Shown one piece after another: positions 1 to 64,000 of a DNA stretch of 64,000 nt. The stretch spans positions 103,725 through 167,724 of the forward strand of contig CAJULB010000003.1 in the NCBI GenBank assembly GCA_910587005.1, in the 5' to 3' direction. Every line of letters starts with the position of its first letter. Position 1 is the stretch's first letter. The notes under the pieces were generated by a model that saw nothing but the letters and a program-made list of their open reading frames with translations, had not been told where the DNA came from and did no database searches. The DNA comes from an uncultured Christensenellaceae bacterium (lineage in GTDB: Bacteria; Bacillota; Clostridia; Christensenellales; Borkfalkiaceae). The position numbers and the translations under genes are program-made.

Positions 1-2705
1 CAAACAAGAGCGGCGAATCCAAGCTGTATACCCAGCGCGCGCAGTCGGCAGTGGACAAGCTTGAAGCGGCGCGTAACGAGCTGAAATATTCCGCCCAGCG
101 TATCGACGAGATTGACCGCGACATAAGAAGAATAGAACAGCTTTCGGGCATAAACACAAAAAGAATTACCGAAGCAAGAGAAAATTCCGAAAAGCTCCGC
201 GCGGAAATTGCAGAGCTTTCCAAAAAAATATCCGACTACGAATATATGACGGGCGAACACCGCAAAAAGGTTTTGGACGCGTTTAAAGATTTATCGGAAA
301 TGCGCCAGAATATGGGCTCGCTTTCGGCACAGAAACAGCTTTTGGGCGAACGCCTTGCGCAGATTGAGGAGGATATGTCGCGTATCCGTACCCGCCGCGA
401 CGAGAGTAAACAAGCTTACGAACAGTGCATAGAGCGCGGAAACGGGCTTGCGCAGATGCTGGGCAACGAGGACGGACTGCTCGCCGAAGCCGAAGAAAAG
501 GTTAAAAAGAGCGAGGAGCGTATTCGGTTTTTAATCAATCAGATTTACGATACGCAGGCGCAGATTTCAAGCATAGGCGAAAGCCTTTTAACCTACCGCG
601 CCATAAGAGAGAGGTTCGAGGGCTACGGCTACTCGGTTAAAAACCTTATGAGCAGAGCTTCGCAGGATTTGGAGCTTTCCGCAAAAATCAAGGGGCTGAT
701 TGCCGACGTTATTTCGTGCGATAAGGAATACGAGGTCGCAATAGAAACGGCTTTCGGCGGGGCAATGCAAAATATTATAACGGGCACCCGCGACGACGCG
801 CGCGAATTGATTGAATTTTTAAAGCGCAACCGCATGGGTCAGGTTACGTTTTTGCCCATAGAAGCGCTTAAACCACGCTATGAAAACGAGCAGATTAAAA
901 TAGCCGTGCGCGACAAGGGCGCTTTGGGCTTTGCAATAGACCTTGTAAAATTCGATAAGCAGTACGAAAACGTTATACATAATCTTTTGGGCAATACTTT
1001 AATTGTGGACAATATCCAGAACGCCACGCAAATAGCCCGCCGTTATCCGCGCGCATTCAAAATTGTTACTTTGGAAGGCGACGTTATCGCAACAAGCGGT
1101 TCTATGACGGGCGGCAGCAAGCGCGAATCTGCGGGAAACCTGCTTGCCAACGAAAGAAGAATTAAAGAGCTTGAAGAAAGTCTTGAAGCAAAAAAACTGT
1201 TTTTGCACCGTGCGGACGGTAAGCGCGCCGAGCTTGAAGCGGCAAAAACCGAAGCCGACGGAGAGCTGACCGTTCTCAACAAAAAATTGCAGGACGCAAG
1301 GTTAGAGCTTGCTTCCATTACCGAAAAGCAGACCGCGCTTTTGCAGGCGGTAACTTCTGCCGAAAGCGAGTACGCGGCTTACGGACAGTCCGTTTCCGCT
1401 ATCCGCGAAAGGTTGAAGGGGCTTGACAGCGAGTATACGGGCGTATCCGCGGGCGCAAACGAGTTGACCTCGCAGTCGGACGCGGCTTCCTCGCAAATGG
1501 ACGATATGAGCGCGGAGTTCGATAAGCTTACCGAAGAGCGCAACGAAAAGACCGAAAGAATGAACGGTATGCTTGTTGACATAGCTTCTTTGGAAAGCGC
1601 GGTTTCGGCAAGCGTGGAAAACGTTGAACGGCTTAAACGCGAAAAAGCGGGGCTTTTGGAAAAAATAGAAAAGACCAACGCGACAATTCCCGCAATTCAG
1701 CGCGAAATAGATAATTTCAAAGCTCAGGCAGAGCGCACCGCGCTGACCGAGGAGGAGCAGGCGGTCGTAAACGATTTGCGCAAGCAGATACTTGAAGTCA
1801 CGGCTTCCAAAAACACGCTGAACGAGCGCATTAAGCAGATTGACCTTGAAAGATACAACAGCGCGGAGGAGCGCGAACAGCTTATAACCAAAACGCACAA
1901 CCTTGATTTGGCTTTGGCGAAAATCGACAGCGATTTGGAGGGCTTGCGCCAGAGAATAGAGGACGAGTACCAGCTCGATTACGACGGTTGTTTGCAGTAC
2001 AAGACCGAGGAGTTCGACCCGAGCCTGGCGGCTTCCAACATAGCCACCTGCAAGCGCAAAATTTCCGTGATAGGCGCGGTCAATCCCAACGCCGTGGAGG
2101 AGTACGACGAAGTCAGTGCGCGTTACGAAAAAATGTGCGCCGATAAAGAGGATATGGAAAAAGGGCTTGCCGATTTAACCGCGGCGCTTGACGATATCCG
2201 CGCGGAAATGCAGAAGATTTTCGACGAGGGCTTTAACCTTATTAATGAAAACTTCAAACGCACCTTTAAGGAGCTTTTCGGCGGCGGCAGAGCGGAATTA
2301 CAGCTTGACTACACCGACTGCGACGACCCGTTGAACGCGGGCGTGGATATTATAGCCTGTCCTCCGGGTAAAAAGCTTACCAAAATTTCGCTTTTGTCGG
2401 GCGGCGAGCGCGCGCTGACAGCTATTGCAATTCTGTTTGCAATTATCGGTATGCGCCCCATGCCGTTCTGCGTGCTTGACGAAATCGAAGCCGCGCTGGA
2501 CGAGGCGAACGTTGCGCGTTACGCTAAATATTTAAAGAAATTCGCGCAGAATACGCAGTTTATCGTCATTACGCACCGTAAGCCCACCATGGAAAACGCG
2601 GACATACTTTTCGGTGTAACAATGGAAGAAAAGGGCGTTTCAAAAGTCGTATCCGTCAAGCTTTCCGAAGTTGCGGAACGCCTCGGCGGCGATACTATAC
2701 AGTAA
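1..2705 (+). CDS. smc: Chromosome segregation protein SMC, C-terminal ~885 aa (5' end lies outside the window)
   Basis: Long E/K/L/Q-rich coiled-coil. C-terminal ABC signature 'LSGGERALTAIAILFAI' and Walker B 'FCVLDEIEAALD'. The frame is open from nt 3, upstream of the GTG at 51, so it is truncated by the window edge. Confidence 0.9.
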   Translation, partial: NKSGESKLYTQRAQSAVDKLEAARNELKYSAQRIDEIDRDIRRIEQLSGINTKRITEARENSEKLRAEIAELSKKISDYEYMTGEHRKKVLDAFKDLSEMRQNMGSLSAQKQLLGERLAQIEEDMSRIRTRRDESKQAYEQCIERGNGLAQMLGNEDGLLAEAEEKVKKSEERIRFLINQIYDTQAQISSIGESLLTYRAIRERFEGYGYSVKNLMSRASQDLELSAKIKGLIADVISCDKEYEVAIETAFGGAMQNIITGTRDDARELIEFLKRNRMGQVTFLPIEALKPRYENEQIKIAVRDKGALGFAIDLVKFDKQYENVIHNLLGNTLIVDNIQNATQIARRYPRAFKIVTLEGDVIATSGSMTGGSKRESAGNLLANERRIKELEESLEAKKLFLHRADGKRAELEAAKTEADGELTVLNKKLQDARLELASITEKQTALLQAVTSAESEYAAYGQSVSAIRERLKGLDSEYTGVSAGANELTSQSDAASSQMDDMSAEFDKLTEERNEKTERMNGMLVDIASLESAVSASVENVERLKREKAGLLEKIEKTNATIPAIQREIDNFKAQAERTALTEEEQAVVNDLRKQILEVTASKNTLNERIKQIDLERYNSAEEREQLITKTHNLDLALAKIDSDLEGLRQRIEDEYQLDYDGCLQYKTEEFDPSLAASNIATCKRKISVIGAVNPNAVEEYDEVSARYEKMCADKEDMEKGLADLTAALDDIRAEMQKIFDEGFNLINENFKRTFKELFGGGRAELQLDYTDCDDPLNAGVDIIACPPGKKLTKISLLSGGERALTAIAILFAIIGMRPMPFCVLDEIEAALDEANVARYAKYLKKFAQNTQFIVITHRKPTMENADILFGVTMEEKGVSKVVSVKLSEVAERLGGDTIQ

Positions 2706-2717
2706 TAAGGTTTTTCT

Positions 2718-3614
2718 ATGGGATTATTTTCTAAATTAAAAAACGCATTAAAAAAGACGAGGGACAATCTTTCGTCCGCGCTTTCAAATCTGTTTTCAAA
2801 AAATAAATTAGGCGACGAGTTTTACGAGGAGCTTGAAGAAATTTTAATCGGCGCAGACATTTCGGTTACTACCGCCGAGGACGTGGTGGAAGAAATCCGC
2901 GCCGAAGCCAAGCACGAAAAACTGCGCGATAAGCAGTTTGTTACCGACTTATTAAAAGACGTTCTGGAAGAAAAACTGACCGAAGCGGAAATTCCCGAAA
3001 TAAAATATCCCGCCGTTATTATGCTTGTGGGCGTCAACGGCGTCGGCAAAACTACCACAGTCGGCAAGCTTGCAAACTACTTTTTAAGACAGGGCAAAAC
3101 CGTTACCGTGGCGGCGGCGGATACCTTCCGCGCGGCGGCGGCAGACCAGCTTACCGTCTGGGCGGAAAGGGCTAAGGTGCGCATTGTCAAACACGAGGAG
3201 GGCAGCGACCCCTCTGCGGTTGTTTTCGACGCGCTGACCTCGGCAAAGGCAAAGGGCACGGACGTTGTAATTATAGACACAGCGGGCAGACTCCACGTCA
3301 AGGCGCATTTAATGGAAGAACTTAAAAAGATGTCGCGCGTGGTGGAAAGGGAGTGCCCGAACGCGAATTTCTATAAATTTTTGATTCTGGACGCAACTAC
3401 GGGCAACAACGCAATCTCGCAGGCGGAAATCTTCGACGAGGCGGTGGAGCTTGACGGAATTGTGCTTACCAAGCTTGACAGCTCTGCAAAAGGCGGGTTT
3501 GTAATTTCGCTTTGCGGCGAGCTTCAAATCCCCGTGGTGTTTACGGGCGTCGGCGAAAAAATGGAAGATTTGGAAGCGTTCGACGCGGAAGAATTTATTG
3601 ACGGAATACTTTAA
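2718..3614 (+). CDS. ftsY: Signal recognition particle receptor FtsY
   Basis: SRP-GTPase motifs 'GVNGVGKTTTVGKLA', 'DTAGR' and 'TKLD'. Sits directly after smc, the usual Firmicutes arrangement. Confidence 0.9.
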   Translation: MGLFSKLKNALKKTRDNLSSALSNLFSKNKLGDEFYEELEEILIGADISVTTAEDVVEEIRAEAKHEKLRDKQFVTDLLKDVLEEKLTEAEIPEIKYPAVIMLVGVNGVGKTTTVGKLANYFLRQGKTVTVAAADTFRAAAADQLTVWAERAKVRIVKHEEGSDPSAVVFDALTSAKAKGTDVVIIDTAGRLHVKAHLMEELKKMSRVVERECPNANFYKFLILDATTGNNAISQAEIFDEAVELDGIVLTKLDSSAKGGFVISLCGELQIPVVFTGVGEKMEDLEAFDAEEFIDGIL

Positions 3615-3674
3615 AACGCGTTAAACTAAGGTATATTGCGGGGGCAATTAATAAATAAGATAGAAATAAGAAAC

Positions 3675-3712
3675 GGCGCGGAAGTTATTTTTACTTCCGC
3701 GCCGCCCTTTTT
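3675..3712 (+). terminator. Rho-independent terminator after ftsY, possibly bidirectional
   Basis: 11-bp stem GGCGCGGAAGT/ACTTCCGCGCC (3675-3685 / 3693-3703) followed by a T-run at 3708-3712. An A-rich tract on the other side could serve the convergent minus-strand genes. Confidence 0.7.
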
Positions 3713-3873
3713 GCGATTAAGTTGTAAAGTTACACTCATTCGGGGCGATTGCCCCGCGAATATGCCTTATTCAAAGCGCAAACGATTATAAATCGTCCAC
3801 GTCCTGAACGGGCTTTCCGCCGTCTATGGGCGTACCCGTGTAACTTCCGTTGGGGTCAAAACAGTCTTTAAAC

Positions 3874-3996
3874 TTATTTGCAGTTTTTCGAGTTCTTTTT
3901 GCCACAACCCTTACCGCCGCAGTTCTTTACGCTCTTGTTTTCGCTGCCTGTGTTTTTAGATACATTCTTTTCTTTGTTTTCGTTGGTCTTTCTCAT
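3874..3996 (-). CDS. Lys/Asn-rich micro-ORF of 40 aa, translationally coupled to rubrerythrin
   Basis: Its ATG (3996-3994) overlaps the rubrerythrin TGA in an ATGA arrangement. An AAAAGGAGAAAAT RBS lies inside the rubrerythrin 3' end. Product: MRKTNENKEKNVSKNTGSENKSVKNCGGKGCGKKNSKNCK. Not on the ORF track because it is too short. May be a frameshifted part of a ~69-aa gene (see findings). Confidence 0.3.
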   Translation of the reverse strand: MRKTNENKEKNVSKNTGSENKSVKNCGGKGCGKKNSKNCK

Positions 3997-4589
3997 ATTT
4001 TCTCCTTTTCAAACGGGATATGCAACAAAACTTCGCCCTGACTTGCCTGGCAAAGCGGGCATTTATCCCACGCTTTAGTGGAAGTGTGCATATAACCGCA
4101 ATCACCGCAAATATATAAAATGGGCGATTCGTTACTGTACAGCTTTCCCTTAGAGAACGCTTCGTGAAGGTATCTGAAAATCATTTCGTGATGCACTTCA
4201 ACCTTAGCAACAAGCTTGAAAAGGGAGGCAATATCCTTAAAACCTTCGTCTTCTGCGTCCTTGGCAAACGCGGGGTAAATTACGGAATGTTCTTCATGCT
4301 CGTCGTCAGCGGCAAATTTCAGACTTTCGGCAATGTCGCCCCCGTGATAGGGATAACCTGCGTCAATGTTGATATTGTCAAGGTACTGACCGCGTTTTTG
4401 AAGCTCTTCCATAAATCTTCTCGCATGCACGGTTTCGTTCTTGGCAAGAACTTTCACAGCGTCAGCAAGGGCAACGTAGCCCTGCTGGTTAGCCGCGCGG
4501 GCAATAAGCTGATAGCGCATACCCGCCTGACTTTCGCCTGCAAAACTTCTTGCAAGATTTTTGTAAGTTTTGGTTTCGTCAAATTGCAT
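3993..4589 (-). CDS. rbr: Rubrerythrin (diiron ferritin-like domain plus C-terminal rubredoxin-like CxxC...CxxC)
   Basis: 'FAGESQAGMRYQ', E..H diiron motifs, and C-terminal 'CGDCGY...CPLCQ'. Start trimmed from the track ORF (4697) to the ATG at 4589, which has a GGAGGA RBS 5 nt upstream. Confidence 0.85.
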   Translation of the reverse strand: MQFDETKTYKNLARSFAGESQAGMRYQLIARAANQQGYVALADAVKVLAKNETVHARRFMEELQKRGQYLDNINIDAGYPYHGGDIAESLKFAADDEHEEHSVIYPAFAKDAEDEGFKDIASLFKLVAKVEVHHEMIFRYLHEAFSKGKLYSNESPILYICGDCGYMHTSTKAWDKCPLCQASQGEVLLHIPFEKEKI

Positions 4590-5055
4590 ATCTATCCTCC
4601 GTCTGCAAATTATTGTGGACGAACCGCCGTGTTTTATGCGCTTTTTTCCGTTTCCATATTTTGTAATTTGACAGCGGTAAAAAAATTTTCCGCGCATATA
4701 TAATAGTGAATAAAACGCGCTGAAGCTATATTCTTACCTTTAAACGCCTGTTCCGCAGTTTGCTGTTTTGCGCCTGCTCGCTTGCGCCCTTGCTGATATT
4801 TGCATTACGGCGTTTTCACTGCAACCGAAGAAAAAAAAGGGCGGACTTAAATCCGTTTGCCTTGCGGAGGAGGACTTGGGCGGGGTTAAGCTTGTCTATC
4901 TCGCGCTGAAAGGCTTCGAACATTACGTAACCTTTTACGCAAAGCCGGAACAAAAATTCTTTTCCGTTAAAAAGCTTAAAATTTCCGTTGCGCAGGAGGG
5001 AATTTCAATAGAAAAACCTTTGCGGTAAAAATTTTGTGCCGTGCTTGCGCGTTTT

Positions 5056-5937
5056 TTAAGGCAGGGCAGAGGAGCACTCTATAATTTCACATTCGGTTAA
5101 AGTGGGGTTGCCTTCTAAGCTTTTTCTGCTTAAAAACGCCTCGTCGATTACATAATCGCGCGGAATATTCGTGGGCGTATATCCCGTTATATCTTTAAAA
5201 ACGCGGTTGAAGTTTCTTATAGTGGAAAAACCGCATAGGCTTGCAATGTCCGTTACGGGCATAGGCTCGTTTGCGTGAAGTATGTTGACTGCTTTGCTTA
5301 TCCTTATATAGTTAAGATAGCGCGAAAAAGGCACGCCCGCTATTTTATGGAAAAACCTTGAAAAGTAGGCTTCGTTCATTCCCATAAAGTCCGCCGCGCT
5401 TTCAAAGGTGAAAAATTCGTAATTTTCGCTTATAATATCCAAAAGATGTTTAAACTTTTCGGTAGTCTGTTTTTGTTTTGTTCGGGGAACGGTCTGTTCG
5501 CTTCGGAATATGTCCAGAACGAATTTTGCAACCGCAATTTCCGCTTCTGTTTCGTAAAATTCCGATTTTTCAAGCAGTATGTTTTTAAGCGATTCGTACA
5601 ATCCGGCAACGTTGTAGTCGCGCGTCAGTAAGGGCGAAGCAAGCAGTTTTTCGCCCGCGAACGGCTTAATTATACCGTAGGTGAAAAATACTGTGGTCAG
5701 GATATTGTCGGGCTGTTCGGCGCGGATATAATGTAGCTGTTCGCTGTCTATAAAAAACGCCTGACCGCAGTTTAAGCGGTATACGTTTTTGTCGCACATT
5801 ATCTCGAAAGACCCTTTTTCGGAATACACCAGCTCGCAATCGGTATGCCAGTGCGAAAGGTTTTGCGAGTTCCGGTATTTGCCTACCCATACTTTTTCGT
5901 TTTTGCCGTAATAGCGTATCTCGTGTTTGATTTGCAT
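5056..5937 (-). CDS. AraC-family transcriptional regulator (cupin sensor plus HTH), divergent from the gal operon
   Basis: N-terminal cupin-like region. C-terminal AraC HTH ('FSRFFHKIAGVPFSRYLNYIRISKAV', 'GFSTIRNFNRVFKDITGYTP'). Confidence 0.85.
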   Translation of the reverse strand: MQIKHEIRYYGKNEKVWVGKYRNSQNLSHWHTDCELVYSEKGSFEIMCDKNVYRLNCGQAFFIDSEQLHYIRAEQPDNILTTVFFTYGIIKPFAGEKLLASPLLTRDYNVAGLYESLKNILLEKSEFYETEAEIAVAKFVLDIFRSEQTVPRTKQKQTTEKFKHLLDIISENYEFFTFESAADFMGMNEAYFSRFFHKIAGVPFSRYLNYIRISKAVNILHANEPMPVTDIASLCGFSTIRNFNRVFKDITGYTPTNIPRDYVIDEAFLSRKSLEGNPTLTECEIIECSSALP

Positions 5938-6040
5938 AGTATAATTTTATTGTAGCTTAACTTTTAATCGCTGTCAATGCGTAAAGGCGCACAAAAGCGC
6001 AAAAAAGTAAAAAAATGTCTATAATCGGTAAATTGATTGC

Positions 6041-6069
6041 TTGAAACCGCTTGCCGTATGTTTTATTAT
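6041..6069 (+). promoter_or_regulatory. Candidate sigma-A promoter of the gal operon
   Basis: TTGAAA (6041-6046), 17-nt spacer, TATTAT (6064-6069), 28 nt upstream of the galT ATG. Confidence 0.4.
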
Positions 6070-6096
6070 TAAGGTAAGAAATAATAGGGGTGTACA

Positions 6097-7566
6097 ATGA
6101 AAAACGTTTACGACAGCATTGACAAGCTTGTTGCATATGCAAAAGGCAATCTTTTTCTCGATGACAGAAACGCAGATTTCGTCAAAAACGGCATTTTCCG
6201 CATTTTCGGACTGAACAGCTATGAAAACGGCAATTCTTCTAAAAATATTTCCGATAGCGTTCCCGATGAAATTCTTTCCGGATTTGTAAAAGCGTGCGTT
6301 TGTGCAGGGCTTTTCTGTGAGGAAGAGAGCGAATATTACTGCGACGCGGTTATGGGTGAATTAATGCTTCAACCCAAACAGCTTGAAGACATTTTCAACG
6401 GAATTTACATAAAAGACGGTGCAAAGGCGGCAACGCAGTGGTTTTACGATTATTGCGTTAAATGTGATTACGTCAAAAAATCAAAGCTCGATAAAAACCC
6501 GCGTTTCGAGCAGGACGGACTGATTATAACGATAAATAAAGCCAAACCCGAATTCCGCGACCCCAAAAAGGCGGCGGCGGGCAACTCGGTTGCTGGCGGG
6601 TACCCCAAATGCAGTATCTGCCACGAAAACGAGGGCTTTGCGGGCAGAAGCAAGCGCACTTTGCGCACCGTCAACCTCACGCTCGGCGGACAGGAATGGT
6701 TTTGGCAGTTTTCGCCCTACGGATATTTTTATCAGCACGGAATAGCGGTCAATTACGAGCACACTCCCATGCACGTTGATAAATCTACGTTTACCCGCCT
6801 TATGGACTTTGTTGACTTGTATCCGCATTACTTTATCGGTTGCAACGCGCCGTTGCCGAGGATAGGCGGAAGCGTGCTTGCCCACGACCATTATCAGGGC
6901 GGGGGCGAGGTTCTGCCCATGCACAAGGCAAAAGCGGCGTTCACGCTTAAAAGCAAAAACCACCCCGACGCCGTTATAGAGGTTTTGGACTGGGCGGGAA
7001 CGGTTATCCGCGTCGTTTCAAAAAACCGCGCTTCAATCGAGGATATATCCGAGGCTATCCGCGCGAAATGGGTTGCTTACGAAAATAAAGCTTTGGGAAT
7101 TATTCCCCAAGACAAGGACGGAATTCACAGTGCAATCAGCCCCACGGTTATAAAGACCGCGCGCGGGTACGAAATGAGTAATATTCTGCGCAGTAACATA
7201 ACAAACGAAAAGTACCCCGACGGAATCTTCCATGCCCACCCCGAATTCCATATAATCAAAAAGGAAAGCATAGGGCTAATCGAGGCGCAGGGGCTGTTTA
7301 TTCTCCCCGGAAGGTTGGAGGGCGAGCTTGCGGAAATCGAAAAGCTGATTGAAAGCGGAAAGCCGCTGCCCCCCGAATATGCGCCGTTTAAGCTTGTTTA
7401 CGACGAGGCTTCGGCAATTTACGGCAACGCGCCGAAGCAGGGCGCGCACACGGCAATGCGCAAAGAGTTAGGCAGTATATGTAACCGTATACTTGAAAAT
7501 ACCGCCGTATTCAAGGACAAAAAATTGACGGTTGAATTTTTAAAAGGGTTGGGTTATACTTTATGA
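6097..7566 (+). CDS. galT: UDP-glucose--hexose-1-phosphate uridylyltransferase (long Firmicutes-type GalT)
   Basis: ~490-aa type-2 GalT architecture with 'CSICHENEG' and 'HDHYQGG' motifs. Stop overlaps the galK start. Confidence 0.88.
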   Translation: MKNVYDSIDKLVAYAKGNLFLDDRNADFVKNGIFRIFGLNSYENGNSSKNISDSVPDEILSGFVKACVCAGLFCEEESEYYCDAVMGELMLQPKQLEDIFNGIYIKDGAKAATQWFYDYCVKCDYVKKSKLDKNPRFEQDGLIITINKAKPEFRDPKKAAAGNSVAGGYPKCSICHENEGFAGRSKRTLRTVNLTLGGQEWFWQFSPYGYFYQHGIAVNYEHTPMHVDKSTFTRLMDFVDLYPHYFIGCNAPLPRIGGSVLAHDHYQGGGEVLPMHKAKAAFTLKSKNHPDAVIEVLDWAGTVIRVVSKNRASIEDISEAIRAKWVAYENKALGIIPQDKDGIHSAISPTVIKTARGYEMSNILRSNITNEKYPDGIFHAHPEFHIIKKESIGLIEAQGLFILPGRLEGELAEIEKLIESGKPLPPEYAPFKLVYDEASAIYGNAPKQGAHTAMRKELGSICNRILENTAVFKDKKLTVEFLKGLGYTL

Positions 7567-8687
7567 TAAACGAAAAGGATTACGAATTTAAAATTACCGC
7601 CGCCGGCAGGGTTAATATAATAGGCGAGCATATAGATTACTGCGGAGGCAAGGTTTTTCCCGCCGCGCTTTCGCTTAAAAACACGGTATATGTGCGGGGC
7701 AACGGCACTGATAAGATAAATTTAAGCTGGACTACTCTGCCCGACAAGGTAAGCCTTGATACCGAAAATTTACTTCAATACAAATCGCTGAAATACGGCA
7801 ACTACCAGGCTGGCAGCGCGCTTATGTGGCAACAGTCGGGCAAAAAGCTTGTCGGTTGCGATATGGTTCAGGACTGCACCGTCCCGTTCGGCAGCGGACT
7901 TTCGTCCTCGGCGGCAATAGAAGTTTCAACCATAGCCGCGCTTGCCGCGGTTGCGGGCGAGGAAATCGAACCCGTCAATATCGCCTTGCTTGCGCAGAAA
8001 GCCGAACGCGAGTTTGCGGGCGTAAACTGCGGAATAATGGACCAGTACGCTTCCGCCTGCGGCAAAAAAGGCAACGCAATGCTTTTGGACTGCAAGACTT
8101 TGGAATGTAAGTACGTTCCCGTAAAAATGGGCGCGTATTCGCTGGTAATAATCAACTGCAACAAGCCCCACAACCTTGTGGAAAGCAAGTATAACGAGCG
8201 CCGCGCCGAAACGGACGAGGGGCTTAAAATTCTTAAAGAAATCGCTGGAATATCCTGTCTTGCCGATTTAACCGTAAAACAGTTTGACAGATGCGCTTCT
8301 TTATTGCACAATAAAATAAGATACCGCGTAAAACACGTTGTAGAGGAGTGCGAAAGGGTTAACCTTGCGCAAAAGGCAATGAGGGCGGGCGATATGTTAA
8401 CGCTGGGCAATCTTTTAAATGAATCGCACACCTCGCTAAGATACTTGTACGAGGTTACGGGTAAAGAGCTTGACGCGCTTGCAACGGCGGCGCAGAGCCA
8501 CCCCGCGTGCGCGGGCTCGCGAATGACGGGCGGCGGCTTCGGCGGATGCACTATTTCGATTGTAAAAACCGAGGCGGTTGAGGACTTCAAAAAATACGTC
8601 CTTGAAAAGTATGAAAAGGCGACGGGTTATAAAGCTACCTGTTACGACGCTGAAATCTCGGACGGAATAACGGTACAAAAAATATAA
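7563..8687 (+). CDS. galK: Galactokinase
   Basis: GHMP kinase/galactokinase signatures 'GRVNIIGEHIDYCGG' and 'PFGSGLSSSAA'. Confidence 0.9.
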   Translation: MINEKDYEFKITAAGRVNIIGEHIDYCGGKVFPAALSLKNTVYVRGNGTDKINLSWTTLPDKVSLDTENLLQYKSLKYGNYQAGSALMWQQSGKKLVGCDMVQDCTVPFGSGLSSSAAIEVSTIAALAAVAGEEIEPVNIALLAQKAEREFAGVNCGIMDQYASACGKKGNAMLLDCKTLECKYVPVKMGAYSLVIINCNKPHNLVESKYNERRAETDEGLKILKEIAGISCLADLTVKQFDRCASLLHNKIRYRVKHVVEECERVNLAQKAMRAGDMLTLGNLLNESHTSLRYLYEVTGKELDALATAAQSHPACAGSRMTGGGFGGCTISIVKTEAVEDFKKYVLEKYEKATGYKATCYDAEISDGITVQKI

Positions 8688-8711
8688 AGAACGGAAAAGG
8701 AGCGGAAAAAT

Positions 8712-9728
8712 ATGAAAATTCTTGTAACCGGCGGCGCGGGCTATATCGGCTCGCATACATGTGTGGAGCTTTTAAACGGCGGGCACGAGGTTGTCGTTGT
8801 AGACAATCTTTGCAATGCGTCGAGGGAAAGCCTGAATCGCGTAGTTAAAATCACGGGCAAAAAACTTAAATTCTACAATGCGGACGTGCGCAACGCCTGC
8901 GCAATGGATAAAATCTTTGCGGATAACAAAATCGACTGGGTTATCCACTTTGCAGGGCTTAAAGCCGTGGGTGAAAGCTGTGCAAAACCCGTGGAATATT
9001 ACGATAACAACCTTAACGGCACGCTTGTGCTTTTGCAGGCAATGCGCGCGCACGGCTGTAAAAAGATAGTTTTCTCGTCCTCGGCAACAGTTTACGGCGA
9101 CCCCGAAGTGCTTCCGCTTACCGAAGAATGCAAAACGGGCGGTACAACCAACCCTTACGGCACAAGCAAGTATTTTCAGGAAATTATGCTCGGCGACGTC
9201 TATAAATCGGACAACGAGTGGACGGTTGTTCTTTTAAGGTATTTCAACCCCGTCGGCGCGCACAAAAGCGGGCTTATAGGCGAAGACCCTAAGGGCGTTC
9301 CCAACAACCTTACGCCGTATATTGCTAAGGTTGCCATCGGCGAGCTGAAAGAAGTAGGGGTTTTCGGCAACGATTACAAAACCCACGACGGCACGGGCGT
9401 GCGCGATTACATACACGTAGTAGACCTTGCCAAAGGGCACGTCGCCGCAATAGAAAACATTTTAAAGAACGGCGTTTACACTTACAACCTCGGCACGGGC
9501 GTAGGGTACAGCGTTTTAGACGTAATTCACGCGTTTGAAAAGGCTTGCGGACACGCGTTGCCCTACGTTATCAAGCCCCGCCGCGCAGGCGATATTGCGG
9601 CTTGCTATGCGGACGCTTCAAAAGCGAAGAAAGAACTCGGCTGGCAGGCGGAGCTGGGCATTGACGAAATGTGCGCCTCGCTCTGGCACTGGCAGCAGCT
9701 TAACCCCAACGGTTATAACGGCAAATAA
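8712..9728 (+). CDS. galE: UDP-glucose 4-epimerase
   Basis: 'MKILVTGGAGYIGSH' Rossmann motif, 'YGTSK' catalytic motif, 338 aa. Confidence 0.92.
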   Translation: MKILVTGGAGYIGSHTCVELLNGGHEVVVVDNLCNASRESLNRVVKITGKKLKFYNADVRNACAMDKIFADNKIDWVIHFAGLKAVGESCAKPVEYYDNNLNGTLVLLQAMRAHGCKKIVFSSSATVYGDPEVLPLTEECKTGGTTNPYGTSKYFQEIMLGDVYKSDNEWTVVLLRYFNPVGAHKSGLIGEDPKGVPNNLTPYIAKVAIGELKEVGVFGNDYKTHDGTGVRDYIHVVDLAKGHVAAIENILKNGVYTYNLGTGVGYSVLDVIHAFEKACGHALPYVIKPRRAGDIAACYADASKAKKELGWQAELGIDEMCASLWHWQQLNPNGYNGK

Positions 9729-9730
9729 TT

Positions 9731-10348
9731 ATGACGGAAAAACAGAAGATGCTTGCGGGCAAAATTTACGACCCCAACTGTGAGGAGCTTTTGCGTTTAA
9801 GGCAGACCGCGCACAGACTTTGCAAGCTTTACAACTATACTTTCGAGGAAGAAACGGAAAAGCGCGCCGAAATTTTAAAACAGCTTTTGCCCGACCGCGG
9901 CGAGGGCGCGTATCTGCAAGGCCCGGTGTACTTCGATTACGGAGTTTTTACAAAGGTAGGCAAAAATTTTTATGCAAACTTCAATTTCACCGTTTTGGAC
10001 GTCTGCCCCGTAACAATCGGCGACAACGTTTTTGTAGGACCTAACGTTTCCATACTCGCCCCCAAACACCCGCTTTGTTTCGAGGACAGAAACGCATATA
10101 TCGGCGAAAAAGGGTATGCAACGGATAAAGAATACGGCGCGCCCGTAACAATAGGCGACAACTGCTGGATAGCGGGCAACGTAACGATTACCGCAGGCGC
10201 AAAAATAGGCAACGGCTGCGTGATAGGCGCGGGCTCGGTCGTAACGGGAACCATTCCCGACAACACTCTCGCGTACGGCGTTCCTTGCAGGGCGGTAAGG
10301 CAGATTACCGAAGCCGACAGACTTGAATTTAAAAAGGAATTGTTTTAA
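9731..10348 (+). CDS. maa: Maltose/galactoside O-acetyltransferase (left-handed beta-helix hexapeptide family)
   Basis: N-terminal Mac domain ('MLAGKIYDPNCEEL'). Hexapeptide repeats ('IGDNVFVGPNV', 'IGDNCWIAGNVTI', 'IGNGCVIGAGSVV'). Confidence 0.8.
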   Translation: MTEKQKMLAGKIYDPNCEELLRLRQTAHRLCKLYNYTFEEETEKRAEILKQLLPDRGEGAYLQGPVYFDYGVFTKVGKNFYANFNFTVLDVCPVTIGDNVFVGPNVSILAPKHPLCFEDRNAYIGEKGYATDKEYGAPVTIGDNCWIAGNVTITAGAKIGNGCVIGAGSVVTGTIPDNTLAYGVPCRAVRQITEADRLEFKKELF

Positions 10349-10351
10349 AAT

Positions 10352-11386
10352 ATGAAAATCACCCAAACGAAAATCAGCGGATATACGCTTATAACCGTTG
10401 AAAACAACGCGGGAATGACGTTAAAGCTTACCTCGCTCGGCGCGGGGATACGCGAAATTTCCGTTCCCGATAAACACGGCGAAAAGCAGGTAGTAACGCT
10501 TTGCCCGCTTGACGAGGATATTTACAAGTACGGCTATCACGGCAAGACGATAGGCAGAACCTCGGGCAGAATAAACGGCGCAACGTTTTCAATAGACGGA
10601 AAAACTGCCGTGCTTGAAAAAAACAACTGCGGAGAGGATAACCTCCACGGCGGAGCAACGGGACTGCACGTTCAGCTTTTCAATTTCGACATAAAGCAAA
10701 CCGCAAACGGCGCGGACGTAGTGTTTAAATACGCTTCCGCAGACGGTGAGGGCGGTTACTTCGGCGACGTGGAAATTACCGTTATTTACCGCATATATGC
10801 GGGGCAAAATAAGTTTGAGATAATTTTCGAGGGCGCTCCTTCGAAAAAAACTCTGCTTAATTTAACCAACCACGTCTATCTGAATATGGGCGGAAATCTT
10901 ACCGAAAACGTACAGGAGCAAACGCTCTGTTTAAACGCTTCGCACGTGGGCAGACTTAACGAAAGACTGATTGTCGAAGAGGTTATACCCGTGCCGAAGG
11001 AATTCGACTTCCGCACCCCGCACAAAATCGGCGATTATATAAACGCGGACAGCGTTCAGCTTTATACGAAGGGCTACGACCACCCGTTTTTCCTTGCGGA
11101 AAGCGGACTTGACAAAATTGCATGCGCCTTGCAGTCGGAAAAAAGCGGTATCCGCCTTGAAATCCGCACAACTTATCCGTGCGTGGTGCTTTACGCGGAT
11201 AACTATGCGGACAGCAATATAGAAGTTTACAAGGACAGAATGGACGAAAAGCACCTTGCCGCTTGTCTTGAATGTCAGTACCACCCCGACGGCGTGCATC
11301 AATCGCCTGAAAACTGCGGAATTATCACCCCCGAAAAACCTTATAAAGAAGTTATAGAATACAGCTTTGTAACTTCTAAGAAATAA
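10352..11386 (+). CDS. galM: Aldose 1-epimerase (galactose mutarotase)
   Basis: ~344 aa. 'NNCGEDNLHGG' and 'LTNHVYLN' mutarotase-like motifs, within a Leloir gene context. Confidence 0.82.
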   Translation: MKITQTKISGYTLITVENNAGMTLKLTSLGAGIREISVPDKHGEKQVVTLCPLDEDIYKYGYHGKTIGRTSGRINGATFSIDGKTAVLEKNNCGEDNLHGGATGLHVQLFNFDIKQTANGADVVFKYASADGEGGYFGDVEITVIYRIYAGQNKFEIIFEGAPSKKTLLNLTNHVYLNMGGNLTENVQEQTLCLNASHVGRLNERLIVEEVIPVPKEFDFRTPHKIGDYINADSVQLYTKGYDHPFFLAESGLDKIACALQSEKSGIRLEIRTTYPCVVLYADNYADSNIEVYKDRMDEKHLAACLECQYHPDGVHQSPENCGIITPEKPYKEVIEYSFVTSKK

Positions 11387-11441
11387 GCATAAACGCGGCA
11401 TATATGCCGTTCAATCAATAAACCGTAAAGGAAAAATCATT

Positions 11442-13190
11442 ATGAAATTCGAGAGATTTGAATACCCCCGCCCCCAATTTAAGCGCGACGAGTGGATACC
11501 GTTAAACGGCGAATGGGAGTTTGCCTTCGACGACGCAAATAAAGGCGTTAAATCGCGTTATTACCTCGGCAAGACCGCGTTCGATAAAAAGATAAACGTT
11601 CCGTTTACTTACCAGTACGAGGCGAGCGGAATAAACGATAAAACTCCGCACTCCGTCGTCTGGTACAAGCGCAGTTTCGAAGTGGACAAAAAGTATAAGA
11701 GCAAACGCGCGCTGTTGTGCTTCAACGCAAGCGATTACGAAACTGACGTTTGGGTAAACGGCGTTCACGCAGTAAACCACAAGGGCGGTTTCGCGCCGTT
11801 CTCGGCGGACATAACAGACTGCCTGTCCGCTAACGGTAAAAACGTTATAGTGGTGCGTTGCTTCGACCCTGACGACCCGACTTTGCCCCGCGGTAAACAA
11901 AGCTGGACGGGCAAGCCGTTCGGCTGCTGGTACTGGGCTAACACGGGCATATGGCAGAGCGTTTGGGTTGAGTTCTTCGATAAGGACGCAATAGAAAGCT
12001 ATACGCTTACGCCGAATATCGACGATTGCTCTTTCAGCGGAGAGATAGCGACGCTGTATTCCAAGGCGGACGAGCTTTCAATAACCGTTAAGTACAAGGA
12101 CAAAGTAATCAAAACCCAGCGCGTTTCAATGGACGGAAAGCGCACCCGCTACACGGTCAGCTTAATGGAGCTTGATTTCGTTGACGAAGTGCATTTCTGG
12201 ACGCCCGAAAACCCCAATCTTTTCTACGTTGATTTTACGCTTTACGTAAAGGGCAGGGTTGCCGATACCGCGCACACCCGCTTCGGTATGCGCAAGATTT
12301 CCGTGGACGAATACGGCAATATCTGCCTTAACAACCGCAAGCTGTACCAGCGTTTGATTTTGGACCAGGGTTACTGGCAGGAGAGCGGGCTTACTCCGCT
12401 TTCCGTGGAAGAAATTAAAAAGGATATCGAGCTTTCAAAGGCAATGGGCTTCAACGGCGCAAGAAAGCACCAGAAGTTCGAGGACCCCTATTTTTATTAC
12501 CTTGCGGACGAAATGGGCTTTTTGTGCTGGTGTGAAATGCCTTCCGCATACAATTTCAACGCGGACGAAATTTATATGCAGTCGCGCGAATGGCAGGAAA
12601 TCATTTCCGTCGCAAGAAATTTCACTTCCGTTATCTGCTATGTTCCATTGAATGAAAGCTGGGGCGTAAGAAAAATTCTTACCGACAACAAACAGCAGGA
12701 CTACGGACGCGCGCTGTACTATTTAACCAAATCAATCGACAACAGCAGGCTTGTTTCCACTAACGACGGTTGGGAAAATATCGACGTCACCGATATACTT
12801 TCCATTCACGACTACGCTTTCGACAGCTCGGAGTTTGACGGAAAATACCGTGCGGAAAACTACAACGCGCTGTATCCGCAGGGCAGAAAGCTGATGTCCG
12901 AAGGCTGTGGATACTGCGGTCAGCCCGTGCTGTTTACCGAATTCGGCGGAATAGCAATGCAGAAAAACGCAACTAACGGAAACTGGGGCTATAACCGCGG
13001 AGCCGAGAATGACGAGGAATACTATTCCCGCCTTGAAAATCTTATGAAGGGCATTTACGAAACGGAATTTCAGGGCTATTGCTTTACCCAGCTTACGGAT
13101 GTCCAGCAGGAGGTCAACGGACTTTTGGACGAATACCACAAGCCTAAGCTTGACGTTGAACGCCTTAAAAAGCTTTTCGAAAACAAATAA
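11442..13190 (+). CDS. Glycoside hydrolase family 2 (beta-galactosidase/beta-glucuronidase-like)
   Basis: GH2 sugar-binding domain ('WYKRSFEV', 'ETDVWVNG', 'HKGGFAPFSADIT'). TIM-barrel region with 'NGARKHQK' and 'VPLNESWG'. Confidence 0.8.
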   Translation: MKFERFEYPRPQFKRDEWIPLNGEWEFAFDDANKGVKSRYYLGKTAFDKKINVPFTYQYEASGINDKTPHSVVWYKRSFEVDKKYKSKRALLCFNASDYETDVWVNGVHAVNHKGGFAPFSADITDCLSANGKNVIVVRCFDPDDPTLPRGKQSWTGKPFGCWYWANTGIWQSVWVEFFDKDAIESYTLTPNIDDCSFSGEIATLYSKADELSITVKYKDKVIKTQRVSMDGKRTRYTVSLMELDFVDEVHFWTPENPNLFYVDFTLYVKGRVADTAHTRFGMRKISVDEYGNICLNNRKLYQRLILDQGYWQESGLTPLSVEEIKKDIELSKAMGFNGARKHQKFEDPYFYYLADEMGFLCWCEMPSAYNFNADEIYMQSREWQEIISVARNFTSVICYVPLNESWGVRKILTDNKQQDYGRALYYLTKSIDNSRLVSTNDGWENIDVTDILSIHDYAFDSSEFDGKYRAENYNALYPQGRKLMSEGCGYCGQPVLFTEFGGIAMQKNATNGNWGYNRGAENDEEYYSRLENLMKGIYETEFQGYCFTQLTDVQQEVNGLLDEYHKPKLDVERLKKLFENK

Positions 13191-13223
13191 AATTCAAAAT
13201 CTTAAACAGCGTATAAAAACAGT

Positions 13224-13256
13224 GCCCGACGGATTTTTCCGTCGGGCGCCGTTTTT
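13224..13256 (+). terminator. Rho-independent terminator after the GH2 gene
   Basis: Stem GCCCGACGG/CCGTCGGGC (13224-13232 / 13239-13247) followed by the T-run 13252-13256. Confidence 0.7.
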
Positions 13257-13318
13257 AAAATATAGGGGGTGAATGTACGGAATTTGACCTCCGCACCGAG
13301 AGTATTTACACGCTGATA

Positions 13319-13984
13319 TTAAACAAGCAGAATTTCGCGCGCTGTATCGTATACGGACAGCTTGTTGTAATCGGGCGCAAGACAAACGCTGTCGCCTTCA
13401 GCAATGTTTTCCGCGGAAACATTCACGGTGACGCCGCCGACTTTGCAAACGGCAAACTTTTCCGTTCCGTAGTCAAGCACCTTTTCAACAACCGCGTTAA
13501 TACCGCTTTCCGCAATTTTAACGTCGTAAGGGGTAAAGTGAAATTGCATTTCGTTTTCAAACAGCTTTTTCATTTCCCCGCCCGAAAGCAGTTTAATACC
13601 GAATTCGTCGGGAAGCTCCGCAGTGTATTCATTGACGGAAATATCTATAACAAAGCCCTTGTCTTTTTTGACTTTTCCGTTTTCGTCCGTGCGTTCTTCA
13701 ACAACCTTGCGCTTAATAAGCTTGCCTTTAAGCGAGTTGTCAAGCGAAAGCGCGGGTTGCAGGCGCTCGCCGTTTTCGTCTGTAAATGTAGCCCGCTTCA
13801 AATCGGCAGTCATATAAACCGTTTTGCCCTTGGTAAAAGTTTTTTCGTCCGACGCAATTGCGTAAACGGTGCAGCCGCCCGCTTCAAGCTTCAAAAGACG
13901 CTTGTTGTTAACGTGTTCTTCGCCGACGTATACGGCGGGAATAGTGCCTTTTTTGTTTGTTGAAGAAACGTCAACCGCATACTG
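13319..13984 (-). pseudogene. Probable 3' remnant of a MalK/MsmK-type ABC ATPase (C-terminal regulatory/TOBE-like part only)
   Basis: The track ORF (13319..13894) starts at TTG. The frame stays open to 13984 with no ATG, no RBS and no nucleotide-binding domain. The C-terminal segment 'KVLDYGTEKFAVCKVGGVTVNVSAENIAEGDSVCLAPDYNKLSVYD' parallels the C-terminus of the intact ATPase at 44807..46585 ('ELLGGEYNVHFEFCGRNMIGKLAAKHKLSAGDKIAVRFSADDLYVFD'). It could alternatively be a stand-alone small protein. Confidence 0.35.
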
Positions 13985-13996
13985 TTACTTAAAAAC

Positions 13997-14025
13997 TTGT
14001 GTTTTGCATAAATTAATGTTAAAAT
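13997..14025 (+). promoter_or_regulatory. Candidate promoter of the antitoxin-like gene
   Basis: TTGTGT (13997-14002), 17-nt spacer ending TGT, TAAAAT (14020-14025). This is an extended -10 geometry. Confidence 0.45.
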
Positions 14026-14049
14026 CAAATAAAAAAAAGTGCTTTTAGT

Positions 14050-14274
14050 ATGCTTATAGATACCAACAAAATCGTTTCCATGACGGAGGCGAATCAAAAC
14101 TTTTCCGTCGTTGCAAAGCAGGCGGAAGAAAACGGCTGCGTGGTTATTTTCAAGAACAATAACCCCAAATATATTCTGCTGGATATTTCCGCCTGCAGAT
14201 TAGAACTGCCCAAGTCGGACGAGCGCATTGAAAAAGCGGCAAAGCGCAAAATTTCTCAGGCGAAGTGGCTTTAA
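14050..14274 (+). CDS. Phd/YefM-family type II antitoxin-like protein (orphan)
   Basis: N-terminal 'VSMTEANQNFSVVAKQAEENGCVVIFKNNNPKYILLDI' fits the Phd/YefM fold pattern. No toxin ORF follows it. Confidence 0.55.
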   Translation: MLIDTNKIVSMTEANQNFSVVAKQAEENGCVVIFKNNNPKYILLDISACRLELPKSDERIEKAAKRKISQAKWL

Positions 14275-14323
14275 ATATGCGCCGGGCACGCATAATTTTA
14301 CAAAGCTTTTTAAAAATTGAACA

Positions 14324-14351
14324 TTGACTTTTTGTGTTTTTGCAGTATAAT
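14324..14351 (+). promoter_or_regulatory. Candidate sigma-A promoter
   Basis: TTGACT (14324-14329), 16-nt spacer, TATAAT (14346-14351), upstream of the kinase-like gene. Confidence 0.5.
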
Positions 14352-14399
14352 AACAGTGTAAGCAAGCGCGTTCAAACGGCGCGAAAACGGGGGCGAAAA

Positions 14400-14996
14400 A
14401 TGAAGAAAATTATAACCATAAGCAGACAGTTCGGCAGCGGCGGCAGGGCGATAGGCAAAGCCGTTGCGGAAAAACTCGGTATTCCGTGCTACGACAAAGA
14501 AATAATAGAACGCGTTGCCGAGAGCAGCGGACTTTCCCGCGATTATATCGAAGCCACGGGCGAATATTCAACTCACCGCACATGGCTTGGCAGAGCGTTA
14601 AGCACAACCCATGCCGCGGGAACGCTTAACAATGAGGATTTAATTTGGGTTGAACAGAGAAAGCTGATACTTAATTTGGCGGAAAAGGGCGCGTGCGTTA
14701 TAGTCGGGCGCTGTGCGGACTATATTTTGAAGAACCGCAGCGACGTGCTTTCCGTGTTTATCCACGCGGACGACAAATCGCGTGCCGAGCGCATAGTAAG
14801 ACTGTACGGCGAACGCGCCGAAAAGCCCGAAAAGCGTTTGAAGGATAAGGACAAACGCAGAAGCGCGTATTATAAATATTACACCGAAACCGAGTGGGGC
14901 GTTGCCTCGAACTATCACATTTCGCTTGACAGCGGCGCGCTCGGCATTGAAAAATGCGTTGAAATTATAGCTTGCGCATACGGCGACAGCGAGTAA
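14400..14996 (+). CDS. Cytidylate kinase-like family protein (AAA/P-loop)
   Basis: 'MKKIITISRQFGSGGRAIGKAVAEKLGIPCYDKEII' is the typical N-terminus of this family. Start trimmed from 14334 to the ATG at 14400, which is preceded by GGGGG. Confidence 0.75.
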   Translation: MKKIITISRQFGSGGRAIGKAVAEKLGIPCYDKEIIERVAESSGLSRDYIEATGEYSTHRTWLGRALSTTHAAGTLNNEDLIWVEQRKLILNLAEKGACVIVGRCADYILKNRSDVLSVFIHADDKSRAERIVRLYGERAEKPEKRLKDKDKRRSAYYKYYTETEWGVASNYHISLDSGALGIEKCVEIIACAYGDSE

Positions 14997-15054
14997 AATT
15001 TTTTAAAAGCGCATTTAAAAATAGAGTATAAACAGTAAAAATTTCATACTTTTA

Positions 15055-15090
15055 AACGGCGGAACCGATAGAAATGTACCGCCGTTTTTT
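15055..15090 (+). terminator. Rho-independent terminator
   Basis: Stem AACGGCGG/CCGCCGTT (15055-15062 / 15079-15086) followed by a T-run. Confidence 0.6.
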
Positions 15091-15360
15091 GTTGTTTTTT
15101 CGCTTATTGAACAAAGCTGTTTTAAATTCGGGGTTTAAACGCGGTAAATCATTCGCTAAAATTCGACAAGGTATTCGACAAAAAGTTCACATAAATCTAC
15201 TAAAACTAACTAAAAGCAACAAAAAAATCATAACAAATACCAATTGTTTACAAGCCGTTAAAACACATATAATATTGCAGTGAAAAAGCGGAAATTTCTT
15301 TTCAATAATATATAATGGCGGAAAGCTTTCCGCCGTAAATTTTCCGCCGGAAATTCACTT

Positions 15361-16494
15361 ATGATAGACCAGAAGTTCGATGAAGTATTTACATACGAAG
15401 CGCTGTATCAGGCGCATATGCGGGGAAGGCTTGCCAAGCGCGATAAAAAGCCACTTGTGCGGTTCGAGAATGCAATGCTCGGCAATCTGTACAACGTGTA
15501 CATAAAACTGCAAAACGGCACCTTCAAGCTTCGCGGTTACAATCATTTTACCGTGTTCGAGCCTAAGCGGCGCGAAATTCAGACTTTGCACTATTCCGAC
15601 AGGGTCGTCCAGCACGTTCTGTGCGACGACGTGCTTGCGCCGTACTTCACAAAGCGCACCGTTATTGATAACGCGGTCTGTCAGAAGGGCAAGGGCAGTC
15701 ACTTCGCCCTCCGCAGGTTCGAGAATATGCTTCACGGCTACATACGCACGCACGGCGCCGACGGCTATATCTTAAAATGCGACATTTTAAAATATTTTCC
15801 GACCATTCCGCACGAAAGGCTGAAAAAAATTTTTTGTGCGGAAATCCGCGACGAGCGCATAAAACAGCTTCTGAATATGATAATCGACAGCTACCATACA
15901 GATATTGTCTATCTGGAACGCTACGGCGTTAAACCGCTCGCCGACGACTCCGGCAAAACCGGCAGGGGCATACCGATAGGCAACCAGACGAGCCAGGTTT
16001 TCGGACTGTTTTATCTGAACGAGGTTGACCGCTTCGTCAAGGAAAAACTGCGCGTAAAAATTTATTCGCGGTATATGGACGACTTTGTGCTTGTTCACGA
16101 AAGTAAAGAATTTTTGCAGAGCGCTTTAAAACAGCTGACCGGGCTTGTGCACAATCTCGGGCTGGAATTTAATTCCAAAACGCAGATTTTCCCGCTTAAA
16201 AACGGGGTAACATACCTCGGTTTCCGCTATCACGTCACGCCGAGCGGAAAAGTTGTAAAAACCGTAAAAAAGAAAACGAAAAGGCGTTTGCGCTGGCGGG
16301 CAAAGCTCTTAAAAAAAGCCGCGATAGAGGGCTTAATCACTCCCGAGCGCGTTCAGCAGTCGCTTGCGGCTTTCCACGGACATCTGAAACATTCAAAGGG
16401 ATACAGACTTGAAAAAGAGATTTTTGCAAAGCTCAGCGCCTACGCGGTGACTGAAAACGTTAAAAACGGCGGGCTTATCAAAAAACGACGCTGA
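15361..16494 (+). CDS. DGR-type reverse transcriptase
   Basis: RT domains with 'GIPIGNQTSQVFGLFYL' (the DGR-typical [IV]GxxxSQ motif) and the catalytic 'YMDDFVL'. 377 aa, with no maturase or endonuclease domain. Confidence 0.9.
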   Translation: MIDQKFDEVFTYEALYQAHMRGRLAKRDKKPLVRFENAMLGNLYNVYIKLQNGTFKLRGYNHFTVFEPKRREIQTLHYSDRVVQHVLCDDVLAPYFTKRTVIDNAVCQKGKGSHFALRRFENMLHGYIRTHGADGYILKCDILKYFPTIPHERLKKIFCAEIRDERIKQLLNMIIDSYHTDIVYLERYGVKPLADDSGKTGRGIPIGNQTSQVFGLFYLNEVDRFVKEKLRVKIYSRYMDDFVLVHESKEFLQSALKQLTGLVHNLGLEFNSKTQIFPLKNGVTYLGFRYHVTPSGKVVKTVKKKTKRRLRWRAKLLKKAAIEGLITPERVQQSLAAFHGHLKHSKGYRLEKEIFAKLSAYAVTENVKNGGLIKKRR

Positions 16495-16608
16495 CGTTAA
16501 TTTACGTGCCGTTATGGCGCGATTAATAAAAAAGCGATTAAAAAAAGCGTTTAATAAAAAAAAGGGGCATAGGGAAAGGAAAAAATAAATGTACAACAAG
16601 GAGAAACC

Positions 16609-17103
16609 ATGCAGGAAGAAGAACAGCTTTCACTGCAAATGCTGGAAAAAGAAATCCAGCAAGAGCTTAACATGCCCGAAGCGGTCGGACTGACCGACCC
16701 GTCCGCGGCAACGCGCAAAGCGTACCGCATAAACGATTTCGATAACCCGCGCGATAAAGAAATGGCGGTGTTCACCCACGCGAAAAAACTTAGCGAATAC
16801 ATTTTTGTAATCACTGAAAAATCCCCGAAAAAATACCGATGGAGCATAATAAGCCGATTGCAGAACGCCTCGGTAGAGCTTGTTGAAAACCTCTACCGCG
16901 CAAATTTCGAGCGTGACGAAGCCGTCCGCGTAAGCTTTCAGAAAGCGGCGGCGGTGTGCATAAAGCTGATTGATTTTTATGCAGAAACCGCGCGCAAAAA
17001 GCAAGCGATAACCGTCAGACAGACGGGCGTGCTTGCAAAACACATAGCCGAAACCGAAAAACTTTTAAACGGCTGGGTGCGCAGCACCAAACGCAAAATG
17101 TAA
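16609..17103 (+). CDS. avd: Avd-like accessory variability determinant (four-helix-bundle protein) with an acidic N-terminal extension of about 50 aa
   Basis: Helical core 'MAVFTHAKKLSEYIFVITEKSPKKYRWSI...' and basic tail 'LLNGWVRSTKRKM' resemble the Bordetella phage Avd / TIGR02436-type proteins. AAGGAG RBS 6 nt upstream of the ATG. Confidence 0.8.
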   Translation: MQEEEQLSLQMLEKEIQQELNMPEAVGLTDPSAATRKAYRINDFDNPRDKEMAVFTHAKKLSEYIFVITEKSPKKYRWSIISRLQNASVELVENLYRANFERDEAVRVSFQKAAAVCIKLIDFYAETARKKQAITVRQTGVLAKHIAETEKLLNGWVRSTKRKM

Positions 17104-17221
17104 ATTTCATCAAACAAAGCTCGGCGCGGCTCAACTGTAAATAAAGCAACTGCAAAACAAGCAAAACAGCAAATTTCACAGTAAAAAAACCGTACCGTAA
17201 CTTTCAGGGCGGAAGCTTAAT

Positions 17222-17343
17222 ATCTTCCTGGCTGCGCTCCGGCAACAATAACAATGCTAACAATGCCAATGCACTGTCAGCCTCAGGTAACAATACCTGG
17301 ACCACTGTTTCGTCCGTCGCTGCTGTCCGCCCCGCGCTTCACT
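17222..17343 (+). repeat. DGR template repeat TR1 (cognate of the VR in this window)
   Basis: 122 bp matching 20496..20617. There are 10 mismatches, all at TR adenines. In the VR frame it reads SWLRSG-NNNNANNANALSASGNNTWT-TVSSVAAVRPALH, rich in AAC/AAT codons. It is not part of any ORF. Confidence 0.92.
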
Positions 17344-17479
17344 CGCTTGCCAAAAAACGCTTGTCAAACACAACTTAATCAAACAAAGCTCGGCGCGGTC
17401 TGACTGTAAATAAAGCAAAACTGCAAATTTCACAGTGAAAAAAACCGCACCGTAACTTTCAGGGCGGAAGTCTGCTTAT

Positions 17480-17601
17480 ACTTCCTGGCTGCGCTCCGGC
17501 AACAATAACAATGCGAACAATGCCAATGCTCTGTCAGCCTCGGGCAATAACAACGGTTCTACTGTTTCGTCCGTCGCTGCTGTCCGCCCCGCGCTTCAAC
17601 T
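17480..17601 (+). repeat. DGR template repeat TR2 (no cognate VR in this window)
   Basis: Same 5' (CTTCCTGGCTGCGCTCCGGC) and 3' (ACTGTTTCGTCCGTCGCTGCTGTCCGCCCCGCGCTTCA) arms as TR1 and the VR. The 20-codon core reads NNNNANNANALSASGNNNGS. It differs from the VR at non-A positions (e.g. GCG vs GCT, GGTTCT vs TGGACC). Confidence 0.8.
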
Positions 17602-17776
17602 CGCTTGCCAAAAAACGATTGTGAAAAGCAATTGTCTGAAAACAGATTGCCCAAACATTAAACGACAAAGCTCGGCAAGGCTTCGGTAAAACTTTTGCTA
17701 ACACAGTTATGACTTACAAGAAATAACTACCCCAACTACCGAAGCCGCGCCGTAACTTTCAGGGCGGAAGCTTAAT

Positions 17777-17898
17777 ATCTTCCTGGCTGCGCTCCGGCAA
17801 CACAAACAACGCGAGCAATGCAAACTTTCTGACAGCCTCGGGCAACAATAACAATACGACTGTTTCGTCCGTCGCTGCTGTCCGCCCCGCGCTTCACT
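17777..17898 (+). repeat. DGR template repeat TR3 (no cognate VR in this window)
   Basis: 122 bp with the same arms. The 20-codon core reads NTNNASNANFLTASGNNNNT. It differs from the VR at several non-A positions. Confidence 0.8.
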
Positions 17899-18176
17899 CG
17901 CTTGCATACAAAAGACAAGGCAAGTTTTCCGGTATTCTGCACGTCTAAGGACTGCCGAACAGAAAAGATTTGAGAATGAAGGGGGCTTCCGTCCTGCCTG
18001 CGCTTAAAAAGCAACGCTTTAAAAGCAAAGGCGAAACCTGCTCAACCTTGACCCAACGGCTTCGGCTGAAACAAACCGTCGCATTTGGTTCATTAGCATG
18101 CTTGCATGCGGTTGAGCATTTTTTTATGCAATTTTTTTGCCGAGATGTTCGGCTGTACTGTTTTTATAGGTGAACG

Positions 18177-18207
18177 CCCCCCGACCGCGCGTTGCGCGGT
18201 CGGGGGG
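18177..18207. other. Perfect 14-bp GC-rich hairpin with a 3-nt loop
   Basis: CCCCCCGACCGCGC-GTT-GCGCGGTCGGGGGG, with all 14 pairs Watson-Crick. No T-run follows. It lies between the TR array and the G-rich repeat. Confidence 0.7.
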
Positions 18208-18230
18208 CTATCTTAATGGGGGGCAGGGGG

Positions 18231-18357
18231 TAAGCCACCCCCCTTAGTCCCCCCGCCGAGGGCAGGGGGTAGGTATTGGACAATCTCCGCCGAGGGCAGG
18301 GGGTAATAATGCGGTAAAAATCCCCCGCCTGGGCGGGGGAATAAAAGGGGGTGGGAT
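18231..18357. repeat. G/C-rich composite repeat, left copy (flanks the DUF559 gene)
   Basis: Modules: TAAGCCACCCCCCTTAGTCCCC, then CCGCCGAGGGCAGGGGGTA (x2), then the TCCCCCGCCTGGGCGGGGG palindrome, then AATAAAAGGGGGTGGGAT. A direct repeat of 18769..18896. Confidence 0.85.
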
Positions 18358-18384
18358 AAATTCCAACAAAATTATTCAGTGTAT

Positions 18385-18729
18385 TTAAATGTTTAAATGG
18401 CTGTAAATATCGGCGCAGACAGATTTAAATTCTGAATTTACTTGTCGGTTAGAGTACCTCAAAACGGTATAACCCAAAGAATTAAGAAAATTATCCCTTT
18501 CAACGTCTTTTTCCGCGTGTCCGTCCCAATAATGTTGAGAACCGTCAAGTTCGATAATCAGTTTTTGTTTCGGACAGCAAAAGTCCACAATGTAATTTTC
18601 TATAACTTTCTGCCGCCAAAACCTTACAGGCAGTTTATTCAGGAATTGAAACCAAAGTTTTTTTTCTTCTTTGGTTTGATTACTACGCAGTACGCGTGAG
18701 TTTTTAAGCATATTTGAGTTTAGCTTCAT
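18385..18729 (-). CDS. DUF559 endonuclease-domain protein (Vsr-like fold)
   Basis: 'LRSNQTKEEKKLWFQFLN...YIVDFCCPKQKLIIELDGSQH...D..RDNFLNSLGYTVLRYSN' is the typical DUF559 pattern. Start trimmed to the ATG at 18729, because the track ORF extends into the G-rich repeat. Confidence 0.75.
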   Translation of the reverse strand: MKLNSNMLKNSRVLRSNQTKEEKKLWFQFLNKLPVRFWRQKVIENYIVDFCCPKQKLIIELDGSQHYWDGHAEKDVERDNFLNSLGYTVLRYSNRQVNSEFKSVCADIYSHLNI

Positions 18730-18768
18730 AGCAAAAGTATAACATTTATTTGTTTTAAATGCAAGTGT

Positions 18769-18896
18769 TAAGCCACCCCCCTTAGTCCCCCCGCCGAGGG
18801 CAGGGGGTAATAATGCGGTAAAAATCCCCCGCCTGGGCGGGAACAACACTACAACAAAATCCCCCGCCTGGGCGGGGGAATAAAAGGGGGTGGGAT
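18769..18896. repeat. G/C-rich composite repeat, right copy
   Basis: Same modules as 18231..18357, but here the CCCCCGCCTGGGCGGG palindrome module is duplicated instead of the CCGCCGAGGGCAGGGGGTA module. Confidence 0.85.
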
Positions 18897-18953
18897 TAGT
18901 GCAATTTTTCTGTTAAAAAGTAACAAAAAGAAATCGCGTAAAATTAAAAAAAA

Positions 18954-18980
18954 GTTCGCCTATTAATATGATAGGCGAAC
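18954..18980. repeat. Left 27-bp inverted repeat (self-palindromic arms), followed by a T7 run
   Basis: GTTCGCCTAT-TAATATG-ATAGGCGAAC. It is the exact reverse complement of 19132..19158, preceded by an A-run and followed by TTTTTTT. Confidence 0.9.
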
Positions 18981-19090
18981 TTTTTTTGTCGAACTTTGTC
19001 GAACAAAATTCACAAAACTACAAAAAAGGGTTAAAAATTGACAAATTATCATAAAATAGTATGGAAATATGAGAAATTTTTTAAAATTTG

Positions 19091-19119
19091 TTGACATAAT
19101 TTACAAATAGTGATAGTAT
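19091..19119 (+). promoter_or_regulatory. Candidate sigma-A promoter of the giant DGR-target gene, located between the two inverted repeats
   Basis: TTGACA (19091-19096), 17-nt spacer, TAGTAT (19114-19119), pointing toward the ATG at 19213. Confidence 0.5.
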
Positions 19120-19131
19120 ACGGGTACAAAA

Positions 19132-19158
19132 GTTCGCCTATCATATTAATAGGCGAAC
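19132..19158. repeat. Right 27-bp inverted repeat
   Basis: GTTCGCCTAT-CATATTA-ATAGGCGAAC. The arms match the left copy and the 7-nt centre is reverse-complemented. Confidence 0.9.
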
Positions 19159-19212
19159 ATTTGGTGCATAAAAAATTTAAAAATTGTTATAAAAAAAGGT
19201 AGGGTTTTTGGT

Positions 19213-22200
19213 ATGACAATACACAAGAAGGGGCAGGCGAAAAATAGCCGTTTTTACGCTATTTTTCACCGAAAAGCGACAAAAATCGGCACTTTATTTG
19301 CAACATTCGCGTTGAGCATTGCGTGCTTGACGGGCACGCTTTTGCCGTCGAAAACATCAAACGCAATGCAGGGCGGTGTTACTTATTCACAAATAGGTGA
19401 AATCTGGAATGACACGCGCAACCGCTTCAACTCGGCAGAGCTTACAAAGCTGTTCAATCAGCTTGCCGGCAGTGACTACACGGCGGCGACAAAACCGAAA
19501 GACGCGCTTGAAAACATCAAAACGCGTTTAAACCTTGACAGCAGTAAAAACGACTCTTACGGCACTAAGGCAATCAACGAAACGGCGGCAAACCATTATA
19601 ACCACCAGCTCACGTCAAACCAAATCCGTTTAAAAAACGGCGGTAAAGACATAGTTGTGGAGTTCGGCGGGCTTGAATGGACGGTAACATATCTGTCCTA
19701 CACAAAAACGGGCGAACCGATTGCCACGCTTTGGCTTGCCAACCCGCTTGGCACCAGCCGTTGGTCGGACTACTGGTACACTAAGTACACTACCACCAAC
19801 ATGACAAAGCAGTCCAACCTGTACGGTCAAAGCTATATCCGTTCGGAAACGTTAAACGCAGGCTCTCGCTATACCACGGTTGCGGGCGCTTCGGCAAGCA
19901 GTGTAAAGACGGATATAACCTCGGACGCAAGCGTTCAGTGGGTGGAAAACCAAAAGAGTTACGACAACCCTTTTGCAAAATTCACTATTAATAATAAGGA
20001 AACGGCTTACGACAACTCCGGCAACAACCCGCAGAAGTTCAAAGGCAGTTTAACCGAATTCCTTGCAACCCCGCGCGAGGTAAGCTGGCAGGAGGACCAA
20101 AGCTGGTCGGTATTCGGCAACCTCGACTATTCGTTGGGTAACGACAGCTGGGACGACCCTTACGTTATCGCCAACGGCGTAAGCGGAAACGGCGCGGTCG
20201 CTTCAACGTTCAACTACTACAATGCAGGCAACGGCGACTTCCGCCGTGCGTACGGCAGAACCACCGACAGCGACGGTGACGGATACGGCGACGGTCAGGT
20301 TTACAACGGCGCAGGCAAGTACAAAATTCAGTACACTGACTGGGCGGACGACTATGTATGGCTTCCTTCCTTAACAGAAACCGGCTACCAGAATAACGCA
20401 GGCACTTCAAAGTCCACGGTAGGCGGTGTTTGGTACCCTTCACAGGCACAGCGTAAATGCTTCGGCGGTACTAACGACGGTTTCAGCAGTTCCGACTCTT
20501 CCTGGCTGCGCTCCGGCGACTCTCTCAATGCTAACAATGCCCATGCACTGTCAGCCTCAGGTTACCCTACCTGGACCACTGTTTCGTCCGTCGCTGCTGT
20601 CCGCCCCGCGCTTCACTTAAATCTCGAATCTGCCGCTTCAGCGGCAAGGGGCATTGACGTACCCGAAGAGATTGAAACCGAAACCGCAAAAACGTACAGC
20701 GGTACGGCAATTGCAAGCCTGCAATATATCGACCTGACGAAAAGCGAAATCAGCAAGGTTGAATTAACAAAAACAGATAACAAAGGCAATCCAACTACGT
20801 CAACATTGACCGCGGGCGAATACTCGGTTACGGACGGCGTGTTTTATGCTACCAACGCGGGCAAATACAAGGTTACGTTCACAATAAAAAATCAAGCAAA
20901 CAAATGGGACGGTAGTACGGTTGACCCCGACACAGGGGTACCGATACACCCGACCGACCCCGACCAGCCCGTAATATACTGGGAAATTCTGGATTTGCCG
21001 GACGGTTACACACCGCAAGGCTCGTCCGACCTGCGATTGCAGGACCAGACGATAGAGTTTGAAATAGCCAAAGCCGAAACCGTTCTGTCCGACGTAAGGA
21101 GGACCGAAACCGCTCAGCTTTATACGGGCGGAGCGTTGCCTCCGCTGACCTGCACCACGTCGGTAAACGGCGCGGTAACTTTGGACAGCGACCAGACGCT
21201 TGACCACGAGGCTACGCTGTACAACTGGACGTTCCTGCCCTCCGGCGCGGACCAGTACAACTATAAACAGAAAACGGGCACCATAACGCTGAACGTTAAA
21301 AAACCGCTTTTGAAAACGCTGACCGCAACCTTTGACGCGGACGCATACAAAAGCGCGCTTGAAGCGGGCACGGCTTTACCGATATATTCCTCAACCCCGA
21401 TTGCAAATATCAAAGCTATAATAAGCAGTTTTGTAACCATTTCGGGTAAAAAAGAGGACGGAAACGCTTACACGTTGCCTATATATTATAATATTGATTA
21501 TAACGCAACCGACAAGCTGAACGGCAAACTGCAATACGGCACAACAAGCGTTGTGGCAAGCTATCAGGACGCGGATATGCTTGCGGAAGGCGTTGAAGCC
21601 GTTAAGTGCGATATCGAGGGGATACCCGTTATCGCCGTTGAAATGACGGGCATTACGCTTAACACCACATACAAAAACGTTTACAACGCGTACGATACGT
21701 TCGATACGACCGATTTGGTGGTTACGGCAACCTTTAACGATAATTCCACAAAGGTTATATCCTCTGCCGATTATACGGTTGAGTATGTTGACAGCACGCG
21801 CAGTAAGCTTTGGGCAAGCGACGGTTACGTTACCGTTAAGTACGTTTACAACGCCGAAAACGGCAAAGAGAATACCGACAGCAAAACCGCGTCGGTTACG
21901 GTAAACAAAATTAACTTTACGGGACTTACGTTTGAAAACAGCACCGTGCCTTACGACGGTGAAAACCACGCTATAACCGTAGGCGGAACGTTCGACCCCG
22001 ACAAAATGACAGCGGTTTACGCATATGCGGGCGCAGTAGGCAGCGGCAGGGTTAACGTGGGCGATTATACCGTTTCGGTTTCGCTTACGTTCACCGATAA
22101 CGAGCTTATAACCAACTATCACCCCGTAACCCTTGCGGACGTTACCCTTAAAATTACCGCGGTTGACTACGACGACCTTACTTCGCTTACGTTCAACAAC

Positions 22201-25200
22201 GTTTCGGCGGAGTTTATAGGGCAGTCGCTTGCTTCGGCTATAACCGCTTCGGGTATGCCTGCGGGCGTTACCGCAACATACACGTTTGCCGACAGCGAGG
22301 GCAACCCCGTTTCCTCGGCGGACGTTATAAACGCGGGTTCTTATACCGTTACCGCTAAGTTTAAGGTTGATAGCAACCACAACGCCATCCCCGACAAAAC
22401 GGCGGTATTGACGGTTACTCCCAAAACCATATTAATAAACAATTTAAGCGGAATTAATTCCGAATACACCTACGCGGGCAGTGCGTGGAGCAACCCCGCG
22501 CCTATATTGAAGGTTACGCTCGGCACGGACGCAACCGCAACAAATCTTGTAGCCGATACCGACTACACCGTAACTTATACGGTTACTGCTGGTACCGCGG
22601 GCAAGGCGGGCGCAACCGTTCTTGTTACCGTTACGGGTAAGGGCAACTACAAGGGTACGGTTACAAAATCGTTCTCAATCAAAAAAGCTACGCTTAATCT
22701 TACCTGGAACGCGGGTTCGCCCCAGTATGACGGAAACCCCCACGGCGCAACGCTTGAAGTAACGGGCGGAGTGCAGGCGGGCGACGAAAGCATTACAACC
22801 TCGGCTTTGGGCGCGCTTATCAGCGTTACCTATACTAAGGACGGAGCTACGGTAAGCGGAGTGCCCTCGGCAATGGGTATTTATACGCCTGCGTTCACCA
22901 ACTTCCCGACGAGCGAGCCGTATTCCAACTACGACTACGTTATAACCAACGTAGGATATAAGTATGAAATAACCGCGGCGGTTATTTCGGGAATTACTTT
23001 CGACGATTTATCCGTTGAATTCAACGGCAAAAACCAGACCATAGAAATCACCGCGTCAAGCGCGCTCCCCGCGGACGTTACCCCCGTATATTACTACAAG
23101 GGCACGTCAAACCTGTTCACGGGCGCAACCAACGCGGGAACGTATGAAGTTACCGTTAAGTTTGTAAGTGCAAGCGGAAACTACGCCGCGCCCGCGGATA
23201 TGGACGCAGTGCTTACAATCACGGCAAAGACGATTGCGGATATAAACGTAAGCAATATCAACAGCGAGTACGTTTATAAGGGCGAAGCGTGGAAGCCTTT
23301 GCCCGCGGTTGCCGTTGCTTTGGGTACGGATACCACGGCTACAACCCTTGCAAAGGACAGAGATTACACCGTTGCATACAGCACGGAGGATTATTCGGCG
23401 GGCACGACGGTTACTGTCACCGTTGAGGGTATAGGCAATTACAGCGGTACCGTTACCGTTGCGTTTGAAATTAAAAAGGCGACTTTGGGCGTTGATTTTA
23501 TCGGCACAGATAAAACTTACGTCTACAACGGCGTTGCGCAGGGCGTTACGGCGGTGTTCACGGGCGTTGCCGAAAGCGATAAGGACACTGTTGTGCCTAC
23601 AATCGTTTACGAAAGTGCGGACGGAACAACTTACCCCGCAAACGCAAATCTGCCCAAAAACGCAGGCAGTTACGTTATTAAAGTAACGCTTGACGCAACC
23701 TTCGCAAACTACGAAAGCTTTGCTGAAATTTCAGAAACGTTCGATATCGAAAAGGCAACCCCTGTAGTTCACGTTGCTTTCGATACCTATAATCCCGATA
23801 CCGACCGCATTTTTGCAGGCGGCGACCTGCCCGCGCTTAAAGTGGTTTCGGCAGTGTTCGGAAGCGTAACCGTAACCGGTACGGTTGACTGGCAGTTAGT
23901 TGACGGCGTTAAACCGCTTTTAACCACAGCGCTTACCGATTACGTTTGGGAATTTGTGCCTGCGGGCGACGACGCGGTTAACTTCAATAACTATACGGGC
24001 AAAATTCAGCTTTACGGCGAAGTGCCCGGTATTGCGGGTATTACCGTAGAGTGGAGGGCGGACGTACCTGCTCCCACGATTTACACGTCTACCTCGCTTG
24101 ACGATTTAAGAAAATATATTATCGTGCGCGCTACGCTGGACAACGGCAAACCCGCGGACGGTGAGATTACCGATTACACCCTTAAAGGCAACTGGGGCGC
24201 TGGCGTTAAGCCTGTTGACAACGTTACCGCAGACTATAACTTAACCGTAATTTCGGCAAACGGCAAATCCGCCGAGCTGGAAAACGTTAAGTATTACAAG
24301 GTTGAGCTTATCGGGCTTGACGTTGTGGCTTCGGACGCAGACGCAGGTATTAAATTAACCTACGCCGCGCTTACGAAGTTCGATAAGTCGAGCATTTCGG
24401 TCATAGCTTTGTATAACGACGGTAGCCGTGTTACTGACATTACCGATTACGAAATCAAATATCCCGTGGAGGGAGAGGACGTTCTTTGGGCGGGCAACAC
24501 TTACGTTACCGTATCCTATAAGGACGGCACCGTTGCAACCGCTAAGGAGTTTATAATTAACGGTTTAACGGTTAATTCGGTTAATTACGACCTTACGGAC
24601 GTTAAGTTTGCGGATACCTCCGTACCCTATGACGGTAACGAACATTCCGTTGTTGTTACGGGCTTGCCAGCAAGCGGTATGAAGCTTGAATACACTTACA
24701 ACGGTACGGCTCTGCCCGACGGCGTTAACGGTATGGTTGACGCGGGCAAGTACACGGTAAGCGTTAAGATTACCTTCACGGACAATAAATATATCGTTAA
24801 CTACAACGCGATTGTTTTAAGCGATATTACCCTCACGGTCGAAAAAATCGACTACGACGGAGTTGGCGATATTACGTTTGACGACGTTGCCGTTGATTAT
24901 AACGGCAGTGCGCGCGCAGACGAAATTGTTGCGGGCAATGTTCCCGCGGAAGTGGTTGCGCTGGGCGTAACTTACAAGTACGAGAAAGTCGGCGCAGACG
25001 GAACTTTGACCGAGTGCTCCGCGGAAGACGTAATTAACGCGGGCGAGTACAAGGTTACCGTTTCGTTCACGGTAGATAAAAACCATAAGGACATTCCCGC
25101 GGTTACCAAAACGCTTACTATTAACAAAATCGACCCCACTATTAACCCTACGGTTATCAGGGCGATTACGGGACAGCTTCTTATCGGCGCACAGCTTATT

Positions 25201-28200
25201 TCCGCCGACGGAGATACCCCCGGTAAGTACGAATGGATTAACCCCGACCATACTTTGGCAAACACCAACAACGAACAGTACAGATTTACCCCGACCGATA
25301 CGGTAAACTATAACGTTGTAACGAAAAATATCGTGTTTGCAGCGGAAACCAAGGTTTTACAGACTATCCGCGTAATATTTACGCAGGGCGATACAAAGCT
25401 TTACACCTCGTACACGATTGAAGACGTTAAAAAGCTTATCGACGAAGGTAAAATAAGCATACAGGTTATAGGCGTATATACAGACGGTTATAACGCTACC
25501 GAGGAAAATATTTCGGCAGGCTACGAGCTGTCCTTGCCCGACGGTGCAACGCATCTTACCGAGGGCGAGTGCCATATCAGCGTCAAGTACCAGCATGTTA
25601 CTAATTCCGACCGCTATCTTACGGTTACAAAAACCGAACTTGAAAGCATTACCCCCGTATTCGACCAGAAGGGCGTGCCTGTATACAGCACTCCCGACGA
25701 TATAGAAACGCTTAAAGCGCTTATCGCGGCGGGCACAGTTTCCCTCACGGTTACGGGTACCAACAACGACGGTAAAACCGCTACCGAGCCTTTCACCTAC
25801 ACAATTTCGGGCGACTGGTCAGGCATGACGGCGGACGGTAAGTTTGCTGTTACCGTTACGGTTGACGGAACAAGCATTTCAAATACCTTCGAAGTTGAAA
25901 TTACGCTTGCGGCAATAGCTTCAATTAAAGCGGAATTTGACCAGAAGGACGCGAAAATCTTCACTTCAACCGATTTGGACGGATTTAAACAGCTGCTTGC
26001 AAACGGCGAAGTTTCGCTTACCGTAAAGGCTTATTACAACAACGGCAAAAACGTTGAAATCAACCTTGCAACGGATACTTCCGACGGTTACACGCTTGCG
26101 CTTTCGACTGCTAATTTCGAAGTAGGCGGACTTGTAAACGTAAGCTATACGGTAAACGGCACGTCGTTCCCCGCATCGTTCGCAGTTGACGTTACGGAAG
26201 TGGAGGTAGTAAGCGTAAGCGCAACCGTTAAAGCCGGCTTCACCGTTTACACCGATACTACACTTGCAAACCTTAAAGACAATATACTTGCAACTGCTTA
26301 CCGCAACGACGGAACAAGCTTCGACGTACCCGCGGCAGACTTCTCGATTTCCCTGCCTGACGGAGAAACCAAGCTTACGGCAGGCGCGCAGAAAGTCGTA
26401 CTCGTCACATATAACGGTTCCGACAAATCTGCCGACTGCGCGGACTTCGGTCTTATTACCGGCGTAACCAAGCACGCAACCCAGATATACTATAACGGCA
26501 AGACCGAATTCACTTATACGGGCAGCGAGCAGGTTATCAACAGCGGAGCAACTACAACCAACACTCAGAGCCCGACGATTAAATATACAATCGGCGGAGC
26601 GGACGCTAAATTTACGGACGTACCCGCAAGCGGCGAGCTTGTTCTTAAAATCGAAGCGGCTGAAACCGACGATTACTTTGCGGCTGAAATTACTCTTACG
26701 ATAACCGTAAGCAAAGCCGACATAGATATGTCTGCGGTTGACTTCGACGACGTTGAATACAAGTATGACGGAACCGATAAGAGCATAACCGTTGATACAA
26801 GCAAGCTTCCTGCCGGCGTTACCGTAAGCGGTTATGAATATCTCGACACTTCGGACGGTACAACGCTTTCAACTTCAAGCGTATCTGCGGCGGGCGTGTA
26901 CAAAGTAACGGTTAAATTCACCGTTACCGATACCGACAACTACAATCTTGTAGCCAACAAAACCGCAACGCTTACAATCAAAAAAGCGGACTACGATATG
27001 ACCGGCGTTACCTTTAACGGCGATACGGTTACATATGACGGCAGCACGCATACCCTTTCGGTTGACGCAAGCAGTCTTCCCTCGGGCGTAACCGTTAAGG
27101 AATACGTTTACACCAACAAGGCGACGGGTGTTAAAGTAACCGATACCGGCGTTGCAAACGCAGGCGAATATACCGTTTCGGTAAGCTTCAACGTAGCTGA
27201 CGCAGTAAACAATAACGCAGTAGCCGATATGACCGCAACGCTTACTATAAACAAGGCGCAGACGGTTATAGATACTTCCGCAATTGTAACCGATTACACC
27301 TACGACGGACTTTCGCACACTGTAAGCGGCGCAACGCTTACCGCAGGCGAAACGGGCGCGGTTATACTGTATTCTTCAAACAGCACGTTTACCGACGTTC
27401 CCTCGGGCGGCAAGCTCACCGTTACCGTGTACGTTAACGACAGCACCAACTATATCGGCGCTTCGGCAACGGTTGAAATAACGGTTAGAAAAGCTTCTCT
27501 TACGATTACAGCGAAGGATAAGACGATATTCTACGGCGACGCACCCGCAAACGACGGAATTAACGAGCCTGTCGGCTTTGTTAACGGCGAAACCGTTGCA
27601 AACCTTAAAGGCAACGCAACATATTCTTACGATTATGCTAAGGGCGGCAACGTTGGCGATTACGTTATTACGGTAAGCGGATTTACTTCTGCAAACTATG
27701 ATATAACCTACGTTACAGGCACCCTTCACGTACTGCAAAAGACTGTTGCGGTTGAATGGACTTCACAGACCTATACGTTCGACGGAAACGGCCACGCTCC
27801 CACGGCTTCGTTTACGGGCATCGGCGGCGACAAAATCGCTATGACCGTAACGGTGGAAGAAAAGGGCGGTTCTGCCGTAACAGGCTTGCCCGTCAACGCT
27901 TCAACCTATGTTGCAACGGCGGCTTCGACCAACGCAAACTATAAGTTTACCGGCGAAACCAAGGAATTTACCATTAATCCCGCGGATATAAGAGTTACGG
28001 GCACGGGCGACCAGTTCTACCTCAGCGGCGGCAGTAAGGACATTACTATTGACGCGGCGGAAAACGGCAAATACGTGTACGTAATACTTCAGGGCAATGT
28101 TACGGGCGCAACGTTCGAGTACAGCCAGGCGCACAACACCTCGTCTGCATATCCCTCTCCCGAGGGGGAACACTCGTTCACAACCTCCAAACCCGTTATA

Positions 28201-29751
28201 ACGGCGGCGGGCAGATACGTTGTAAATTACAGAATAACTGCTCCCAACCATAACGTTTATCTCGGACAGTGGACGGTTGAAGTTACTGACGATACCGAAA
28301 AATCAATAACCATAACCTTCAAAAAACCCTATACCGTTGAGTTCGGCAAGGTGCCCGAAAGCAAGGATGAGCTTGCAAAGCTTGCCGAAGAGCTTTACGA
28401 CGGCGGATATATAACCGTTGACGGACTTGACAGAGAAGAGTTCCTTAAAGTTATGGAACTGCGTTTGAAAGTAGATAATTCCACCGACGTAACGACGGGA
28501 ACAGACGTAGGCAGATACACTCCTTATTTCGAAATCGGCGATGTGTTCGAACCCGTTTACGGCGGTTACGTAATCTTCTACAAGACCGAAAACACGGCGG
28601 AAAACTCCAACATCGGCAAGTTTGAAATTAAGCAGAAAGAGCTCAGCATTACATGGGACAGCATAGGCTTCGTAGCAGACGGTACGTTGCATCTTCCCAC
28701 GGCAACCATAGGCGGATTTAATGACGGTACAACCGCAACGCTTGAACTTGACAGCGCGGCGGGCAAAACGTTCAGAATCGAAGCCGACGGTAAAACAATC
28801 AATGTAACAATCGGCGTACACGGCGACTTAATCAGCGCCGGCGGACATACGCTTGTAGTCAGTGTAGACGACGATAACTATACAATCGACGTTCCTATGA
28901 CCACCGTTTCCATAACGGCGCCCATTAAGCTTGAAGTTAAATGGGAAAATACAAGCTTTGTATACGACGGCGAATCGCATCTTCCCAAAGCTTTGATAAG
29001 CGGTTTTGCTGGCGGTAAAACGTTTGAATTTGCTTTGCAGACAGCGGAAGGCGGCAGCTATTCGTTTGAAAACAACGGCACAACCATTACTTTCACAGTA
29101 ACGGTTGCGGGTTCAGGCAACGTATTTACGGACGTAGGCGTTTATAGAGTTACCGTTTCGTCAAACAGCGCTAACTATGTAATAAGCAATCCCGACACCC
29201 AGATATCGATAACGGCTCCCAGAAAACTTGTTGTAACGTGGAACCAGACGGTATTTGATGAGGACGGAACACAGCACTTCCCCAAAGCTTTGATAAGCGG
29301 ATTTAACGAAAGCGACCCCGTAGCTATCGAACTTAAAGCGGTAAGCGGCGGCGTGTTCACGGTAGAGGTAGACGGTAAAAGCGTAACCTTTACTGTAAAC
29401 GTTGCAGGTATAGGCAATATTCTTAAAGACGCGGGCAACTATAACGTTTCGCTCACGGTTAACAGCAAAGATTACGTTATCGATAACGCTGACGTTACCA
29501 TGACGGTAAGGGCGCTTGTCGGTGGCGAAGTCGAAGGCAAGCTTTCCAAGCCCTGGCTTATAGGTCTGATTATTGCGCTCGGCGTGCTGTTCATAATGAT
29601 TATAATTGCTTATATCGTTGCGGCTAAGCGCAAACCCAAGCTTGTCGGCGCTATCGACGAAGGCGGTTTCAGCGAACCGTATATGCAGTCTTTGGACTAT
29701 ATGGAAGCTGCACCGTCGGACGACGATGACGACGAAGAAGAGGATGAGTAA
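19213..29751 (+). CDS. Giant (3512 aa) cell-surface protein and DGR target
   Basis: Domain order: signal/anchor-like N-terminus, a variable lectin-like head, Ig-like (Big_3-type) and MBG/'YDG' repeats, then a C-terminal TM anchor and acidic tail. N-terminal hydrophobic segment 'IGTLFATFALSIACLTGTLL'. Head module ends 'SSWLRSG...VRPALHLNL'. Dozens of ~80-100-aa repeats carry 'V.YDG..H', 'AG.Y.VTV', 'NY......ATLTI.KA'. One classic MBG unit: 'FYGDAPA...GDYVITVSGFTSANYDITYVTGTLHV'. C-terminus 'PWLIGLIIALGVLFIMIIIAYIVAAKRKPK...DDDDDEEEDE'. No LPXTG motif seen. Confidence 0.9.
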   Translation: MTIHKKGQAKNSRFYAIFHRKATKIGTLFATFALSIACLTGTLLPSKTSNAMQGGVTYSQIGEIWNDTRNRFNSAELTKLFNQLAGSDYTAATKPKDALENIKTRLNLDSSKNDSYGTKAINETAANHYNHQLTSNQIRLKNGGKDIVVEFGGLEWTVTYLSYTKTGEPIATLWLANPLGTSRWSDYWYTKYTTTNMTKQSNLYGQSYIRSETLNAGSRYTTVAGASASSVKTDITSDASVQWVENQKSYDNPFAKFTINNKETAYDNSGNNPQKFKGSLTEFLATPREVSWQEDQSWSVFGNLDYSLGNDSWDDPYVIANGVSGNGAVASTFNYYNAGNGDFRRAYGRTTDSDGDGYGDGQVYNGAGKYKIQYTDWADDYVWLPSLTETGYQNNAGTSKSTVGGVWYPSQAQRKCFGGTNDGFSSSDSSWLRSGDSLNANNAHALSASGYPTWTTVSSVAAVRPALHLNLESAASAARGIDVPEEIETETAKTYSGTAIASLQYIDLTKSEISKVELTKTDNKGNPTTSTLTAGEYSVTDGVFYATNAGKYKVTFTIKNQANKWDGSTVDPDTGVPIHPTDPDQPVIYWEILDLPDGYTPQGSSDLRLQDQTIEFEIAKAETVLSDVRRTETAQLYTGGALPPLTCTTSVNGAVTLDSDQTLDHEATLYNWTFLPSGADQYNYKQKTGTITLNVKKPLLKTLTATFDADAYKSALEAGTALPIYSSTPIANIKAIISSFVTISGKKEDGNAYTLPIYYNIDYNATDKLNGKLQYGTTSVVASYQDADMLAEGVEAVKCDIEGIPVIAVEMTGITLNTTYKNVYNAYDTFDTTDLVVTATFNDNSTKVISSADYTVEYVDSTRSKLWASDGYVTVKYVYNAENGKENTDSKTASVTVNKINFTGLTFENSTVPYDGENHAITVGGTFDPDKMTAVYAYAGAVGSGRVNVGDYTVSVSLTFTDNELITNYHPVTLADVTLKITAVDYDDLTSLTFNNVSAEFIGQSLASAITASGMPAGVTATYTFADSEGNPVSSADVINAGSYTVTAKFKVDSNHNAIPDKTAVLTVTPKTILINNLSGINSEYTYAGSAWSNPAPILKVTLGTDATATNLVADTDYTVTYTVTAGTAGKAGATVLVTVTGKGNYKGTVTKSFSIKKATLNLTWNAGSPQYDGNPHGATLEVTGGVQAGDESITTSALGALISVTYTKDGATVSGVPSAMGIYTPAFTNFPTSEPYSNYDYVITNVGYKYEITAAVISGITFDDLSVEFNGKNQTIEITASSALPADVTPVYYYKGTSNLFTGATNAGTYEVTVKFVSASGNYAAPADMDAVLTITAKTIADINVSNINSEYVYKGEAWKPLPAVAVALGTDTTATTLAKDRDYTVAYSTEDYSAGTTVTVTVEGIGNYSGTVTVAFEIKKATLGVDFIGTDKTYVYNGVAQGVTAVFTGVAESDKDTVVPTIVYESADGTTYPANANLPKNAGSYVIKVTLDATFANYESFAEISETFDIEKATPVVHVAFDTYNPDTDRIFAGGDLPALKVVSAVFGSVTVTGTVDWQLVDGVKPLLTTALTDYVWEFVPAGDDAVNFNNYTGKIQLYGEVPGIAGITVEWRADVPAPTIYTSTSLDDLRKYIIVRATLDNGKPADGEITDYTLKGNWGAGVKPVDNVTADYNLTVISANGKSAELENVKYYKVELIGLDVVASDADAGIKLTYAALTKFDKSSISVIALYNDGSRVTDITDYEIKYPVEGEDVLWAGNTYVTVSYKDGTVATAKEFIINGLTVNSVNYDLTDVKFADTSVPYDGNEHSVVVTGLPASGMKLEYTYNGTALPDGVNGMVDAGKYTVSVKITFTDNKYIVNYNAIVLSDITLTVEKIDYDGVGDITFDDVAVDYNGSARADEIVAGNVPAEVVALGVTYKYEKVGADGTLTECSAEDVINAGEYKVTVSFTVDKNHKDIPAVTKTLTINKIDPTINPTVIRAITGQLLIGAQLISADGDTPGKYEWINPDHTLANTNNEQYRFTPTDTVNYNVVTKNIVFAAETKVLQTIRVIFTQGDTKLYTSYTIEDVKKLIDEGKISIQVIGVYTDGYNATEENISAGYELSLPDGATHLTEGECHISVKYQHVTNSDRYLTVTKTELESITPVFDQKGVPVYSTPDDIETLKALIAAGTVSLTVTGTNNDGKTATEPFTYTISGDWSGMTADGKFAVTVTVDGTSISNTFEVEITLAAIASIKAEFDQKDAKIFTSTDLDGFKQLLANGEVSLTVKAYYNNGKNVEINLATDTSDGYTLALSTANFEVGGLVNVSYTVNGTSFPASFAVDVTEVEVVSVSATVKAGFTVYTDTTLANLKDNILATAYRNDGTSFDVPAADFSISLPDGETKLTAGAQKVVLVTYNGSDKSADCADFGLITGVTKHATQIYYNGKTEFTYTGSEQVINSGATTTNTQSPTIKYTIGGADAKFTDVPASGELVLKIEAAETDDYFAAEITLTITVSKADIDMSAVDFDDVEYKYDGTDKSITVDTSKLPAGVTVSGYEYLDTSDGTTLSTSSVSAAGVYKVTVKFTVTDTDNYNLVANKTATLTIKKADYDMTGVTFNGDTVTYDGSTHTLSVDASSLPSGVTVKEYVYTNKATGVKVTDTGVANAGEYTVSVSFNVADAVNNNAVADMTATLTINKAQTVIDTSAIVTDYTYDGLSHTVSGATLTAGETGAVILYSSNSTFTDVPSGGKLTVTVYVNDSTNYIGASATVEITVRKASLTITAKDKTIFYGDAPANDGINEPVGFVNGETVANLKGNATYSYDYAKGGNVGDYVITVSGFTSANYDITYVTGTLHVLQKTVAVEWTSQTYTFDGNGHAPTASFTGIGGDKIAMTVTVEEKGGSAVTGLPVNASTYVATAASTNANYKFTGETKEFTINPADIRVTGTGDQFYLSGGSKDITIDAAENGKYVYVILQGNVTGATFEYSQAHNTSSAYPSPEGEHSFTTSKPVITAAGRYVVNYRITAPNHNVYLGQWTVEVTDDTEKSITITFKKPYTVEFGKVPESKDELAKLAEELYDGGYITVDGLDREEFLKVMELRLKVDNSTDVTTGTDVGRYTPYFEIGDVFEPVYGGYVIFYKTENTAENSNIGKFEIKQKELSITWDSIGFVADGTLHLPTATIGGFNDGTTATLELDSAAGKTFRIEADGKTINVTIGVHGDLISAGGHTLVVSVDDDNYTIDVPMTTVSITAPIKLEVKWENTSFVYDGESHLPKALISGFAGGKTFEFALQTAEGGSYSFENNGTTITFTVTVAGSGNVFTDVGVYRVTVSSNSANYVISNPDTQISITAPRKLVVTWNQTVFDEDGTQHFPKALISGFNESDPVAIELKAVSGGVFTVEVDGKSVTFTVNVAGIGNILKDAGNYNVSLTVNSKDYVIDNADVTMTVRALVGGEVEGKLSKPWLIGLIIALGVLFIMIIIAYIVAAKRKPKLVGAIDEGGFSEPYMQSLDYMEAAPSDDDDDEEEDE
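20496..20617 (+). repeat. DGR variable repeat (VR), codons ~428-469 of the giant ORF
   Basis: Matches TR1 except at positions where TR1 has A. It encodes SWLRSG-DSLNANNAHALSASGYPTWT-TVSSVAAVRPALH. Confidence 0.92.
20631..20646 (+). other. Short GC hairpin 14 nt downstream of the VR (candidate DGR target-recognition hairpin/cruciform)
   Basis: TGCCGC-TTCA-GCGGCA: a 6-bp stem with a 4-nt loop, inside the coding sequence immediately after TR/VR homology ends. Confidence 0.5.
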
Positions 29752-29912
29752 GATTTAACTAAGTACCACACCTTTCGGTGCGGGTAAAAGGTAAAAAATC
29801 TTACCCGCCCGAAATTTACAACCGTTACCGCATTGCCCGCAAGGGCAATTGCGGTGAAGGTATTTAACGTCCAAAACGCGCGTTAAAAACGCGTTTTAAC
29901 CTACCCTAAGGG

Positions 29913-29946
29913 CACGGCGGCGCTTTGCGCCGCCGTGTCTGATTTT
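29913..29946 (+). terminator. Rho-independent terminator of the giant gene
   Basis: Stem CACGGCGGCGC/GCGCCGCCGTG (29913-29937) followed by TCTGATTTT. Confidence 0.7.
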
Positions 29947-30075
29947 ATGTTATAAAATTTCATAAAGGTATTTGCGTTCAGTCAATTGACTAATTTTCAG
30001 ATGTGTGTTATTGTCAATTCAATAGATATGTTAACGTTAATCTATTTATAAATAAACGTGTTAAAAGGTCGGTAT

Positions 30076-31122
30076 ATGAATAATTTAAAGATTTTTAAGG
30101 AATTTAAAAGCTTTTCCGCAGGGGTACAGTTTTTTGTACCGTCGGACGCAAAAGCTTATTCGGCGGGTAAGCCCTGTAACGGCTTCGGCTCGGTACGCTA
30201 CGGCGAAGGCTCGGTTTACTGCGGAGATTTGTATTTCGACGGTAAAAACTATAACAAATTAGGTTTCGGCAGACAGGACTTTATGCTGTCAGAGCTCGGC
30301 GCGCTCAATGCCGGCAGAAAGATGCGGAAAGCGTTTTACATAGGCAGCTTCGACTATCGAAAAACCGACTGGATTTACGGCAACGGCGTAATGTATTACG
30401 TTGACGCAGATAATCGACCCGCTTGCTTTGTAAAGGGCTTTTTCGAGGGCGTAAACAAAATAGGCGAGTATGACGGAGAGTTTTCCGCAGATTGCCTTGC
30501 GCAGGGCTTTACGCCCGATATGGAGCAGAATTTCGACGAGTGGCACGACGTTCTCGCAAAGATGTATTCCAAAAAGTCGGGTCTTAAAAAGCTTAAAAAT
30601 CTGTTTATGGGCGATTCATATTTCGAATTTTGGTGCATAGAAACGTTTTGCGGCAGTAACAGCTTTTACAGTTGTTTAGACGGTTCGGAAAACCTTGATA
30701 TAGGCGTTGGCGGAACGCGTTTTTGCGACTGGATTAAATTTTTGAACGAGTTGAAAGATTTGCCCGTGCCCGAGCGCGTTTTTATCAATCTGGGTTTTAA
30801 CGATATTCACGGCAACCGCCCCGCCGAGCTGGTTTACGGCAACTATCTTGAAGTTATAAAGATTTTAAAAGAGCGCTTCCCCGCGGTAAAAATATATCTG
30901 CTCAACATTGTCAAGGCGCCCGTTACCGATACATATTACGCCGAGGAGGAGAAGTTCAACAACATGACTAAGAGCTCGGCAGACGAGCTGGGCGTAAATA
31001 TAATAGATATGCGTTCCGCTATGGCGGCGGAAAAGGACGTGTATTTCACCGATAAAATACATTTCAACAGTCACGGCTATGCGGTTCTTGCAAATAAAAT
31101 AAAAAGTATAATCAACGGCTGA
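30076..31122 (+). CDS. MORN-repeat-like N-terminus fused to an SGNH/GDSL hydrolase (putative esterase)
   Basis: 'GFGSVRYGEGSVYCGDLYFDGKNYNKLGFG' is MORN-like. SGNH blocks 'LFMGDSYF', 'GVGGTR', 'NLGFNDI' and 'DKIHFNSHGY'. The ATG at 30076 is preferred over the GTG at 30058. Confidence 0.7.
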   Translation: MNNLKIFKEFKSFSAGVQFFVPSDAKAYSAGKPCNGFGSVRYGEGSVYCGDLYFDGKNYNKLGFGRQDFMLSELGALNAGRKMRKAFYIGSFDYRKTDWIYGNGVMYYVDADNRPACFVKGFFEGVNKIGEYDGEFSADCLAQGFTPDMEQNFDEWHDVLAKMYSKKSGLKKLKNLFMGDSYFEFWCIETFCGSNSFYSCLDGSENLDIGVGGTRFCDWIKFLNELKDLPVPERVFINLGFNDIHGNRPAELVYGNYLEVIKILKERFPAVKIYLLNIVKAPVTDTYYAEEEKFNNMTKSSADELGVNIIDMRSAMAAEKDVYFTDKIHFNSHGYAVLANKIKSIING

Positions 31123-31175
31123 ATTGAATGTATTAACCGTTCAATTACATTAATTTAATAATAGTTAAAACAAAA

Positions 31176-31209
31176 GCGGCGGGCAACCTTTAAGTTGCCC
31201 GCCGCTTTT
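31176..31209 (+). terminator. Rho-independent terminator (first of two in tandem)
   Basis: 12-bp stem GCGGCGGGCAAC/GTTGCCCGCCGC followed by TTTT. Confidence 0.75.
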
Positions 31210-31211
31210 CA

Positions 31212-31241
31212 GCGCCGTTCCAAAAAGGAACGGCGCTTTTT
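31212..31241 (+). terminator. Rho-independent terminator (second of two in tandem)
   Basis: Stem GCGCCGTTCC/GGAACGGCGC followed by TTTTT. Confidence 0.7.
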
Positions 31242-31433
31242 CATATAAAAAATTTGCTGAAAAATACCGTGTTTGGCTGTTGTTTTATATAAAAATCATA
31301 CAGTCCATATTTTGAAATTTGGATTATTTGGACAAAATAATTATGTTGTATTGACGGGTTGCCGATTATTTAGTTAAATGACAAATGAAAATAGTTATCA
31401 TTTACTGATTATTTTAAACGGGCGGTATGACGT

Positions 31434-32315
31434 ATGGAAATTGCTTTGAATATGAACCTGCTGGAAGACGGCAATTTAAAAATCAACATAGAAAAGGTTG
31501 CGCAGGAATTCTGCGATTCCCGCAAAAAAACAACCAACTGTCTGCGTCCGTGCTATGCGTTGCATTTTGTATTATTTGGCAAAGGCACGTTAATTGACGG
31601 TAACGGCAAAAAATACGAATTAGGCAAAAACGACACATTCCTTTTATATAAGAATGAAAAGTACAGCTACTGCCCCGACAATCAGGACCCGTGGTCGTAT
31701 ATCTGGGTGGAATTCAGCGGTACGGGCATTGACGAGCTTGTGGCTCTTTGCGGTTTCGATAAAGATAACATAAAAAAGCATATCAAGGACTTCAACGATT
31801 TTATTATGCTTATGCGCAATATGTACGAGTGCTACGACGCAAGCGAAGTCCAGTACTTGCGCTGTTCGGCGTACCTGATGCTTATACTCGGCAAATTTAT
31901 CGAGCAGGAGCTTTCGGCAAAAACTCCCCAGCGCGACATAAGAAACAAAAAGCAGATACGCAATATTCTCGTATATATCAACAACAATCATATGTCCTCG
32001 TCGCTGACGACGGAATCGATAGCCCAACTGCACGGTATGTCGGTTCGTTCGCTTAACCGTCTGTTTATGGAAGTGCTGGATATGACGCCGATAGAATACC
32101 TCAACGCCTACCGTGTTTCGGTAGCGTGCGAGGGAATTCAGTTATGGAATCCGAGCATAGCGGAGGCGGCAAAATGGGCGGGCTTTGAGGACGATGCTTA
32201 TTTTTCGCGTGTGTTCAAAAACATAAAAGGCGTATCTCCGCAGGAGTATAAAAAGAGCGGAACAACCGAAGACCCGTTTAAATGGATAAAAGAAAAGGGA
32301 ATGTTGTTCAGATAA
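31434..32315 (+). CDS. AraC-family transcriptional regulator (cupin plus HTH), first gene of the glycan cluster
   Basis: AraC-type C-terminal HTH ('SVRSLNRLFMEVLDMTPIEYLNAYRVSVA', 'GFEDDAYFSRVFKNIKGVSPQEY'). Confidence 0.85.
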   Translation: MEIALNMNLLEDGNLKINIEKVAQEFCDSRKKTTNCLRPCYALHFVLFGKGTLIDGNGKKYELGKNDTFLLYKNEKYSYCPDNQDPWSYIWVEFSGTGIDELVALCGFDKDNIKKHIKDFNDFIMLMRNMYECYDASEVQYLRCSAYLMLILGKFIEQELSAKTPQRDIRNKKQIRNILVYINNNHMSSSLTTESIAQLHGMSVRSLNRLFMEVLDMTPIEYLNAYRVSVACEGIQLWNPSIAEAAKWAGFEDDAYFSRVFKNIKGVSPQEYKKSGTTEDPFKWIKEKGMLFR

Positions 32316-32331
32316 TAAGGGGAAACAGTAA

Positions 32332-33591
32332 ATGGCAGAGTGGTTAAAGGTTTTCGGGCTGAGCTTTTTCAGCGATAAGCTTGCGTCAAAATCGGCAAAA
32401 TACGGTTTTGTGTCAATCGTTCTTACGATTGCGCTGGCGTTCGCCTTTTTTATGTTCGGATTTATGGCTGCGGATACTGTTCCGTTTGCGTCGAAATACG
32501 ATAGCTCCGCCGAATATAAGCAATTTGTGCACAACGCTTTTTCGTCGGCAGAGCTTAACATTGAAATTAAAGACGGACTTGCGCAAAGCAACAAAACCGT
32601 AAACACATACGCAAACAACGCCGATAAAGAAAAATTCGCGCGTAACGGCTATAACTTCATTATCGATACCCGTCCGTTTGACACGTTAATCGCCTTTTCT
32701 CAGGTTGCCGTTAAGGGCGATACGGAAATAAGCTATGCCGAATACCTCGGGCTGCCGGATAAAGATAAAGAAAGTTACCGCCTCGAATTCCGTTACACGG
32801 ATAAGGAGTTGGAGCTGACCTCCGCGGACACTGCCGAGCACGAGGCTTTTCTTTCCGAAATAAGTAAGGAGGGTGCGGACAGCTACAATAAGCAAGCCGC
32901 CGAGGAATATAAAAAGGTCAAAGAAAGCAATTTAACGCAGACCGAGTATACAAAGGAAATCTATTTTCTTTACGTCAAATACTATCACAGCGGTTTCGCG
33001 TCCGCTCTTATGGGAGCAAAGGCGCCCGTGCTTTGCGATTATTATTACCTCAACTTTATTTTAGGCGACAACAACAGCTATTTATATATGTTCGACGATA
33101 TATGCGTCGGTTCGTTCAAAACTGATAACGGCATACCAGCGGCGTTTGCGGGCTATTACAATGGCTGTAAAGAGGGAACGCTTACCGCGGACACCGCCGA
33201 CCGCTTTATAAAGGACGTGTTTTATAAATCCGTCAAATATTCTATGTCGTCGTACTTTACAAGCGCTATGCAGATGGCGCCCGCGTATGTGCTTATTCCC
33301 GTGTTGGGCGGGTTCGTGCTGTTTTTAATAAACAAAGCGGTTAAGAGCAAGTCGGCGCAGAAATTTCTTGAATGTTATAAAACGGTAAACTCATTCGCGT
33401 GGTTTTCCGCGTTGCTGACTGCGCTGATAACGTTCGCGCTCGGATTTTTTGTGTTTGCGCGCAAGCTGTATCTGTTTATGCCGCTTATATTCGCCTTGAT
33501 AGTTGTTTTGAGAACGGCGGTTTTCTGTATTACAAGACGTTTAAAGGAAAGAGCTGAAAGGGAAGAACCGCAGGAAGAAGAGAGTATTTAA
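32332..33591 (+). CDS. Hypothetical polytopic membrane protein
   Basis: N-terminal TM segment ('FVSIVLTIALAFAFFMFGFMAA'), a soluble loop of about 250 aa, then 3-4 C-terminal TM segments. I recognise no family. Confidence 0.6.
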   Translation: MAEWLKVFGLSFFSDKLASKSAKYGFVSIVLTIALAFAFFMFGFMAADTVPFASKYDSSAEYKQFVHNAFSSAELNIEIKDGLAQSNKTVNTYANNADKEKFARNGYNFIIDTRPFDTLIAFSQVAVKGDTEISYAEYLGLPDKDKESYRLEFRYTDKELELTSADTAEHEAFLSEISKEGADSYNKQAAEEYKKVKESNLTQTEYTKEIYFLYVKYYHSGFASALMGAKAPVLCDYYYLNFILGDNNSYLYMFDDICVGSFKTDNGIPAAFAGYYNGCKEGTLTADTADRFIKDVFYKSVKYSMSSYFTSAMQMAPAYVLIPVLGGFVLFLINKAVKSKSAQKFLECYKTVNSFAWFSALLTALITFALGFFVFARKLYLFMPLIFALIVVLRTAVFCITRRLKERAEREEPQEEESI

Positions 33592-33633
33592 AGGAAAAAA
33601 GCTGAAAGCAACTAAAGGGAACAGGTAGATTTT

Positions 33634-35574
33634 ATGAAAAAAATATATGTAGGTGCGGCGTACTATCCCGAGCTGTGGGATGAAAACGAAATTGATAAAG
33701 ACATAGAAAGATGCAAGGATTTAGGTATAAATACGTTGCGCGTAGGCGAATTCGCGTGGGCGGATATGGAGCGTAAAGAGGGCGTTTTCGACTTCGGCTG
33801 GCTTGAAAGGGTGGTTGATAAGCTGTATAAAAACGGTATATACACGGTCATGTGCACACCTACGGCAACTCCCCCGAGATGGCTGTTTAACAAGTACCCC
33901 GAAACGCGCAAGGTTATGAACGATTTAATCCGCGCGGACGTTTCTTCCCGCCATCACTCCTGCAAAACTTCGCCCGTAATGCTTGAAAAAACGCGCGTTA
34001 TCGTTACGGAAATGGCAAAGGTCTTTGCAAAGCGTAAAGGGGTTATCGGCTGGCAGGTCGATAACGAGATTTTTCCTTACGGCGACGGCTGTTACTGCGA
34101 AAACTGCAAAACCGCTTTCCGCAGTTATTTAAAGGATAAATACGGCGATATTGACAATCTGAACAAAAAATGGGGTATGGCGCGCTGGTCTTTGTGCTAC
34201 GACAGCTTCGAGGAGGTTGAACCGCCCTACCCCAAACAGTGGAGGCACCCTTCTCTGCGCAAAACGTGGTGGGATTTCCAGTGCAGACAGATTAAAGCGT
34301 ACATAGACGAGCAGGCTGAAATTCTGCACGCCTACGGCTGTGAAAACGTCGGCACCGATATGATGGCGCACAACTATTTAAGCTATTGCGAAATAAACGA
34401 AAAGCTTGATACCGTGCAGTTCAATCATTACAATCCTGCAAAGGAATTGGCTGATACCGCTTTTTCTTACGACTTTCTTAGGTGCGTAAAGGATAAACCG
34501 TTCTGGGTAACGGAAACGCAGGTCGGCTGGAACGGAAGCGAATACGCAGACTGCGGATACAGACCCGTAGGCAATTGCTATATGAATACGTTTTTGCCGA
34601 TTGCAAAGGGCGGGGAAATGAATTTGTTCTGGCTGTTCCGCGCCCCCAAAAACGGTCAGGAGCTGGCGCACGGCGCGCTGTATTCCACTGCGGGCAGAAA
34701 ATACTGCGTTTCGGAGGAGGTTAAACGCGTTTGCGCCGATTTGAAAAAGTGCGAAAGCTTTTTAACGCAAAGCGCGGTCAAAAGCAAAATAGCTCTGCAC
34801 TATTCGTCCACGGCGGAAAACAGCCTTAACGTTGCGCCCTTCGTGCAAAACCTCGATTACCGCGGATTGCTCCTTAAAAACTATTACGGCGCGTTCAGAC
34901 ATTATAACGTAGACGTTATAGATACCTGTCACGCGCTTGACGGTTACGAAACGGTAATTTCACCGTTTATGACCACCGCGGACGAAAACGGCTTTAAAGA
35001 ACGCATTACCGAATGGATTAAAAACGGCGGAACGTGGATTGTCGGTCCTATGACGGACATTCTCGACGAAAACGTTACAAAATTTACGCACGCGCCCTTC
35101 GGATTTCTGGAAGAATTAGCGGGAGTTTACACAAAATATCAAAAGCCGATAGGCAACGACGTTTTTAAGGCGCGTTGGACAAACGACGGCAGTTGCGGTG
35201 TTTCGGTATGCTTCGACGCGTACGAGCTTAAAGAAGGCGCCCAAAGCCTTGCGCATTATACAGAGGGCGAGTTTGCTCCGCTTTCGGTTATCACCGAGCG
35301 CAAAGTTGGCAAGGGCAGAGTGATTTTAGTCGGAAGCGTAATTTCCCGCGACGATTTGCTCAGACTTGTAAACCGTAAACCGATAGCCGAGGCAAGCGAT
35401 AACGTAATACTCGTGGAAAGGAGCGGTAAAGAAAACGGAATTATCGCCGTTGAAACGGAAAATACGGACGGATATATCGTGCTTGAAAGCGAATATACGG
35501 AAGTTATAACGGGCAGAAAGCTTTCGGGCAAATATAAAATTGCGCCTTACGAGGCGTTGGTATTGAAAAAATGA
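33634..35574 (+). CDS. Glycoside hydrolase family 42 beta-galactosidase
   Basis: 'GAAYYPELWDE...GINTLRVGEFAWADMERKEGVFDF', 'WQVDNE' and 'WVTETQ', with a C-terminal trimerisation/beta-sandwich region. 646 aa. Confidence 0.88.
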   Translation: MKKIYVGAAYYPELWDENEIDKDIERCKDLGINTLRVGEFAWADMERKEGVFDFGWLERVVDKLYKNGIYTVMCTPTATPPRWLFNKYPETRKVMNDLIRADVSSRHHSCKTSPVMLEKTRVIVTEMAKVFAKRKGVIGWQVDNEIFPYGDGCYCENCKTAFRSYLKDKYGDIDNLNKKWGMARWSLCYDSFEEVEPPYPKQWRHPSLRKTWWDFQCRQIKAYIDEQAEILHAYGCENVGTDMMAHNYLSYCEINEKLDTVQFNHYNPAKELADTAFSYDFLRCVKDKPFWVTETQVGWNGSEYADCGYRPVGNCYMNTFLPIAKGGEMNLFWLFRAPKNGQELAHGALYSTAGRKYCVSEEVKRVCADLKKCESFLTQSAVKSKIALHYSSTAENSLNVAPFVQNLDYRGLLLKNYYGAFRHYNVDVIDTCHALDGYETVISPFMTTADENGFKERITEWIKNGGTWIVGPMTDILDENVTKFTHAPFGFLEELAGVYTKYQKPIGNDVFKARWTNDGSCGVSVCFDAYELKEGAQSLAHYTEGEFAPLSVITERKVGKGRVILVGSVISRDDLLRLVNRKPIAEASDNVILVERSGKENGIIAVETENTDGYIVLESEYTEVITGRKLSGKYKIAPYEALVLKK

Positions 35575-37550
35575 AGAAAACCGTAAAAGATTTGACAACC
35601 GAACAAAAGCTCCGTCTTTTATGCGGAAAAGATTTTTGGCATAACGAAGACCTTAACGGAGAAATCCCCTGCCTGCATCTGACCGACGCGAGTATGGGCG
35701 TAAGAATGCCCGATGTAAAAAACGATTGGAGCGGTATTCCCTCGGTGGCGTATCCGTCCCTGCAGATGCTTGCTAATACCTGGAACATGGAAACCGTTAA
35801 AAAATATGCGGAATGTGTTGCGGACGACTGCCTTGACCGCGGCGCGGACGTAATTTTAGGCCCCGGCGTAAATATCAAGCGTAATCCGCTGTGCGGACGG
35901 AATTTCGAATATTTTTCCGAAGACCCCTATCTTGCGGGCGTTATGGCGCGCGGGTATATTTCCGCAATGCAGGCGGAGGGCGCGGGAACGTGCGTAAAGC
36001 ATTTCTGCGCAAACAATGCCGAATACAACCGTTTACAGCAGTCAAGCGAAGTTGACGAAAGGACCTTGCGTGAAATTTACTACAAGCCCTTTGAAATCGC
36101 TTTGGAGGCTAAACCGCTTTCGGTTATGTGCAGTTATAACCGCGTAAACGGCGTGTACGCTTCCGAGTACAAAAAGGGCTTCGACGTACTCAGAAAGGAG
36201 TACGGCTTCGACGGACTTATCATTTCCGACTGGGGCGCGGTAAGGGACAGAACGGCTTCGGCGAAGGCAGGGCTCGATTTGGAAATGCCGTTCAATGAAG
36301 AAAATTATAAAAAGCTTGTCCGCGACTTTGAAAACGGCGGAATAAGCGAGGAAGAAATTGACGCGTGCGCAGAGCGGGTGCTTAAATTCGCCCGTGATGG
36401 CGGCGCGCTTAAAAAGGATAAAAAGCGCAAACATTCGCTTGACGACAGAATAGCGTTTACCCGCGAATGTGCCGAGGACGCGATAGTTTTACTTAAAAAC
36501 AACGGCGTTCTGCCTTTGAAAAAGGGCAAAAGCCTTGCAATGTGCGGCTGGTATGCCCGTCCCGTGCAGCGACCCGAGCTTGTATGCGGAGGCGGTTCGG
36601 GCAAGGTTGAAAGGCTTACGCCCATGTTCGATATGCTTGAAATAATGCAGAAAAAACACGGCGGAAAAATACTTTTCGAGCCTGCCTTTTCGGACAGCGG
36701 AGTGGACGATTCGTTTATGGTTCCCAAAACGGCGGTCGATAACGCAGCTTTGTGCGATATAAATATCGTTTTTGCGGGAACGGGCGCGAATATCGAAAGC
36801 GAGGGCTTTGACAGACAGTCTATGAAACTCAGCGACGCGCAAACGCGGACGATACTCGATACGGCTTCCGTCAACGAAAATACGGTAGTAGTGCTTTTTG
36901 CGGGCGCGCCCGTGGATATGAGCGAATGGATAGACGAGGTTGCTGCGGTGCTGTACGTCGGCTTCCCCGGTGAAAAAGGGGGCGAGGCGATAGCAAACGT
37001 TCTTACGGGCAAAGTAAATCCCAGCGGTAAGCTTTCGGAAACATTCCCGCTTTCATATGAAGATACCCCGGCGTATAACGGCTATTCGGACAGCAAAATC
37101 ACCGTGTACGGCGAGGGGCTGAATACGGGATACAGATATTACGATACCTTCGGTGTGCCCGTGCTGTTTCCGTTCGGCTTCGGACTGTCTTACTCGCAGT
37201 TTGATTATAAGGACATAAAGCTTAAACAAAACGGAAAAACCGTTGAAGTCGGTTTCAAAATAGAAAACCTTTCCGATATTGACGGTAAAGAGGTTTCGCA
37301 GATTTATATAAGAGCGTTAAGCTCCTGCGTTTACCGTCCTTTCAAGGAACTTAAAGGTTTTGCAAAAACCTTTATCAAAGCAGGTCAGACCGCAAGCGTA
37401 ACGGTAAAACTCGATGAACGCGCGTTTGAATACTGGTCGGTCGCAAACGACGGTTGGCGTATCGAGGAAGGTGTTTATGAAATTATCGTCGCGGCGTCAG
37501 CGGCGGACGTTAAATTAAAAGCAAAATTAGAAATAGGAGGAAAAAAATGA
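35571..37550 (+). CDS. Glycoside hydrolase family 3 (beta-glucosidase/beta-xylosidase-like) with a C-terminal Fn3-like domain
   Basis: 'GPGVNIKRNPLCGRNFEYFSEDPYLAG', 'KHFCANN' and 'LIISDWGA' (nucleophile Asp). Start overlaps the GH42 stop. Confidence 0.88.
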   Translation: MKKTVKDLTTEQKLRLLCGKDFWHNEDLNGEIPCLHLTDASMGVRMPDVKNDWSGIPSVAYPSLQMLANTWNMETVKKYAECVADDCLDRGADVILGPGVNIKRNPLCGRNFEYFSEDPYLAGVMARGYISAMQAEGAGTCVKHFCANNAEYNRLQQSSEVDERTLREIYYKPFEIALEAKPLSVMCSYNRVNGVYASEYKKGFDVLRKEYGFDGLIISDWGAVRDRTASAKAGLDLEMPFNEENYKKLVRDFENGGISEEEIDACAERVLKFARDGGALKKDKKRKHSLDDRIAFTRECAEDAIVLLKNNGVLPLKKGKSLAMCGWYARPVQRPELVCGGGSGKVERLTPMFDMLEIMQKKHGGKILFEPAFSDSGVDDSFMVPKTAVDNAALCDINIVFAGTGANIESEGFDRQSMKLSDAQTRTILDTASVNENTVVVLFAGAPVDMSEWIDEVAAVLYVGFPGEKGGEAIANVLTGKVNPSGKLSETFPLSYEDTPAYNGYSDSKITVYGEGLNTGYRYYDTFGVPVLFPFGFGLSYSQFDYKDIKLKQNGKTVEVGFKIENLSDIDGKEVSQIYIRALSSCVYRPFKELKGFAKTFIKAGQTASVTVKLDERAFEYWSVANDGWRIEEGVYEIIVAASAADVKLKAKLEIGGKK

Positions 37551-39346
37551 AAAAATTTAGAATTGCGGCAACTCTGTTAAGTACGGTTTTCGCAATCGGC
37601 ACGGCGCCGGTTCTGCTTACCGCCTGTAACGGTCAGAACGGCGCAAAGGTTGAAGTCGTATATCATCTGAACTACGACGACGCGGGTGAAAGAAAGGTGA
37701 ATATCCCTGCAGGGTCTACCGCCGTTGACTGGAACGCTACGCGCGACGGCTTTAAGCTTAAAGACTGGTATACCGATAAAGCATGCAAAAAGGAGTACGA
37801 CTTTTCAAAAAAAGTCAACGGCAAGCTTAATCTTTATGCAGACTGGACGGTTTACGAGGGCAAAGCTGCCGTAACCTTCAACTACAATTACCCCGGTTCG
37901 CGCTCGCCGTTCACAGTAAGCGTTGACAAGGGCGGAAAGGTTGCAGAAAGATACGCGCCGACCGCCGATAAGGTAAGCAGGCTGGGAATGAAGCTTGACG
38001 GTTGGTATAAAGACGCGGACTGCACGCAGAAGTGGAATTTCGAAACCGATACCGTTTCGGGCGATACCACCCTTTACGCGGGCTACACAGTAAACAACGA
38101 TATACCGCGCAATTCAAAGGGCGAAATAATTTACGAGAACGTGCAGGTTAACTTCTGGCTTGCAAACAACGGTAAGGGGCAGGCGATATTCGCAAAGCTT
38201 GCCGAGCAGTTCAATAAGGAATACGAGGGCAAAATTCATATCAACGCTACTGCAAATCTTGCCGACCAGAAGACATTTGCTTTAAGATTGCAGTCCACCC
38301 CCGAAAAGAGCGTAAACGAGAACACGTATTACAGCGTATCCGACATTTATGCAATGGCGGGTATAGAATATTCGCTTGACGACTGGTATGAGGGCGCCGT
38401 TCGCGACAGCGTATACAAGGGCGCTTTGACTTCGGTTCCCATGCTTGCAAGCGTGCCCTACGTCGTTTACAATAAAACGCTTATGCAAAAGTATAGCGGC
38501 GGTAAGCTTCCCGCAAACTATTCCGAGCTGTCGGCGGTGCTTAAAAAGGCTTACGAGGGCGAAAAGAACAACGCGGATTTTAAATCGATTATGACGAATA
38601 CCGGCTGGACGTTCAAGGAAGCTACAAGCGCCGCAGCGTTTTTGCAGAACGGCGCGGAATATTACACCTACGACGAAGACAACGCGCTGTTTATGAGCGA
38701 CTGGAACAAGTCCGAGGTTCGTCAGGGTGCGGAAACTGCGCTTGAAAATATGTACAATCTGTTCGGCGTTAACGGCGACTGCCACGGCGGTACGGGCACC
38801 GACGGGGAATATGAAGACGCTTTGACCGTTAAAGCGGTTAAAAACGGCAATGCGCTTATGTGTCTTGTAAATTATGCTTCCAGCAACGATTTGATTAACG
38901 GTAACGAAAATCTCGGCGTTATGCCGCTTTCTAACCTGTTTACCGACAGCACCGACGCGGACGCGGCAAGAATACCCGTTCACACGTTCGGCCTTGCGTT
39001 CTATAACGGAGCGACCAACGTATCCAACATTCAGCTTACTGCCGGCGCAGTGTTTGCGGATTATTGCAGTAAACATTCCGAAATGTTCACCGAGGAGGGC
39101 TGGTATCCCGTTCGCAAATCCTGCACCGATACCGAAAAGTTCGACGCAAAATACAAGGATTTGCTTAAACAAATCGGCAATCCCGAAAACTTCTACACGT
39201 TCAACGGCTATACGGCCGGCAAAAGAATAGTAAACACAATTTGCGCGGAAAAATTTATCGTTCCCATGCTTACGGAAAGAGAGCTTAATTTCGCTCAAAA
39301 AGCAGCCGAAATGTCCGAATCTATCGGATTTGAAATCAATAACTGA
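37547..39346 (+). CDS. Lipoprotein: two Listeria-Bacteroides (InlB B-repeat/Flg_new-like) repeats fused to an ABC solute-binding-protein-like domain
   Basis: Lipobox 'LLTAC'. Repeats 'RDGFKLKDWYTDKACKKEYDFSKKVNGKLNLYADW' and 'LGMKLDGWYKDADCTQKWNFETDTVSGDTTLYAGY'. The remainder resembles family-1 sugar-binding proteins. Confidence 0.7.
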   Translation: MKKFRIAATLLSTVFAIGTAPVLLTACNGQNGAKVEVVYHLNYDDAGERKVNIPAGSTAVDWNATRDGFKLKDWYTDKACKKEYDFSKKVNGKLNLYADWTVYEGKAAVTFNYNYPGSRSPFTVSVDKGGKVAERYAPTADKVSRLGMKLDGWYKDADCTQKWNFETDTVSGDTTLYAGYTVNNDIPRNSKGEIIYENVQVNFWLANNGKGQAIFAKLAEQFNKEYEGKIHINATANLADQKTFALRLQSTPEKSVNENTYYSVSDIYAMAGIEYSLDDWYEGAVRDSVYKGALTSVPMLASVPYVVYNKTLMQKYSGGKLPANYSELSAVLKKAYEGEKNNADFKSIMTNTGWTFKEATSAAAFLQNGAEYYTYDEDNALFMSDWNKSEVRQGAETALENMYNLFGVNGDCHGGTGTDGEYEDALTVKAVKNGNALMCLVNYASSNDLINGNENLGVMPLSNLFTDSTDADAARIPVHTFGLAFYNGATNVSNIQLTAGAVFADYCSKHSEMFTEEGWYPVRKSCTDTEKFDAKYKDLLKQIGNPENFYTFNGYTAGKRIVNTICAEKFIVPMLTERELNFAQKAAEMSESIGFEINN

Positions 39347-39356
39347 GGTGGAAAAG

Positions 39357-41360
39357 ATGAAAAAAGTATTGACCATATTAGCAGGAATTACATGCGCCGG
39401 CTGTCTGTTGGGCGGGGTAACGCTTATGACCGCCTGCAACAACTCCGCCCCCGACTATTCCGACAAAGAAAAATGGACGGTGGCTTCACCCGACGGTACG
39501 GTTAAATCGGAGATTACTATGGACTACGCGGGCAAGCTTTCCTACACAGTCAAAAAAGGCGACTTGACGGTAGTGGAAAAGTCCGCGCTGGGATTTACCA
39601 TCGAGGAGGACGATTTCCGTCTGCTGACGGTAGAGGATACCAAAACACAAAGAGTGCAGGGCGAGTACGACAATATCTCGGGCAAGCACGAAAAGGTTGC
39701 TTTCGACTGCAACGAAACGGTTGTTACGTTCAGGGGCTGGGATTTTTACCTCGATTTGACAATGCGCGCTTACGACGACGGTTACGCTTTCAGATACGGT
39801 ATAAGAGCCGTTGACGGAAGCTCGGGCACAATGACCGTCATAAGCGAGGATACCGAATTTGCCCTTCCTGAGTCAACTCTCTGGGCAATGCCCTATAAGG
39901 GAATATACGACGGAACCAATTTCTACGCTTACGAGGCAAATTACGAGCGTCTGAAATACAACGAACTTGCGGATATTTGCATATCTATGCCCGTGCTGTA
40001 TCAGGTTAAGGGCAGCGAAACGTATTCGCTTATAACCGAGTCGGGGCTTATCGGCAGCGGTTTTTACGGTTCTTTCTTACAGGAAACGGAAGAAAACGAG
40101 GGTACGGGTAAATTGCAGACGGTGCCTACGCCCGCAGGCTTTATGATTGACGATAACCGGATAAATTATCCGTTCACTTCCCCGTGGAGAATGGGCATAA
40201 CGGGCGATTTGGCTACCGTTGTAGAAAGCGAGCTTGTTGAAAAGGTGTACGACGACGCGGAATACTGGAAGCCCGACAATTACGATACGCTTTCCGCCGA
40301 AGACAAGGCAATTTACACCTACGACTGGGTGGAAACGGGCGTTACCGCATGGAACTGGCTTATCCATTTAAACGAATTTGCGCAAAACAATTACGATTTG
40401 CACAAGCGCTACGTTGACCTTGCCGAGGAAATGGGCTGGAAATACCTTATCGTAGACGGAGGCTGGAACAACGGTCTTAACGTTGAAGGCTTCATAGATT
40501 TTGTTAAAAACGCTAATTCAAGAGGCGTAAAAATCATCGTCTGGTGCAATGCTTTGACGGATTTCGGCTACGGCAGAAAGGAAATTCTCACGCAAAAGCT
40601 TGACCAGTGGAGCAGTTGGGGCGTTTCGGGTATAAAAATCGACTTCTTCGACGGTCAGAATGCGGAAAACCCTAAATTCTACGGCGAGGATACGGGCACG
40701 ATAAGCTGGTACGAAACTATTTATCAGGAATGTGCAAAGCGCAAAATGATAGTCAACTGCCACGGCTCTAATAAGCCCACGGGCGAGAGAAGAATTTACC
40801 CCAACGTTGTTAACCGCGAGGGTGTGTTGGGCAATGAAAATACGGGTATCGACGCGTCTGTTACGGTAAACCAGCTGTTTACGCGCGCTGTGGTAGGACC
40901 TACCGACTTCACGCCCGTAGTCAATCCGTTCAGCGAAGGTATGACTATGGCGCACAATATGGCGCTTGCAATTCTCTTCGAATGCGGCACTCCTTCCATG
41001 GCGGATTACGACAACACCTACTATAAAACGGAAATAAAGGATTTCTTTAAAGCAATACCCGCAAGACACGACGATACCAAATTTCTCTGCGGCGAGCTTG
41101 ACAGCCATTACGTCGGCGCGGTTCGTTCGGGCGAAAACTGGTTTGTCGGCGGGGTTAATGCCGGTTGGGAAAATACTGTTAAAATCGACTTCTCGTTCCT
41201 CGACTCCGATAAAACTTACGCGGCGGAAATATTTATCAACGACTTAACCGACTATAAAAAGGTTACAAAGATTAATATTGATATAACAAGCGAAGACGAG
41301 CAGATTTTCGATATGGTCGTTAACGGCGGATTTGCAATCCGTCTTACGCCCAAAGGCTGA
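39357..41360 (+). CDS. Glycoside hydrolase family 97 lipoprotein (alpha-glucosidase/alpha-galactosidase family)
   Basis: Lipobox 'LMTAC'. 'GIKIDFFDGQ' and 'HGSNKPTGERRIYPNVVNREGVLGNE' closely resemble the SusB-type GH97 catalytic motifs. The ATG at 39357 with a GAGGTGGAAAAG RBS is preferred over the TTG at 39330. Confidence 0.75.
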   Translation: MKKVLTILAGITCAGCLLGGVTLMTACNNSAPDYSDKEKWTVASPDGTVKSEITMDYAGKLSYTVKKGDLTVVEKSALGFTIEEDDFRLLTVEDTKTQRVQGEYDNISGKHEKVAFDCNETVVTFRGWDFYLDLTMRAYDDGYAFRYGIRAVDGSSGTMTVISEDTEFALPESTLWAMPYKGIYDGTNFYAYEANYERLKYNELADICISMPVLYQVKGSETYSLITESGLIGSGFYGSFLQETEENEGTGKLQTVPTPAGFMIDDNRINYPFTSPWRMGITGDLATVVESELVEKVYDDAEYWKPDNYDTLSAEDKAIYTYDWVETGVTAWNWLIHLNEFAQNNYDLHKRYVDLAEEMGWKYLIVDGGWNNGLNVEGFIDFVKNANSRGVKIIVWCNALTDFGYGRKEILTQKLDQWSSWGVSGIKIDFFDGQNAENPKFYGEDTGTISWYETIYQECAKRKMIVNCHGSNKPTGERRIYPNVVNREGVLGNENTGIDASVTVNQLFTRAVVGPTDFTPVVNPFSEGMTMAHNMALAILFECGTPSMADYDNTYYKTEIKDFFKAIPARHDDTKFLCGELDSHYVGAVRSGENWFVGGVNAGWENTVKIDFSFLDSDKTYAAEIFINDLTDYKKVTKINIDITSEDEQIFDMVVNGGFAIRLTPKG

Positions 41361-41392
41361 AAAAAATAAAAATTAAAAAGGTAAGGTTAAAG

Positions 41393-42823
41393 ATGAAAAA
41401 GAAATTATTAGGCGCGCTGTGCGTTTCTATGGCGATAGCAATGACGGTTCCTCTTACCGCGTGCGGTAATAAGAACACCGGCAGCGGTCCGTGGTGGTCT
41501 ACCACGGGCGAGCTGAACAAGGACGGCGACAACGTTGTTTTCGACGACGTAAGTATCCGCCTTACAACCATAGTCGGCGGCGCGGATAAAACTGCGTTCC
41601 AGCTTATTATAAATCAGTTCAATGCGGAATACAGAAACAAAATCAACGTCAATGTAACAAACGTCGGCGAGGGCGACTTCGAAACGACCGTTACGCGCCA
41701 GATTACGCAAGGCGCAAACACCGCGCCCGACCTGATTATGACGCACCAGCGTTCGATGAAATCGTTCCTCAATTATAAGGTAATTCAGCCTTACGACCTC
41801 GCAATGGAGGAAACGGGCGTTAAAATCGATTTATCGGCTTTTGCAGAGGGCGTCAACCAGTATTCCAACGTCGGCACGGAGTATCAGTTCGGCGTTCCCG
41901 TAGACGCGGCGGGTATGGTGGTCTACTACAATGCGGATTTGCTTGCGCAGTATTCCGACAAAGTGCCCGAAACGCGTACCGAGCTTATGAGCGTTTGCAA
42001 CGCTTATAAGACCGCAACGGGTAAAATGCCTATTTCGTGGGAAACAGCGGGCGACTTCTTCTGCAAATATTTAATGCCAACGGCGGTTTTGCAGAACGGC
42101 GGATATCTTTACAAGGAAGATTTATACGCGGACTGGTACGATAATCAGACGCAGCGCGGTATTTACAAGGACGCAATCTTGTCCGTACAGGAATTCCTTG
42201 ATAAGGGATATGCCGAGTTAGGCAAGGAAGAAATGTCAGGCGCTTCGAAATTCCTTAACAACGACGCAGTGTTTTACGTATCTATGCCGTGGTACCGTAC
42301 GGATATAATAAAGAACTATGCAAAACAGAATAATATCGCCGACAGCGAGGCGGAGGACAAAATAGGCGGCGCAAGTGTTTCGGGCTGGTTCGCAATGAGC
42401 AACGAAACCTCCGACAACGCAAAAAAGATATACGGCGATTCGCATATGTTCGCAATGACTAAAAAGGTTAAGGATATTAACCAGAAAGCGGCTGTCTGCG
42501 AATTTGTAAAATGGTTTACCCAAAAGGCGGACGTAGGCGCGAAGTGGGCGGAAGCGGGGCACGTAACTCTTTCCAACACGATAGCAAACTCCGACGAATA
42601 CAAAAACAACAAGTGCGTTAATACCTTCATTAATAACTGGTACCCGCATCTTGACGCGTTCACCCCGATGGGCGTTACGCCTTACTATATGGACGTATCC
42701 AAAAACCTGAGCGCACTGCTGTCCGAGGCAATCATTAACGGAAATCCCGAAAGCTTCGAGGGGCTTATAAAAGCGAAACAAAATGCTCTCAATTCCCAGA
42801 TAGACATGCTGAATATGTCGTAA
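41393..42823 (+). CDS. ABC transporter sugar-binding lipoprotein (family 1 SBP)
   Basis: Signal peptide plus lipobox 'PLTAC'. Typical size and composition, immediately upstream of two permease genes. Confidence 0.82.
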   Translation: MKKKLLGALCVSMAIAMTVPLTACGNKNTGSGPWWSTTGELNKDGDNVVFDDVSIRLTTIVGGADKTAFQLIINQFNAEYRNKINVNVTNVGEGDFETTVTRQITQGANTAPDLIMTHQRSMKSFLNYKVIQPYDLAMEETGVKIDLSAFAEGVNQYSNVGTEYQFGVPVDAAGMVVYYNADLLAQYSDKVPETRTELMSVCNAYKTATGKMPISWETAGDFFCKYLMPTAVLQNGGYLYKEDLYADWYDNQTQRGIYKDAILSVQEFLDKGYAELGKEEMSGASKFLNNDAVFYVSMPWYRTDIIKNYAKQNNIADSEAEDKIGGASVSGWFAMSNETSDNAKKIYGDSHMFAMTKKVKDINQKAAVCEFVKWFTQKADVGAKWAEAGHVTLSNTIANSDEYKNNKCVNTFINNWYPHLDAFTPMGVTPYYMDVSKNLSALLSEAIINGNPESFEGLIKAKQNALNSQIDMLNMS

Positions 42824-42839
42824 TAAACAGGAGGGAAAA

Positions 42840-43877
42840 ATGAAGTATTTTGAAAACAGCGTCAGAGACGAAAATCTGATTGCGAGAAAGCGCCAGAGAG
42901 CCAAAGAACAGGTTTCGGCGTACGCGCTGTTAACGCCGTTTATAATCATATTTATACTGTTTTCGCTTGTGCCGTTCATTATGGGCTTTGTATACGTTTT
43001 TCTCAGATACGACCCGTATGACGTAGGCGCAACGCAGTTCTACGGTTTAAAAAACTTCGAAATGCTGTTCAACAGCGATATTACGATGTCCAAAAGCTTT
43101 TGGGAATCGTTCGGCCCCGTTACCGTGTACGCGCTTTGCACCTTCCCGATAGGTACGATAGTCGCGTTTGTGCTGGCGTATTTCGTGAATATGTGCCCGC
43201 CCGGCTACAAGTTTTTCAGGGCGTGCATATATCTTCCCAGCCTTGTATCAATCTCGATTGCAGGTATTGTTTTCTGTAATATTTTCGGGCCGAGCGGTTC
43301 GGGACTTCTCAACTCTTGGTTCGGAACGGATATTGACTGGCTCGGCGGACTGCCGTTTAAGGACGACTTTTTAAGATGGGTAGTAATACTAATCGTCTGC
43401 GTATGGATGGGCGTCGGCGGCAACTTCGTCATATATTCGGGCGTACTGCGCGATATCCCCAAATCGCTTTACGAAGCGTGCGAGATGGACGGCGGCGGCA
43501 GACTGCGTAAAATTTTACACGTAACCCTTCCCGGAATGAAATCCACGCTAAGCCTTACGATGTTCGGCACGGTTGTCGGTATGCTTGGTTTATACGGTCA
43601 GCCGTATGTTTTGAACACCATAGAAAACAAGGACGTTTTCGTCGGCCCTATGATGTGGATACAAAATTACCTTATGGGCGGGCTTACCTACGCAAAGCTT
43701 ACGGGCTATATCTGCGCGGCGGCGCTTGTTCTTGGAATTATTTCGGCGGCGCTTGGGCTGATACAGCGTATAGCAATGGCGGACAGAGTTCACGGCGATA
43801 AATACGGCGTTGCCTATGCAAGGTTTGCGCAATTGAAATCGCAGAGCGAAAAATATAAAGGGGGTGCAAGTCAATGA
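42840..43877 (+). CDS. Carbohydrate ABC transporter permease (MalF/UgpA-like)
   Basis: Six TM segments and an EAA-loop region ('LYEACEMDGGGRLRKILHVTLPGMK'). Confidence 0.9.
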   Translation: MKYFENSVRDENLIARKRQRAKEQVSAYALLTPFIIIFILFSLVPFIMGFVYVFLRYDPYDVGATQFYGLKNFEMLFNSDITMSKSFWESFGPVTVYALCTFPIGTIVAFVLAYFVNMCPPGYKFFRACIYLPSLVSISIAGIVFCNIFGPSGSGLLNSWFGTDIDWLGGLPFKDDFLRWVVILIVCVWMGVGGNFVIYSGVLRDIPKSLYEACEMDGGGRLRKILHVTLPGMKSTLSLTMFGTVVGMLGLYGQPYVLNTIENKDVFVGPMMWIQNYLMGGLTYAKLTGYICAAALVLGIISAALGLIQRIAMADRVHGDKYGVAYARFAQLKSQSEKYKGGASQ

Positions 43878-44803
43878 GAAGCGTCAACACCAAAAAACGG
43901 CTGACAAAGTCGCAGATTACCGCCCGCAGGGAAAAAATAGTATCGTTTATCGTGCTTGCAATTGCGGCTTTTCTGTTTGTGTTTCCGCTGATTTATATGC
44001 TTGGAACTTCCTTTAAGTCCGAGCTGGATTTGCAGACGCACCCCGAAAAGATTTTTCCCACCCCGGGACAATGGACGCTTAAACACTATACGGGCTTTTT
44101 CATTACCGCAAGCGGAGAACTCGACAATATGCCGAAGTGGATGTTCAACTCCATCTGGAGTACGGCGGCAACGGTAGGTCTTACGCTTTTAACCGACCTT
44201 ATAGTCGCGTACGTTGTAGTGTTTCTGCGCTGGAAGGGCAAAAAAGTATTTATGAAGCTGCTTTTTGCCTGGATGGCGGCGCCCACGGTCATAGGTACCG
44301 CGCCCGGTCTTATGATTTTCCAGACGGTTAAAAACGCACTCGGCGCAAACACCTCCGCGGGAACTTACATGCTTGTATATTTCTGGCTTGTCGTTCCCGG
44401 CATTACCGGAGTATTCAACGTTATTCTTATGAATAACTTTTTCCGCACAATACCCGTCGATATAATCGAAAGCGCTAAAAGCGACGGTGCAAGCCATTTT
44501 AAAATTTTTACCAAAATAGTTTGCCCGCTTGCAAAATCCACAATGATGGTTATAGTGCTTTTCACGTTTGCGGCTTCGTGGAACAACCTGCAAGGCCCCC
44601 AGCTATTAATGGCGGGCGAAGGTCAGGCAATTCAGACGATTACCGTCGCCCTTGCCGAAAGCTACGGCGGCAGCTCGGCGTGGGGCGCGCAGGGCGTGTC
44701 TATGGCGACTGCGGTATTCTCGCTGATACCTGTTTTAATCATATTTATATTCACGCAAAACAAAATGATAGAGGGACTTGCGTCCACGGGCGTAAAGGGG
44801 TGA
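43874..44803 (+). CDS. Carbohydrate ABC transporter permease (MalG/UgpE-like)
   Basis: EAA loop 'IIESAKSDGASHFKIFTKIVCPLAK'. Start overlaps the upstream stop. Confidence 0.9.
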   Translation: MRSVNTKKRLTKSQITARREKIVSFIVLAIAAFLFVFPLIYMLGTSFKSELDLQTHPEKIFPTPGQWTLKHYTGFFITASGELDNMPKWMFNSIWSTAATVGLTLLTDLIVAYVVVFLRWKGKKVFMKLLFAWMAAPTVIGTAPGLMIFQTVKNALGANTSAGTYMLVYFWLVVPGITGVFNVILMNNFFRTIPVDIIESAKSDGASHFKIFTKIVCPLAKSTMMVIVLFTFAASWNNLQGPQLLMAGEGQAIQTITVALAESYGGSSAWGAQGVSMATAVFSLIPVLIIFIFTQNKMIEGLASTGVKG

Positions 44804-44806
44804 TTT

Positions 44807-46585
44807 ATGGAAACAACGGAAAATAACAAAAACAACCAGACGTTTTTATCTTTGCGGCATCTTGTAAAGGTATATCCCAACGGAGAGAAAGCCGTTTACG
44901 ACTTTAATCTGGAAATAGCCAAAAACGAATTTATCGTTATCGTCGGGCCTTCGGGCTGCGGTAAGTCCACGACTTTAAGAATGGTTGCTGGGCTTGAAGA
45001 TATAACCGACGGCGACATCTATCTCGGCGACGAGCTTCTGAACTACAAGCCGTGCAAAGACAGACATATGGCAATAGTATTCCAAAGCTACGCGCTGTAC
45101 CCGCAGATGAACGTGTTCCAGAATATCGCTTTCCCCCTTACAATCAATAAATATCCCGCGCCCGTAGTCAACGAAACGCTTTTAAGCTGTGCGCAGTTAA
45201 GCGGATTGATTGAACGGCTCGGCGTGGTGAAAATTGCCGAAGCTTTTAAAACCGTTAACGAAACCAAGTCGAAATTCGGTAACGTTTCCGAGGATTTGGC
45301 GGTGCTTCTCGACGTAGAGTATTGCACGGCTAAACTGCTTGTCAAGCTTTACAATTCGCTGAACGGCGAAACGAAAACGGCTGTTGAAAGCAATGCGGAG
45401 CAGATTGCGGCGGAGTGGAATGAAAAGCTTGCCGAAACGGCGCAGACCGAACAGGCAAAGCTTAACGCGGAAAACGTTAAGCTGAACGAAAAATTCCACG
45501 TTTTAAACGGCGACGGTACCGAAAAAAGCGAAACGAGAAAGCTTACTCGCTACGAAATCAAAACCAAAGTTTACGAAACTGCCGATAAACTCGACTTAAC
45601 GCCCTATCTCGATAAGCTCCCTAAGGAGCTTTCGGGCGGGCAGATGCAGCGCGTTGCGCTCGGCAGAGCGATTATCAAAGACGTGCCGATATTCTTAATG
45701 GACGAACCGCTTTCCAACCTTGACGCTAAATTAAGGCTGACAATGCGCAGCGAGATTGTTAAACTGCACAACCGCATAAACGCAACAACTATTTACGTCA
45801 CCCACGACCAGATAGAGGCTATGACAATGGCGTCGCGTATCGTTGTAATGAGCCGCGGTTTCGTTCAGCAGATAGGCACTCCCGAAGATATTTACAACAA
45901 CCCCTCAAACGTATTCGTTGCCCGCTTTATCGGTTCGCCTTCGATGAATTTATTCGAAATGGACTACGATTTGAGCAAAAACGCGTTTACCTACGGCGGT
46001 TTCGATATTCCCGCGCACAAAAGCTTTAAAACCGCATACCAAAAATTTTATGCGGAAAAGTGCGGGATATTCGAGGAAATCAACGCTAACTTCGATTTAG
46101 CCGCGCGAGAGCAGATTTTAAAAATTCTTTCGGTTCTCGGCACAAGCAAAGTCAAAACGCAAACCGCTAAAAAAGGCAACATTATAACAAGGACGGCAGA
46201 CTTCTTTAAAAATCTTTTCAAAAAGAAAGATAAAGAGGAGGTGGACGTCTGGCTTAAAGAAAAAACTATCGCCAAAGAAAAGCTTGAAGAACTGCGTTTG
46301 CGCGGTTCGGGCGTAAACAAATTGTTTATAGGTATCCGTCCCGAGCGTCTTGAAGTGGAAAAGGTGGTAAGCGGAAAAAATTACGACGGTTGTCTTGTCA
46401 TAGAGCCTACGCTTACCGAGCTTCTCGGCGGCGAATATAACGTTCACTTTGAATTTTGCGGAAGAAATATGATAGGCAAGCTCGCCGCAAAGCACAAGCT
46501 GAGCGCGGGCGACAAAATCGCCGTAAGATTTTCCGCCGACGATTTATACGTATTCGACCCCGTTACGGGCGATACAATCAAATAA
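44807..46585 (+). CDS. MalK/MsmK-type sugar ABC transporter ATPase with large insertions (592 aa)
   Basis: Walker A 'GPSGCGKST', Q-loop 'VFQSYALYP', signature 'LSGGQMQRVALGRA', Walker B 'IFLMDEPLSNLD', H-loop 'IYVTHD', and 'FIGSPSMN'. About 140 extra residues lie between 'AFPL' and 'LSGGQ', and the C-terminal domain is also expanded. Confidence 0.88.
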   Translation: METTENNKNNQTFLSLRHLVKVYPNGEKAVYDFNLEIAKNEFIVIVGPSGCGKSTTLRMVAGLEDITDGDIYLGDELLNYKPCKDRHMAIVFQSYALYPQMNVFQNIAFPLTINKYPAPVVNETLLSCAQLSGLIERLGVVKIAEAFKTVNETKSKFGNVSEDLAVLLDVEYCTAKLLVKLYNSLNGETKTAVESNAEQIAAEWNEKLAETAQTEQAKLNAENVKLNEKFHVLNGDGTEKSETRKLTRYEIKTKVYETADKLDLTPYLDKLPKELSGGQMQRVALGRAIIKDVPIFLMDEPLSNLDAKLRLTMRSEIVKLHNRINATTIYVTHDQIEAMTMASRIVVMSRGFVQQIGTPEDIYNNPSNVFVARFIGSPSMNLFEMDYDLSKNAFTYGGFDIPAHKSFKTAYQKFYAEKCGIFEEINANFDLAAREQILKILSVLGTSKVKTQTAKKGNIITRTADFFKNLFKKKDKEEVDVWLKEKTIAKEKLEELRLRGSGVNKLFIGIRPERLEVEKVVSGKNYDGCLVIEPTLTELLGGEYNVHFEFCGRNMIGKLAAKHKLSAGDKIAVRFSADDLYVFDPVTGDTIK

Positions 46586-46638
46586 AATCAATTAAAAAAA
46601 TTGCCGAAAGGCTAAAATTTAAAATTCAGGAGGAAATT

Positions 46639-48804
46639 ATGAACAAAAAATTCAAATGGGCAATACCCTTCGCCGTAATGGCGTTGACCTGCGGTATTGC
46701 GGCAGGCTGCGGAGGACACAAGCACGACTACACCGAATGGGGCAGTAACGAAACCCAGCACTGGAAGCAGTGTCCCGAGGACGGCGAACAGGATGCAAAC
46801 ACGGTTGAAAACCACGGCGCGCCCAATGCAGAAGGAAAGTGCCCCGACTGCGGATACCTGCTCCACACCCACTCGTACACGGAATGGGGTCATAGCTTTA
46901 CCCACCACTGGAAGCAATGCCCCGACGATAAAACTATGGACGAAAGCACAAAAGCTCCGCACGGCACCCCCAACGCGGACGGACAGTGCCCCGACTGCGG
47001 TTATCAGCTTTTGAAAATGGTAAACCAGTCCTTTAAGCTTTTACTGCGCAAGGACGCTCAGAACACGCCCGTAACCTCTTTCGACGGTATTACGCTTGAA
47101 ATTAAGGACGGTGACGAAGCGCTTGAAGAGAATACCGACTATACGTTGATAAAGGGCGAAAACGGCGTGCTTACGTTACAGAAAATCGTTTCGGGCGAGT
47201 ACAGCCTTATGGTTTCCGCAAACGACGGTGAATACATATTCTCCGGCACGGTCAATGTGGACGGTAGCGAACAGGACGTTGTTTTGCAGTACAACCGCGC
47301 ATCTGCAACCGCCCACTCGTATTTAATCGACCTCAACCATATGAACGACGCAGAGCCTTACTTTGCAATCAACGCAAGCGTTACCGACGGATTTATGTGG
47401 TGGAATTCGCCCGTTCCCGAAATAACGCTTAAACTTGCGGACGAGGTTAAAAACAGCAAAAACGTCAAGCTTGAATTCAATCTTAAAGCAAGCAACGCCA
47501 ACAACCAGCCCAACAACGCTTTCGGTATAGTTATGGCGGAGGATTGCAGGGGTATTGCGCTTAGCCTTTGGAATACCGAAAACGAAACCGACGGTATCAA
47601 GCTGCATAACCTCAGCGGACGCAAGCTCGGCACAGACGGTTACGACAACGATAAAGCCGCTACGCTTAAATGGCTTGAAGATGCTATTTACGGCGAAAAC
47701 GGCGTGGATATCCGCGTAGTACGCGCAGGAAGCACGATTAAGTACTTTGCAAAGAACGCAGACGGTAAATATATCTGCTTCAAAGCGGACGTATGCCCCG
47801 CAGACGCGCAGACCGAAATCAGGTTTATGGGCGCGGGCTCCGACTTCATAATCAAAAACTTCGAAGTTGACGGAAATTATACCGAAACCGCGATTGCATA
47901 CAGCGCTACGCTTACGGTGCTTGACGCGGAAGAAAACAATGTAACGCTTGAAGCAGGCGCAAAAGCCTTGCTTATCAGCGGCGCGACAAGCTACGAAACC
48001 GCTTTAACTGCAAATACGGACGGAACCTACGCTATAAGCGGTAATTTTGTCCCCGGCTTGTACACTGTAAGTATTCTCGGCAAAATAAGCGGATATACCT
48101 CCGCCGAAGTACAGGTCGGCGACGCGTCTACAACTGCCGTTCAACTGACTTTGGGCGATTATGCGGTTGCAACCAAATATCACCACACCAACAACCACGG
48201 TATGGGCGAATGCGATTTCGAAACGCTTATCGGAATTGAAGAAAGCCAGATAAAAATCAATACCGCCGAGGCAAACGGTAAGGTTGTTGACGGGTTCTGG
48301 TGCTGGAATTCGCCCGTTCCCGAGGCTGTGCTTGTGCTTTCGGACGAGGCAATGAACGCAAACGCAGCGGTTCAGCTTGAATTCAACTTAAAAGCCGCTA
48401 AACCCAACGACCAGCCTAACAACGCGTTCGGCATTGTTATGACGTCGGGTTACAAGGGCGTAAATATGAGCTTCTGGAATACGACCAACGATGTAGACGG
48501 CGTTATCTGCCGTGCATTAAAGGGTTGCTTGCTCGGAAATGACGAATTCAGCGACGATAAAGACAATACCAACGACTGGATTGAAGTGCTTGCTTACGGC
48601 GAAAGCGGCGTAAATATCCGCGCAATCCGCAACGGCACAACTATTGAGTTCTGGGCGGAAAACACCACCGGCGCAACCGCAGAATGGGTAAAAATATTCG
48701 AAACCACCTGCGGCGAGAACGATAAAACGGATATTAAATTCCTTGGAATGGGCTCCGACTATACCGTTTCGAATATAGTTGTAACTGTTAATCCCGAAGC
48801 ATAA
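46639..48804 (+). CDS. Lipoprotein of unknown function: duplicated His/Cys module plus duplicated ~250-aa beta-sandwich-like (CBM/lectin-like) domain
   Basis: Lipobox 'GIAAGC'. Two copies of 'H.H.YTEWG....HWKQCP.D.......HG.PNA.G.CPDCGY'. Two copies of 'DGF.WWNSPVPE..L.L.DE....N..V.LEFNLKA......QPNNAFGIVM'. The ATG at 46639 with an AGGAGG RBS is preferred over the track start at 46456. Confidence 0.7.
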   Translation: MNKKFKWAIPFAVMALTCGIAAGCGGHKHDYTEWGSNETQHWKQCPEDGEQDANTVENHGAPNAEGKCPDCGYLLHTHSYTEWGHSFTHHWKQCPDDKTMDESTKAPHGTPNADGQCPDCGYQLLKMVNQSFKLLLRKDAQNTPVTSFDGITLEIKDGDEALEENTDYTLIKGENGVLTLQKIVSGEYSLMVSANDGEYIFSGTVNVDGSEQDVVLQYNRASATAHSYLIDLNHMNDAEPYFAINASVTDGFMWWNSPVPEITLKLADEVKNSKNVKLEFNLKASNANNQPNNAFGIVMAEDCRGIALSLWNTENETDGIKLHNLSGRKLGTDGYDNDKAATLKWLEDAIYGENGVDIRVVRAGSTIKYFAKNADGKYICFKADVCPADAQTEIRFMGAGSDFIIKNFEVDGNYTETAIAYSATLTVLDAEENNVTLEAGAKALLISGATSYETALTANTDGTYAISGNFVPGLYTVSILGKISGYTSAEVQVGDASTTAVQLTLGDYAVATKYHHTNNHGMGECDFETLIGIEESQIKINTAEANGKVVDGFWCWNSPVPEAVLVLSDEAMNANAAVQLEFNLKAAKPNDQPNNAFGIVMTSGYKGVNMSFWNTTNDVDGVICRALKGCLLGNDEFSDDKDNTNDWIEVLAYGESGVNIRAIRNGTTIEFWAENTTGATAEWVKIFETTCGENDKTDIKFLGMGSDYTVSNIVVTVNPEA

Positions 48805-48877
48805 ACCGAATAAGTTTTTAAAACAAAGCTAATGGAGGGGCGGGGCGGCGTTACGCCGCCCCGCAAACCTTAAAATT

Positions 48878-51391
48878 ATGGAACAGATTATTTTTGACAA
48901 TATAAGAGTGCAGTTATTGAGTGAGCATGCAGTTCGTATAGAATTGAAAAAAAACGGCAAATTCTGCGATAAAAATACGTTTTTTATACCCGACAGAACG
49001 CAGTACACGGACAAAATCGCGTACTCGGTTGAAAGCGGTGCAATATGCTTCGGCGAATACAGATTGTATATCCCCGAAAACGCAAAATCGCTTGCGGGCG
49101 TGCGTCTGGATAAAAACGGTGAAAATATATACCGTTATAAAAAGTTAAAAAACAGCGGCGAGCTGCCCGCTCTTGACAAAACTCCCGAAGTTTTCGCGCT
49201 TTCGGATACTCCAAGGATAATCGTGCCCGAGGGCGGTTATTCCGTTAAAAGAAAAGGCGAATATAAGGTAGAAGAAAACGTACAGGATATTTATTTACTG
49301 CTTTGCAAAAAGGACGCAAAGCTTTTGCGCAAAATATATGTAGAGCTTACGGGCAAGCCCGAGTTGGTGCGTCTTTCCACGCTCGGCGGTTGGAACAGTA
49401 AATACTACGCTTATACCGAGGACGAGGCGAAACAGCTTATTTTAGATTACGAAGAACACAACGTACCCCTTGACGTTATGGTTATAGACACCGACTGGCG
49501 CAGCTGCGAAAACGGCTGGGGTTACGATATAAATACCAAACTTTTCCCAGATATGGCGCGCTTTTTAAGCTTCGCGCACTCGCACGGAGTGGAGGTTATG
49601 TTCAACGACCACCCCGAACCCGTGGACGGTGCGCAGGTTTTCGCGCAGGAGGAAATAGCTTACAGAGAAAGCAATTTACAGTCGCTTATGGAAAAGGGAC
49701 TTGATATTTGGTGGTACGACAGAAACTGGGGGATAAAGCTCGTTTCGCCTTCGCTCGGCGTGCCCTACGAAACAATGGGGTTATATCTGTTTGAAGATAT
49801 TACCCGCCATCATTTTCAGAAGCAATCGGGGAATAAAGAGGTATACCGCCGACCCGTAATAATGGGAAACGCGGTAGACGTTTCAACGGGCAGTTATTTG
49901 GGGATTAAAGACAGCGCGTCGCACCGCTATTCCGTGCAGTGGACGGGTGATATAGGCTCCGAAGCGGGAGTAATTTCGCAGGAAGTGGATAATATCATTC
50001 AATGCGGAAACAACTGTATTCCGTATCTTAATTCGGACTGCGGCGGACATATCGGCAACCCCGATAAAGAGCTGTTTATCCGCTGGATGCAGTACGGAAC
50101 TTTGTCGCCCGTATTCCGTCCGCACTGCACCAACAACGTAGAGCGCACCCGCGAGCCGTGGGCATATGATAGCGAAACGCTTGATATTGTCCGCGAATAC
50201 AATAATTTGCGGTACAGATTGCTACCCGTGATTTATAAAAGCGCATACGAAAGTTATGAATACGGTTTGCCCCTTTTTAAAGCGTTGGGCTGGGAATATC
50301 CCTCGGATAAACGCGCTTTAAAGTGCAATGGCGCGTATATGCTCGGCAACGATATTCTTATTTCGCCTATGGGCGGCAACCGGCCTTGGGCAATAAATAA
50401 AAATTGTTACGCGAGGAAAGTAAAAGCAACGTATTATAACGGCAGAGAGCTTAAAGGCGAGCCGATAGCCGCCGCCGAATACAAGGTTTTAGATATGGTT
50501 TTAAATCATACTTCGCCCGAAAAAGGCGTACCCGTATACGATTTTTCGGCAAGGTTTGAAACCGTGTTAAAGTTTGACAGCGAAGTTGAGTTGTATATCC
50601 GCTGCGACGATGGCGCCACCGTATGGATAGACGGTGAAAAAGTGTTGGAGGATAAAACTCTGCACGCCGCGTGGATTTTCGATTTGAAACGGCTTGAACC
50701 CCAAAAAGAATACAAAATAGAAATAGAGTATTTTCAGGCTGGCGGCGAGGCCTGCTGTGAATTGCTGGCTAAAAAAATTGCAGAGCATACCGACGCGCAC
50801 CAAACATACCTGCCCGCGGGCAAGTGGCTCGATGCGTTCAGCGGTAAAATTTATGCGGGCGTTAAAACGGTTAAAAGAAATTACGGCTTGGGCGAAACTC
50901 CGTTATTCGTTCGTTTGGGCGCTTTAATTCCGCTTGCGTACGAGGCGAAGAACACCAGAAATCAGAAGTGGGATAAACTTGTTTACGACTTTTATCCCTG
51001 CAAAGACGCAAGCGATAAAGGCTATCTTTACGAGGACGATACCGAAACCACTGCGTATAAACTCGGGCAATTCAGAAAGAGCGCATACGAGGCGTACTAC
51101 TGCCAAGAAGAAAACGCGTTTGTTGTTAAACTTCACGCGGGTGAGGGCGGTTTTGACGGTGAAAAGTGCTTTGACAGCCGTAAAATTTCAATAAAATACC
51201 ACTTATTAAATGGCGCGGACAGCGTCAAAAAAATAACTGTCAACGGCGAAGACCACGGCTATATGAAGGTGCGGAAGGACAGTTTCGCTTTACCGCTTAA
51301 CGCAGATAAAACCGCGCCCGACAGCAGTGTTATTATGGTTGCGTTGGAAACGTCGGCAAGCAAGGATTACGTAATTAAATTTTATCTGTAA
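48878..51391 (+). CDS. Glycoside hydrolase family 31 with an inserted PA14 domain
   Basis: 'VMVIDTDWRS', 'HRYSVQWTGDIGS' and 'FRPHCTNNVERTREPW' are GH31-like. 'ATYYNGRELKGEP...ELYIRCDDGATVWIDGEKV' is PA14-like. Confidence 0.8.
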   Translation: MEQIIFDNIRVQLLSEHAVRIELKKNGKFCDKNTFFIPDRTQYTDKIAYSVESGAICFGEYRLYIPENAKSLAGVRLDKNGENIYRYKKLKNSGELPALDKTPEVFALSDTPRIIVPEGGYSVKRKGEYKVEENVQDIYLLLCKKDAKLLRKIYVELTGKPELVRLSTLGGWNSKYYAYTEDEAKQLILDYEEHNVPLDVMVIDTDWRSCENGWGYDINTKLFPDMARFLSFAHSHGVEVMFNDHPEPVDGAQVFAQEEIAYRESNLQSLMEKGLDIWWYDRNWGIKLVSPSLGVPYETMGLYLFEDITRHHFQKQSGNKEVYRRPVIMGNAVDVSTGSYLGIKDSASHRYSVQWTGDIGSEAGVISQEVDNIIQCGNNCIPYLNSDCGGHIGNPDKELFIRWMQYGTLSPVFRPHCTNNVERTREPWAYDSETLDIVREYNNLRYRLLPVIYKSAYESYEYGLPLFKALGWEYPSDKRALKCNGAYMLGNDILISPMGGNRPWAINKNCYARKVKATYYNGRELKGEPIAAAEYKVLDMVLNHTSPEKGVPVYDFSARFETVLKFDSEVELYIRCDDGATVWIDGEKVLEDKTLHAAWIFDLKRLEPQKEYKIEIEYFQAGGEACCELLAKKIAEHTDAHQTYLPAGKWLDAFSGKIYAGVKTVKRNYGLGETPLFVRLGALIPLAYEAKNTRNQKWDKLVYDFYPCKDASDKGYLYEDDTETTAYKLGQFRKSAYEAYYCQEENAFVVKLHAGEGGFDGEKCFDSRKISIKYHLLNGADSVKKITVNGEDHGYMKVRKDSFALPLNADKTAPDSSVIMVALETSASKDYVIKFYL

Positions 51392-51400
51392 GGGAATCAT

Positions 51401-53161
51401 ATGCGCTGGTATATCGCGGAAAACAAGCGTCGAATAGCGAGTGAAAACTTTGAGGGGCATTCCGACCGTATCGAAATGGGCGGAGAGCAAGTTGCGTGCG
51501 TTGTAACATACGGCGTACAAAACGGCGAGCCGTATTATAAACGGCAGTTTGCTTTTCCAAATTTCCGCACGCAACCGAATAACACTTGCGCAACATACTA
51601 TCCCAAAACGGATAAAAGTCCGATTGTTTTCTGTACAAAGGAAGCGTTCGGACGGGTCGAATTCGACGGGGTGCTGTCGGTGTACTCTCGCGTTGGTGAT
51701 TTGACGGTTGTGCGCAGGTTTTTTCCGTCCGTGGAACAGCCCGTCTTTTATGAGCAGTTAGAGCTTTTCAACGGCGGAACGAATTCCGTTTCGCTTGAAT
51801 GGGAAACACTCACCCGTATTGATTTGCGCCTTACCTGCGAGGGGTACGTTTATTTTGAATGTTCTTGTAATACGCCTTGCCGTCCGATAATGGCAGGGGA
51901 GCGGTTAACGCTGACGTTCGCGTATACGGCGCGGTATGCAAATAAGGATATTCCGCATGAAAATGCCCCGCTTGAAACAAGGCGGTCGCGCGTGGAAGAA
52001 ATTTTATCGCAGTGCGATATTACCACTGGCAACGACGTGGTTGATACAATGTTTGCGTTTGCAAAACTTCGCGCGGCGGAGGGATTATGCAATACAGTCA
52101 AGGGGCTTATCCATAACCCCGGCGGGCTTGCCTATTATGCGGCGATATGGTGCAACGACCAATGCGAATATGTTGCCCCGTGGTTTGCGTTCACGGGCGA
52201 TAAAAAAGAGGAGGAGGCGACCCGAAATATATACGGCTGGTATTATCCGTATTTTAACGAAGCGTATTTGCCCATTCCCAGCAGTATAATTTGCGGAGGT
52301 ATGGATAACTTCGGTTGCGCAGGCGACAGGGGTGACGCGGAAATGTACCTGTACGGACTTTCGCGCGTATTGTTGACGCAGGGAAGACTTCCTGACGACA
52401 ATCAGAGAAGGGCGCTTGAATGGTGCGTTGAATATATCCGCAGAAATCTCACGGCGGACGGCGTGGTTTATTCGGACAGCGACGAGCTGGAAAACCGCAT
52501 ATCTTCGGGCGTGAACCTGAATACTTCCTCTCTTGCTTACGGCGGACTCGGCAACTGCGCAATTTTATTAAAGCGTATGGGTAAAGAGGAAGAAGCCGAA
52601 AGCATACTCTCATTGCAACAAACAATAAAAAACGGCATAGAAAATTATTTCGGCGGCGAGGTGGCGGGGTATAAAACCTATCGCTATCATAAGGGTTGCG
52701 ACGTTATCCGTGCATGGAATTGTCTGCCCGTTTATATGGGTATCACGGAACGCGCAAAGGATACGTTAAAGAGCATAGACGAAAAACTTTGGACGGACGG
52801 GAGCTGTCGTTCCACAGAGGGCGAAAAAATTCTTTGGGACAGAAGCGCATTATATTATCTTGCAACGCTTTTCCGCGCAGGCGAAAAAGAAAAGGCATGG
52901 GCAAGGCTGAAAGAATACTCTGAAATCCGTCTGTTAGGCGAGCACGTTCCCTATGCGGTAGAGGCTTATCCCGAGGGCGGTATGCGGCATTTAAGCGGCG
53001 AAAGCGGGCTTTTCTGCCGCGTGCTTACGGACGGACTTCTGAATATCGGCTTTGATGAAAAGGGCTATACGATAAATGCGCAACTGCCCGAAGAAGTAAC
53101 GCGGGTTACGGTAAAGAATATATATTTGGACGGAAAATCGGAGAATATAGATGTTAAATAG
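51401..53161 (+). CDS. Hypothetical protein (586 aa), possible uncharacterised glycosidase
   Basis: Long ORF with good coding character, tightly packed between the GH31 and GH78 genes. I recognise no catalytic motif. Confidence 0.6.
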   Translation: MRWYIAENKRRIASENFEGHSDRIEMGGEQVACVVTYGVQNGEPYYKRQFAFPNFRTQPNNTCATYYPKTDKSPIVFCTKEAFGRVEFDGVLSVYSRVGDLTVVRRFFPSVEQPVFYEQLELFNGGTNSVSLEWETLTRIDLRLTCEGYVYFECSCNTPCRPIMAGERLTLTFAYTARYANKDIPHENAPLETRRSRVEEILSQCDITTGNDVVDTMFAFAKLRAAEGLCNTVKGLIHNPGGLAYYAAIWCNDQCEYVAPWFAFTGDKKEEEATRNIYGWYYPYFNEAYLPIPSSIICGGMDNFGCAGDRGDAEMYLYGLSRVLLTQGRLPDDNQRRALEWCVEYIRRNLTADGVVYSDSDELENRISSGVNLNTSSLAYGGLGNCAILLKRMGKEEEAESILSLQQTIKNGIENYFGGEVAGYKTYRYHKGCDVIRAWNCLPVYMGITERAKDTLKSIDEKLWTDGSCRSTEGEKILWDRSALYYLATLFRAGEKEKAWARLKEYSEIRLLGEHVPYAVEAYPEGGMRHLSGESGLFCRVLTDGLLNIGFDEKGYTINAQLPEEVTRVTVKNIYLDGKSENIDVK

Positions 53162-55559
53162 TAAATTTATCGGGGTAACGGAAAGGTCAAACACCTTTAC
53201 CGTTGAAAAAAAATTTAATATAAAAAGCACGGAAAAAGCCGCGCTGAAAATTACGGCTTTGGGGCTTTACTTTGCGGAAATAAACGGCGTAAGGGTAGGG
53301 GATTGTTATTTAACCCCCGGCTGGACCTCGTATAATAAAACCTTGCAGGTGCAGGAATACGACGTGACCGCGCTTTTAAAAGAGGGCGAAAACGTAATTG
53401 CCGTAACCGTAAACGAAGGCTGGTACTGCGGTCCGTTAACGTGGTTAAAAAAGCGCAATAATTACGGAGAGCAGTCCGCCGTTTGCGCGGAGCTTAAATG
53501 CGGTAATTCAACTATATGTACGGACGAAAGCTGGACTGCAAGGGAAAGCGTAATCCGCGAAAGCGGTATTTACGACGGCGAAACGGCGGATTTTACCGCG
53601 CCGTTAAAAGCTTTAAACGTGTGCGAAGTGCCTTTTGACAAGTCTGTAATAGTTCCGCAGATTTGCGGGTGCGTTAAAAATACCGAACGGCTCAAAGTTA
53701 AGGAAATTATAACTACCCCGAGCGGAGATAAGGTTTACGATTTCGGGCAGAATATAGCGGGCGTGGCTGAAATAGTAACTCCCGCGGATTTCAGCGGAAC
53801 TTTAACCTTGAAGTTTGCCGAAATACTTATTAAAGGCGAGTTTTACACAGATAATCTGCGCGGCGCAAAGGTGACGGATAAGTTCACCGTTAAGGGCGCA
53901 AAAGTGCTCTGCCCCGAATTTACTTTCCACGGCTTTCGCTATTTAAAGGTAATAGGCGGGGAAATACCCGAAGAAAATATAACTGCAATAGTGCGCCATA
54001 CGGATATGAAACGCACGGGCGCGCTCGTCACTTCGAACGCGCGGTTCAATCGCCTTACTTCAAATATAGTATGGGGGCAACGCGGTAATTTTGTGGATAT
54101 TCCCACCGACTGCCCGCAAAGGGACGAGCGTCTCGGCTGGACGGGGGATATAAACGCTTTCTGCAACACCGCGGCTTTCAACTACGATATAAGCGCGTTT
54201 ATGAAAAAGTGGCTCAACGATTTGCGCAACGACCAAATGGACAACGGAAAAATAACGCACGTTGCGCCCGACGTACTGCGCGGCGAAAACGACAGCTCCA
54301 CGTCGGCAATGTGGTGCGACGCAATAACTATGGTTCCGTGGAATTTATATCAGACTTACGGCGACGCAAGCTTTTTAAAAGATAATTTTACGGCAATGAA
54401 AAAGTTTGTTTCCGCTCGTGAAGAAAATATGACGGACGGGATAATAAACAAAGGCTTTGAATGGGGCGACTGGCTCGCTTTGGACCAGGAGAAAACAAGC
54501 TATGAAACGCTCATAGGCAGAACGGATATTTATTTTATTTCAAACGCGTTTCATGTAAATTCGCTTAAAATCGTTGCGGAAACGGCAGGGCTTTTAGGTG
54601 AGAAAGCGGACGCAAAGCTTTATAAAGACAAATACGAAAAACATCTTAAAAGGGTCAGGGAAGAATATATAACCGCTGGCGGCAGACTTTGCTTCGATAC
54701 GGTAACGGCGCAGGTTTTGGCGTTGTATTTCGGTATTATTCCCGAACAGCACCGCGCAAAAGTTGCGGAGATGTTAAACGAAAACGTAAAGGTGCATAAT
54801 TACACCCTTTGCACGGGCTTTATCGGTACAACATATCTGCTTTACGCGCTTGCAGACAACGGATATTATGAAACGGCTTGCAAGGTTTTAATGAACAACG
54901 CTTACCCCGGCTGGCTGTACGAGGTGGATATGGGCGCTACAACCGTTTGGGAGCGCTGGAACAGCTTAATGCCGGACGGAACGCCCAACCCCGACGGAAT
55001 GAACAGCTACAACCACTATGCTTACGGCTCGGTAATGGAATTCGTAGTAAAGCGCATTGCTGGGTTGCAACCGAAATCGGCGGGATACAAAAAAATTAAA
55101 ATTATGCCCAAACCGTGCAAGGGGCTTGCGGAAATAAAAGCGGAATACGACAGCGCAAGCGGAAAAATAGTTTCCGGCTATAAGCAGAAAAACGGCAAAA
55201 TAACCTTCTTTGCGGAAATTCCCGCAGACGTTGAGGCGGAAATAGTTCTTCCCAATGAACAGCCTGTAACCGTCAAGGGCGGTAAGTACGAATTCGAGCG
55301 TGAGTGGGAAGAATTGAATGTGCCAGCATTCACGCCCGAAAATATGGTGAACGAGGTATTTGCAAACCCGAAAGCGCAAAAAGCTTTTAACAAGGTGTTC
55401 GGCGGAATTTTCAAGGTCAACGGCGAGCTTGACTGGATGCGCAGATTTGCAACGTTGCAGTTTATGGCTGAATTCCGCGAGGGCGAGGGGAAATTGAAGC
55501 TTTCCGACTTCCCCGCAATGCTTGAAAAAGCGAACGAGTTGTTTTTAAGGACAGAATAA
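53151..55559 (+). CDS. Glycoside hydrolase family 78 alpha-L-rhamnosidase
   Basis: GH78 hallmark 'DIPTDCPQRDERLGWTGD', 'TVWERWNS' and 'SYNHYAYGSV'. Confidence 0.9.
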   Translation: MLNSKFIGVTERSNTFTVEKKFNIKSTEKAALKITALGLYFAEINGVRVGDCYLTPGWTSYNKTLQVQEYDVTALLKEGENVIAVTVNEGWYCGPLTWLKKRNNYGEQSAVCAELKCGNSTICTDESWTARESVIRESGIYDGETADFTAPLKALNVCEVPFDKSVIVPQICGCVKNTERLKVKEIITTPSGDKVYDFGQNIAGVAEIVTPADFSGTLTLKFAEILIKGEFYTDNLRGAKVTDKFTVKGAKVLCPEFTFHGFRYLKVIGGEIPEENITAIVRHTDMKRTGALVTSNARFNRLTSNIVWGQRGNFVDIPTDCPQRDERLGWTGDINAFCNTAAFNYDISAFMKKWLNDLRNDQMDNGKITHVAPDVLRGENDSSTSAMWCDAITMVPWNLYQTYGDASFLKDNFTAMKKFVSAREENMTDGIINKGFEWGDWLALDQEKTSYETLIGRTDIYFISNAFHVNSLKIVAETAGLLGEKADAKLYKDKYEKHLKRVREEYITAGGRLCFDTVTAQVLALYFGIIPEQHRAKVAEMLNENVKVHNYTLCTGFIGTTYLLYALADNGYYETACKVLMNNAYPGWLYEVDMGATTVWERWNSLMPDGTPNPDGMNSYNHYAYGSVMEFVVKRIAGLQPKSAGYKKIKIMPKPCKGLAEIKAEYDSASGKIVSGYKQKNGKITFFAEIPADVEAEIVLPNEQPVTVKGGKYEFEREWEELNVPAFTPENMVNEVFANPKAQKAFNKVFGGIFKVNGELDWMRRFATLQFMAEFREGEGKLKLSDFPAMLEKANELFLRTE

Positions 55560-56930
55560 ATGAAAATGTATTTAGCGATAGACATAGGCGCGAGCTCGGG
55601 TCGGCATATTGTCGGTTGGCTTGAAAACGGCGTGCTTAAAACGGAAGAGATATACCGCTTTAAGAACGGCACGGAAACAAAGGGCGGTCATCTGATTTGG
55701 AACACGGAAAGGTTATTTGCGGAAGTTGTAAACGGCTTAAAACGCGCGAAAGAAATCGGAAAAATACCGTCGTATATAGGTATAGATACCTGGGCGGTTG
55801 ACTATGCTTTGTTGGATAAGCAGGATAAATTAATAGGCGAAGTTTTTGCATACCGAGACAGCCGTACAAACAAAGCCGCAGACGCAGTACACCGCATAAT
55901 ATCCTTTGACGAACTGTATAAACGCACGGGAATACAGTACCAGCCGTTCAATACAATTTATCAGCTTTATGCGGATAAGCTAAGCGGAAAGATAAATGAA
56001 GCGGAAAGCTTGTTAATGCTTCCCGATTACCTTAATTTTCTGTTAACGGGCGTTAAAAAGCAGGAATACACCAACGCAACCTCAACCGGCCTTGTAAACG
56101 CTCAAACAGGTAATTGGGACGGGAATATCATTGATTTACTCGGGTTAAATAAGAAATTATTCGGCGGGCTTTCGCAGGCGGGAACGGAAGTAGGCGAACT
56201 GAAAAAAGAAATACAAACCGCAATCGGTTATAATACAACGGTGGTACTGCCTGCCACGCACGACACAGCTTCGGCAGTTTTAGCCGCGCCCTTAGACGAA
56301 GAAAGTCCGTACATATCAAGCGGAACGTGGTCGCTTCTCGGTATAGAGCAATCGCATGCTCATACTGACGAAGACAGCCGTAAAGCCAACTACTCGAACG
56401 AGGGCAGTATTAACGGAGCCTTCCGCTATCAGAAGAATATAATGGGCTTGTGGATGATACAGAGCGTAAAGCGCGAGCTTGGCGGAAATATCACTTTTGC
56501 CAACCTTGCGGATATGGCGCGTTGCAAGGATAGTAAAATAACCGTTGACGTAAACGACCAAAGGTTTTTATCGCCTAAAAATATGACTGCGGAGATAAAA
56601 AAATCGATAACAAGCAATCTGGGCACGGCAAGCATAATGCGGGTAATCTACGACAGTTTGGTGTTAAGTTATGCAAACGCAATTAAAGAGCTTGAACGCA
56701 ACATCGGCAAAACGTATACAACGCTGAACATAATCGGCGGGGGAAGCAGGGATAACCTGTTGAACGAGCTTACGGCAAAGGCTACGGGCAAAAAGGTGAT
56801 AGCGGGGCCGGTCGAAGCAACGGCAATAGGCAATCTTATAATGCAGATGATAGGCGCGGGAGAGATAAGTGATTTACCGGAAGCGCGTAAAATAATAAAG
56901 AAAAGTTTTGAAATAAACGAGGTGCAATAA
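55560..56930 (+). CDS. rhaB: Rhamnulokinase (FGGY family)
   Basis: '[15 protein letters not shown]' and '[10 protein letters not shown]', in a rhaBAD gene context. Confidence 0.88.
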
Positions 56931-58156
56931 TGTACGATTATGCAAAGAAAGAATACGCAGTTTACGGCGTAGATACCGAAACTGCGCTTGAAAAACTCAA
57001 AGATATACCCGTGTCAATTCACTGCTGGCAGGGTGACGACGTAATAGGCTTGGACGGCGGCGGTGCGCTTAGCGGAGGTATTCAGACTACGGGCAACTAT
57101 AAAGGCAGAGCGAGAAACTTCGAAGAGCTTAAAGCGGATATAAAGAAAGCGTTTTCGTTAATGCCGGGGAAGAAGCGTTTGAATTTACACGCAAGCTATG
57201 CGGTGGGCGCAAATGTAGACCGTGACAAATACGAGCCGAAACACTTTGCCGAATGGGTAAGGTTTGCAAAGGAAATCGGGCTTGACGGAATAGACTTCAA
57301 CCCTACAATGTTCAGCCATAAGAACGTAAAGGACGGTTTGACTTTATCTTCGCCGGACGAAAAAATAAGAAAGTTTTGGGTAAACCACTGCATAGCGTGC
57401 TTGCATATAGCCGAGTATTTTGCAGACGAAATGAATAGCCCTTGCCTTGTAAATATCTGGATACCCGACGGATATAAGGACGTGCCGGCGGACAGACTTA
57501 CGCCGAGATTGCGATTGAAGAAATCGTTGGACGAAATACTTTCGGTTAAGTATGATAAAAAGAAAGTTATCGTTGCGGTGGAAAGCAAGGTGTTCGGCAT
57601 AGGCGTTGAAAGCTATACGGTAGGCAGTAACGAATTTTATCAGAACTATGCGGCGAAAAATAATATCTGCTGTCTTTTGGACAACGGACATTATCACCCG
57701 CTGGAATACGTTTCCGATAAAATCCCCGCGCTTTTGGCGTTCTACGATAAAGTAGCTCTGCACGTGACGCGCGGAGTTCGTTGGGACAGCGACCACGTAG
57801 TATTGTTCGAGGACGAACTCAAAGAGATAGCAAAGGAAATCGTAAGAAACGACGCAACGGATAAAGTGCTTATAGGTTTGGATTATTTTGACGCTTCTAT
57901 CAACCGTCTTTCCGCATGGGTAACGGGACAGCGTGCTATGCAGAAAGCACTTTTATATGCGTTGCTTATTCCGCACAATACGCTTAAATCTTTCCAAGAT
58001 AAAGCGCAGTTTACCGAGCTTATGGTATTACAGGAAGAAGTAAAGGACTTACCATTCGGCGCAGTTTGGAAAGAATATTTAAAGAGAGAAAACTTAACGG
58101 AAGATTATCTTACCGAAATAAAGAGATACGAAAACGAGGAGTTATCGAAAAGATGA
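56930..58156 (+). CDS. rhaA: L-rhamnose isomerase
   Basis: Strong resemblance to E. coli RhaA motifs: 'IHCWQGDDV', '[15 protein letters not shown]', 'RLNLHA', 'IWIPDG', '[20 protein letters not shown]', 'RWDSDHVV' and 'DYFDASINR'. Confidence 0.92.
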
Positions 58157-58989
58157 AAAATATTTTGACAGCACCCTTCGTGCAGGAAATGTGCAAGACT
58201 ACGGCGAATATGTACAGACTCGGCTGGGATGAGAGAAACGGCGGAAATATCAGCTATCTTTTAGACGAAAGAGAAGTTGCCGAATATCTTGACTTAAATA
58301 AAGTAATCCGCACAATCCCGTTAATGGGTGTAAACGCGGCGGACTTCGACGTATCGCCTTTAATAGGTAAAATCTTTATAGTGACGGGCACGGGCAAGTA
58401 TTTCAAGAACGTGCAGGACGACCCCGAAAACAATTTGGGAATAGTAAGGATAGCGCAGGACGGCAAGGGCGTAGAGCTTTTATGGGGCTACAAAGACGGC
58501 GGCAGACCTACAAGCGAGTTTCCCGCACACTTAATGAGTCATATGGCAAGGCTTAAAGTTGACCCCGAAAACAGGGTTGTAATGCACTGCCACCCCACGC
58601 ATACGCTTGCAATGAACTTCGTGCACGAGCTGGACGAAAAGAAGTTCACGCACACCCTTTGGGAGATGTGTACGGAGTGTATAGTAGTATTTCCCGACGG
58701 TGTTGGAATACTCCCTTGGATGCTCTGCGGCACGGACGAAATAGGCAAAGCTACGGCAAAGAAGATGGAAGAGTTCCGCCTTGTAGTCTGGGCAATGCAC
58801 GGCATATACGGCGCAGGCAAGACTATGGACGAAACGTTTGGGCTTATTGAAACGGTGGAAAAGGCTGCGCAGATTTATATACTTACCGCACACCTGCCGA
58901 TAGTTAACACCATTAAGGACGAAGAAATGTTACAGCTTGTAAAGCTCTTCGGCGTAAATTATAGAAAGGATTTTTTGAATATAAAATAA
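58153..58989 (+). CDS. rhaD: Rhamnulose-1-phosphate aldolase
   Basis: '[14 protein letters not shown]' and '[10 protein letters not shown]' (class II aldolase). The ATG at 58153 overlaps the rhaA TGA (ATGA). The track start at 58066 lies inside rhaA. Confidence 0.9.
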
Positions 58990-59001
58990 GGGAGCAGAAA
59001 A

Positions 59002-60150
59002 ATGAGCAACAGAATAGTATTAAACGAAACAAGCTACCACGGCGCAGGCTGTATAAAGGAAATCGTCGGCGAGGTTGAAAGACGCGGACTTAAAAAAGCT
59101 TTTGTCTGCTCCGACCCCGACCTTGTAAAATTTAAGGTTACGGACAAAGTGCTTGATGTTTTAAAGGGCGCAAATTTTGCTTACGAGCTTTACAGTGAAA
59201 TAAAGCCCAACCCCACGATTGAAAATGTACAGTGTGGTGTTGCGGCTTATAAGAAGAGTAAGGCGGATTATATTATTGCAATCGGCGGCGGCTCTTCTAT
59301 GGATACCGCAAAGGCTATAGGCATTATCATAAATAATCCCGAGTTCGAGGACGTGCGCTCGCTCGAAGGCGTTGCGCCCACGAAGAAGCCGAGCGTTCCC
59401 ATTATAGCCGTTCCCACCACGGCTGGCACTGCTGCGGAAGTTACCATTAACTATGTAATTACCGATGCAGAGAAAAAGCGCAAGTTTGTCTGCGTTGACG
59501 TTCACGACATTCCCGTCGTTGCAATCGTTGACAGCGATATGATGAGTACAATGCCCAAGGGCTTGACAGCCGCAACGGGGATGGACGCGCTTACGCACGC
59601 GATAGAGGGTTACATTACCAAAGGCGCGTGGGAAATGACGGATATGTTCCACTTAAAGGCGATTGAGATAATCGCAAAGTCCTTGCGCGGCGCGGTGAAC
59701 GGCGAAAAGGCTGGCAGAGAGGGTATGGCGCTCGGTCAGTACATTGCGGGTATGGGCTTTTCCAACGTCGGGTTGGGAATAGTACACTCTATGGCTCACG
59801 CACTCGGCGCGGTTTACGATACGCCTCACGGCGTAGCAAATGCAATTTTACTTCCTACGGTTATGGCTTATAATGCAGAAGCGACGGGCGAAAAATACCG
59901 CGATATAGCAAAGGCAATGGGCGTTAAAAACGTTGATAAAATGACATTGACGGAAGCACGGAAAGCGGCTTGTGATGCCGTTGCAAAACTTTCCAGAGAC
60001 GTGGGTATTCCGCAGAACATTAAAGGTATAGTTAAAGAGGAAGATATAGATTTCCTCGCGCAATCCGCAATGGACGACGCCTGCCGTCCCGGCAACCCCA
60101 AAAATCCCGATAAGGAAGATATTGTAAACCTGTACAAATCTTTGTTATAA
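59002..60150 (+). CDS. fucO: Lactaldehyde reductase / 1,2-propanediol oxidoreductase (iron-containing alcohol dehydrogenase)
   Basis: Fe-ADH motifs 'GGGSSMDTAKA' and 'HSMAHALGAVYDTPHGVANA', in a rhamnose-catabolism gene context. Confidence 0.82.
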   Translation: MSNRIVLNETSYHGAGCIKEIVGEVERRGLKKAFVCSDPDLVKFKVTDKVLDVLKGANFAYELYSEIKPNPTIENVQCGVAAYKKSKADYIIAIGGGSSMDTAKAIGIIINNPEFEDVRSLEGVAPTKKPSVPIIAVPTTAGTAAEVTINYVITDAEKKRKFVCVDVHDIPVVAIVDSDMMSTMPKGLTAATGMDALTHAIEGYITKGAWEMTDMFHLKAIEIIAKSLRGAVNGEKAGREGMALGQYIAGMGFSNVGLGIVHSMAHALGAVYDTPHGVANAILLPTVMAYNAEATGEKYRDIAKAMGVKNVDKMTLTEARKAACDAVAKLSRDVGIPQNIKGIVKEEDIDFLAQSAMDDACRPGNPKNPDKEDIVNLYKSLL

Positions 60151-60223
60151 TAAATTAATTTAAAACCGTTGCAGTTTTAACAGTCAGTCAAATAGCGTTC
60201 CAGCGTAATAATGTATAATTACA

Positions 60224-60256
60224 AATCCCGCGCATGAAAGCGCGGGATTAATTTTT
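60224..60256 (+). terminator. Rho-independent terminator ending the glycan/rhamnose cluster
   Basis: Stem AATCCCGCG/CGCGGGATT followed by a T-run at 60252-60256. Confidence 0.7.
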
Positions 60257-60295
60257 GCATAAAAACTAAACCCCCGCGAAATTTTCGCGGGGGTT
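60257..60295 (-). terminator. Rho-independent terminator for the convergent minus-strand pair
   Basis: 13-bp stem AACCCCCGCGAAA/TTTCGCGGGGGTT (60269-60295). On the minus strand it is followed by TTTAGTTTTT. Confidence 0.65.
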
Positions 60296-60335
60296 CAATC
60301 TTGTTAATAGATTATAATTTACTATCTTGTATTTA

Positions 60336-61337
60336 TTACTTCGTCATAGCTTCTTGAACGGCAACCGCTACTGCAACCGTTGCGCCGACCATAGGGTTGT
60401 TGCCCATGCCGATAAGTCCCATCATTTCAACGTGCGCGGGAACGGAGGAAGAGCCTGCGAACTGCGCGTCGGAATGCATACGTCCCATCGTGTCGGTCAT
60501 ACCGTAGCTGGACGGGCCGGCTGCCATATTGTCGGGGTGCAACGTTCTGCCAGTGCCGCCGCCCGACGCAACCGAGAAGTATTTAACGCCGTTTTCAACG
60601 CACCATTTTTTATAGGTGCCTGCAACGGGGTGCTGGAAGCGGGTGGGGTTGGTGGAGTTACCCGTAATAGAAACGGAAACGTGCTCCAACTTCATAATTG
60701 CAACGCCTTCGGGCACGTTATCAGCGCCGTAGCACTTAACCTTTGCTCTTGCGCCTTCCGAGAAAGCAACGCTGTCAACAACCTTTACCGTTTCGGTGTA
60801 GGGGTCGAACTGCGTTCTGCAATAAGTGAAGCCGTTAATTCTCGAAATAATATAAGCCGCGTCCTTGCCCAAACCGTTAAGGATAACTCTCAAAGGCTTA
60901 GTGCGGACTTTGTTTGCGTTTTCAGCAATCTTAATAGCGCCCTCTGCCGCCGCGAACGATTCGTGACCCGCGAGGAAGCAGAAGCAGTCGGTTTCTTCCG
61001 ACAGCAGCATAGAGCCGAGGTTTCCGTGACCTTCGCCGACCTTTCTGTTTTCCGCAACCGAGCCGGGGATACAGAAGCTCTGCAAGCCTACGCCGATTTT
61101 AACGGCCGCGTCGCTTGCCTTTTTGCAGCCGCTCTTAATAGCGATAGCCGCGCCTACGGTGTAAGCCCAAACAGCGTTTTCAAAGCAGATAGGCTGTGTT
61201 CCGCGTACGATTTTATCAACGTCAATGCCCTTTTTAAGGGTGATATCTTTACATTCTTCAATAGATTTAATGCCGTATTCCTTCAAAACGGAGAGAATTT
61301 TCTTTTCTCTTCTTTCATAACTTTCAAAAAGCGCCAT
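60336..61337 (-). CDS. GGGtGRT-family protein (function unknown)
   Basis: Contains the family-defining 'SGGGTGRTLHPDNMAAGP' segment. 333 aa. Confidence 0.8.
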   Translation of the reverse strand: MALFESYERREKKILSVLKEYGIKSIEECKDITLKKGIDVDKIVRGTQPICFENAVWAYTVGAAIAIKSGCKKASDAAVKIGVGLQSFCIPGSVAENRKVGEGHGNLGSMLLSEETDCFCFLAGHESFAAAEGAIKIAENANKVRTKPLRVILNGLGKDAAYIISRINGFTYCRTQFDPYTETVKVVDSVAFSEGARAKVKCYGADNVPEGVAIMKLEHVSVSITGNSTNPTRFQHPVAGTYKKWCVENGVKYFSVASGGGTGRTLHPDNMAAGPSSYGMTDTMGRMHSDAQFAGSSSVPAHVEMMGLIGMGNNPMVGATVAVAVAVQEAMTK

Positions 61338-62065
61338 TAGTCTTTAACCTCCTTGTCCGTTCTGGGGTCAATATGCTTAACGGCGCCGCTCTCGAACGAG
61401 TATCTGCCGTAAGTGCCGATTGCTTTTTCGTATGCTTCGTTGGGTGAAAGACCTTTCTTAATAAAGTCGGTCATTTTGCCCAAAGCAACAAATTTGTAAC
61501 CGCAAATTTCATTGTTTTTGTCAAGCGCAAGCGCAATAACGTAGCCTTCTGCCATTTCAAGGTATCTTGCGCCCTTCAAAGCCGTGCCGTACATTGTGCC
61601 TACCTGCGAACGCAAGCCCTTGCCCAAGTCTTCAAGTCCCGCGCCGATGGGGAGTCCGTCCTCGGAGAACGCCGACTGTGTTCTGCCGTATACGATTTGC
61701 AGGAACAGTTCGCGCATAGCGGTGTTAATCGCGTCGCACACAAGGTCTGTGTTCAAAGCCTCTAAAATCGTTTTATGGGGCAGAATTTCCGCAGCCATAG
61801 CGGCGGAGTGGGTCATACCGGAACAACCTATGGTTTCAACCAAAGCTTCCTGAATTATACCGTCTTTGACGTTCAGCGTAAGCTTGCAGGCGCCCTGCTG
61901 AGGCGCGCACCAGCCGATTCCGTGCGTCAGACCTTTGATGTCCTTGATTTCCTTTGCCTGAATCCACTGCCCTTCTTCGGGAATGGGAGCGGGACCGTGT
62001 TCGAATCTTCCGGAAACGCCCTTGGCAACGCAAATCATATTTTCAATGTCTTTTGAATATTGCAT
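61337..62065 (-). CDS. NifU-N/IscU-like scaffold-domain protein, the usual partner of GGGtGRT genes
   Basis: 'GACKLTLNVKDGIIQEALVETIGCSGMTHSAAMAAEIL' resembles the IscU/NifU N-terminal Cys-containing core. The terminal nucleotide of its stop codon is shared with the GGGtGRT start codon (1-nt overlap). Confidence 0.65.
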   Translation of the reverse strand: MQYSKDIENMICVAKGVSGRFEHGPAPIPEEGQWIQAKEIKDIKGLTHGIGWCAPQQGACKLTLNVKDGIIQEALVETIGCSGMTHSAAMAAEILPHKTILEALNTDLVCDAINTAMRELFLQIVYGRTQSAFSEDGLPIGAGLEDLGKGLRSQVGTMYGTALKGARYLEMAEGYVIALALDKNNEICGYKFVALGKMTDFIKKGLSPNEAYEKAIGTYGRYSFESGAVKHIDPRTDKEVKD

Positions 62066-62274
62066 TACTATTCCTCCAAATTTTTAATAACCTTAACTAT
62101 TATAACACGCATATTTTATTTAAGCAATATTAATTAGATAAAAAAATAACAAAAAATTTATCATAAGCCGCGTGATTTTTTGTTTATCCGCGCCGAATTT
62201 GTTGTATAATTAAAGTGAACGGTAAAACACGTCAACGGCGGCGGTAAAAAACCGCGCTTATTTAAGGGGTGCCT

Positions 62275-62769
62275 ATGCTTTGTCAGCACTGCAAAAAAAA
62301 TACTGCTACGTATAACCGCGTAGACGATATAAACGGCGAAGTGTTTAAAACGCACCTTTGCCAAAGCTGTTATTTAAAGCTTTTCGGCGGGCTTAATTCT
62401 TTAAATTCGGTCGGCGATATAAACGCGCTTTTGTTCGGCTCGCCCTCAAAACGCCGCAAAACCTGCCCTGTGTGCGGCACTACTTACGCCGATTACGAAC
62501 AGACGGGGCTTTTGGGCTGCGCAAGCTGTTATGACGTTTTCAAGGAAGAGCTTCTTCCCGCAATCGACAGAATTCACGGCAAAACACAGCACGTGGGCAA
62601 GCGCGGAACCAACAACGACGACCACGGTCTGTACCGCAGGCTTAAAGCCTTGCAGGAACAGCTTGAAGTTGCGCTCCGCAACAAACAGTACGTTGAAGCG
62701 GGCAGGCTTAACAAGCGCATTGACGAGATTACAAAGACTTTATACGGAGGCGGAAATGGCAACGGATAA
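62275..62769 (+). CDS. mcsA: Protein arginine kinase activator McsA (UvrB/UvrC-motif zinc-ribbon protein)
   Basis: 'CQHCKK...CQSCY' and 'CPVCGTTYADYEQTGLLGCASCYDVF', followed by 'HGKTQHVGK'. The ATG at 62275 is preceded by AAGGGG. Confidence 0.8.
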   Translation: MLCQHCKKNTATYNRVDDINGEVFKTHLCQSCYLKLFGGLNSLNSVGDINALLFGSPSKRRKTCPVCGTTYADYEQTGLLGCASCYDVFKEELLPAIDRIHGKTQHVGKRGTNNDDHGLYRRLKALQEQLEVALRNKQYVEAGRLNKRIDEITKTLYGGGNGNG

Positions 62770-63787
62770 CGTTTCAAAGACGGTTGTTTCAACCCGCGTG
62801 CGCCTTGCAAGGAATTTAGAGGGCTATCCGTTTCCTTCGCACTTAAAGGACGAAAAGCAGGCAAAGGAAATTATCCGCCTTGTATCCTCGGGGCTTTCGC
62901 GCGTGGACGGCTTCACCCGGCCCGACGAGTTCAAGCTTTATTATATGGACGGAATTTCCGAAGAGGAAGCGCTTTCCTTAAAGGAAAACCACCTTATAAG
63001 CCCTAATTTAATTAAAAACCGAAGATATTCCGCCGCGCTTATCAACAGCGACAAAAGCATATCCATAATGATAAACGAGGAAGACCACCTGCGCGAACAG
63101 TGCATAGTAAACGGGCTTGAACTCCGCCCCGCATACGAGGCAATGTCCAAAATAGACGCAAGAATTTCGTCCTCTATGAAGTTTGCTTTCGACGAGCAGT
63201 TCGGCTATTTAACCGCCTGCCCCACAAACCTCGGCACGGGGCTTCGCGCTTCGGTAATGTTCTTTCTGCCTGCGCTGACTATAAACGGAATTATGCCAAA
63301 AATAATACGCAGTATTTCCCGTCTTGGACTAACCGTGCGCGGTATATACGGCGAGGGAAGCGAGGCGGAAGGGTATATGTACCAGATAAGCAACGAGGTC
63401 ACTCTCGGTGTTTCCGAGGAGGAAATTTTATCCTCCGTGGAGGACGTGGTCAAAAAGGTCTGCGCGCTTGAAGAGAACGAGCGCAACGTTTTAAAGGGGG
63501 GAGCGTCTTCGCTGGAATTGCGCGATAACTGTATGCGCTCTTACGGCATACTTACCAACTGCGCAAAGCTGTCCACAAGCGAGCTTATCAAGCTTGCGGC
63601 AAACGTAAAGCTGGGCGCGTGCCTCGGCTGGATAAAGCTTGACGACGTTTCGCTTATAGACGATTTAACCGTTAAAATGCGCCCGTCAAACATTACCGCG
63701 GCGGCGCAAAGACAGCTTACGCCTGTTGAGCGCGACGTTTACCGCGCGGAAGCGGTAGGCAAATATTTAAAAAAGATAATAACCTAA
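62756..63787 (+). CDS. mcsB: Protein arginine kinase McsB (ATP:guanido phosphotransferase)
   Basis: 'STRVRLARNLEGYPFP', 'NEEDHLR' and 'CPTNLGTGLRASV'. The ATG at 62756 overlaps the mcsA end. The track ORF start at 62531 lies inside mcsA. Confidence 0.9.
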   Translation: MATDNVSKTVVSTRVRLARNLEGYPFPSHLKDEKQAKEIIRLVSSGLSRVDGFTRPDEFKLYYMDGISEEEALSLKENHLISPNLIKNRRYSAALINSDKSISIMINEEDHLREQCIVNGLELRPAYEAMSKIDARISSSMKFAFDEQFGYLTACPTNLGTGLRASVMFFLPALTINGIMPKIIRSISRLGLTVRGIYGEGSEAEGYMYQISNEVTLGVSEEEILSSVEDVVKKVCALEENERNVLKGGASSLELRDNCMRSYGILTNCAKLSTSELIKLAANVKLGACLGWIKLDDVSLIDDLTVKMRPSNITAAAQRQLTPVERDVYRAEAVGKYLKKIIT

Positions 63788-63903
63788 AACACATATTTAT
63801 AAAGCGTCATGCTGAGGCTTGCCGAAGCATCTGATTGCCTTATGGCTTAACCCAAAAATACGCAAAACTCAACCATATTACGGGGGTAATTTAAAAACAG
63901 ACT

Positions 63904-64000
63904 ATGAATTTCAATAAATTTACCGATAATTTACAGCAAGTAATTTCTGTCGCGGAAGAAGCGGCGAAAATTTACGGAAGCAGCTATATAGGCAGCGAGC
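63904..64000 (+). CDS. clpC: ClpC-type AAA+ chaperone, first 32 codons (3' end lies outside the window)
   Basis: 'MNFNKFTDNLQQVISVAEEAAKIYGSSYIGSE' matches the Clp N-domain repeat start. It occupies the canonical position after mcsB. Confidence 0.7.
   Translation, partial: MNFNKFTDNLQQVISVAEEAAKIYGSSYIGSE

Follow-up and report, generated by a model that had tools for sequence, protein, structure and literature searches.

A chromosomal DGR of gut Clostridia with an array of TRs, one VR, and VRs that match different TRs in related strains

The prototype DGR, that of BPP-1 (brt, avd, TR, and the mtd VR), is carried by a phage, has one TR, and carries its VR C-terminally in a tail-fibre protein. 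Silent-cassette antigenic variation, as in Neisseria pilS/pilE and Borrelia vls, uses silent cassettes with common ends that feed one expressed site; chimeras occur, and transfer proceeds by DNA recombination with faithful copying. The DGRs of Treponema denticola TvpA, Legionella LdtA and the Bacteroides pilus tip are cellular and diversify surface proteins (PMC4891356; bioRxiv 10.1101/2024.11.15.621889). In these systems, one TR serves one or many VRs. Tentaclins are phage DGR targets in which an N-terminal DUF6273 C-lectin domain is followed by Ig domains, and DUF6273 has been described as C-lectin-like (PMC10743442). Cassettes with more than one TR beside one RT appear in DGR surveys, which take the TRs as having their own VRs or as redundancy for removal. 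Alternation of templates at one VR is absent from these surveys, as are VRs of chimeric origin, arrays with 6-11 units, and a single 3' element shared by the whole array; the searchable literature likewise yielded no description of template alternation at one VR.

The locus described here lies in a window of 64,000 nt, the whole stretch of DNA that was analyzed, from an uncultured Christensenellaceae bacterium (GCA_910587005.1, contig CAJULB010000003.1, positions 103,725-167,724 of the forward strand; GTDB lineage Bacteria; Bacillota; Clostridia; Christensenellales; Borkfalkiaceae). All features are on the + strand. The element is a genuine DGR on the chromosome of a gut Clostridia bacterium. 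An earlier note on this DNA had proposed the order RT, Avd, TR, target and a cellular rather than phage context; the order was borne out along the window, and no phage genes were found across the 64 kb. The TR core was sought in 2.9 million viral contigs and was present in none of them. In contrast to BPP-1, the order is RT-Avd-TRs-target, the cassette is chromosomal, and one VR is accompanied by three TRs, or by as many as 11 in relatives. Compared with the cellular DGRs, in which one TR serves one or many VRs, the arrangement is inverted.

The RT gene (15361..16494) encodes a 377-aa DGR reverse transcriptase that matches Pfam RVT_1. The motifs that the earlier note had read in it were located at 15976-15996 (IGNQTSQ, aa 206-212) and 16072-16083 (YMDD). 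IGNQTSQ aligned with IGSLTSQ of BPP-1 Brt, the top solved relative (PDB 8ub7_A, E = 2.3e-33), whereas group II intron and retron RTs gave E values of at least 7e-7 (best group II, 7e-7). The criterion for a DGR-clade RT was [I/L/V]GxxxSQ replacing the group II QGxxxSP; assignment to the DGR type, as the note had claimed, is supported by this motif and by the difference in E values, without a phylogeny. No NCBIfam RT model matched the window RT up to its own cutoff. The following ORF (16609..17103, 164 aa), previously called Avd-like, matched Pfam bAvd with 44.4 bits against a gathering score of 40; NCBIfam DivGenRetAVD also matched (E = 1.9e-12, 47 bits), under its cutoff of 80. The IGxxxSQ motif and the Avd accessory protein as partner are both shared with BPP-1.

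TR1 (17223..17343; 121 nt, 25 A), the cognate template of the window VR, aligned without gaps to the VR (20497..20617, aa 429-468 of the target). Nine mismatches were found, at 17244, 17247, 17248, 17250, 17251, 17268, 17289, 17292 and 17293, and all nine fall on an A of TR1 (hypergeometric P = 1.8e-7). The claim that TR and VR differ only at adenines was upheld in this computed alignment, with no mismatch at any C, G or T of TR1. Ten mismatches had been counted by eye; nine of these stand, and the tenth (17222, A>C) is doubtful, at the edge of homology. Because non-A mismatches adjoin it at 17221 (T/A), 17218 and 17216, position 17222 is best placed outside the TR. The reading frames given for TR1 (LRSG NNNNANNANALSASGNNTWTTV) and for the gene (LRSG DSLNANNAHALSASGYPTWTTV) were correct, as was the count of nine AAY codons in TR1. 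Adenine-only differences and AAY-rich templates are likewise found in BPP-1. The earlier note had also suggested a population test, and a strain 99% identical to the window with identical TRs (L009) supplied it: the two VRs differ at 13 columns, 11 of which are TR1-adenine columns, so the test was passed, as expected of ongoing diversification. Within the window, TR1 is the only template with a footprint in the VR. The DGR elements named in the earlier note were real, but its reading of TR1 as the sole template was incomplete and did not address TR2 and TR3 downstream.

The window cassette contains three tandem TRs, starting at 17223, 17481 and 17778. TR1, TR2 (17481..17598), TR3 (17778..17898) and the VR share a 20-nt 5' end and a 38-nt 3' end exactly, and these ends occur four times in the window against none expected by chance. 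The TRs differ at adenine-free codons (TW-T, NGS and FL...TT), giving a 'T-W-T' scaffold in TR1, 'N-G-S' in TR2 and 'A-S-n-A-n-F-L-T ... nnnn-T-T' in TR3. All TR copies, at least 29 over all loci and 111 or 114 nt in length, keep the VR frame open, and the three TRs of the window meet the criterion of two or more frame-compatible TRs with VR-identical ends. Each TR, across all arrays, is preceded by an RNA module with a common fold architecture and differing inner-stem sequences. In the window, module 1 (17112..17222) is a stem-loop with a variable apex followed by CCGTAACTTTCAGGGCGGAAG, module 2 (17380..17479) has the inner stem GCGGU/ACCGC (z = -2.75), and module 3 (17664..17777) has the inner stem GGCUUCGGU/ACCGAAGCC (z = -2.87). 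Arrays in related gut Clostridia hold 3, 4, 6 and 11 TRs, and some show changes reminiscent of recombination, which include a hybrid TR2, duplication of TR3, and an array with only one unit. The TR array is where several contigs break, and two contigs, L007 and P0079, are hybrid.

The last TR is followed by an Sp-like element (17899..18037) that comprises a hairpin (17900-17925), GAGAATGAAGGGGGC at 17972-17986 and AAGGCGAAACC at 18028-18038. The element is complementary to the 3' end that all TRs share without variation, is conserved in four genomes, and was paired with the TR 3' end by RNAalifold. Exactly one such motif was present per array in 9/9 arrays, always after the last TR. Since the pairing is invariant, it rests on complementarity and conservation but lacks covariation; folded in isolation, the element was unremarkable (z = +0.48). 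A conserved stem plus U-run at 18038..18125 (fold z = -2.3), with compensatory changes in alignment columns 190-270, is the likely terminator of a transcript of RT, Avd and the TR array. The target gene has a promoter-like site at 19091..19119 (TTGACA-17-TAGTAT with an upstream TG). Beyond the GC-rich VR end (GTCCGCCCCGCGCTTCAC), 14 nt past the VR, lies a GC-rich hairpin with a 6-bp stem and a 4-nt loop (TGCCGC-TTCA-GCGGCA, 20631..20646), nested in GCCCC/GGGGC. It is kept in another lineage with a different loop (GCCGC-CTTG-GCGGC); only its presence was established, without functional data. A GC-rich IMH at the VR 3' end plus a downstream hairpin are the target-recognition elements expected of a DGR. 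BPP-1 likewise has a GC-rich VR end with a hairpin after it, and 3' of its TR lies an RNA element with complementarity to the TR end.

The window contains one VR and three TRs. Exact scans with the shared 26-nt core in three species-representative MAGs found 3, 4 and 6 TRs and a single VR in each, and a 1.18-Mb contig held 3 TRs, 1 VR and no further core match. One VR was present in every related assembly checked, although MAGs are incomplete. The rest of the window strain's genome was not seen, and extra VRs elsewhere in that strain are not excluded.

Each template call rests on the A and non-A mismatches to the best TR (given below as A/non-A) and on how many non-A mismatches the next-best TR leaves. 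The VRs of the window (9/0; next-best, 10), L010 (13/0; 8) and L012 (12/0; 9) derive from TR1, those of L025 (15/0; 7) and L026 (16/0; 13) from TR3, and that of L027 (17/0) from canonical TR2; the VRs of L028, L031 and L032 match TR1 with 1-2 non-A mismatches. In all, a TR2-type template was the source in L006 (TR2), L003 (TR3 of 4), L013 and L027, a TR3-type template in L014, P0065, L011, L025 and L026, and TR4 of 6 in L005. Strains L025 to L032 have an identical RT protein (P0083), and among their many distinct VRs are some from TR1, TR2 and TR3. Near-identical strains likewise carried VRs whose source TRs differed, with 0-2 non-A mismatches to the source; L010 and L011, whose target flanks are 97% identical, used TR1-type and TR3-type templates, respectively. 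All three scaffolds were present among protein-level VRs within one 90% cluster family. In P0065, a window-type target carries the VR Y-T-S-S-A-S-I-A-I-F-L-T, which matches the window-specific TR3 (N-T-N-N...). The VR of L008 is a TR2/TR3 chimera, its 5' part fitting TR2 and its 3' part TR3, with no non-A mismatches on the chimeric path compared to 4 or more with any single TR. In the 11-unit lineage, two strains with identical RT protein had VRs from unit 6 (L037, 16/0) and unit 1 (L038, 15/0). When 13 TR/VR pairs were pooled, 185/321 A sites were changed compared to 10/1122 non-A sites (odds ratio 151, P = 8e-130); a few non-A changes do exist, namely those 10 over the 13 pairs.

What we observed is how the cassette is built, the A-only TR/VR differences, a single VR in each assembly, VRs from different TRs among sister strains, and a chimeric VR. 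From this natural variation, without experiment, we infer that a cellular DGR very probably switches the scaffold of one VR among a library of TRs and then applies adenine mutagenesis. Any one of TR1, TR2 and TR3 can rewrite the same VR since all share its 20-nt and 38-nt ends. The RT, Avd, the three TR units and the one Sp-like element would be transcribed as a single RNA ending at the conserved terminator, an inference in itself. An RT-Avd complex would copy one TR into cDNA, with misincorporation opposite template adenines, and the lone post-array element may prime every TR through base pairing with the 3' end that they share. The cDNA would then replace the single VR, codons 429-468 of a 3512-aa surface protein; neither its synthesis nor homing was observed directly, and both are inferred. 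A scaffold switch would alter residues that are beyond the reach of adenine mutagenesis, and mutagenesis would then randomise the Asn codons.

In outline, such a system resembles silent-cassette antigenic variation; in that case transfer is by faithful DNA recombination, while here it is inferred to pass through RNA and an error-prone RT, with random adenine changes. It is possible, yet unlikely, that scaffolds are switched by RT-independent homologous recombination or gene conversion, as in pilS/pilE, and that the DGR only adds adenine mutations from the TR that has become cognate. Recombination would be compatible with direct repeats whose ends match exactly, as those of the TRs and VR do, with the recombination-like changes within the arrays, and with contigs L007 and P0079, in which the 5' flank of the VR runs into the 3' flank of a TR. 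However, compared with its source TR, every VR is heavily mutagenised at A (9-20 changes), and this holds for both halves of the chimera, so RT-mediated copying from that TR must have occurred anyway. No VR had an unmutated TR segment unless its contig also changed over to TR flanks, as expected of assembly chimeras. Partial VR replacement by cDNA is reportedly a property of DGRs, from marker-transfer work in BPP-1, and this also counts against recombination.

A conventional one-template DGR, in which TR1 alone is active and TR2 and TR3 are inert duplicates or serve VRs outside the 64-kb window, is in our view quite unlikely. It accords with the match of the window VR to TR1 only, with the part of the genome that is not visible, and with surveys that give each TR of multi-TR cassettes its own VRs (PMC6642488). 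It does not accord with the single VR per genome in the core scans of three MAGs and the 1.18-Mb contig, or with orthologous VRs derived from TR1, TR2 or TR3 across strains with near-identical arrays or identical RT. P0065, with a window-type target and a VR from the window-type TR3, also speaks against it, and exact ends with an open frame in all TRs are not expected of inert copies.

The evidence consists of assembled contigs, many of them metagenomic, in which repeats and mixed populations cause errors, and no read-level data were available. That template variety is an artefact of mis-joined TR/VR or mixed-strain reads is nevertheless scarcely credible: assemblies are often broken or mis-joined at this locus (L007, P0079), L011 ends in an Illumina adapter, and the hybrid TR2 of some MAGs may be an assembly error, but a mis-join would bring in unmutated TR, whereas the VRs show 9-20 A-specific changes and 0-2 others. 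These VRs lie between correct coding flanks, and the contigs concerned reach 269 kb and 1.18 Mb. The result recurs in independent samples, with independent assemblers and across lineages, 11-unit arrays included, and a chimeric consensus would still need both parental VR types at the locus.

The target gene (19213..29751) encodes 3512 aa with an N-terminal signal/TM segment, a DUF6273-like domain, MBG/Ig-like repeats, a C-terminal TM anchor and an acidic tail. The signal/TM segment, TM anchor and MBG repeats agree with its earlier description as a diversified surface protein. The VR sits at the C-terminal edge of the N-terminal domain, in contrast to the C-terminal VR of BPP-1. Since the protein is anchored by its C-terminus, the variable, putatively DUF6273/C-lectin-like domain is predicted to lie at the distal tip. 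As in the cellular DGRs, the system is host-borne and its target is exposed at the surface, and the part diversified may be a C-lectin-type domain that binds ligands. A structure model of aa 41-486 had a pLDDT of 81.7, with predicted beta-strands at the VR around 90. Pfam DUF6273 matched aa 377-470 under the gathering score (E = 4.5e-4), and PF19789 is carried by many target homologues. Foldseek searches of BFVD with the model returned phage DUF6273 proteins with probabilities of 0.97-1.0 but TM-scores of only 0.14-0.29, and C-lectin matches in the PDB were not significant. The topology is that of the tentaclins, but the window protein, which is cellular and some six times as long, has MBG repeats and a C-terminal TM helix as its anchor. 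As a point against the proposed reading, three window-type VRs are disrupted: L009 has a stop, L014 has lost 1 nt, and P0065 is frameshifted.

The three open reading frames that the earlier note had described were confirmed at 15361-16494 (377 aa), 16609-17103 (164 aa) and 19213-29751 (3512 aa), and the IGNQTSQ (15976-15996) and YMDD (16072-16083) motifs are present as claimed. A computed alignment of TR1 (17223-17343) with the VR of the 3512-aa target ORF (20497-20617) was ungapped, also as reported. Position-by-position comparison gave nine internal mismatches, and in all nine the upstream copy carries an A; TR1 contains 25 adenines in 121 nt, and the chance of nine out of nine mismatches falling on adenines is 1.8e-7. 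The earlier note had counted ten mismatches of this kind. Nine of them stood, but the tenth (17222) lies at the homology boundary and was placed outside the repeat because positions further outward include non-adenine mismatches (17221, 17218 and 17216). The in-frame readings of TR1 and of the gene, and the nine AAY codons, were correct.

The RT matched Pfam RVT_1, and its best solved relative by far was chain 8ub7_A (E = 2.3e-33), with both halves aligned and IGNQTSQ opposite IGSLTSQ. Group II intron and retron RT structures matched at 7e-7 or worse. A tblastn search identified the aligned 8ub7 sequence as Brt of Bordetella phage BPP-1, the prototype DGR RT; a full-text literature search for 8UB7 gave no match. 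The second ORF scored above the Pfam bAvd gathering score and also matched the NCBIfam DGR Avd model, but under that model's cutoff. The 64-kb window contains genes for SMC, FtsY, Leloir-pathway enzymes, many glycoside hydrolases and sugar ABC transporters, as well as rhamnose genes, but none for phage functions. The order of kinase-like gene, RT, Avd, repeats and giant gene is syntenic in several related genomes, the repeat core was absent from every contig of the viral collection scanned, and the 618 close homologues of the RT at E <= 1e-30 came mostly from gut Clostridia MAGs. The RT, Avd and chromosomal context support the proposal of a cellular DGR that diversifies a surface protein; the finding is real and the identification as a cellular DGR is correct.

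A DGR is understood to have one template, and only adenine-encoded positions are randomised, the rest of the variable region being fixed by the template. A repeat search of the window found four copies of the repeat unit, not two, at 17187, 17444, 17742 and 20461; searches for its 20-nt 5' end and for its 38-nt 3' end gave exactly four occurrences apiece. The earlier note had taken up only TR1 and the VR, a pairing that holds, and had left unaddressed the copies directly downstream, TR2 (17481-17598) and TR3 (17778-17898), whose length is given as equal to that of TR1. Both show 10-12 non-adenine differences from the window's VR and are therefore not its source. Translated in the VR frame, TR1, TR2 and TR3 read NNNNANNANALSASGNNTWTTV, NNNNANNANALSASGNNNGSTV and NTNNASNANFLTASGNNNNTTV, respectively. 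They differ mainly in codons without adenines, which specify residues out of a DGR's reach. As judged from comparative evidence, taken wholly from assemblies and with the window's own genome seen only in part, this DGR is set apart by its array of alternative templates, each of them used on one and the same VR.

A one-genome-per-species scan with the shared 26-nt core recovered three mouse-gut MAGs with arrays of 3, 4 and 6 TRs. Each contained exactly one further copy of the core, located in the orthologous giant gene and followed by the same 3' flank. For each genome, adenine and non-adenine mismatches of the VR were computed against every TR of that genome. The source of the VR was TR1 in the window, TR4 of 6 in MGBC136074, TR2 of 3 in MGBC155142 and TR3 of 4 in MGBC140398; the best TR had 0-1 non-adenine mismatches in each of these genomes and the other TRs about 8-15. 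A metagenome scan added a 1.18-Mb contig (L008) with three TRs, one VR and no other match along it. Its VR had 4 or more non-adenine mismatches to any single TR, and its 5' part fit TR2 and its 3' part TR3 with zero non-adenine mismatches, so two templates contributed to one VR. The chimera may have arisen by partial replacement or template switching, or may be a population consensus of two VR types.

Many natural strain-level variants came from a 90% cluster listing and from a protein search in which the N-terminal 620 aa of the target served as query. Within the target lineage beginning MKVYKK, VRs were of the TW (TR1) type in proteins P0002 and P0077, the GS (TR2) type in P0070 and the FL (TR3) type in P0003, P0072 and P0081. 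At the DNA level, the VRs of contigs L010 and L012 were derived from TR1 (13 and 12 adenine changes), that of L013 from TR2 (18) and that of L011 from a TR3-type template (15, with TR3 of L012 as reference), none with a non-adenine change. Contigs carrying both array and VR were also found with one identical RT protein, P0083. In this set, the VRs of L025/L029 and L026 came from TR3 (15/0 and 16/0 adenine/non-adenine changes), that of L027 from canonical TR2 (17/0, with TR2 of its sister L026 as reference), and those of L028, L031 and L032 from TR1 with 1-2 non-adenine mismatches. In the window's lineage, contig L009 has TRs identical to the window's and a TR1-derived VR; 11 of the 13 columns at which the two VRs differ are TR1 adenines, in line with the polymorphism at TR1-adenine columns that the earlier note had proposed to look for. 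The VR of P0065, a protein with a window-type N-terminus, starts Y-T-S-S-A-S-I-A-I-F-L-T and matches the window-specific TR3 (N-T-N-N-A-S-N-A-N-F-L-T), and the VR of contig L014 is TR3-type too. Pooled over 13 DNA-level pairs, 185/321 template adenines were changed versus 10/1122 other positions (odds ratio 151, P = 8e-130), and the spectrum was A>G 91, A>T 49 and A>C 45. These results show that strains of abundant gut Clostridia, nearly identical in other respects, differ at the tip of a giant adhesin-like protein.

Disrupted VRs were seen in three window-type targets: a non-adenine change, TGG>TAG, creates a stop in L009 (3248-3358), a 1-nt deletion lies at an adenine in L014 (1378-1487), and P0065 carries a frameshift. 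The downstream 3000-aa frame was intact in all three. Such disruptions may reflect errors in the consensus assembled from a mixed population, or they may be real, reversible OFF states repairable by later homing.

Array content also varied among same-RT strains (L025, L027, L028, L029, L033, L032 and L013). The first five of these contigs carry a hybrid TR2 with a TR3-like 3' part, L032 has four TRs with TR3 duplicated, and L013 has a single unit made of a TR2 body and a TR3 3' flank. Either recombination among units or assembly collapse accounts for such differences; real deletion or conversion as the origin of the single-unit array and the hybrid TR2 was not retained, being indistinguishable from assembly collapse. 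In several short metagenome contigs (L007, with proteins P0004 and P0080, and that of P0079), the coding 5' flank of the target is joined to TR3 in unmutated form or to TR2 in half-mutated form, followed by that TR's 3' flank and by intergenic sequence. A reading as TR-VR recombination or excised circles was set aside, as de Bruijn mis-joins via the shared 20-nt/central block are expected; the contigs are most likely assembly mis-joins through the shared repeat, and TR-VR recombination products are not excluded. The end of public metagenome contig L011 (1580-1623) is an Illumina adapter (AGATCGGAAGAGCGTCGTGTAGGGAAAGAGTGT), which gives P0003 a false C-terminus.

Beyond these close loci, three more distant RT types were sampled. 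Loci L036 and L039 (RT 73% and 62% identical) have one TR and one VR each. Loci L037 and L038 (RT 67% identical) encode identical RT proteins and have 11 tandem units ahead of a single VR. The VR of L037 matches unit 6 apart from 16 adenine changes, without any other change (the next best unit has 13 non-adenine mismatches), and that of L038 matches unit 1 apart from 15 adenine changes, again without any other (next best, 11 non-adenine). At the level of sequence comparison, the two loci, with scaffolds much more divergent, support template alternation independently. No match at E <= 1e-60 came from a protein search with the target of this 11-unit lineage, which is covered here by two strains.

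Some noncoding units of these arrays (units 6 and 8-10; L037 9971-10375 and L038 9595-10337) are adenine-depleted copies of other units. Unit 8 of L037 is TR4 changed at 9 adenines and nowhere else; in L038, TR11 is the source of that slot. Unit 10 derives from TR2. The period of the depleted units is shorter (151 nt), their GCGCTTCA end is VR-like, and they differ between L037 and L038, which encode the identical RT. Array slots in the 11-unit loci therefore seem to have been overwritten by mutagenic homing.

Every TR has its own upstream module, consisting of AAAGCTCGGC, a stem-loop with a variable apex and then CCGTAACTTT(T/C)AGGGCGGA(A/G)G. The three modules of the window share one fold architecture, with inner stems GCGG/CCGU, GCGGU/ACCGC and GGCUUCGGU/ACCGAAGCC and fold z-scores of -0.5, -2.75 and -2.87, respectively. 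Even with a permissive threshold, scanning 14000-21500 against Rfam gave nothing above chance level, so no known RNA family covers the modules. A short CTCGCTTGC motif, to which no role was assigned, follows each TR.

A longer conserved, Sp-like element (17899-18037), of which AAGGCGAAACC (18028-18038) is a part, follows the last TR of every array. When four genomes were folded as a consensus, segments GAG..TGAAGGGGGC and AGC.A(A/T)GG.CGAAAC of the element paired with GCCCC..CTTCA.CTC and GTTTCG.CCGT.GCT of the invariant TR 3' end. Compensatory changes were found in the hairpin between the two segments and in the following terminator-like stem; the pairing with the TR 3' end cannot covary, because both partners are invariant. 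A spacer region 3' of the BPP-1 TR is reportedly needed for priming, according to work from the Ghosh laboratory. A separate priming element for each TR was dropped as a candidate, as the GAGAATGAAGGGGGC motif (17972-17986) occurs exactly once per array in 9/9 arrays. By analogy with the BPP-1 spacer region, we infer that one element may prime all TRs, which it would serve via their common 3' end. The mechanism of template choice is likewise inferred.

The TR arrays might further act as a programmable scaffold library with memory, a reading that we consider unlikely. The single Sp-like element would pick the TR to be copied by pairing with the 3' end common to the TRs, and noncoding slots of larger arrays (the 11 units of L037 and L038) would take adenine-mutagenised copies of other units. 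Overwritten slots would store past variants; having few adenines left, these could go back into the VR largely without further change. If true, one retroelement would unite cassette switching, hypermutation and a variant archive.

An array of alternative templates would lift the one-template limit, because scaffold residues, and in relatives loop length too, could be swapped and then hypermutated. The repertoire would then combine several libraries, with some 15^9 to 15^10 variants in each. Multi-TR DGRs received only passing mentions in the literature found. Neither of two large surveys (PMC5758913, PMC8144416) takes up multiple TRs, another paper mentions cassettes with multiple TRs 'and corresponding VRs' (PMC6642488), and at least one published survey dropped multi-TR cases from its cassette analysis (PMC11661182). 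No description was found of template alternation at one VR, chimeric VRs or arrays this large; literature coverage was incomplete, and this is absence of evidence only. A cellular DGR is of a known kind, and a template array feeding one VR is apparently undescribed. If confirmed, such arrays would require changes to DGR detection pipelines, offer a natural design for engineering multi-template DGRs, and raise the question of how one TR among several on the same RNA is chosen for priming.

The target protein has a hydrophobic N-terminal segment, an N-terminal domain of roughly 430 aa, a long run of MBG/Ig-like repeats, and a C-terminal TM helix with an acidic tail; given the helix and the domain order, the membrane-distal tip is formed by the variable domain. 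Pfam DUF6273 matched at aa 377-470, just under its gathering score, and many homologues carry it. An AlphaFold model of aa 41-486 (pLDDT 81.7, pTM 0.86) placed the VR on well-predicted beta-strands. Foldseek matched phage DUF6273 proteins at probability 0.97-1.0, with low TM-scores, and found nothing significant in the PDB (best 9qa6, E = 0.011; C-lectins at E > 1), so the C-lectin assignment rests on DUF6273 and the literature. A study of phage DGR 'tentaclins' judged DUF6273 to be C-lectin-like and called 5'-proximal VRs rare (PMC10743442); the topology of these phage targets is like that of the window's target. A GC-rich hairpin lies 3' of the VR (20631-20646), and the other lineage keeps it with a different loop.

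Between cassette and target gene, the window carries an insertion of ~770 bp (18130-18902) that none of the related loci share. It codes on the minus strand for a DUF559 protein (Vsr-like endonuclease fold; 18385-18849) and is bordered by hairpin-containing GC-rich repeats (18223-18337 and 18761-18876). In L035, a locus of a distant lineage, the corresponding site has a DUF559 ORF (8915-9292) with GC-rich repeats of a similar kind, but the sister strain L036 lacks it there. This suggests that the insertion is a small mobile element. Two copies of a 35-nt palindrome (AAAAGTTCGCCTAT..ATAGGCGAACTTTT; 18950-18984 and 19128-19162) flank the target's promoter-like site (19091-19119), with a weak match in the related locus L004; they look like operator sites or bidirectional terminators.

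Upstream of the cassette, 13319-13894 (minus strand) and 14050-14274 hold only short ORFs without a family match, as in loci L016 to L019. At that site, relatives have a PhdYeFM antitoxin-like ORF preceded by a gene for a 640-aa ABC ATPase, and the ATPase gene appears to have decayed in the window's lineage. Identity across the locus is mosaic. Over window positions 14396-22150, the RT-Avd-TR cassette of L008 is 78-79% identical to the window's, yet the 5' region of its target gene is 96% identical, and against MGBC155142 (L001/L006) identity falls from 98% to 81% close to the VR, inside the target gene. This gene seems to have been exchanged between lineages independently of the cassette.

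Follow-up and report, generated by a model that had tools for sequence, protein, structure and literature searches.

The window is the whole 64,000-nucleotide stretch analysed here, from a contig of an uncultured Christensenellaceae bacterium. It contains a chromosomal diversity-generating retroelement (DGR) with three template repeats (TRs) behind one reverse transcriptase (RT) and one Avd protein, and one variable repeat (VR) in a target gene. The original prediction had identified such a DGR from the letters of the DNA, and we found every element at the place it gave. The features of the locus, in order, are as follows.

15361..16494, + strand: DGR reverse transcriptase, 377 aa, with a Pfam RVT_1 match (1.4e-14)
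16609..17103, + strand: Avd accessory protein, 164 aa, with a Pfam bAvd match of 44.4 bits (cut-off 40)
17104..17221, + strand: leader of cassette 1; outer stem AAAGCUCGGC...CCGUAACUUU closes a hairpin of variable sequence, then box CAGGGCGGAAGC (17205-17216)
17222..17343, + strand: TR1, core NNNNANNANALSASGNNTWT, donor of the present VR of the window
17344..17479, + strand: TR1 trailer (CGCTTGCC...) and leader of cassette 2, box at 17450-17470
17480..17601, + strand: TR2, core NNNNANNANALSASGNNNGS, donor of the VR in L010
17602..17776, + strand: TR2 trailer and leader of cassette 3, with a longer hairpin GGCUUCGGUA...UACCGAAGCC and box at 17750-17770
17777..17898, + strand: TR3, core NTNNASNANFLTASGNNNNT, donor of the VR in L002/L017, L015 and L016
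17899..18125, + strand: single structured 3' RNA domain of ~230 nt, after the last TR only, ending in a U-tract
18385..18729, - strand: DUF559 (Vsr-like endonuclease) ORF, in an insertion that has G/C-rich repeats on either side (18223-18340 and 18761-18880)
19213..29751, + strand: target gene for a protein of 3512 aa, in which a DUF6273-like domain carries the VR and is followed by MBG-type repeats
20496..20617, + strand: VR, aa 429-468, SWLRSG-DSLNANNAHALSASGYPTWT-TVSSVAAVRPALH, in frame in the 3512-aa ORF
20631..20646, + strand: hairpin TGCCGC-TTCA-GCGGCA, starting 14 nt past the point where TR/VR homology ends

Motif 4 of the form [I/L/V]GxxxSQ together with YxDD is diagnostic of RTs of the DGR clade. 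The RT translation carried both IPIGNQTSQ (motif IGNQTSQ) and the catalytic YMDD, and its assignment was made from this motif and the RVT_1 match. More than 600 homologues of the RT were present in MAGs of Clostridia. Avd is adjacent to the RT, and besides the Pfam match it matched the NCBIfam model DivGenRetAVD at 1.9e-12, which is under the curated cut-off of that model.

Each TR was 122 nt long, with one 21-nt leader box sequence before all three and the trailer CTCGCTTGC after them, and TR2 had one extra A (TTCAACT). The TR coordinates, the box before each TR and the core translations of TR1 to TR3 all stood as originally predicted, but the spacing of 258 and 297 nt came out as 257 and 298 nt from start to start, and the 3' arm given as 41 nt was 38 nt as typed. 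The 5' arm CTTCCTGGCTGCGCTCCGGC had four exact copies in the 64 kb (17224, 17481, 17779 and, in the VR, 20498) with 0 expected, the end of the 3' arm GTCCGCCCCGCGCTTCA had four with 0.21 expected, and the 21-nt box CCGTAACTTTCAGGGCGGAAG had three (17195, 17450 and 17750) with 0 expected, the box of cassette 1 in this definition being 17195-17215. Both arms of all three TRs were common to one VR, the 3' arms of the TRs were identical over at least 38 nt, and the arm search found no second VR in the window. The repeated unit was larger than the TR and consisted of a leader of ~120 nt with hairpin and box, the TR and a short trailer. This leader architecture, with differing hairpin sequences, was predicted in most of 23 folded leaders from five species, and the last cassettes of L024, L027 and L088 had a different, longer leader hairpin. 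Folds of single cassettes did not exceed those of shuffled sequences in stability (z -0.3 and -0.8), so the structural claims made here rest on comparative data. A promoter-like site was located ahead of the target gene (19091-19119), and none was found inside the array. The order TR1-TR2-TR3 was recovered in independent MAGs and metagenome contigs, and we conclude that the array did not arise as an artefact of assembly.

The N-terminus of the target protein had a hydrophobic segment resembling a signal peptide, as judged by eye from the translation. DUF6273 matched the VR domain with 21.7 bits, under the cut-off of 23.5, a PDB sequence search with the domain gave chance matches only, and an AlphaFold model from an 8-sequence alignment had a pLDDT of 30.7, too low to use. 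The motif WLRSG...VRPAL was conserved in homologues. In DGRs the VR belongs to a ligand-binding domain, which usually has a C-type-lectin fold. The protein search with the VR domain gave only 7 proteins, so the VR alleles were gathered via DNA loci. At the target site, sequence and predicted fold gave the elements typical of a DGR, namely a GC-rich 3' end of the VR, with the GC-only stretch CCGCCCCGCGC at 20601-20611, and the hairpin downstream of it. By comparison with the hairpin downstream of the VR in Guo et al. 2011 (PMC3240598), the hairpin at 20631-20646 is a candidate target-recognition hairpin or cruciform. It was retained with altered stems in L060, L058 and L095, which belong to three other lineages, and no equivalent was predicted after TR1 and TR3, the two TRs of the window that were folded.

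Comparison of the VR of the window with TR1 over the 112-nt unit showed 9 changes, all at adenines of the TR, and 0 at non-A positions, while there were 10 non-A mismatches to TR2 and 11 to TR3. The allele of the window thus derives from TR1, as had been proposed. To see the donors of other alleles, we used a set of 16 VR alleles from three species, and the VRs of MGBC136074, MGBC140398 and the P0050 lineage were treated separately. In 12 of the 16, the VR had 0-2 non-A mismatches to one unit of its own array and 7-16 to the other units. Pooling the 16 alleles gave changes at 226 of 376 A positions and at 23 of 1299 non-A positions, which is an odds ratio of 84 (p=2e-147). The four exceptions were L013, L081 and L090, each fitting a unit variant absent from its own assembled array, and L077, which was a mosaic.

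In the species of the window, TR1-type VRs were found in the window, L001, L012 and L014, a TR2-type VR in L010 (0 non-A and 16 A mismatches to TR2, with identical flanks), TR3-type VRs in L002/L017, L015 and L016, and a TR0-type VR, a partial one, in L081, the only locus added by the DUF559 look-up. The flanks of all VR types were the same sequence. Between the window, L001 and L010 there was 100% identity both in RT-Avd (1743 bp) and in the 5' part of the target gene (1278 bp), and downstream of the VR, up to 3 kb, L001 was 100% and L010 99.94% identical to the window; despite these flanks the VRs of the window and L001 were TR1-type and that of L010 was TR2-type. The TRs themselves were almost invariant, with ~7 polymorphisms across 13 conspecific loci; flank-identical contigs had different VRs over constant TRs, as expected of ongoing diversification. 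A private T>A SNP (ACTGTATCG) in the 3' arm of TR3 of L016 was also present in the L016 VR. We infer DGR activity from these VR alleles in assemblies. The search for TR2- and TR3-type alleles suggested with the original prediction was thus run on conspecific contigs and gave alleles of both types, and its idea that the TRs compete for one VR through their shared arms was supported by TR0-, TR1-, TR2- and TR3-type alleles at the same locus, which, apart from the exceptions named here, were 0-2 non-A mismatches from the matching unit and 7-17 mismatches from the others.

The mosaic VR of L077 matched unit 2 at positions 1-33 and unit 3 at positions 34-112, and this locus was the single match of a JGI metagenome scan with the VR 3' flank, not a population sample. 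Integration of DGR cDNA begins in the 3' GC-rich region and requires homology at the 5' end (PMC3240598), and the polarity of the L077 mosaic is that expected of such a process. Among the other exceptions, the L013 VR fitted the TR2 variant found in another lineage, a fit to the TR2 variant of L089 was seen for the L090 VR, and the L081 VR was TR0-type, yet TR0 was missing from the low-coverage L081 contig. In L081, L019 and L082 the leader of TR0 was fused to the core of TR1, which may be an assembly collapse. Alleles that misfit their own array imply array turnover, recombination between lineages or assembly collapse.

Canonical DGRs have one TR per RT, which several VRs may share, but the window had three, its conspecifics had 2-4 (including TR0 in some) and arrays of related species had 3, 3, 4, 6 and 11 units, with all units of an array, 2-11 in number, directed at one VR. 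This is the comparison of TR copy number among related genomes that the original prediction had proposed. The donors in the related species also differed between samples. A species with an 89%-identical RT had 3 TRs, and the donors in four samples were units 3, 3, 2 and 1; a lineage at 67% identity had 11 units, of which the 6th, 1st and 7th had acted as donors in three samples. Three MAG species had arrays of 3, 4 and 6 units, and in MGBC136074 the VR carried CTTGTTTCT, a sequence that among its six TRs was private to the fourth.

In the 3' RNA domain, helix P1 is formed by the TR end CUUCACUC with GAG-AA-UGAAG (17973-17981; GAGAAUGAAG), hairpin P2 by GCUUGC with GCAAGU, and the anti-box GGGGGCUUCCGUCCUG lies at 17981-17996. 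A closing stem (18039-18047 with 18110-18118) is followed by U7 at 18119-18125. The domain was conserved in four multi-TR species and two single-TR relatives, and RNAalifold predicted 60 pairs in it, 20 with compensatory changes. A scan of the whole window at Rfam gathering thresholds gave no family, so the domain is not a curated RNA. By its position it may be the functional counterpart of the Bordetella Sp region.

The box of each cassette was complementary to the anti-box. The anti-box pattern had one match per locus where it was found, and one anti-box per locus was used at 9 loci. The box/anti-box helix, defined on the same sequences that were scored, was 89.5% paired vs 38-58% when slid, and its covariation score was reached by 0 of 500 shuffles. 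Five pairs were changed on both sides, and the single-TR relatives had GATAAC/GTTATC and GUAAG/CUUGC in place of GGAAGC/GCUUCC. Several boxes had a mismatch to the anti-box (L027, L045 and L096), and the box was also complementary over 7 bp to the 3' arm of each TR itself. The covariation of the anti-box with every leader box suggests alternative docking. For the trailer, RNAduplex gave pairings with the 3' domain that did not surpass those of shuffled sequences (z 0 to -2.7), and it often picked the terminator strand, so trailer docking is argued from conservation only. Array-size variation, the single 3' RNA domain and the complementarity of the boxes had all been missed by the original prediction.

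Taken as a whole, the locus is very probably one in which a single RT-Avd serves tandem alternative cassettes, any of which can be used to rewrite the single VR of a giant surface protein. The data give directly the anatomy, the A-specific transfer from every cassette type, the switching between flank-identical strains, one allele with two donors and an architecture conserved across species. In the mechanism that we propose, any cassette would be reverse-transcribed with adenine mutagenesis and the cDNA would replace the same VR, so that there would be two tiers of variation. In the first, the choice of cassette would determine the set of mutable codons and the set of invariant scaffold residues: core position 19 was Trp, Gly or fully variable depending on the cassette, and position 10 was Ala, Phe or Tyr. 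In the second, adenine mutagenesis would randomise the chosen scaffold, giving ~6e11 to 1e13 proteins per TR, and mixed alleles would come from partial 3'-anchored conversion or template switching. RT, Avd, array and 3' domain would form one transcript ending at the U-tract 18119-18125, and the single 3' domain would take the role of Bordetella Sp in RT-Avd binding and priming. Docking could follow two routes, pairing of the leader box with the anti-box, for which there is covariation, or occupation of the P1/P2 strands by the TR end and trailer (CUUCACUC..CUUGC), for which there is conservation, and one TR per RNA molecule would be presented for priming. This docking model is so far weakly tested.

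A wider reading, to which we give slightly less than even odds, is that a clade of DGRs in mouse-gut Christensenellales keeps an evolvable library of 2-11 cassettes in which exclusive docking selects the template, and in which each retrohoming combines a swap of cassette with hypermutation, with mosaics and write-back to the array. Leader box and trailer would then dock in a mutually exclusive manner on the shared 3' domain, and mutagenised copies written back into the array would extend the repertoire. If true, prokaryotes would have an analogue of the choice of V segments combined with somatic hypermutation.

The alternative that survives best concerns the mechanism only. Only the terminal TR might be primed, and internal TRs would be reached by copy choice of the RT from the shared 3' arm. 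The 3' domain follows the last TR only, the identical 3' arms would allow such a jump, the 3' part of the L077 VR is the terminal unit and its 5' part the preceding one, and template switching by DGR RTs has been proposed for 5' integration (PMC3240598). But the VR of MGBC136074 has the arm-proximal CTTGTTTCT of the fourth TR and that of L016 has the arm SNP of TR3, so a jump could only take place in the last ~30 nt; moreover, every internal cassette retains a leader box that can pair with the anti-box, as well as the P1/P2 strands in its trailer, and copy choice needs neither. We regard copy choice as unlikely, though worth keeping in mind.

It is much less probable that the VR types are old allelic lineages, with one TR active per strain, the others relics, and the diversity spread by recombination. 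Recombination does move this region between lineages, since in L013 the RT was 99.7% identical to that of the window but the 5' region of the target only 94%, and the L013 and L090 VRs fitted TR variants of other lineages. Against this stand the 0 differences over ~3 kb of flanks between the window, L001 and L010, which nevertheless carry TR1- and TR2-type VRs, and the L077 mosaic, which requires two donors on one VR. In addition, adenine-rich cores, boxes and trailers were intact in all TR units across strains and species, which argues for selection on every cassette.

A still smaller chance was given to the idea that TRs and VRs are matched one to one, with the VRs in paralogous target genes elsewhere in the genome, and that the switching reflects collapsed or mis-joined paralogues in the assemblies. 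DGRs with several TR-VR pairs or remote targets are documented (PMC5758913; PMC6642488; PMC12386605), and both the array and the VR are frequent break points of short-read contigs. The scan for remote VRs used exact matches of a 23-mer from the shared 3' arm in 185,579 species genomes (the sequence for tracing further copies of the arm is GCTGCTGTCCGCCCCGCGCTTCA), and in the three related MAGs, the complete genome of the window itself lying outside the scan, it found the array and one VR only. The remote paralogous VRs that had been offered as the other explanation for TR2 and TR3 thus gained no support, with one copy outside the array in each MAG. In independent assemblies, contigs of 105 kb to 1.18 Mb ran through the whole 10.5-kb target gene and into unique flanks, which would not be expected of dispersed near-identical paralogues, and the shared flanks of all VR types also speak against this idea.

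Dead duplication of TR2 and TR3 or an expansion of the array in assembly, the outcome named beforehand as refuting the multi-template idea, has next to no probability: repeat assembly is fragile in general and the fused TR0/TR1 units may be an example, but both TR2 and TR3 have served as templates of known VR alleles, which refutes this reading, and the array order was reproduced in many independent assemblies and species.

Two further ideas were rejected. Activity of the terminal TR only, after DNA rearrangement, does not fit arrays in the order TR1-TR2-TR3 that carry TR1- and TR2-type VRs. TRs as captured VR alleles do not fit TRs that have A exactly where the VRs vary and that are near-invariant between strains.

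Like the canonical DGRs of Bordetella phage BPP-1, Legionella, Treponema and Bacteroides, the locus has an RT with DGR motifs, an Avd and a non-coding TR, and likewise its VR differs at TR adenines only, has a GC-rich 3' arm and is followed by a hairpin. The VR of canonical DGRs is C-terminal, whereas here it covers residues 429-468 of a protein of 3512 aa. Canonical DGRs also have IMH/IMH* mismatches, but here TR and VR are identical through the 3' arm and diverge only after CTTCACT. The order in BPP-1 is brt-avd-TR with the VR in mtd, and here it is RT-Avd-TR array-3' domain. In BPP-1, both the structured RNA 3' of the TR and the upstream sequence are required (PMC6182149; PMC3240598); both are conserved here, and a further likeness to that system is that the TR end pairs, close to where priming presumably starts, with the region 3' of the TR (PMC6182149; PMC3240598).

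More than one TR near one RT is also known from published multi-TR DGRs (PMC6642488; PMC12386605; PMC11661182), but these are either TR1-VR1 and TR2-VR2 pairs or overlapping TR/VR calls that were removed as redundancy, and none shows many TRs for one VR, variation in array size or switching of donors. The cognate TRn-VRn arrangement does not describe our locus, with one VR in the window, one per related MAG and several donors at the same locus. In the full-text literature searched (subscription-only papers lay outside the search), we met with no account of a single VR being supplied by many TRs.

The arrangement resembles the cassette systems of Neisseria pilS->pilE, Borrelia vls and the chicken Ig pseudo-V genes, in which a row of silent cassettes also lies beside one expression site and transfer is also unidirectional and segmental, with mosaics and shared conserved arms. 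Those systems work by faithful DNA gene conversion, whereas here ~60% of TR adenines were substituted in the transferred tracts, and this adenine-specific signature of reverse transcription means that transfer is RNA-mediated and mutagenic. The likeness would therefore be an analogy of logic and not membership. Vertebrate antibodies share the two-tier logic, with choice of a V segment among discrete germline templates and then somatic hypermutation targeted to residues that contact the ligand, but their machinery is unrelated, and here both tiers would take place in one retrohoming event.

DGRs are understood as systems in which one invariant template fixes the scaffold and variation occurs only at template adenines. 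With several templates for one target, the Trp, Gly, Ala and Phe residues fixed under one TR become variable or different, and partial conversions recombine the templates, so the estimate of DGR sequence space changes. Multi-TR arrays would also explain TR/VR pairs with non-A mismatches, which surveys discard as degenerate, as well as the assembly breaks at these loci. With one 3' domain and many TRs, the array is a natural experiment in RNA recognition by DGRs, and the box/anti-box helix, with its covariation, makes template choice and priming testable. For tools of the DGRec type, one RT-Avd with a template array on one target would be a ready design with several scaffolds.

The DUF559 ORF between the array and the target gene is outside the DGR, and its insertion was absent from the conspecific loci L012, L013, L016 and L017.

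The window carries a diversity-generating retroelement (DGR), and thus no new kind of system, with the following parts:
15361-16494, reverse transcriptase (RT) gene; RVT_1 match, with IPIGNQTSQ and YMDD in the translation
16609-17103, gene of the accessory protein Avd, directly after the RT gene; matches bAvd and DivGenRetAVD
17222-17343, first template repeat (TR1), 122 nt
17480-17601, TR2, 122 nt
17777-17898, TR3, 122 nt
17899-18125, 3' RNA domain (about 230 nt), present only behind the last TR and ending in a U-tract
19213-29751, target ORF of 3512 aa, which contains the variable repeat (VR)
20496-20617, VR, the fourth copy of the repeat
20631-20646, hairpin TGCCGC-TTCA-GCGGCA, 14 nt past the end of VR homology

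The layout of the original prediction, three TRs behind a single RT/Avd with the VR as a fourth copy, was confirmed exactly, but the spacings given there (258 and 297 bp) were measured as start-to-start distances of 257 and 298 nt. The 20-nt 5' arm occurred four times in the 64 kb (0 expected from shuffles), the 17-nt end of the 3' arm four times (0.21 expected) and the 21-nt leader box three times (0 expected). The repeat unit exceeds the TR: in each cassette, a leader of about 120 nt and then the box precede the TR, and a short trailer follows it. The VR, translated as SWLRSG-[20 variable codons]-TVSSVAAVRPALH, lies near the N-terminus of the target protein, where a DUF6273-like domain (sub-threshold match) ends; MBG-type repeats follow. 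It has a GC-only stretch at 20601-20611, and the hairpin behind it was retained in three other lineages with different stem sequences; of the window TRs, TR1 and TR3 were folded, and neither had a comparable hairpin predicted downstream. In the Bordetella prototype, efficient retrohoming requires a hairpin just downstream of the VR (PMC3240598). The genes around the DGR are for galactose and glycan utilisation, so the element is chromosomal.

The window VR differs from TR1 at nine positions, every one a TR1 adenine, and has 10 and 11 mismatches at non-adenine template positions (non-A mismatches) to TR2 and TR3, in agreement with the earlier assignment of this allele to TR1. Every VR and TR copy was extracted from public contigs encoding the exact RT and Avd proteins, and A and non-A mismatches were scored. 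This analysis showed that one VR locus holds alleles from different cassettes across these contigs, including TR0, a fourth cassette located ahead of TR1 in many conspecific arrays:
window and L012, TR1-type VR, 0 non-A mismatches to TR1
L014, TR1-type VR, 1 non-A mismatch to TR1
L001, TR1-type VR, 1 non-A mismatch to TR1 (GCG at core codon 5, the TR2/TR3 state)
L010, TR2-type VR, 0 non-A mismatches to TR2
L016, TR3-type VR, 0 non-A mismatches to TR3
L015, TR3-type VR, 1 non-A mismatch to TR3
L002/L017, TR3-type VR cut by the contig end, 0 non-A mismatches to TR3
L081, partial TR0-type VR, 0 non-A mismatches, TR0-specific CTCC-ACG included

Non-donor cassettes had 7-17 non-A mismatches to the VR alleles, and 226/376 template adenines were changed in the 16 pooled alleles, against 23/1299 other positions (p = 2e-147). 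In L016, a private T>A in the TR3 3' arm was found in the VR too, alongside the TR3-type core, which amounts to a natural marker-transfer experiment. The multi-template observation is real, and the TR2- and TR3-type alleles that were to be looked for (TR2 in L010; TR3 in L016, L015 and L002/L017) were present together with TR0- and TR1-type alleles at the same locus, which supports the more adventurous of the two original readings, that all TRs compete for one VR. The other reading, that TR2 and TR3 serve paralogous VRs elsewhere, is not needed to explain them. One genome from each of 185,579 species was scanned with a 23-mer of the shared 3' arm. Besides chance Streptomyces matches, this located arrays of 3, 4 and 6 TRs in three related mouse-gut MAG species (labelled Christensenella or Candidatus Borkfalkiaceae, from the MGBC catalogue), and each of the three MAGs had exactly one copy outside the array, namely the VR in the orthologue of the giant protein. 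The VR of the six-TR MAG bears CTTGTTTCT, a private arm variant of its fourth TR.

Switching at the VR is recent, judging from the flanks of three loci. Across the 1743 bp of RT-Avd and the 1278 bp of target gene that precede the VR, the window, L001 and L010 were 100% identical; across up to 3 kb downstream, their identity was 99.9-100%. Despite this they carry three different VRs, two TR1-type and one TR2-type. The TRs were nearly invariant across 13 conspecific loci. Many short-read contigs stop within the TR array or at the VR (including L003-L009, L002 and L081), as within-sample heterogeneity of the VR would predict. TR arrays are also translated by gene callers (P0003, a 193-aa 'protein', consists of two TR units), and MAG catalogues will under-report or misannotate loci of this kind.

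The suggested comparison of TR copy number among related genomes gave 1, 3, 4, 6 or 11 units, and the following lineages were distinguished by RT identity to the window:
L088-L091, RT 89% identical, 3 TR units, VR donors units 3, 3, 2 and 1 in four samples
L092 and L093, RT 73% identical, a single TR
L095-L097, RT 67% identical, 11 TR-like units over about 1.9 kb, VR donors the 6th, 1st and 7th units in three samples (0, 0 and 1 non-A mismatches)
L098-L100, RT 62% identical, a single TR

From this distribution of single-TR and multi-TR lineages, TR arrays seem to be derived in this RT clade. The eleven-unit arrays (L095:8690-10570 and L096/L097:8690-10535; GCA_949027525.1, GCA_910579525.1) include 3-4 adenine-poor units (10-16 adenines) with a distinct leader, AGAGCGGAAACTTTTATTTTTAC. 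These vary from sample to sample and are adenine-mutagenised copies of other units within their own array, from which they differ by 0-4 non-A and 9-13 A mismatches, and those of L095 have the VR-like junction ...CCCGCGC|TTCA, not the TR-like ...CCCGCGA|TTCA. They look like products of retrohoming into the array's own non-coding slots.

Some VRs and arrays were mosaic or otherwise exceptional. The VR of L077 (a 1.18-Mb JGI contig) best fitted unit 2 at positions 1-33 and the terminal unit 3 at positions 34-112. This polarity fits cDNA integration from the GC-rich 3' end with the 5' end resolved by homology (PMC3240598), and is also compatible with template switching between TRs. The VR of L013 had 0 non-A mismatches to the TR2 variant of another species, and its own TR2 fitted less well; here identity to the window was 99.7% over RT-Avd but only 94% over the target 5' region, and the TR2 trailer and TR3 of this hybrid locus (ERZ14864009 NODE_614, 10600-14400) resemble another species. 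Either recombination between species has crossed the DGR/target region, or the metagenome contig is a chimera. The VR of L090 fits the TR2 variant of L089, L018 is one unit short (TR1 core, then TR2 trailer), and the TR0 leader is fused to the TR1 core in L081, L019 and L082. Arrays therefore gain, lose and exchange cassettes, but some of the odd arrays and VRs may be assembly collapses instead.

The multi-TR species all conserve the 3' RNA domain, as do the single-TR relatives, and RNAalifold predicted 60 pairs in it, 20 of them maintained through two-sided changes. In position and in its pairing with the TR end it corresponds to the Bordetella spacer (Sp) region. Template-primed cDNA synthesis there requires almost the whole of Sp, together with 20 nt upstream of the TR, and Sp is paired to the end of the TR where priming takes place (PMC6182149). 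The leader box CAGGGCGGAAGC is complementary to an anti-box GGGGGCUUCCGUCCUG (17981-17996), and 20/20 cassettes tested paired best there (dG -19 to -30 kcal/mol, z -2 to -5.6). This helix covaries between lineages (GGAAGC/GCUUCC in the window, GGAGGC/GCCUCC in L024, GAUAAC/GUUAUC in L092, GUAAG/CUUGC in L098), with one invariant G-U pair and two-sided changes in 5 pairs, and its pairing was 89.5%, compared with 38-58% after sliding. Every TR ends in CUUCA(A)CUC, which forms the 5' strand of a predicted helix P1 (partner GAG-AA-UGAAG, 17973-17981), and the trailer (G)CUUGC(C), beyond TR/VR homology, is the 5' strand of a predicted hairpin P2, which covaries in L098 and whose trailer strand is conserved in 20/20 cassette trailers listed. 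By these predicted pairings, box/anti-box, TR end/P1 and trailer/P2 would link every cassette to the single 3' domain. No promoter-like sites were found within the TR array. As the most economical model, we infer that the array and the 3' domain would lie on one transcript, that any one cassette would dock both flanks on the single 3' domain, and that its TR would be looped out for priming. Trailer duplexes with the 3' domain were statistically no different from shuffles, the box is also able to pair with the arm of its own TR, and docking has a viable rival as the mechanism of template selection, namely copy choice from the terminal TR.

Which positions can mutate and which are fixed depends on the cassette. 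The four TRs of the window's species have 21-25 core adenines, which means about 6e11 to 1e13 protein variants per TR. At core position 19, TR1 has Trp and TR2 has Gly, and TR0 and TR3 are fully variable; at position 10, TR1 and TR2 have Ala, TR3 has Phe, and TR0 allows Y/F/S/C. Further differences lie at positions 2, 6, 9, 12, 17, 18 and 20. Published multi-TR cases were handled as TRn-VRn pairs, or overlapping calls were deleted by hand (PMC6642488, PMC11661182, PMC12386605, PMC5758913), and searches of the open-access full-text literature yielded no account of one VR fed by several TRs, of variable-size TR arrays or of donor switching. The window DGR is a new architectural and functional variant, likely to surprise a DGR specialist, and its mechanism is directly testable.

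Other features adjoin the DGR. A DUF559 (Vsr-like endonuclease) ORF, 18385-18729(-), separates the DGR RNA terminator from the target gene and is flanked by G/C-rich direct repeats (18223-18340 and 18761-18880). This block is missing from conspecific loci L012, L013, L016 and L017 and thus represents an insertion polymorphism, perhaps a small mobile element. Two copies of a 27-35-nt palindrome, GTTCGCCTAT..ATAGGCGAAC (18950-18984 and 19128-19162), bracket the target gene's best sigma-70-like promoter (19091-19119), and similar inverted pairs were found ahead of the target genes in L088, L092, L095 and L098; the pair is a candidate operator pair for regulated variable-protein expression. The region upstream of the DGR (13319-14274) holds a PhdYeFM-type antitoxin ORF (14050-14274), with no obvious toxin partner, and adjoining it, just upstream of the DGR, an unannotated minus-strand ORF of 191 aa (13319-13894), whose length by strain was 191, 189, 164 or 134+38 aa.

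Follow-up and report, generated by a model that had tools for sequence, protein, structure and literature searches.

A putative invertible promoter upstream of a DGR target gene in an uncultured Christensenellaceae bacterium, and a candidate tyrosine recombinase for its sites

We analysed a 64,000-nucleotide stretch of DNA from an uncultured Christensenellaceae bacterium (GCA_910587005.1, CAJULB010000003.1:103725-167724), referred to here as the window. We conclude with high confidence that a 151-bp segment within it is a recombinase-driven promoter inverton, currently ON, that controls the target gene of a diversity-generating retroelement (DGR). Invertible promoters and DGRs are two major routes of surface variation in gut bacteria. 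The promoter inverton is a well-known kind of element; what is new here is its coupling to a DGR, a regulon that shares one site sequence, and matched pairs of recombinase and site. An earlier note, made from the sequence of the window alone, had favoured an invertible promoter and had suggested that ON/OFF switching is stacked on DGR hypervariation of one gene. The first proposal was borne out by an inverted segment in another assembly of the same species and by a second locus, next to a tyrosine recombinase gene, where identical sites flip. The second gained support from the two orientations together with the differences between the DGR template and its target.

Results

Two recombination sites enclose a predicted promoter upstream of a giant gene

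The features of the locus are as follows.

18911..18925, no strand: imperfect palindrome TGTTAAAAAGTAACA, 28 bp outside IR-L
18946..18953, no strand: A8 tract outside IR-L; on the minus strand, a U8 tail for the IR-L hairpin
18954..18980, no strand: left recombination site (IR-L); arm GTTCGCCTAT, 7-bp spacer TAATATG, arm ATAGGCGAAC
18981..19131, plus strand: invertible segment of 151 bp, here in the ON orientation with its promoter toward the giant gene
18985..19004, plus strand: direct repeat TTTGTCGAAC, two copies, just inside IR-L; resembles the arm end GGCGAAC
19091..19119, plus strand: predicted promoter; -35 TTGACA at 19091-19096, 17 bp, TG at 19111-19112, -10 TAGTAT at 19114-19119
19126..19212, plus strand: predicted ON-state 5' UTR, its start placed from the position of the -10 box; RBS AAAGGTAGGG at 19195-19204
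19132..19158, no strand: right recombination site (IR-R); arm GTTCGCCTAT, spacer CATATTA, arm ATAGGCGAAC
19213..29751, plus strand: giant gene that the segment would regulate, encoding a surface protein of 3512 aa; N-terminal signal or anchor, MBG_2 repeats, C-terminal transmembrane segment

The earlier note had described IR-L and IR-R as exact 27-bp reverse complements, which the sequence confirmed; the inverted repeat stretches to 35 nt at 97%. The segment between them is short. Each 27-bp copy is itself a palindrome with 10-bp arms around an asymmetric 7-bp spacer, and the spacer of IR-R is the reverse complement of that of IR-L. The asymmetry of the spacer gives each copy a defined polarity, and the two polarities are opposite. 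This is the layout of lox- and FRT-like sites (inverted arms around an asymmetric spacer of 6-8 bp, with partners that share the spacer), and we found it here and in eight related lineages. The pattern GTTCGCCTAT-N7-ATAGGCGAAC, allowing up to three mismatches, matches only these two sites in the window; it was found in 0 of 100 shuffled sequences, and none is expected by chance.

In the orthologous elements of two further species (L001 and L007), conservation of IR-L and IR-R was 100%. Relative to the window, the values were:

L001: repeats 100%, interior 86.8%, left flank 67.5%
L007: repeats 100%, interior 75.5%, left flank 67.5%

Full identity of the sites across species, when the interior reaches 75-87% and the left flank 67%, indicates that the sites are under selection.

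The earlier note had also placed the best promoter for the giant gene inside the segment, aimed at the ATG at 19213. The sequence match held: TTGACA-17-TAGTAT is the best match to a sigma-70-type consensus within 17000-20000 (10/12). When the window was compared with L001 and L007, GTTGAC (at the -35 box) and AGTGATAGTATAC (the extended -10 box) were conserved as blocks, with the remaining interior 75-87% identical. An extended -10 box, GTGATAGTAT, is common to the window and to the DGR-linked invertons of more distant relatives (L047, L049 and L052-55). The consensus match and the conservation of the boxes across species support a promoter in the segment that would drive the giant gene in one orientation only. 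A second TTGACA pointed out in the earlier note is present, at 19038-19043, but it is not conserved in L001 or L007 and we rejected it as a promoter element.

The same comparison revealed further conserved blocks: an A-run beside IR-L, TTTTTTTGTCGAA...TGTCGAAC just inside IR-L, ACAAAA beside IR-R, and the ribosome-binding region, with the 5' UTR and RBS conserved. L001 and L007 retain the TTTGTCGAAC direct repeat, and L047 and L049 retain part of it; it may be an extra recombinase half-site or an element that biases orientation. A scan of the window at Rfam gathering thresholds and a tRNA scan returned no RNA family and no tRNA.

The segment occurs in both orientations

Further copies of the locus were sought by exact-protein look-ups of neighbouring genes, and orientations were compared between consensus assemblies (metagenome contigs). 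The look-up with the neighbouring DUF559 protein retrieved a flipped copy (L056, GCA_948739355.1) from the same species. L056 is collinear with the window over 15385-21729, and the segment is inverted. From repeat to repeat, its 213 bp align in reverse to 19162-18950 at 99.1%; the interior is reverse-complemented at 151/151 positions, and the outer flanks are unchanged. The two orientations can be told apart at the junctions of IR-L with TTTTTTTGTCGAAC or with TTTTGTACCCGTATAC, and L056 is the assembly in which IR-L runs into TTTTGTACCCGTATAC.

The ON orientation of the window was seen in L014, L017-L023, L058, L059 and L061, and in the junction present in L060. The element was OFF in one of about 12 assemblies (L056 alone), so that it is mostly ON and may be strongly biased toward that state. 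An exact 27-mer scan of metagenomes returned four loci only, including L016, which is too few for orientation statistics. One contig, L024, joins the left site of the window's type of element to the interior of the other inverton described below; this junction may reflect recombination between the loci or an assembly artefact.

The same sites flip at a second locus

We scanned one genome per species, 185,579 species in all, with GTTCGCCTAT-N7-ATAGGCGAAC. Three MAGs (Candidatus Borkfalkiaceae bacterium / uncultured Christensenella sp.) held pairs whose spacers were exactly these and whose copies lay 177-178 bp apart, with two or three pairs in each. The host lineage is uncultured and comes from the mouse gut. 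The pairs are of two types. Type A (L001, L007) comprises the orthologues of the window locus, which agree with it in their giant gene (starting MTIHKKG or MTLHKKG), promoter boxes and orientation. Type B has the same sites around a different 151-bp interior, which carries its own promoter, TTGACA-17-TAAAAT, and lies before a different gene. This giant gene X starts with MFWSSLKAKGKL, and its product of 5000-5700 aa contains YDG and MBG domains.

The type-B segment was found in both orientations in two species. L011 and L016 are independent assemblies of essentially one strain, with flanks 100% identical over 4670 bp and 99.96% identical over 2822 bp; their 207-bp repeat-to-repeat pieces are 100% identical in reverse. 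In the window's species, with identical flanks throughout, seven assemblies (L027-30, L033-35) have the type-B promoter facing away from gene X and two (L031, L032) have it facing the gene. The sequence of IR-L is also that of these type-B sites, which flip. Where both loci were known, in four assemblies, the window's type of giant gene was ON and gene X was OFF in 4/4.

The earlier note had advised a search for further copies of the site, and the extra pairs found each stand before a giant surface-protein gene. It had also named an outcome that would have counted against an inverton, namely single copies of the palindrome scattered through the genome beside unrelated genes. This was not seen: related genomes held pairs only, two or three per genome, and across the 185,579 species genomes this spacer variant occurred only in pairs, so we rejected a dispersed REP- or MITE-like palindrome. 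Single copies with other spacers, inside longer palindromes, were present in Collinsella, in one soil Bacillota genome and in one viral contig; the copy in the viral contig is a single palindrome with a different spacer, identical to the Collinsella locus, and we judged it unrelated. The window element is part of a small regulon that shares one site sequence.

A tyrosine recombinase gene adjoins the type-B sites

A gene for a 302-aa protein is transcribed toward the type-B inverton of L016, and 66 bp separate its stop codon from the inverton. In the window's species, the distance from the stop of the recombinase gene to the type-B inverton is 145-434 bp. The 302-aa protein is a tyrosine recombinase with Phage_integrase (PF00589, E = 8e-28) and Phage_int_SAM_3 (PF14659) domains. 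Among solved structures, Tn1549 Int (6EN0, E = 6e-18) is the nearest to it and Xer-type proteins come next; the R, HxxR, H and Y motifs of the recombinase (LR, HxxRH, GH, Y) align with those of Tn1549 Int. It is not a FimB/FimE-type invertase, as it scored 22.4 bits against a cutoff of 222 with NCBIfam PRK09871, and none of the NCBIfam Xer models reached its cutoff. By these cutoffs the recombinase is neither FimB/E-type nor Xer and is placed in an uncharacterised clade. A serine invertase system (Hin/Gin/Mpi) was rejected because the associated gene encodes a tyrosine recombinase and the site is of odd length (27 bp) with a 7-bp spacer.

The window itself contains no recombinase gene, as the earlier note had stated: tblastn with the associated recombinase gave no homologue there, and none of the 10 suitably sized ORFs scanned had a recombinase domain. 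The note had recommended a search for an invertase elsewhere in the genome. Such a gene exists, since GCA_948943085.1 carries the window locus (L017/L057) and, on another contig (L028), the 302-aa recombinase gene beside the type-B inverton. As the recombinase is encoded on another contig and none was found in the window, it would act on the window element in trans.

Sites change with the recombinase across lineages

Homologues of the recombinase that are 49-66% identical adjoin site pairs of the same 10-7-10 layout, or sit one DGR cassette away from them. The recombinases and sites are listed below, with identities to the recombinase of L016.

P0015 (L047), 66%: GTTCATCTAT-TAGCATA-ATAGATGAAC
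P0027 (L049), 60%: GCACATCTAT-TAAGCTA-ATAGATGTGC
P0038 (L052-55), 59%: GTACATCTAT-TAGTATG-ATAGATGTAC
P0050 (L066, L067), 58%: GTTCGCCTAT-TGTTTTA-ATAGATGAAC
P0116 (L071), 58%: CTACATAGAA-TATTCTA-ATCTATGTAA
P0064 (L068-70), 57%: GAACATCTAT-CTGTTTA-ATAGATGTAC
L003, about 50%: GTTCGCCTAT-TATAGTA-ATAGGCGAAC
L006, 49%: GTTCGCCTAT-TATGCGA-ATAGGCGAAC and GTTCACCTAT-TGCTTTA-ATAGGCGAAC (partner copies incompletely resolved)

The spacer is distinct in every lineage, and in most lineages the arms have changed too. Within every pair found, one spacer is the reverse complement of the other. Matching changes in both arms are seen in the cleanest pairs, those of L047 and L052-55, with one arm mismatch in the right copy of L047. 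The pairs of L003, L049 and L066 each include one imperfect copy, and partner copies are degenerate in some lineages (L066, L068-70). Mixed sites also occur: one arm is unchanged in L066, and L003 has the arms of the window in one copy. An inner CTAT/ATAG was kept in every tabulated site except that of L071. In the P0038 lineage the segment was again seen in both orientations, as the interior of L055 is inverted relative to L052-54 between flanks that are collinear at about 98%.

In simple tyrosine recombinase systems such as loxP and FRT, the arms bind the recombinase and crossover takes place in the spacer. The pattern described above is what would be expected if the arms and spacers of these sites had the same functions. 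Given its adjacency to the sites and its change alongside them, we consider the P0006-type recombinase to be the likely enzyme acting on the window element.

The giant gene is the target of a DGR

The DGR lies upstream of the inverton and has the following parts.

15361-16494, plus strand: DGR reverse transcriptase (RT; Pfam RVT_1)
16609-17103, plus strand: bAvd (Pfam bAvd)
17223-17343 (TR1), 17481-17598 and 17778-17898, plus strand: three template repeats, recognised as repeat copies
18385-18729, minus strand: DUF559 gene between the DGR and the inverton, with C-rich repeats on its flanks
20497-20617, plus strand: DGR variable region (VR) inside the giant gene, with DUF6273-like sequence around it

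VR and TR1 differ at nine positions, and 9/9 of these fall at TR adenines. Because all of the differences are at TR adenines, the giant gene is a genuine DGR target. The locus has the parts that define a DGR, namely an RT, an accessory protein, and a TR and VR whose differences lie at TR adenines. It has three alternative TRs and one VR. A VR of this DGR was not found in the first ~5 kb of gene X.

The order recombinase, RT, bAvd, TRs, inverton, giant target gene was present in 3/8 more distant lineages (P0015, P0027 and P0038). In these DGR-linked relatives no second inverton was found between the recombinase and the RT, which has a fixed promoter-like site of its own. In the window's species, the recombinase and the DGR cassette are separated.

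Alternatives to a programmed switch

Four other explanations of the repeats were weighed. The one that survives best, which we nevertheless find very improbable, is that rare homologous recombination between short repeats produced inversions that became fixed in some lineages. It draws on the fact that only consensus assemblies were compared and that the window element was seen OFF once. Against it, both orientations were present among 98-100% identical strains at four locus/species sets, conservation is perfect in the sites and gives way to divergence next to them, and a dedicated recombinase travels with the sites. Repeats of 27-35 bp are, moreover, poor RecA substrates.

Slightly less credible still is the idea that the repeats function only as RNA hairpins, with IR-L as a bidirectional terminator and IR-R as a stem in the 5' UTR, their mutual complementarity being incidental. 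The earlier note had raised both roles and had pointed to A8 and T7 around IR-L, which are present at 18946-18953 and 18981-18987. A terminator scan reported IR-L with these flanks (17 pairs, minus strand). For the OFF-state RNA, modelling gave a fold of -18.2 kcal/mol (z = -7.2), with a U-run after it. All the related invertons examined have an A-run of 5-8 A at or near the outer end of the gene-distal IR (broken by TT in L049), and none has one on the gene side. It is possible, and we suggest it with some reserve, that A8 and the IR-L hairpin would terminate OFF-state transcripts. On the plus strand, the RNA of IR-L with T7 folds at -23.6 kcal/mol, and in the ON state this looks like a terminator for upstream read-through as well. 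The IR-R hairpin begins about 6 nt from the predicted 5' end of the giant transcript; the bare hairpin has -13.3 kcal/mol, and the whole UTR has z = -3.9. As IR-R is followed by AUUUGG without a U-run, its hairpin would not terminate the transcript, and it may protect the 5' end. Such roles are plausible as secondary functions on top of recombination. As the sole function of the repeats they go against the evidence, for they leave unexplained the inversion, the exact identity of sites at unrelated loci, the pairing with a recombinase, and asymmetric spacers that are always reverse complements.

We give even less weight to the proposal, also made in the earlier note, that the repeats serve as a pair of operators, at which a dimeric transcription factor would loop about 178 bp of DNA without any programmed inversion. 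Each copy is a perfect palindrome with 10-bp arms, the copies are 178 bp apart, and there is a further conserved palindrome upstream: TGTTAAAAAGTAACA is kept in a TGTTAAAAATTAACA-like form in L001, L007 and L004, and also in type-B invertons, on the side away from the regulated gene. However, inverted forms of the segment were found here and at three sets of related loci, an operator has no need of spacers that are always reverse complements, and the gene that consistently adjoins the sites encodes a tyrosine recombinase and not a helix-turn-helix regulator. The two orientations make operator looping unnecessary and largely refute it.

Finally, it is hardly credible that the alternative orientations are assembly artefacts caused by the inverted repeats: these are metagenome assemblies and the breaks in some contigs (L024, L060) lie at or close to the element, but repeats of 27-35 bp are shorter than the reads and the final assembler k-mers, so that the junctions should need real k-mers and misassembly is very unlikely, and inverted copies came from independent projects and assemblers (NCBI MAGs, ENA SPAdes and MEGAHIT contigs, JGI).

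Discussion

Based on these results, we propose a model for how a recombinase-driven promoter inverton would control the giant gene. The first part of the model concerns recombination. We propose that the 27-bp repeat is a complete lox-like core site, in which the 10-bp arms would bind the recombinase and the 7-bp spacer would be the crossover region. As the two sites are in inverted orientation, strand exchange would flip the 151-bp segment. Cleavage within the spacer and the rate of switching are, like the choice of recombinase and the activity of promoter and terminator, matters that we infer.

The second part of the model explains how the two orientations would affect transcription. In the ON orientation, which is that of the window, TTGACA-17-TGnTAGTAT would face the 3512-aa gene and transcription would start near 19126, about 6 nt before IR-R. 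In the OFF orientation, which is that of L056, the promoter would face away from the gene. The transcript would run leftward into IR-L and U8, where, if our cautious suggestion of a terminator holds, it would end. Termination at this point would stop antisense transcription into the DUF559 gene and the TR region.

The final part of the model involves the other loci and the DGR. We propose that at least one further gene for a giant surface protein in the genome would be switched by the same recombinase through identical sites. The DGR would rewrite the VR of the switched gene, and ON/OFF control would in this way be stacked on hypervariation.

The system resembles several that are well described. 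In Clostridioides difficile, one tyrosine recombinase, RecV, flips the cwpV, flgB and cmrRST switches and is encoded at a distance from most of its targets. The likeness to the RecV switches is one of function: in both cases a member of the Bacillota would use one tyrosine recombinase to turn surface features ON and OFF through several short segments that carry a promoter or regulator and are flanked by inverted repeats. Unlike the RecV switches, the sites described here are complete and symmetric (10-7-10) and do not vary between loci, a giant protein diversified by a DGR is one of the targets, and in relatives the recombinase gene lies within the DGR cassette. Bacteroides fragilis has the serine invertase Mpi for polysaccharide loci and Tsr tyrosine recombinases for surface proteins. 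Its shared-repeat promoters, like the loci described here, form a regulon of surface loci with the same inverted repeat and one master recombinase, whereas the phylum, the promoter type and (for Mpi) the class of recombinase differ, and here there are two or three loci per genome.

The fimS switch of E. coli has 9-bp repeats with flanking half-sites, needs IHF and Lrp, and is acted on by the FimB and FimE recombinases. The parallel lies in a promoter segment that precedes an adhesin gene and is turned around by a tyrosine recombinase; the recombinase described here, however, falls outside the FimB/FimE family model (22 bits against a cutoff of 222). The sites share their design with those of Cre/loxP and FLP/FRT, with inverted arms, an asymmetric spacer of 6-8 bp that sets direction, inversion between inverted sites, and a recombinase with core-binding and catalytic domains only. 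They differ in that the arms are 10 bp here and 13 bp there and the spacer is 7 bp, and there is no detectable close sequence relationship. Compared with canonical DGRs (of the Bordetella phage BPP-1 type, and the pilin DGRs of gut Bacteroides), the DGR of the window has the same RT, Avd, TR and adenine-specific TR/VR differences. It departs from them in the invertible promoter of its target, in three alternative TRs for one VR, and, in relatives, in a dedicated tyrosine recombinase that is syntenic with the cassette. A literature search of incomplete coverage for DGRs together with an inverton, an invertible promoter or phase variation returned only reviews and unrelated mentions, and no description of such a coupling.

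The locus offers a concrete and testable example of such a coupling, for which the sites, a candidate recombinase, a predicted promoter and both natural orientations are in hand. It raises the question of whether a DGR target is mutated while silent and then sampled by switching ON. Additionally, arms and spacers that are specific to each lineage and change in step with the recombinase could represent orthogonal recombinase/site pairs, which are potential genetic tools.

A broader hypothesis, which we regard as more speculative than the terminator, is that in this clade of Clostridia the invertase is an integral third component of the DGR. Inversion, template choice and adenine mutagenesis would then be stacked, and one recombinase would coordinate two or three giant surface proteins, possibly with one ON at a time. 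If this is true, one adhesin would be subject to three layers of variation.

Outside the DGR-linked lineages, the genes that follow the invertons are varied. The inverton that adjoins the recombinase gene precedes LRR surface proteins in P0050 and P0116, and a Band_7/TIR/trypsin/MACPF operon in P0064. In L003, the inverton precedes an operon that starts with a likely signal peptidase (judged from its translation), and in L006 a gene whose N-terminus resembles a type I restriction-modification methylase (judged from DNA). This variety suggests that the recombinase clade is a general invertase for surface and defence loci that has been recruited repeatedly by DGR cassettes. In one genome, MGBC136074, the DGR cassette adjoins a type-B-like inverton (L004), and the type-A module adjoins a glycyl-tRNA synthetase-like gene (judged from its translation; L007). 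This arrangement suggests that an inverton and its gene move as a block.

Template repeats and the target of the DGR

Gene A, which encodes the 3512-aa giant surface protein targeted by the DGR, contains only one variable region (VR), whereas the DGR in the window has three template repeats (TRs), each a different template:

17227-17341, template repeat
17484-17598, template repeat
17782-17896, template repeat
20501-20615, single variable region of gene A

When the window was compared with assemblies L018-L022 and L056 of the same species, the TR that served as the source of the VR varied. The VR was TR1-like in the window, L018 and L020, TR2-like in L019 and L056, and TR3-like in L021 and L022. 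Because the VR can be traced to different TRs across assemblies of one species, alternative templates seem, from these sequences, to write a single target. L004, which belongs to another species, carries four TR copies.

The stretch from the TRs to the inverton holds a gene for a DUF559 endonuclease-like protein, with C-rich repeats on either side:

18200-18370, C-rich repeats (CCCCCGCC..GGGCGGGGG hairpins)
18385-18729, minus strand, DUF559 gene
18770-18900, C-rich repeats (CCCCCGCC..GGGCGGGGG hairpins)

The gene looks like a small mobile insertion, since no DUF559 gene was called in L018, L019 or L021-L023, which belong to the window's species. In L052 and L053, DUF559 genes occur within the DGR cassette as well.

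Orientation of the two invertons

In all four assemblies where the states of both invertons are known (L017/L028, L020/L034, L022/L030 and L060/L029), the type-A inverton, before gene A, was ON and the type-B inverton, before the giant surface protein gene X, was OFF. This pattern may hint that gene A and gene X are expressed in a coordinated or mutually exclusive manner. A variant of the type-B left site, in which the inner arm has an A in place of a G (ATAAGCGAAC), is present in L039, L042, L043 and L045. It may be phase-locked, as the promoter points away from gene X in four of four carriers.

Sequence from the two loci is joined in contig L024. At positions 12140-12193, the type-A left flank and left recombination site (IR-L) are followed by 27 nt of type-B interior, where the contig ends. 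Either the two loci have recombined through their identical sites, in which case the chromosome would have been rearranged on a large scale, or the junction is an artefact of the assembly graph.

Sequences around the recombination sites

Two short elements lie beside IR-L in the window:

18911-18925, TGTTAAAAATTAACA-like palindrome
18985-19004, two tandem copies of TTTGTCGAAC, just inside IR-L

The palindrome is conserved (also in L001, L004, L007, L008 and L011). In type-A and type-B invertons alike it is found some 28-50 bp beyond the repeat that is farther from the regulated gene, and it could serve as an accessory site or as a site for a regulator. The tandem copies, which resemble the arm end GGCGAAC, are kept in type-A elements but missing from type B, and might make the type-A switch favour the ON state.

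L002, L009 and L012 (Collinsella and a viral contig) each have a single copy of the 10-bp arms of the recombination sites, with the spacer TGCAAAT and within a longer palindrome, ATATGG...CCATAT. No recombinase was found near these copies, which probably represent an operator or hairpin unrelated to the inverton. Positions 1-47 of L007, at the start of public MAG contig CAJUEV010000007.1, are Illumina adapter sequence (GACCACCGAGATCTACACTCTTTCCCTACACGACGCTCTTCCGATCT), a contamination of the record.
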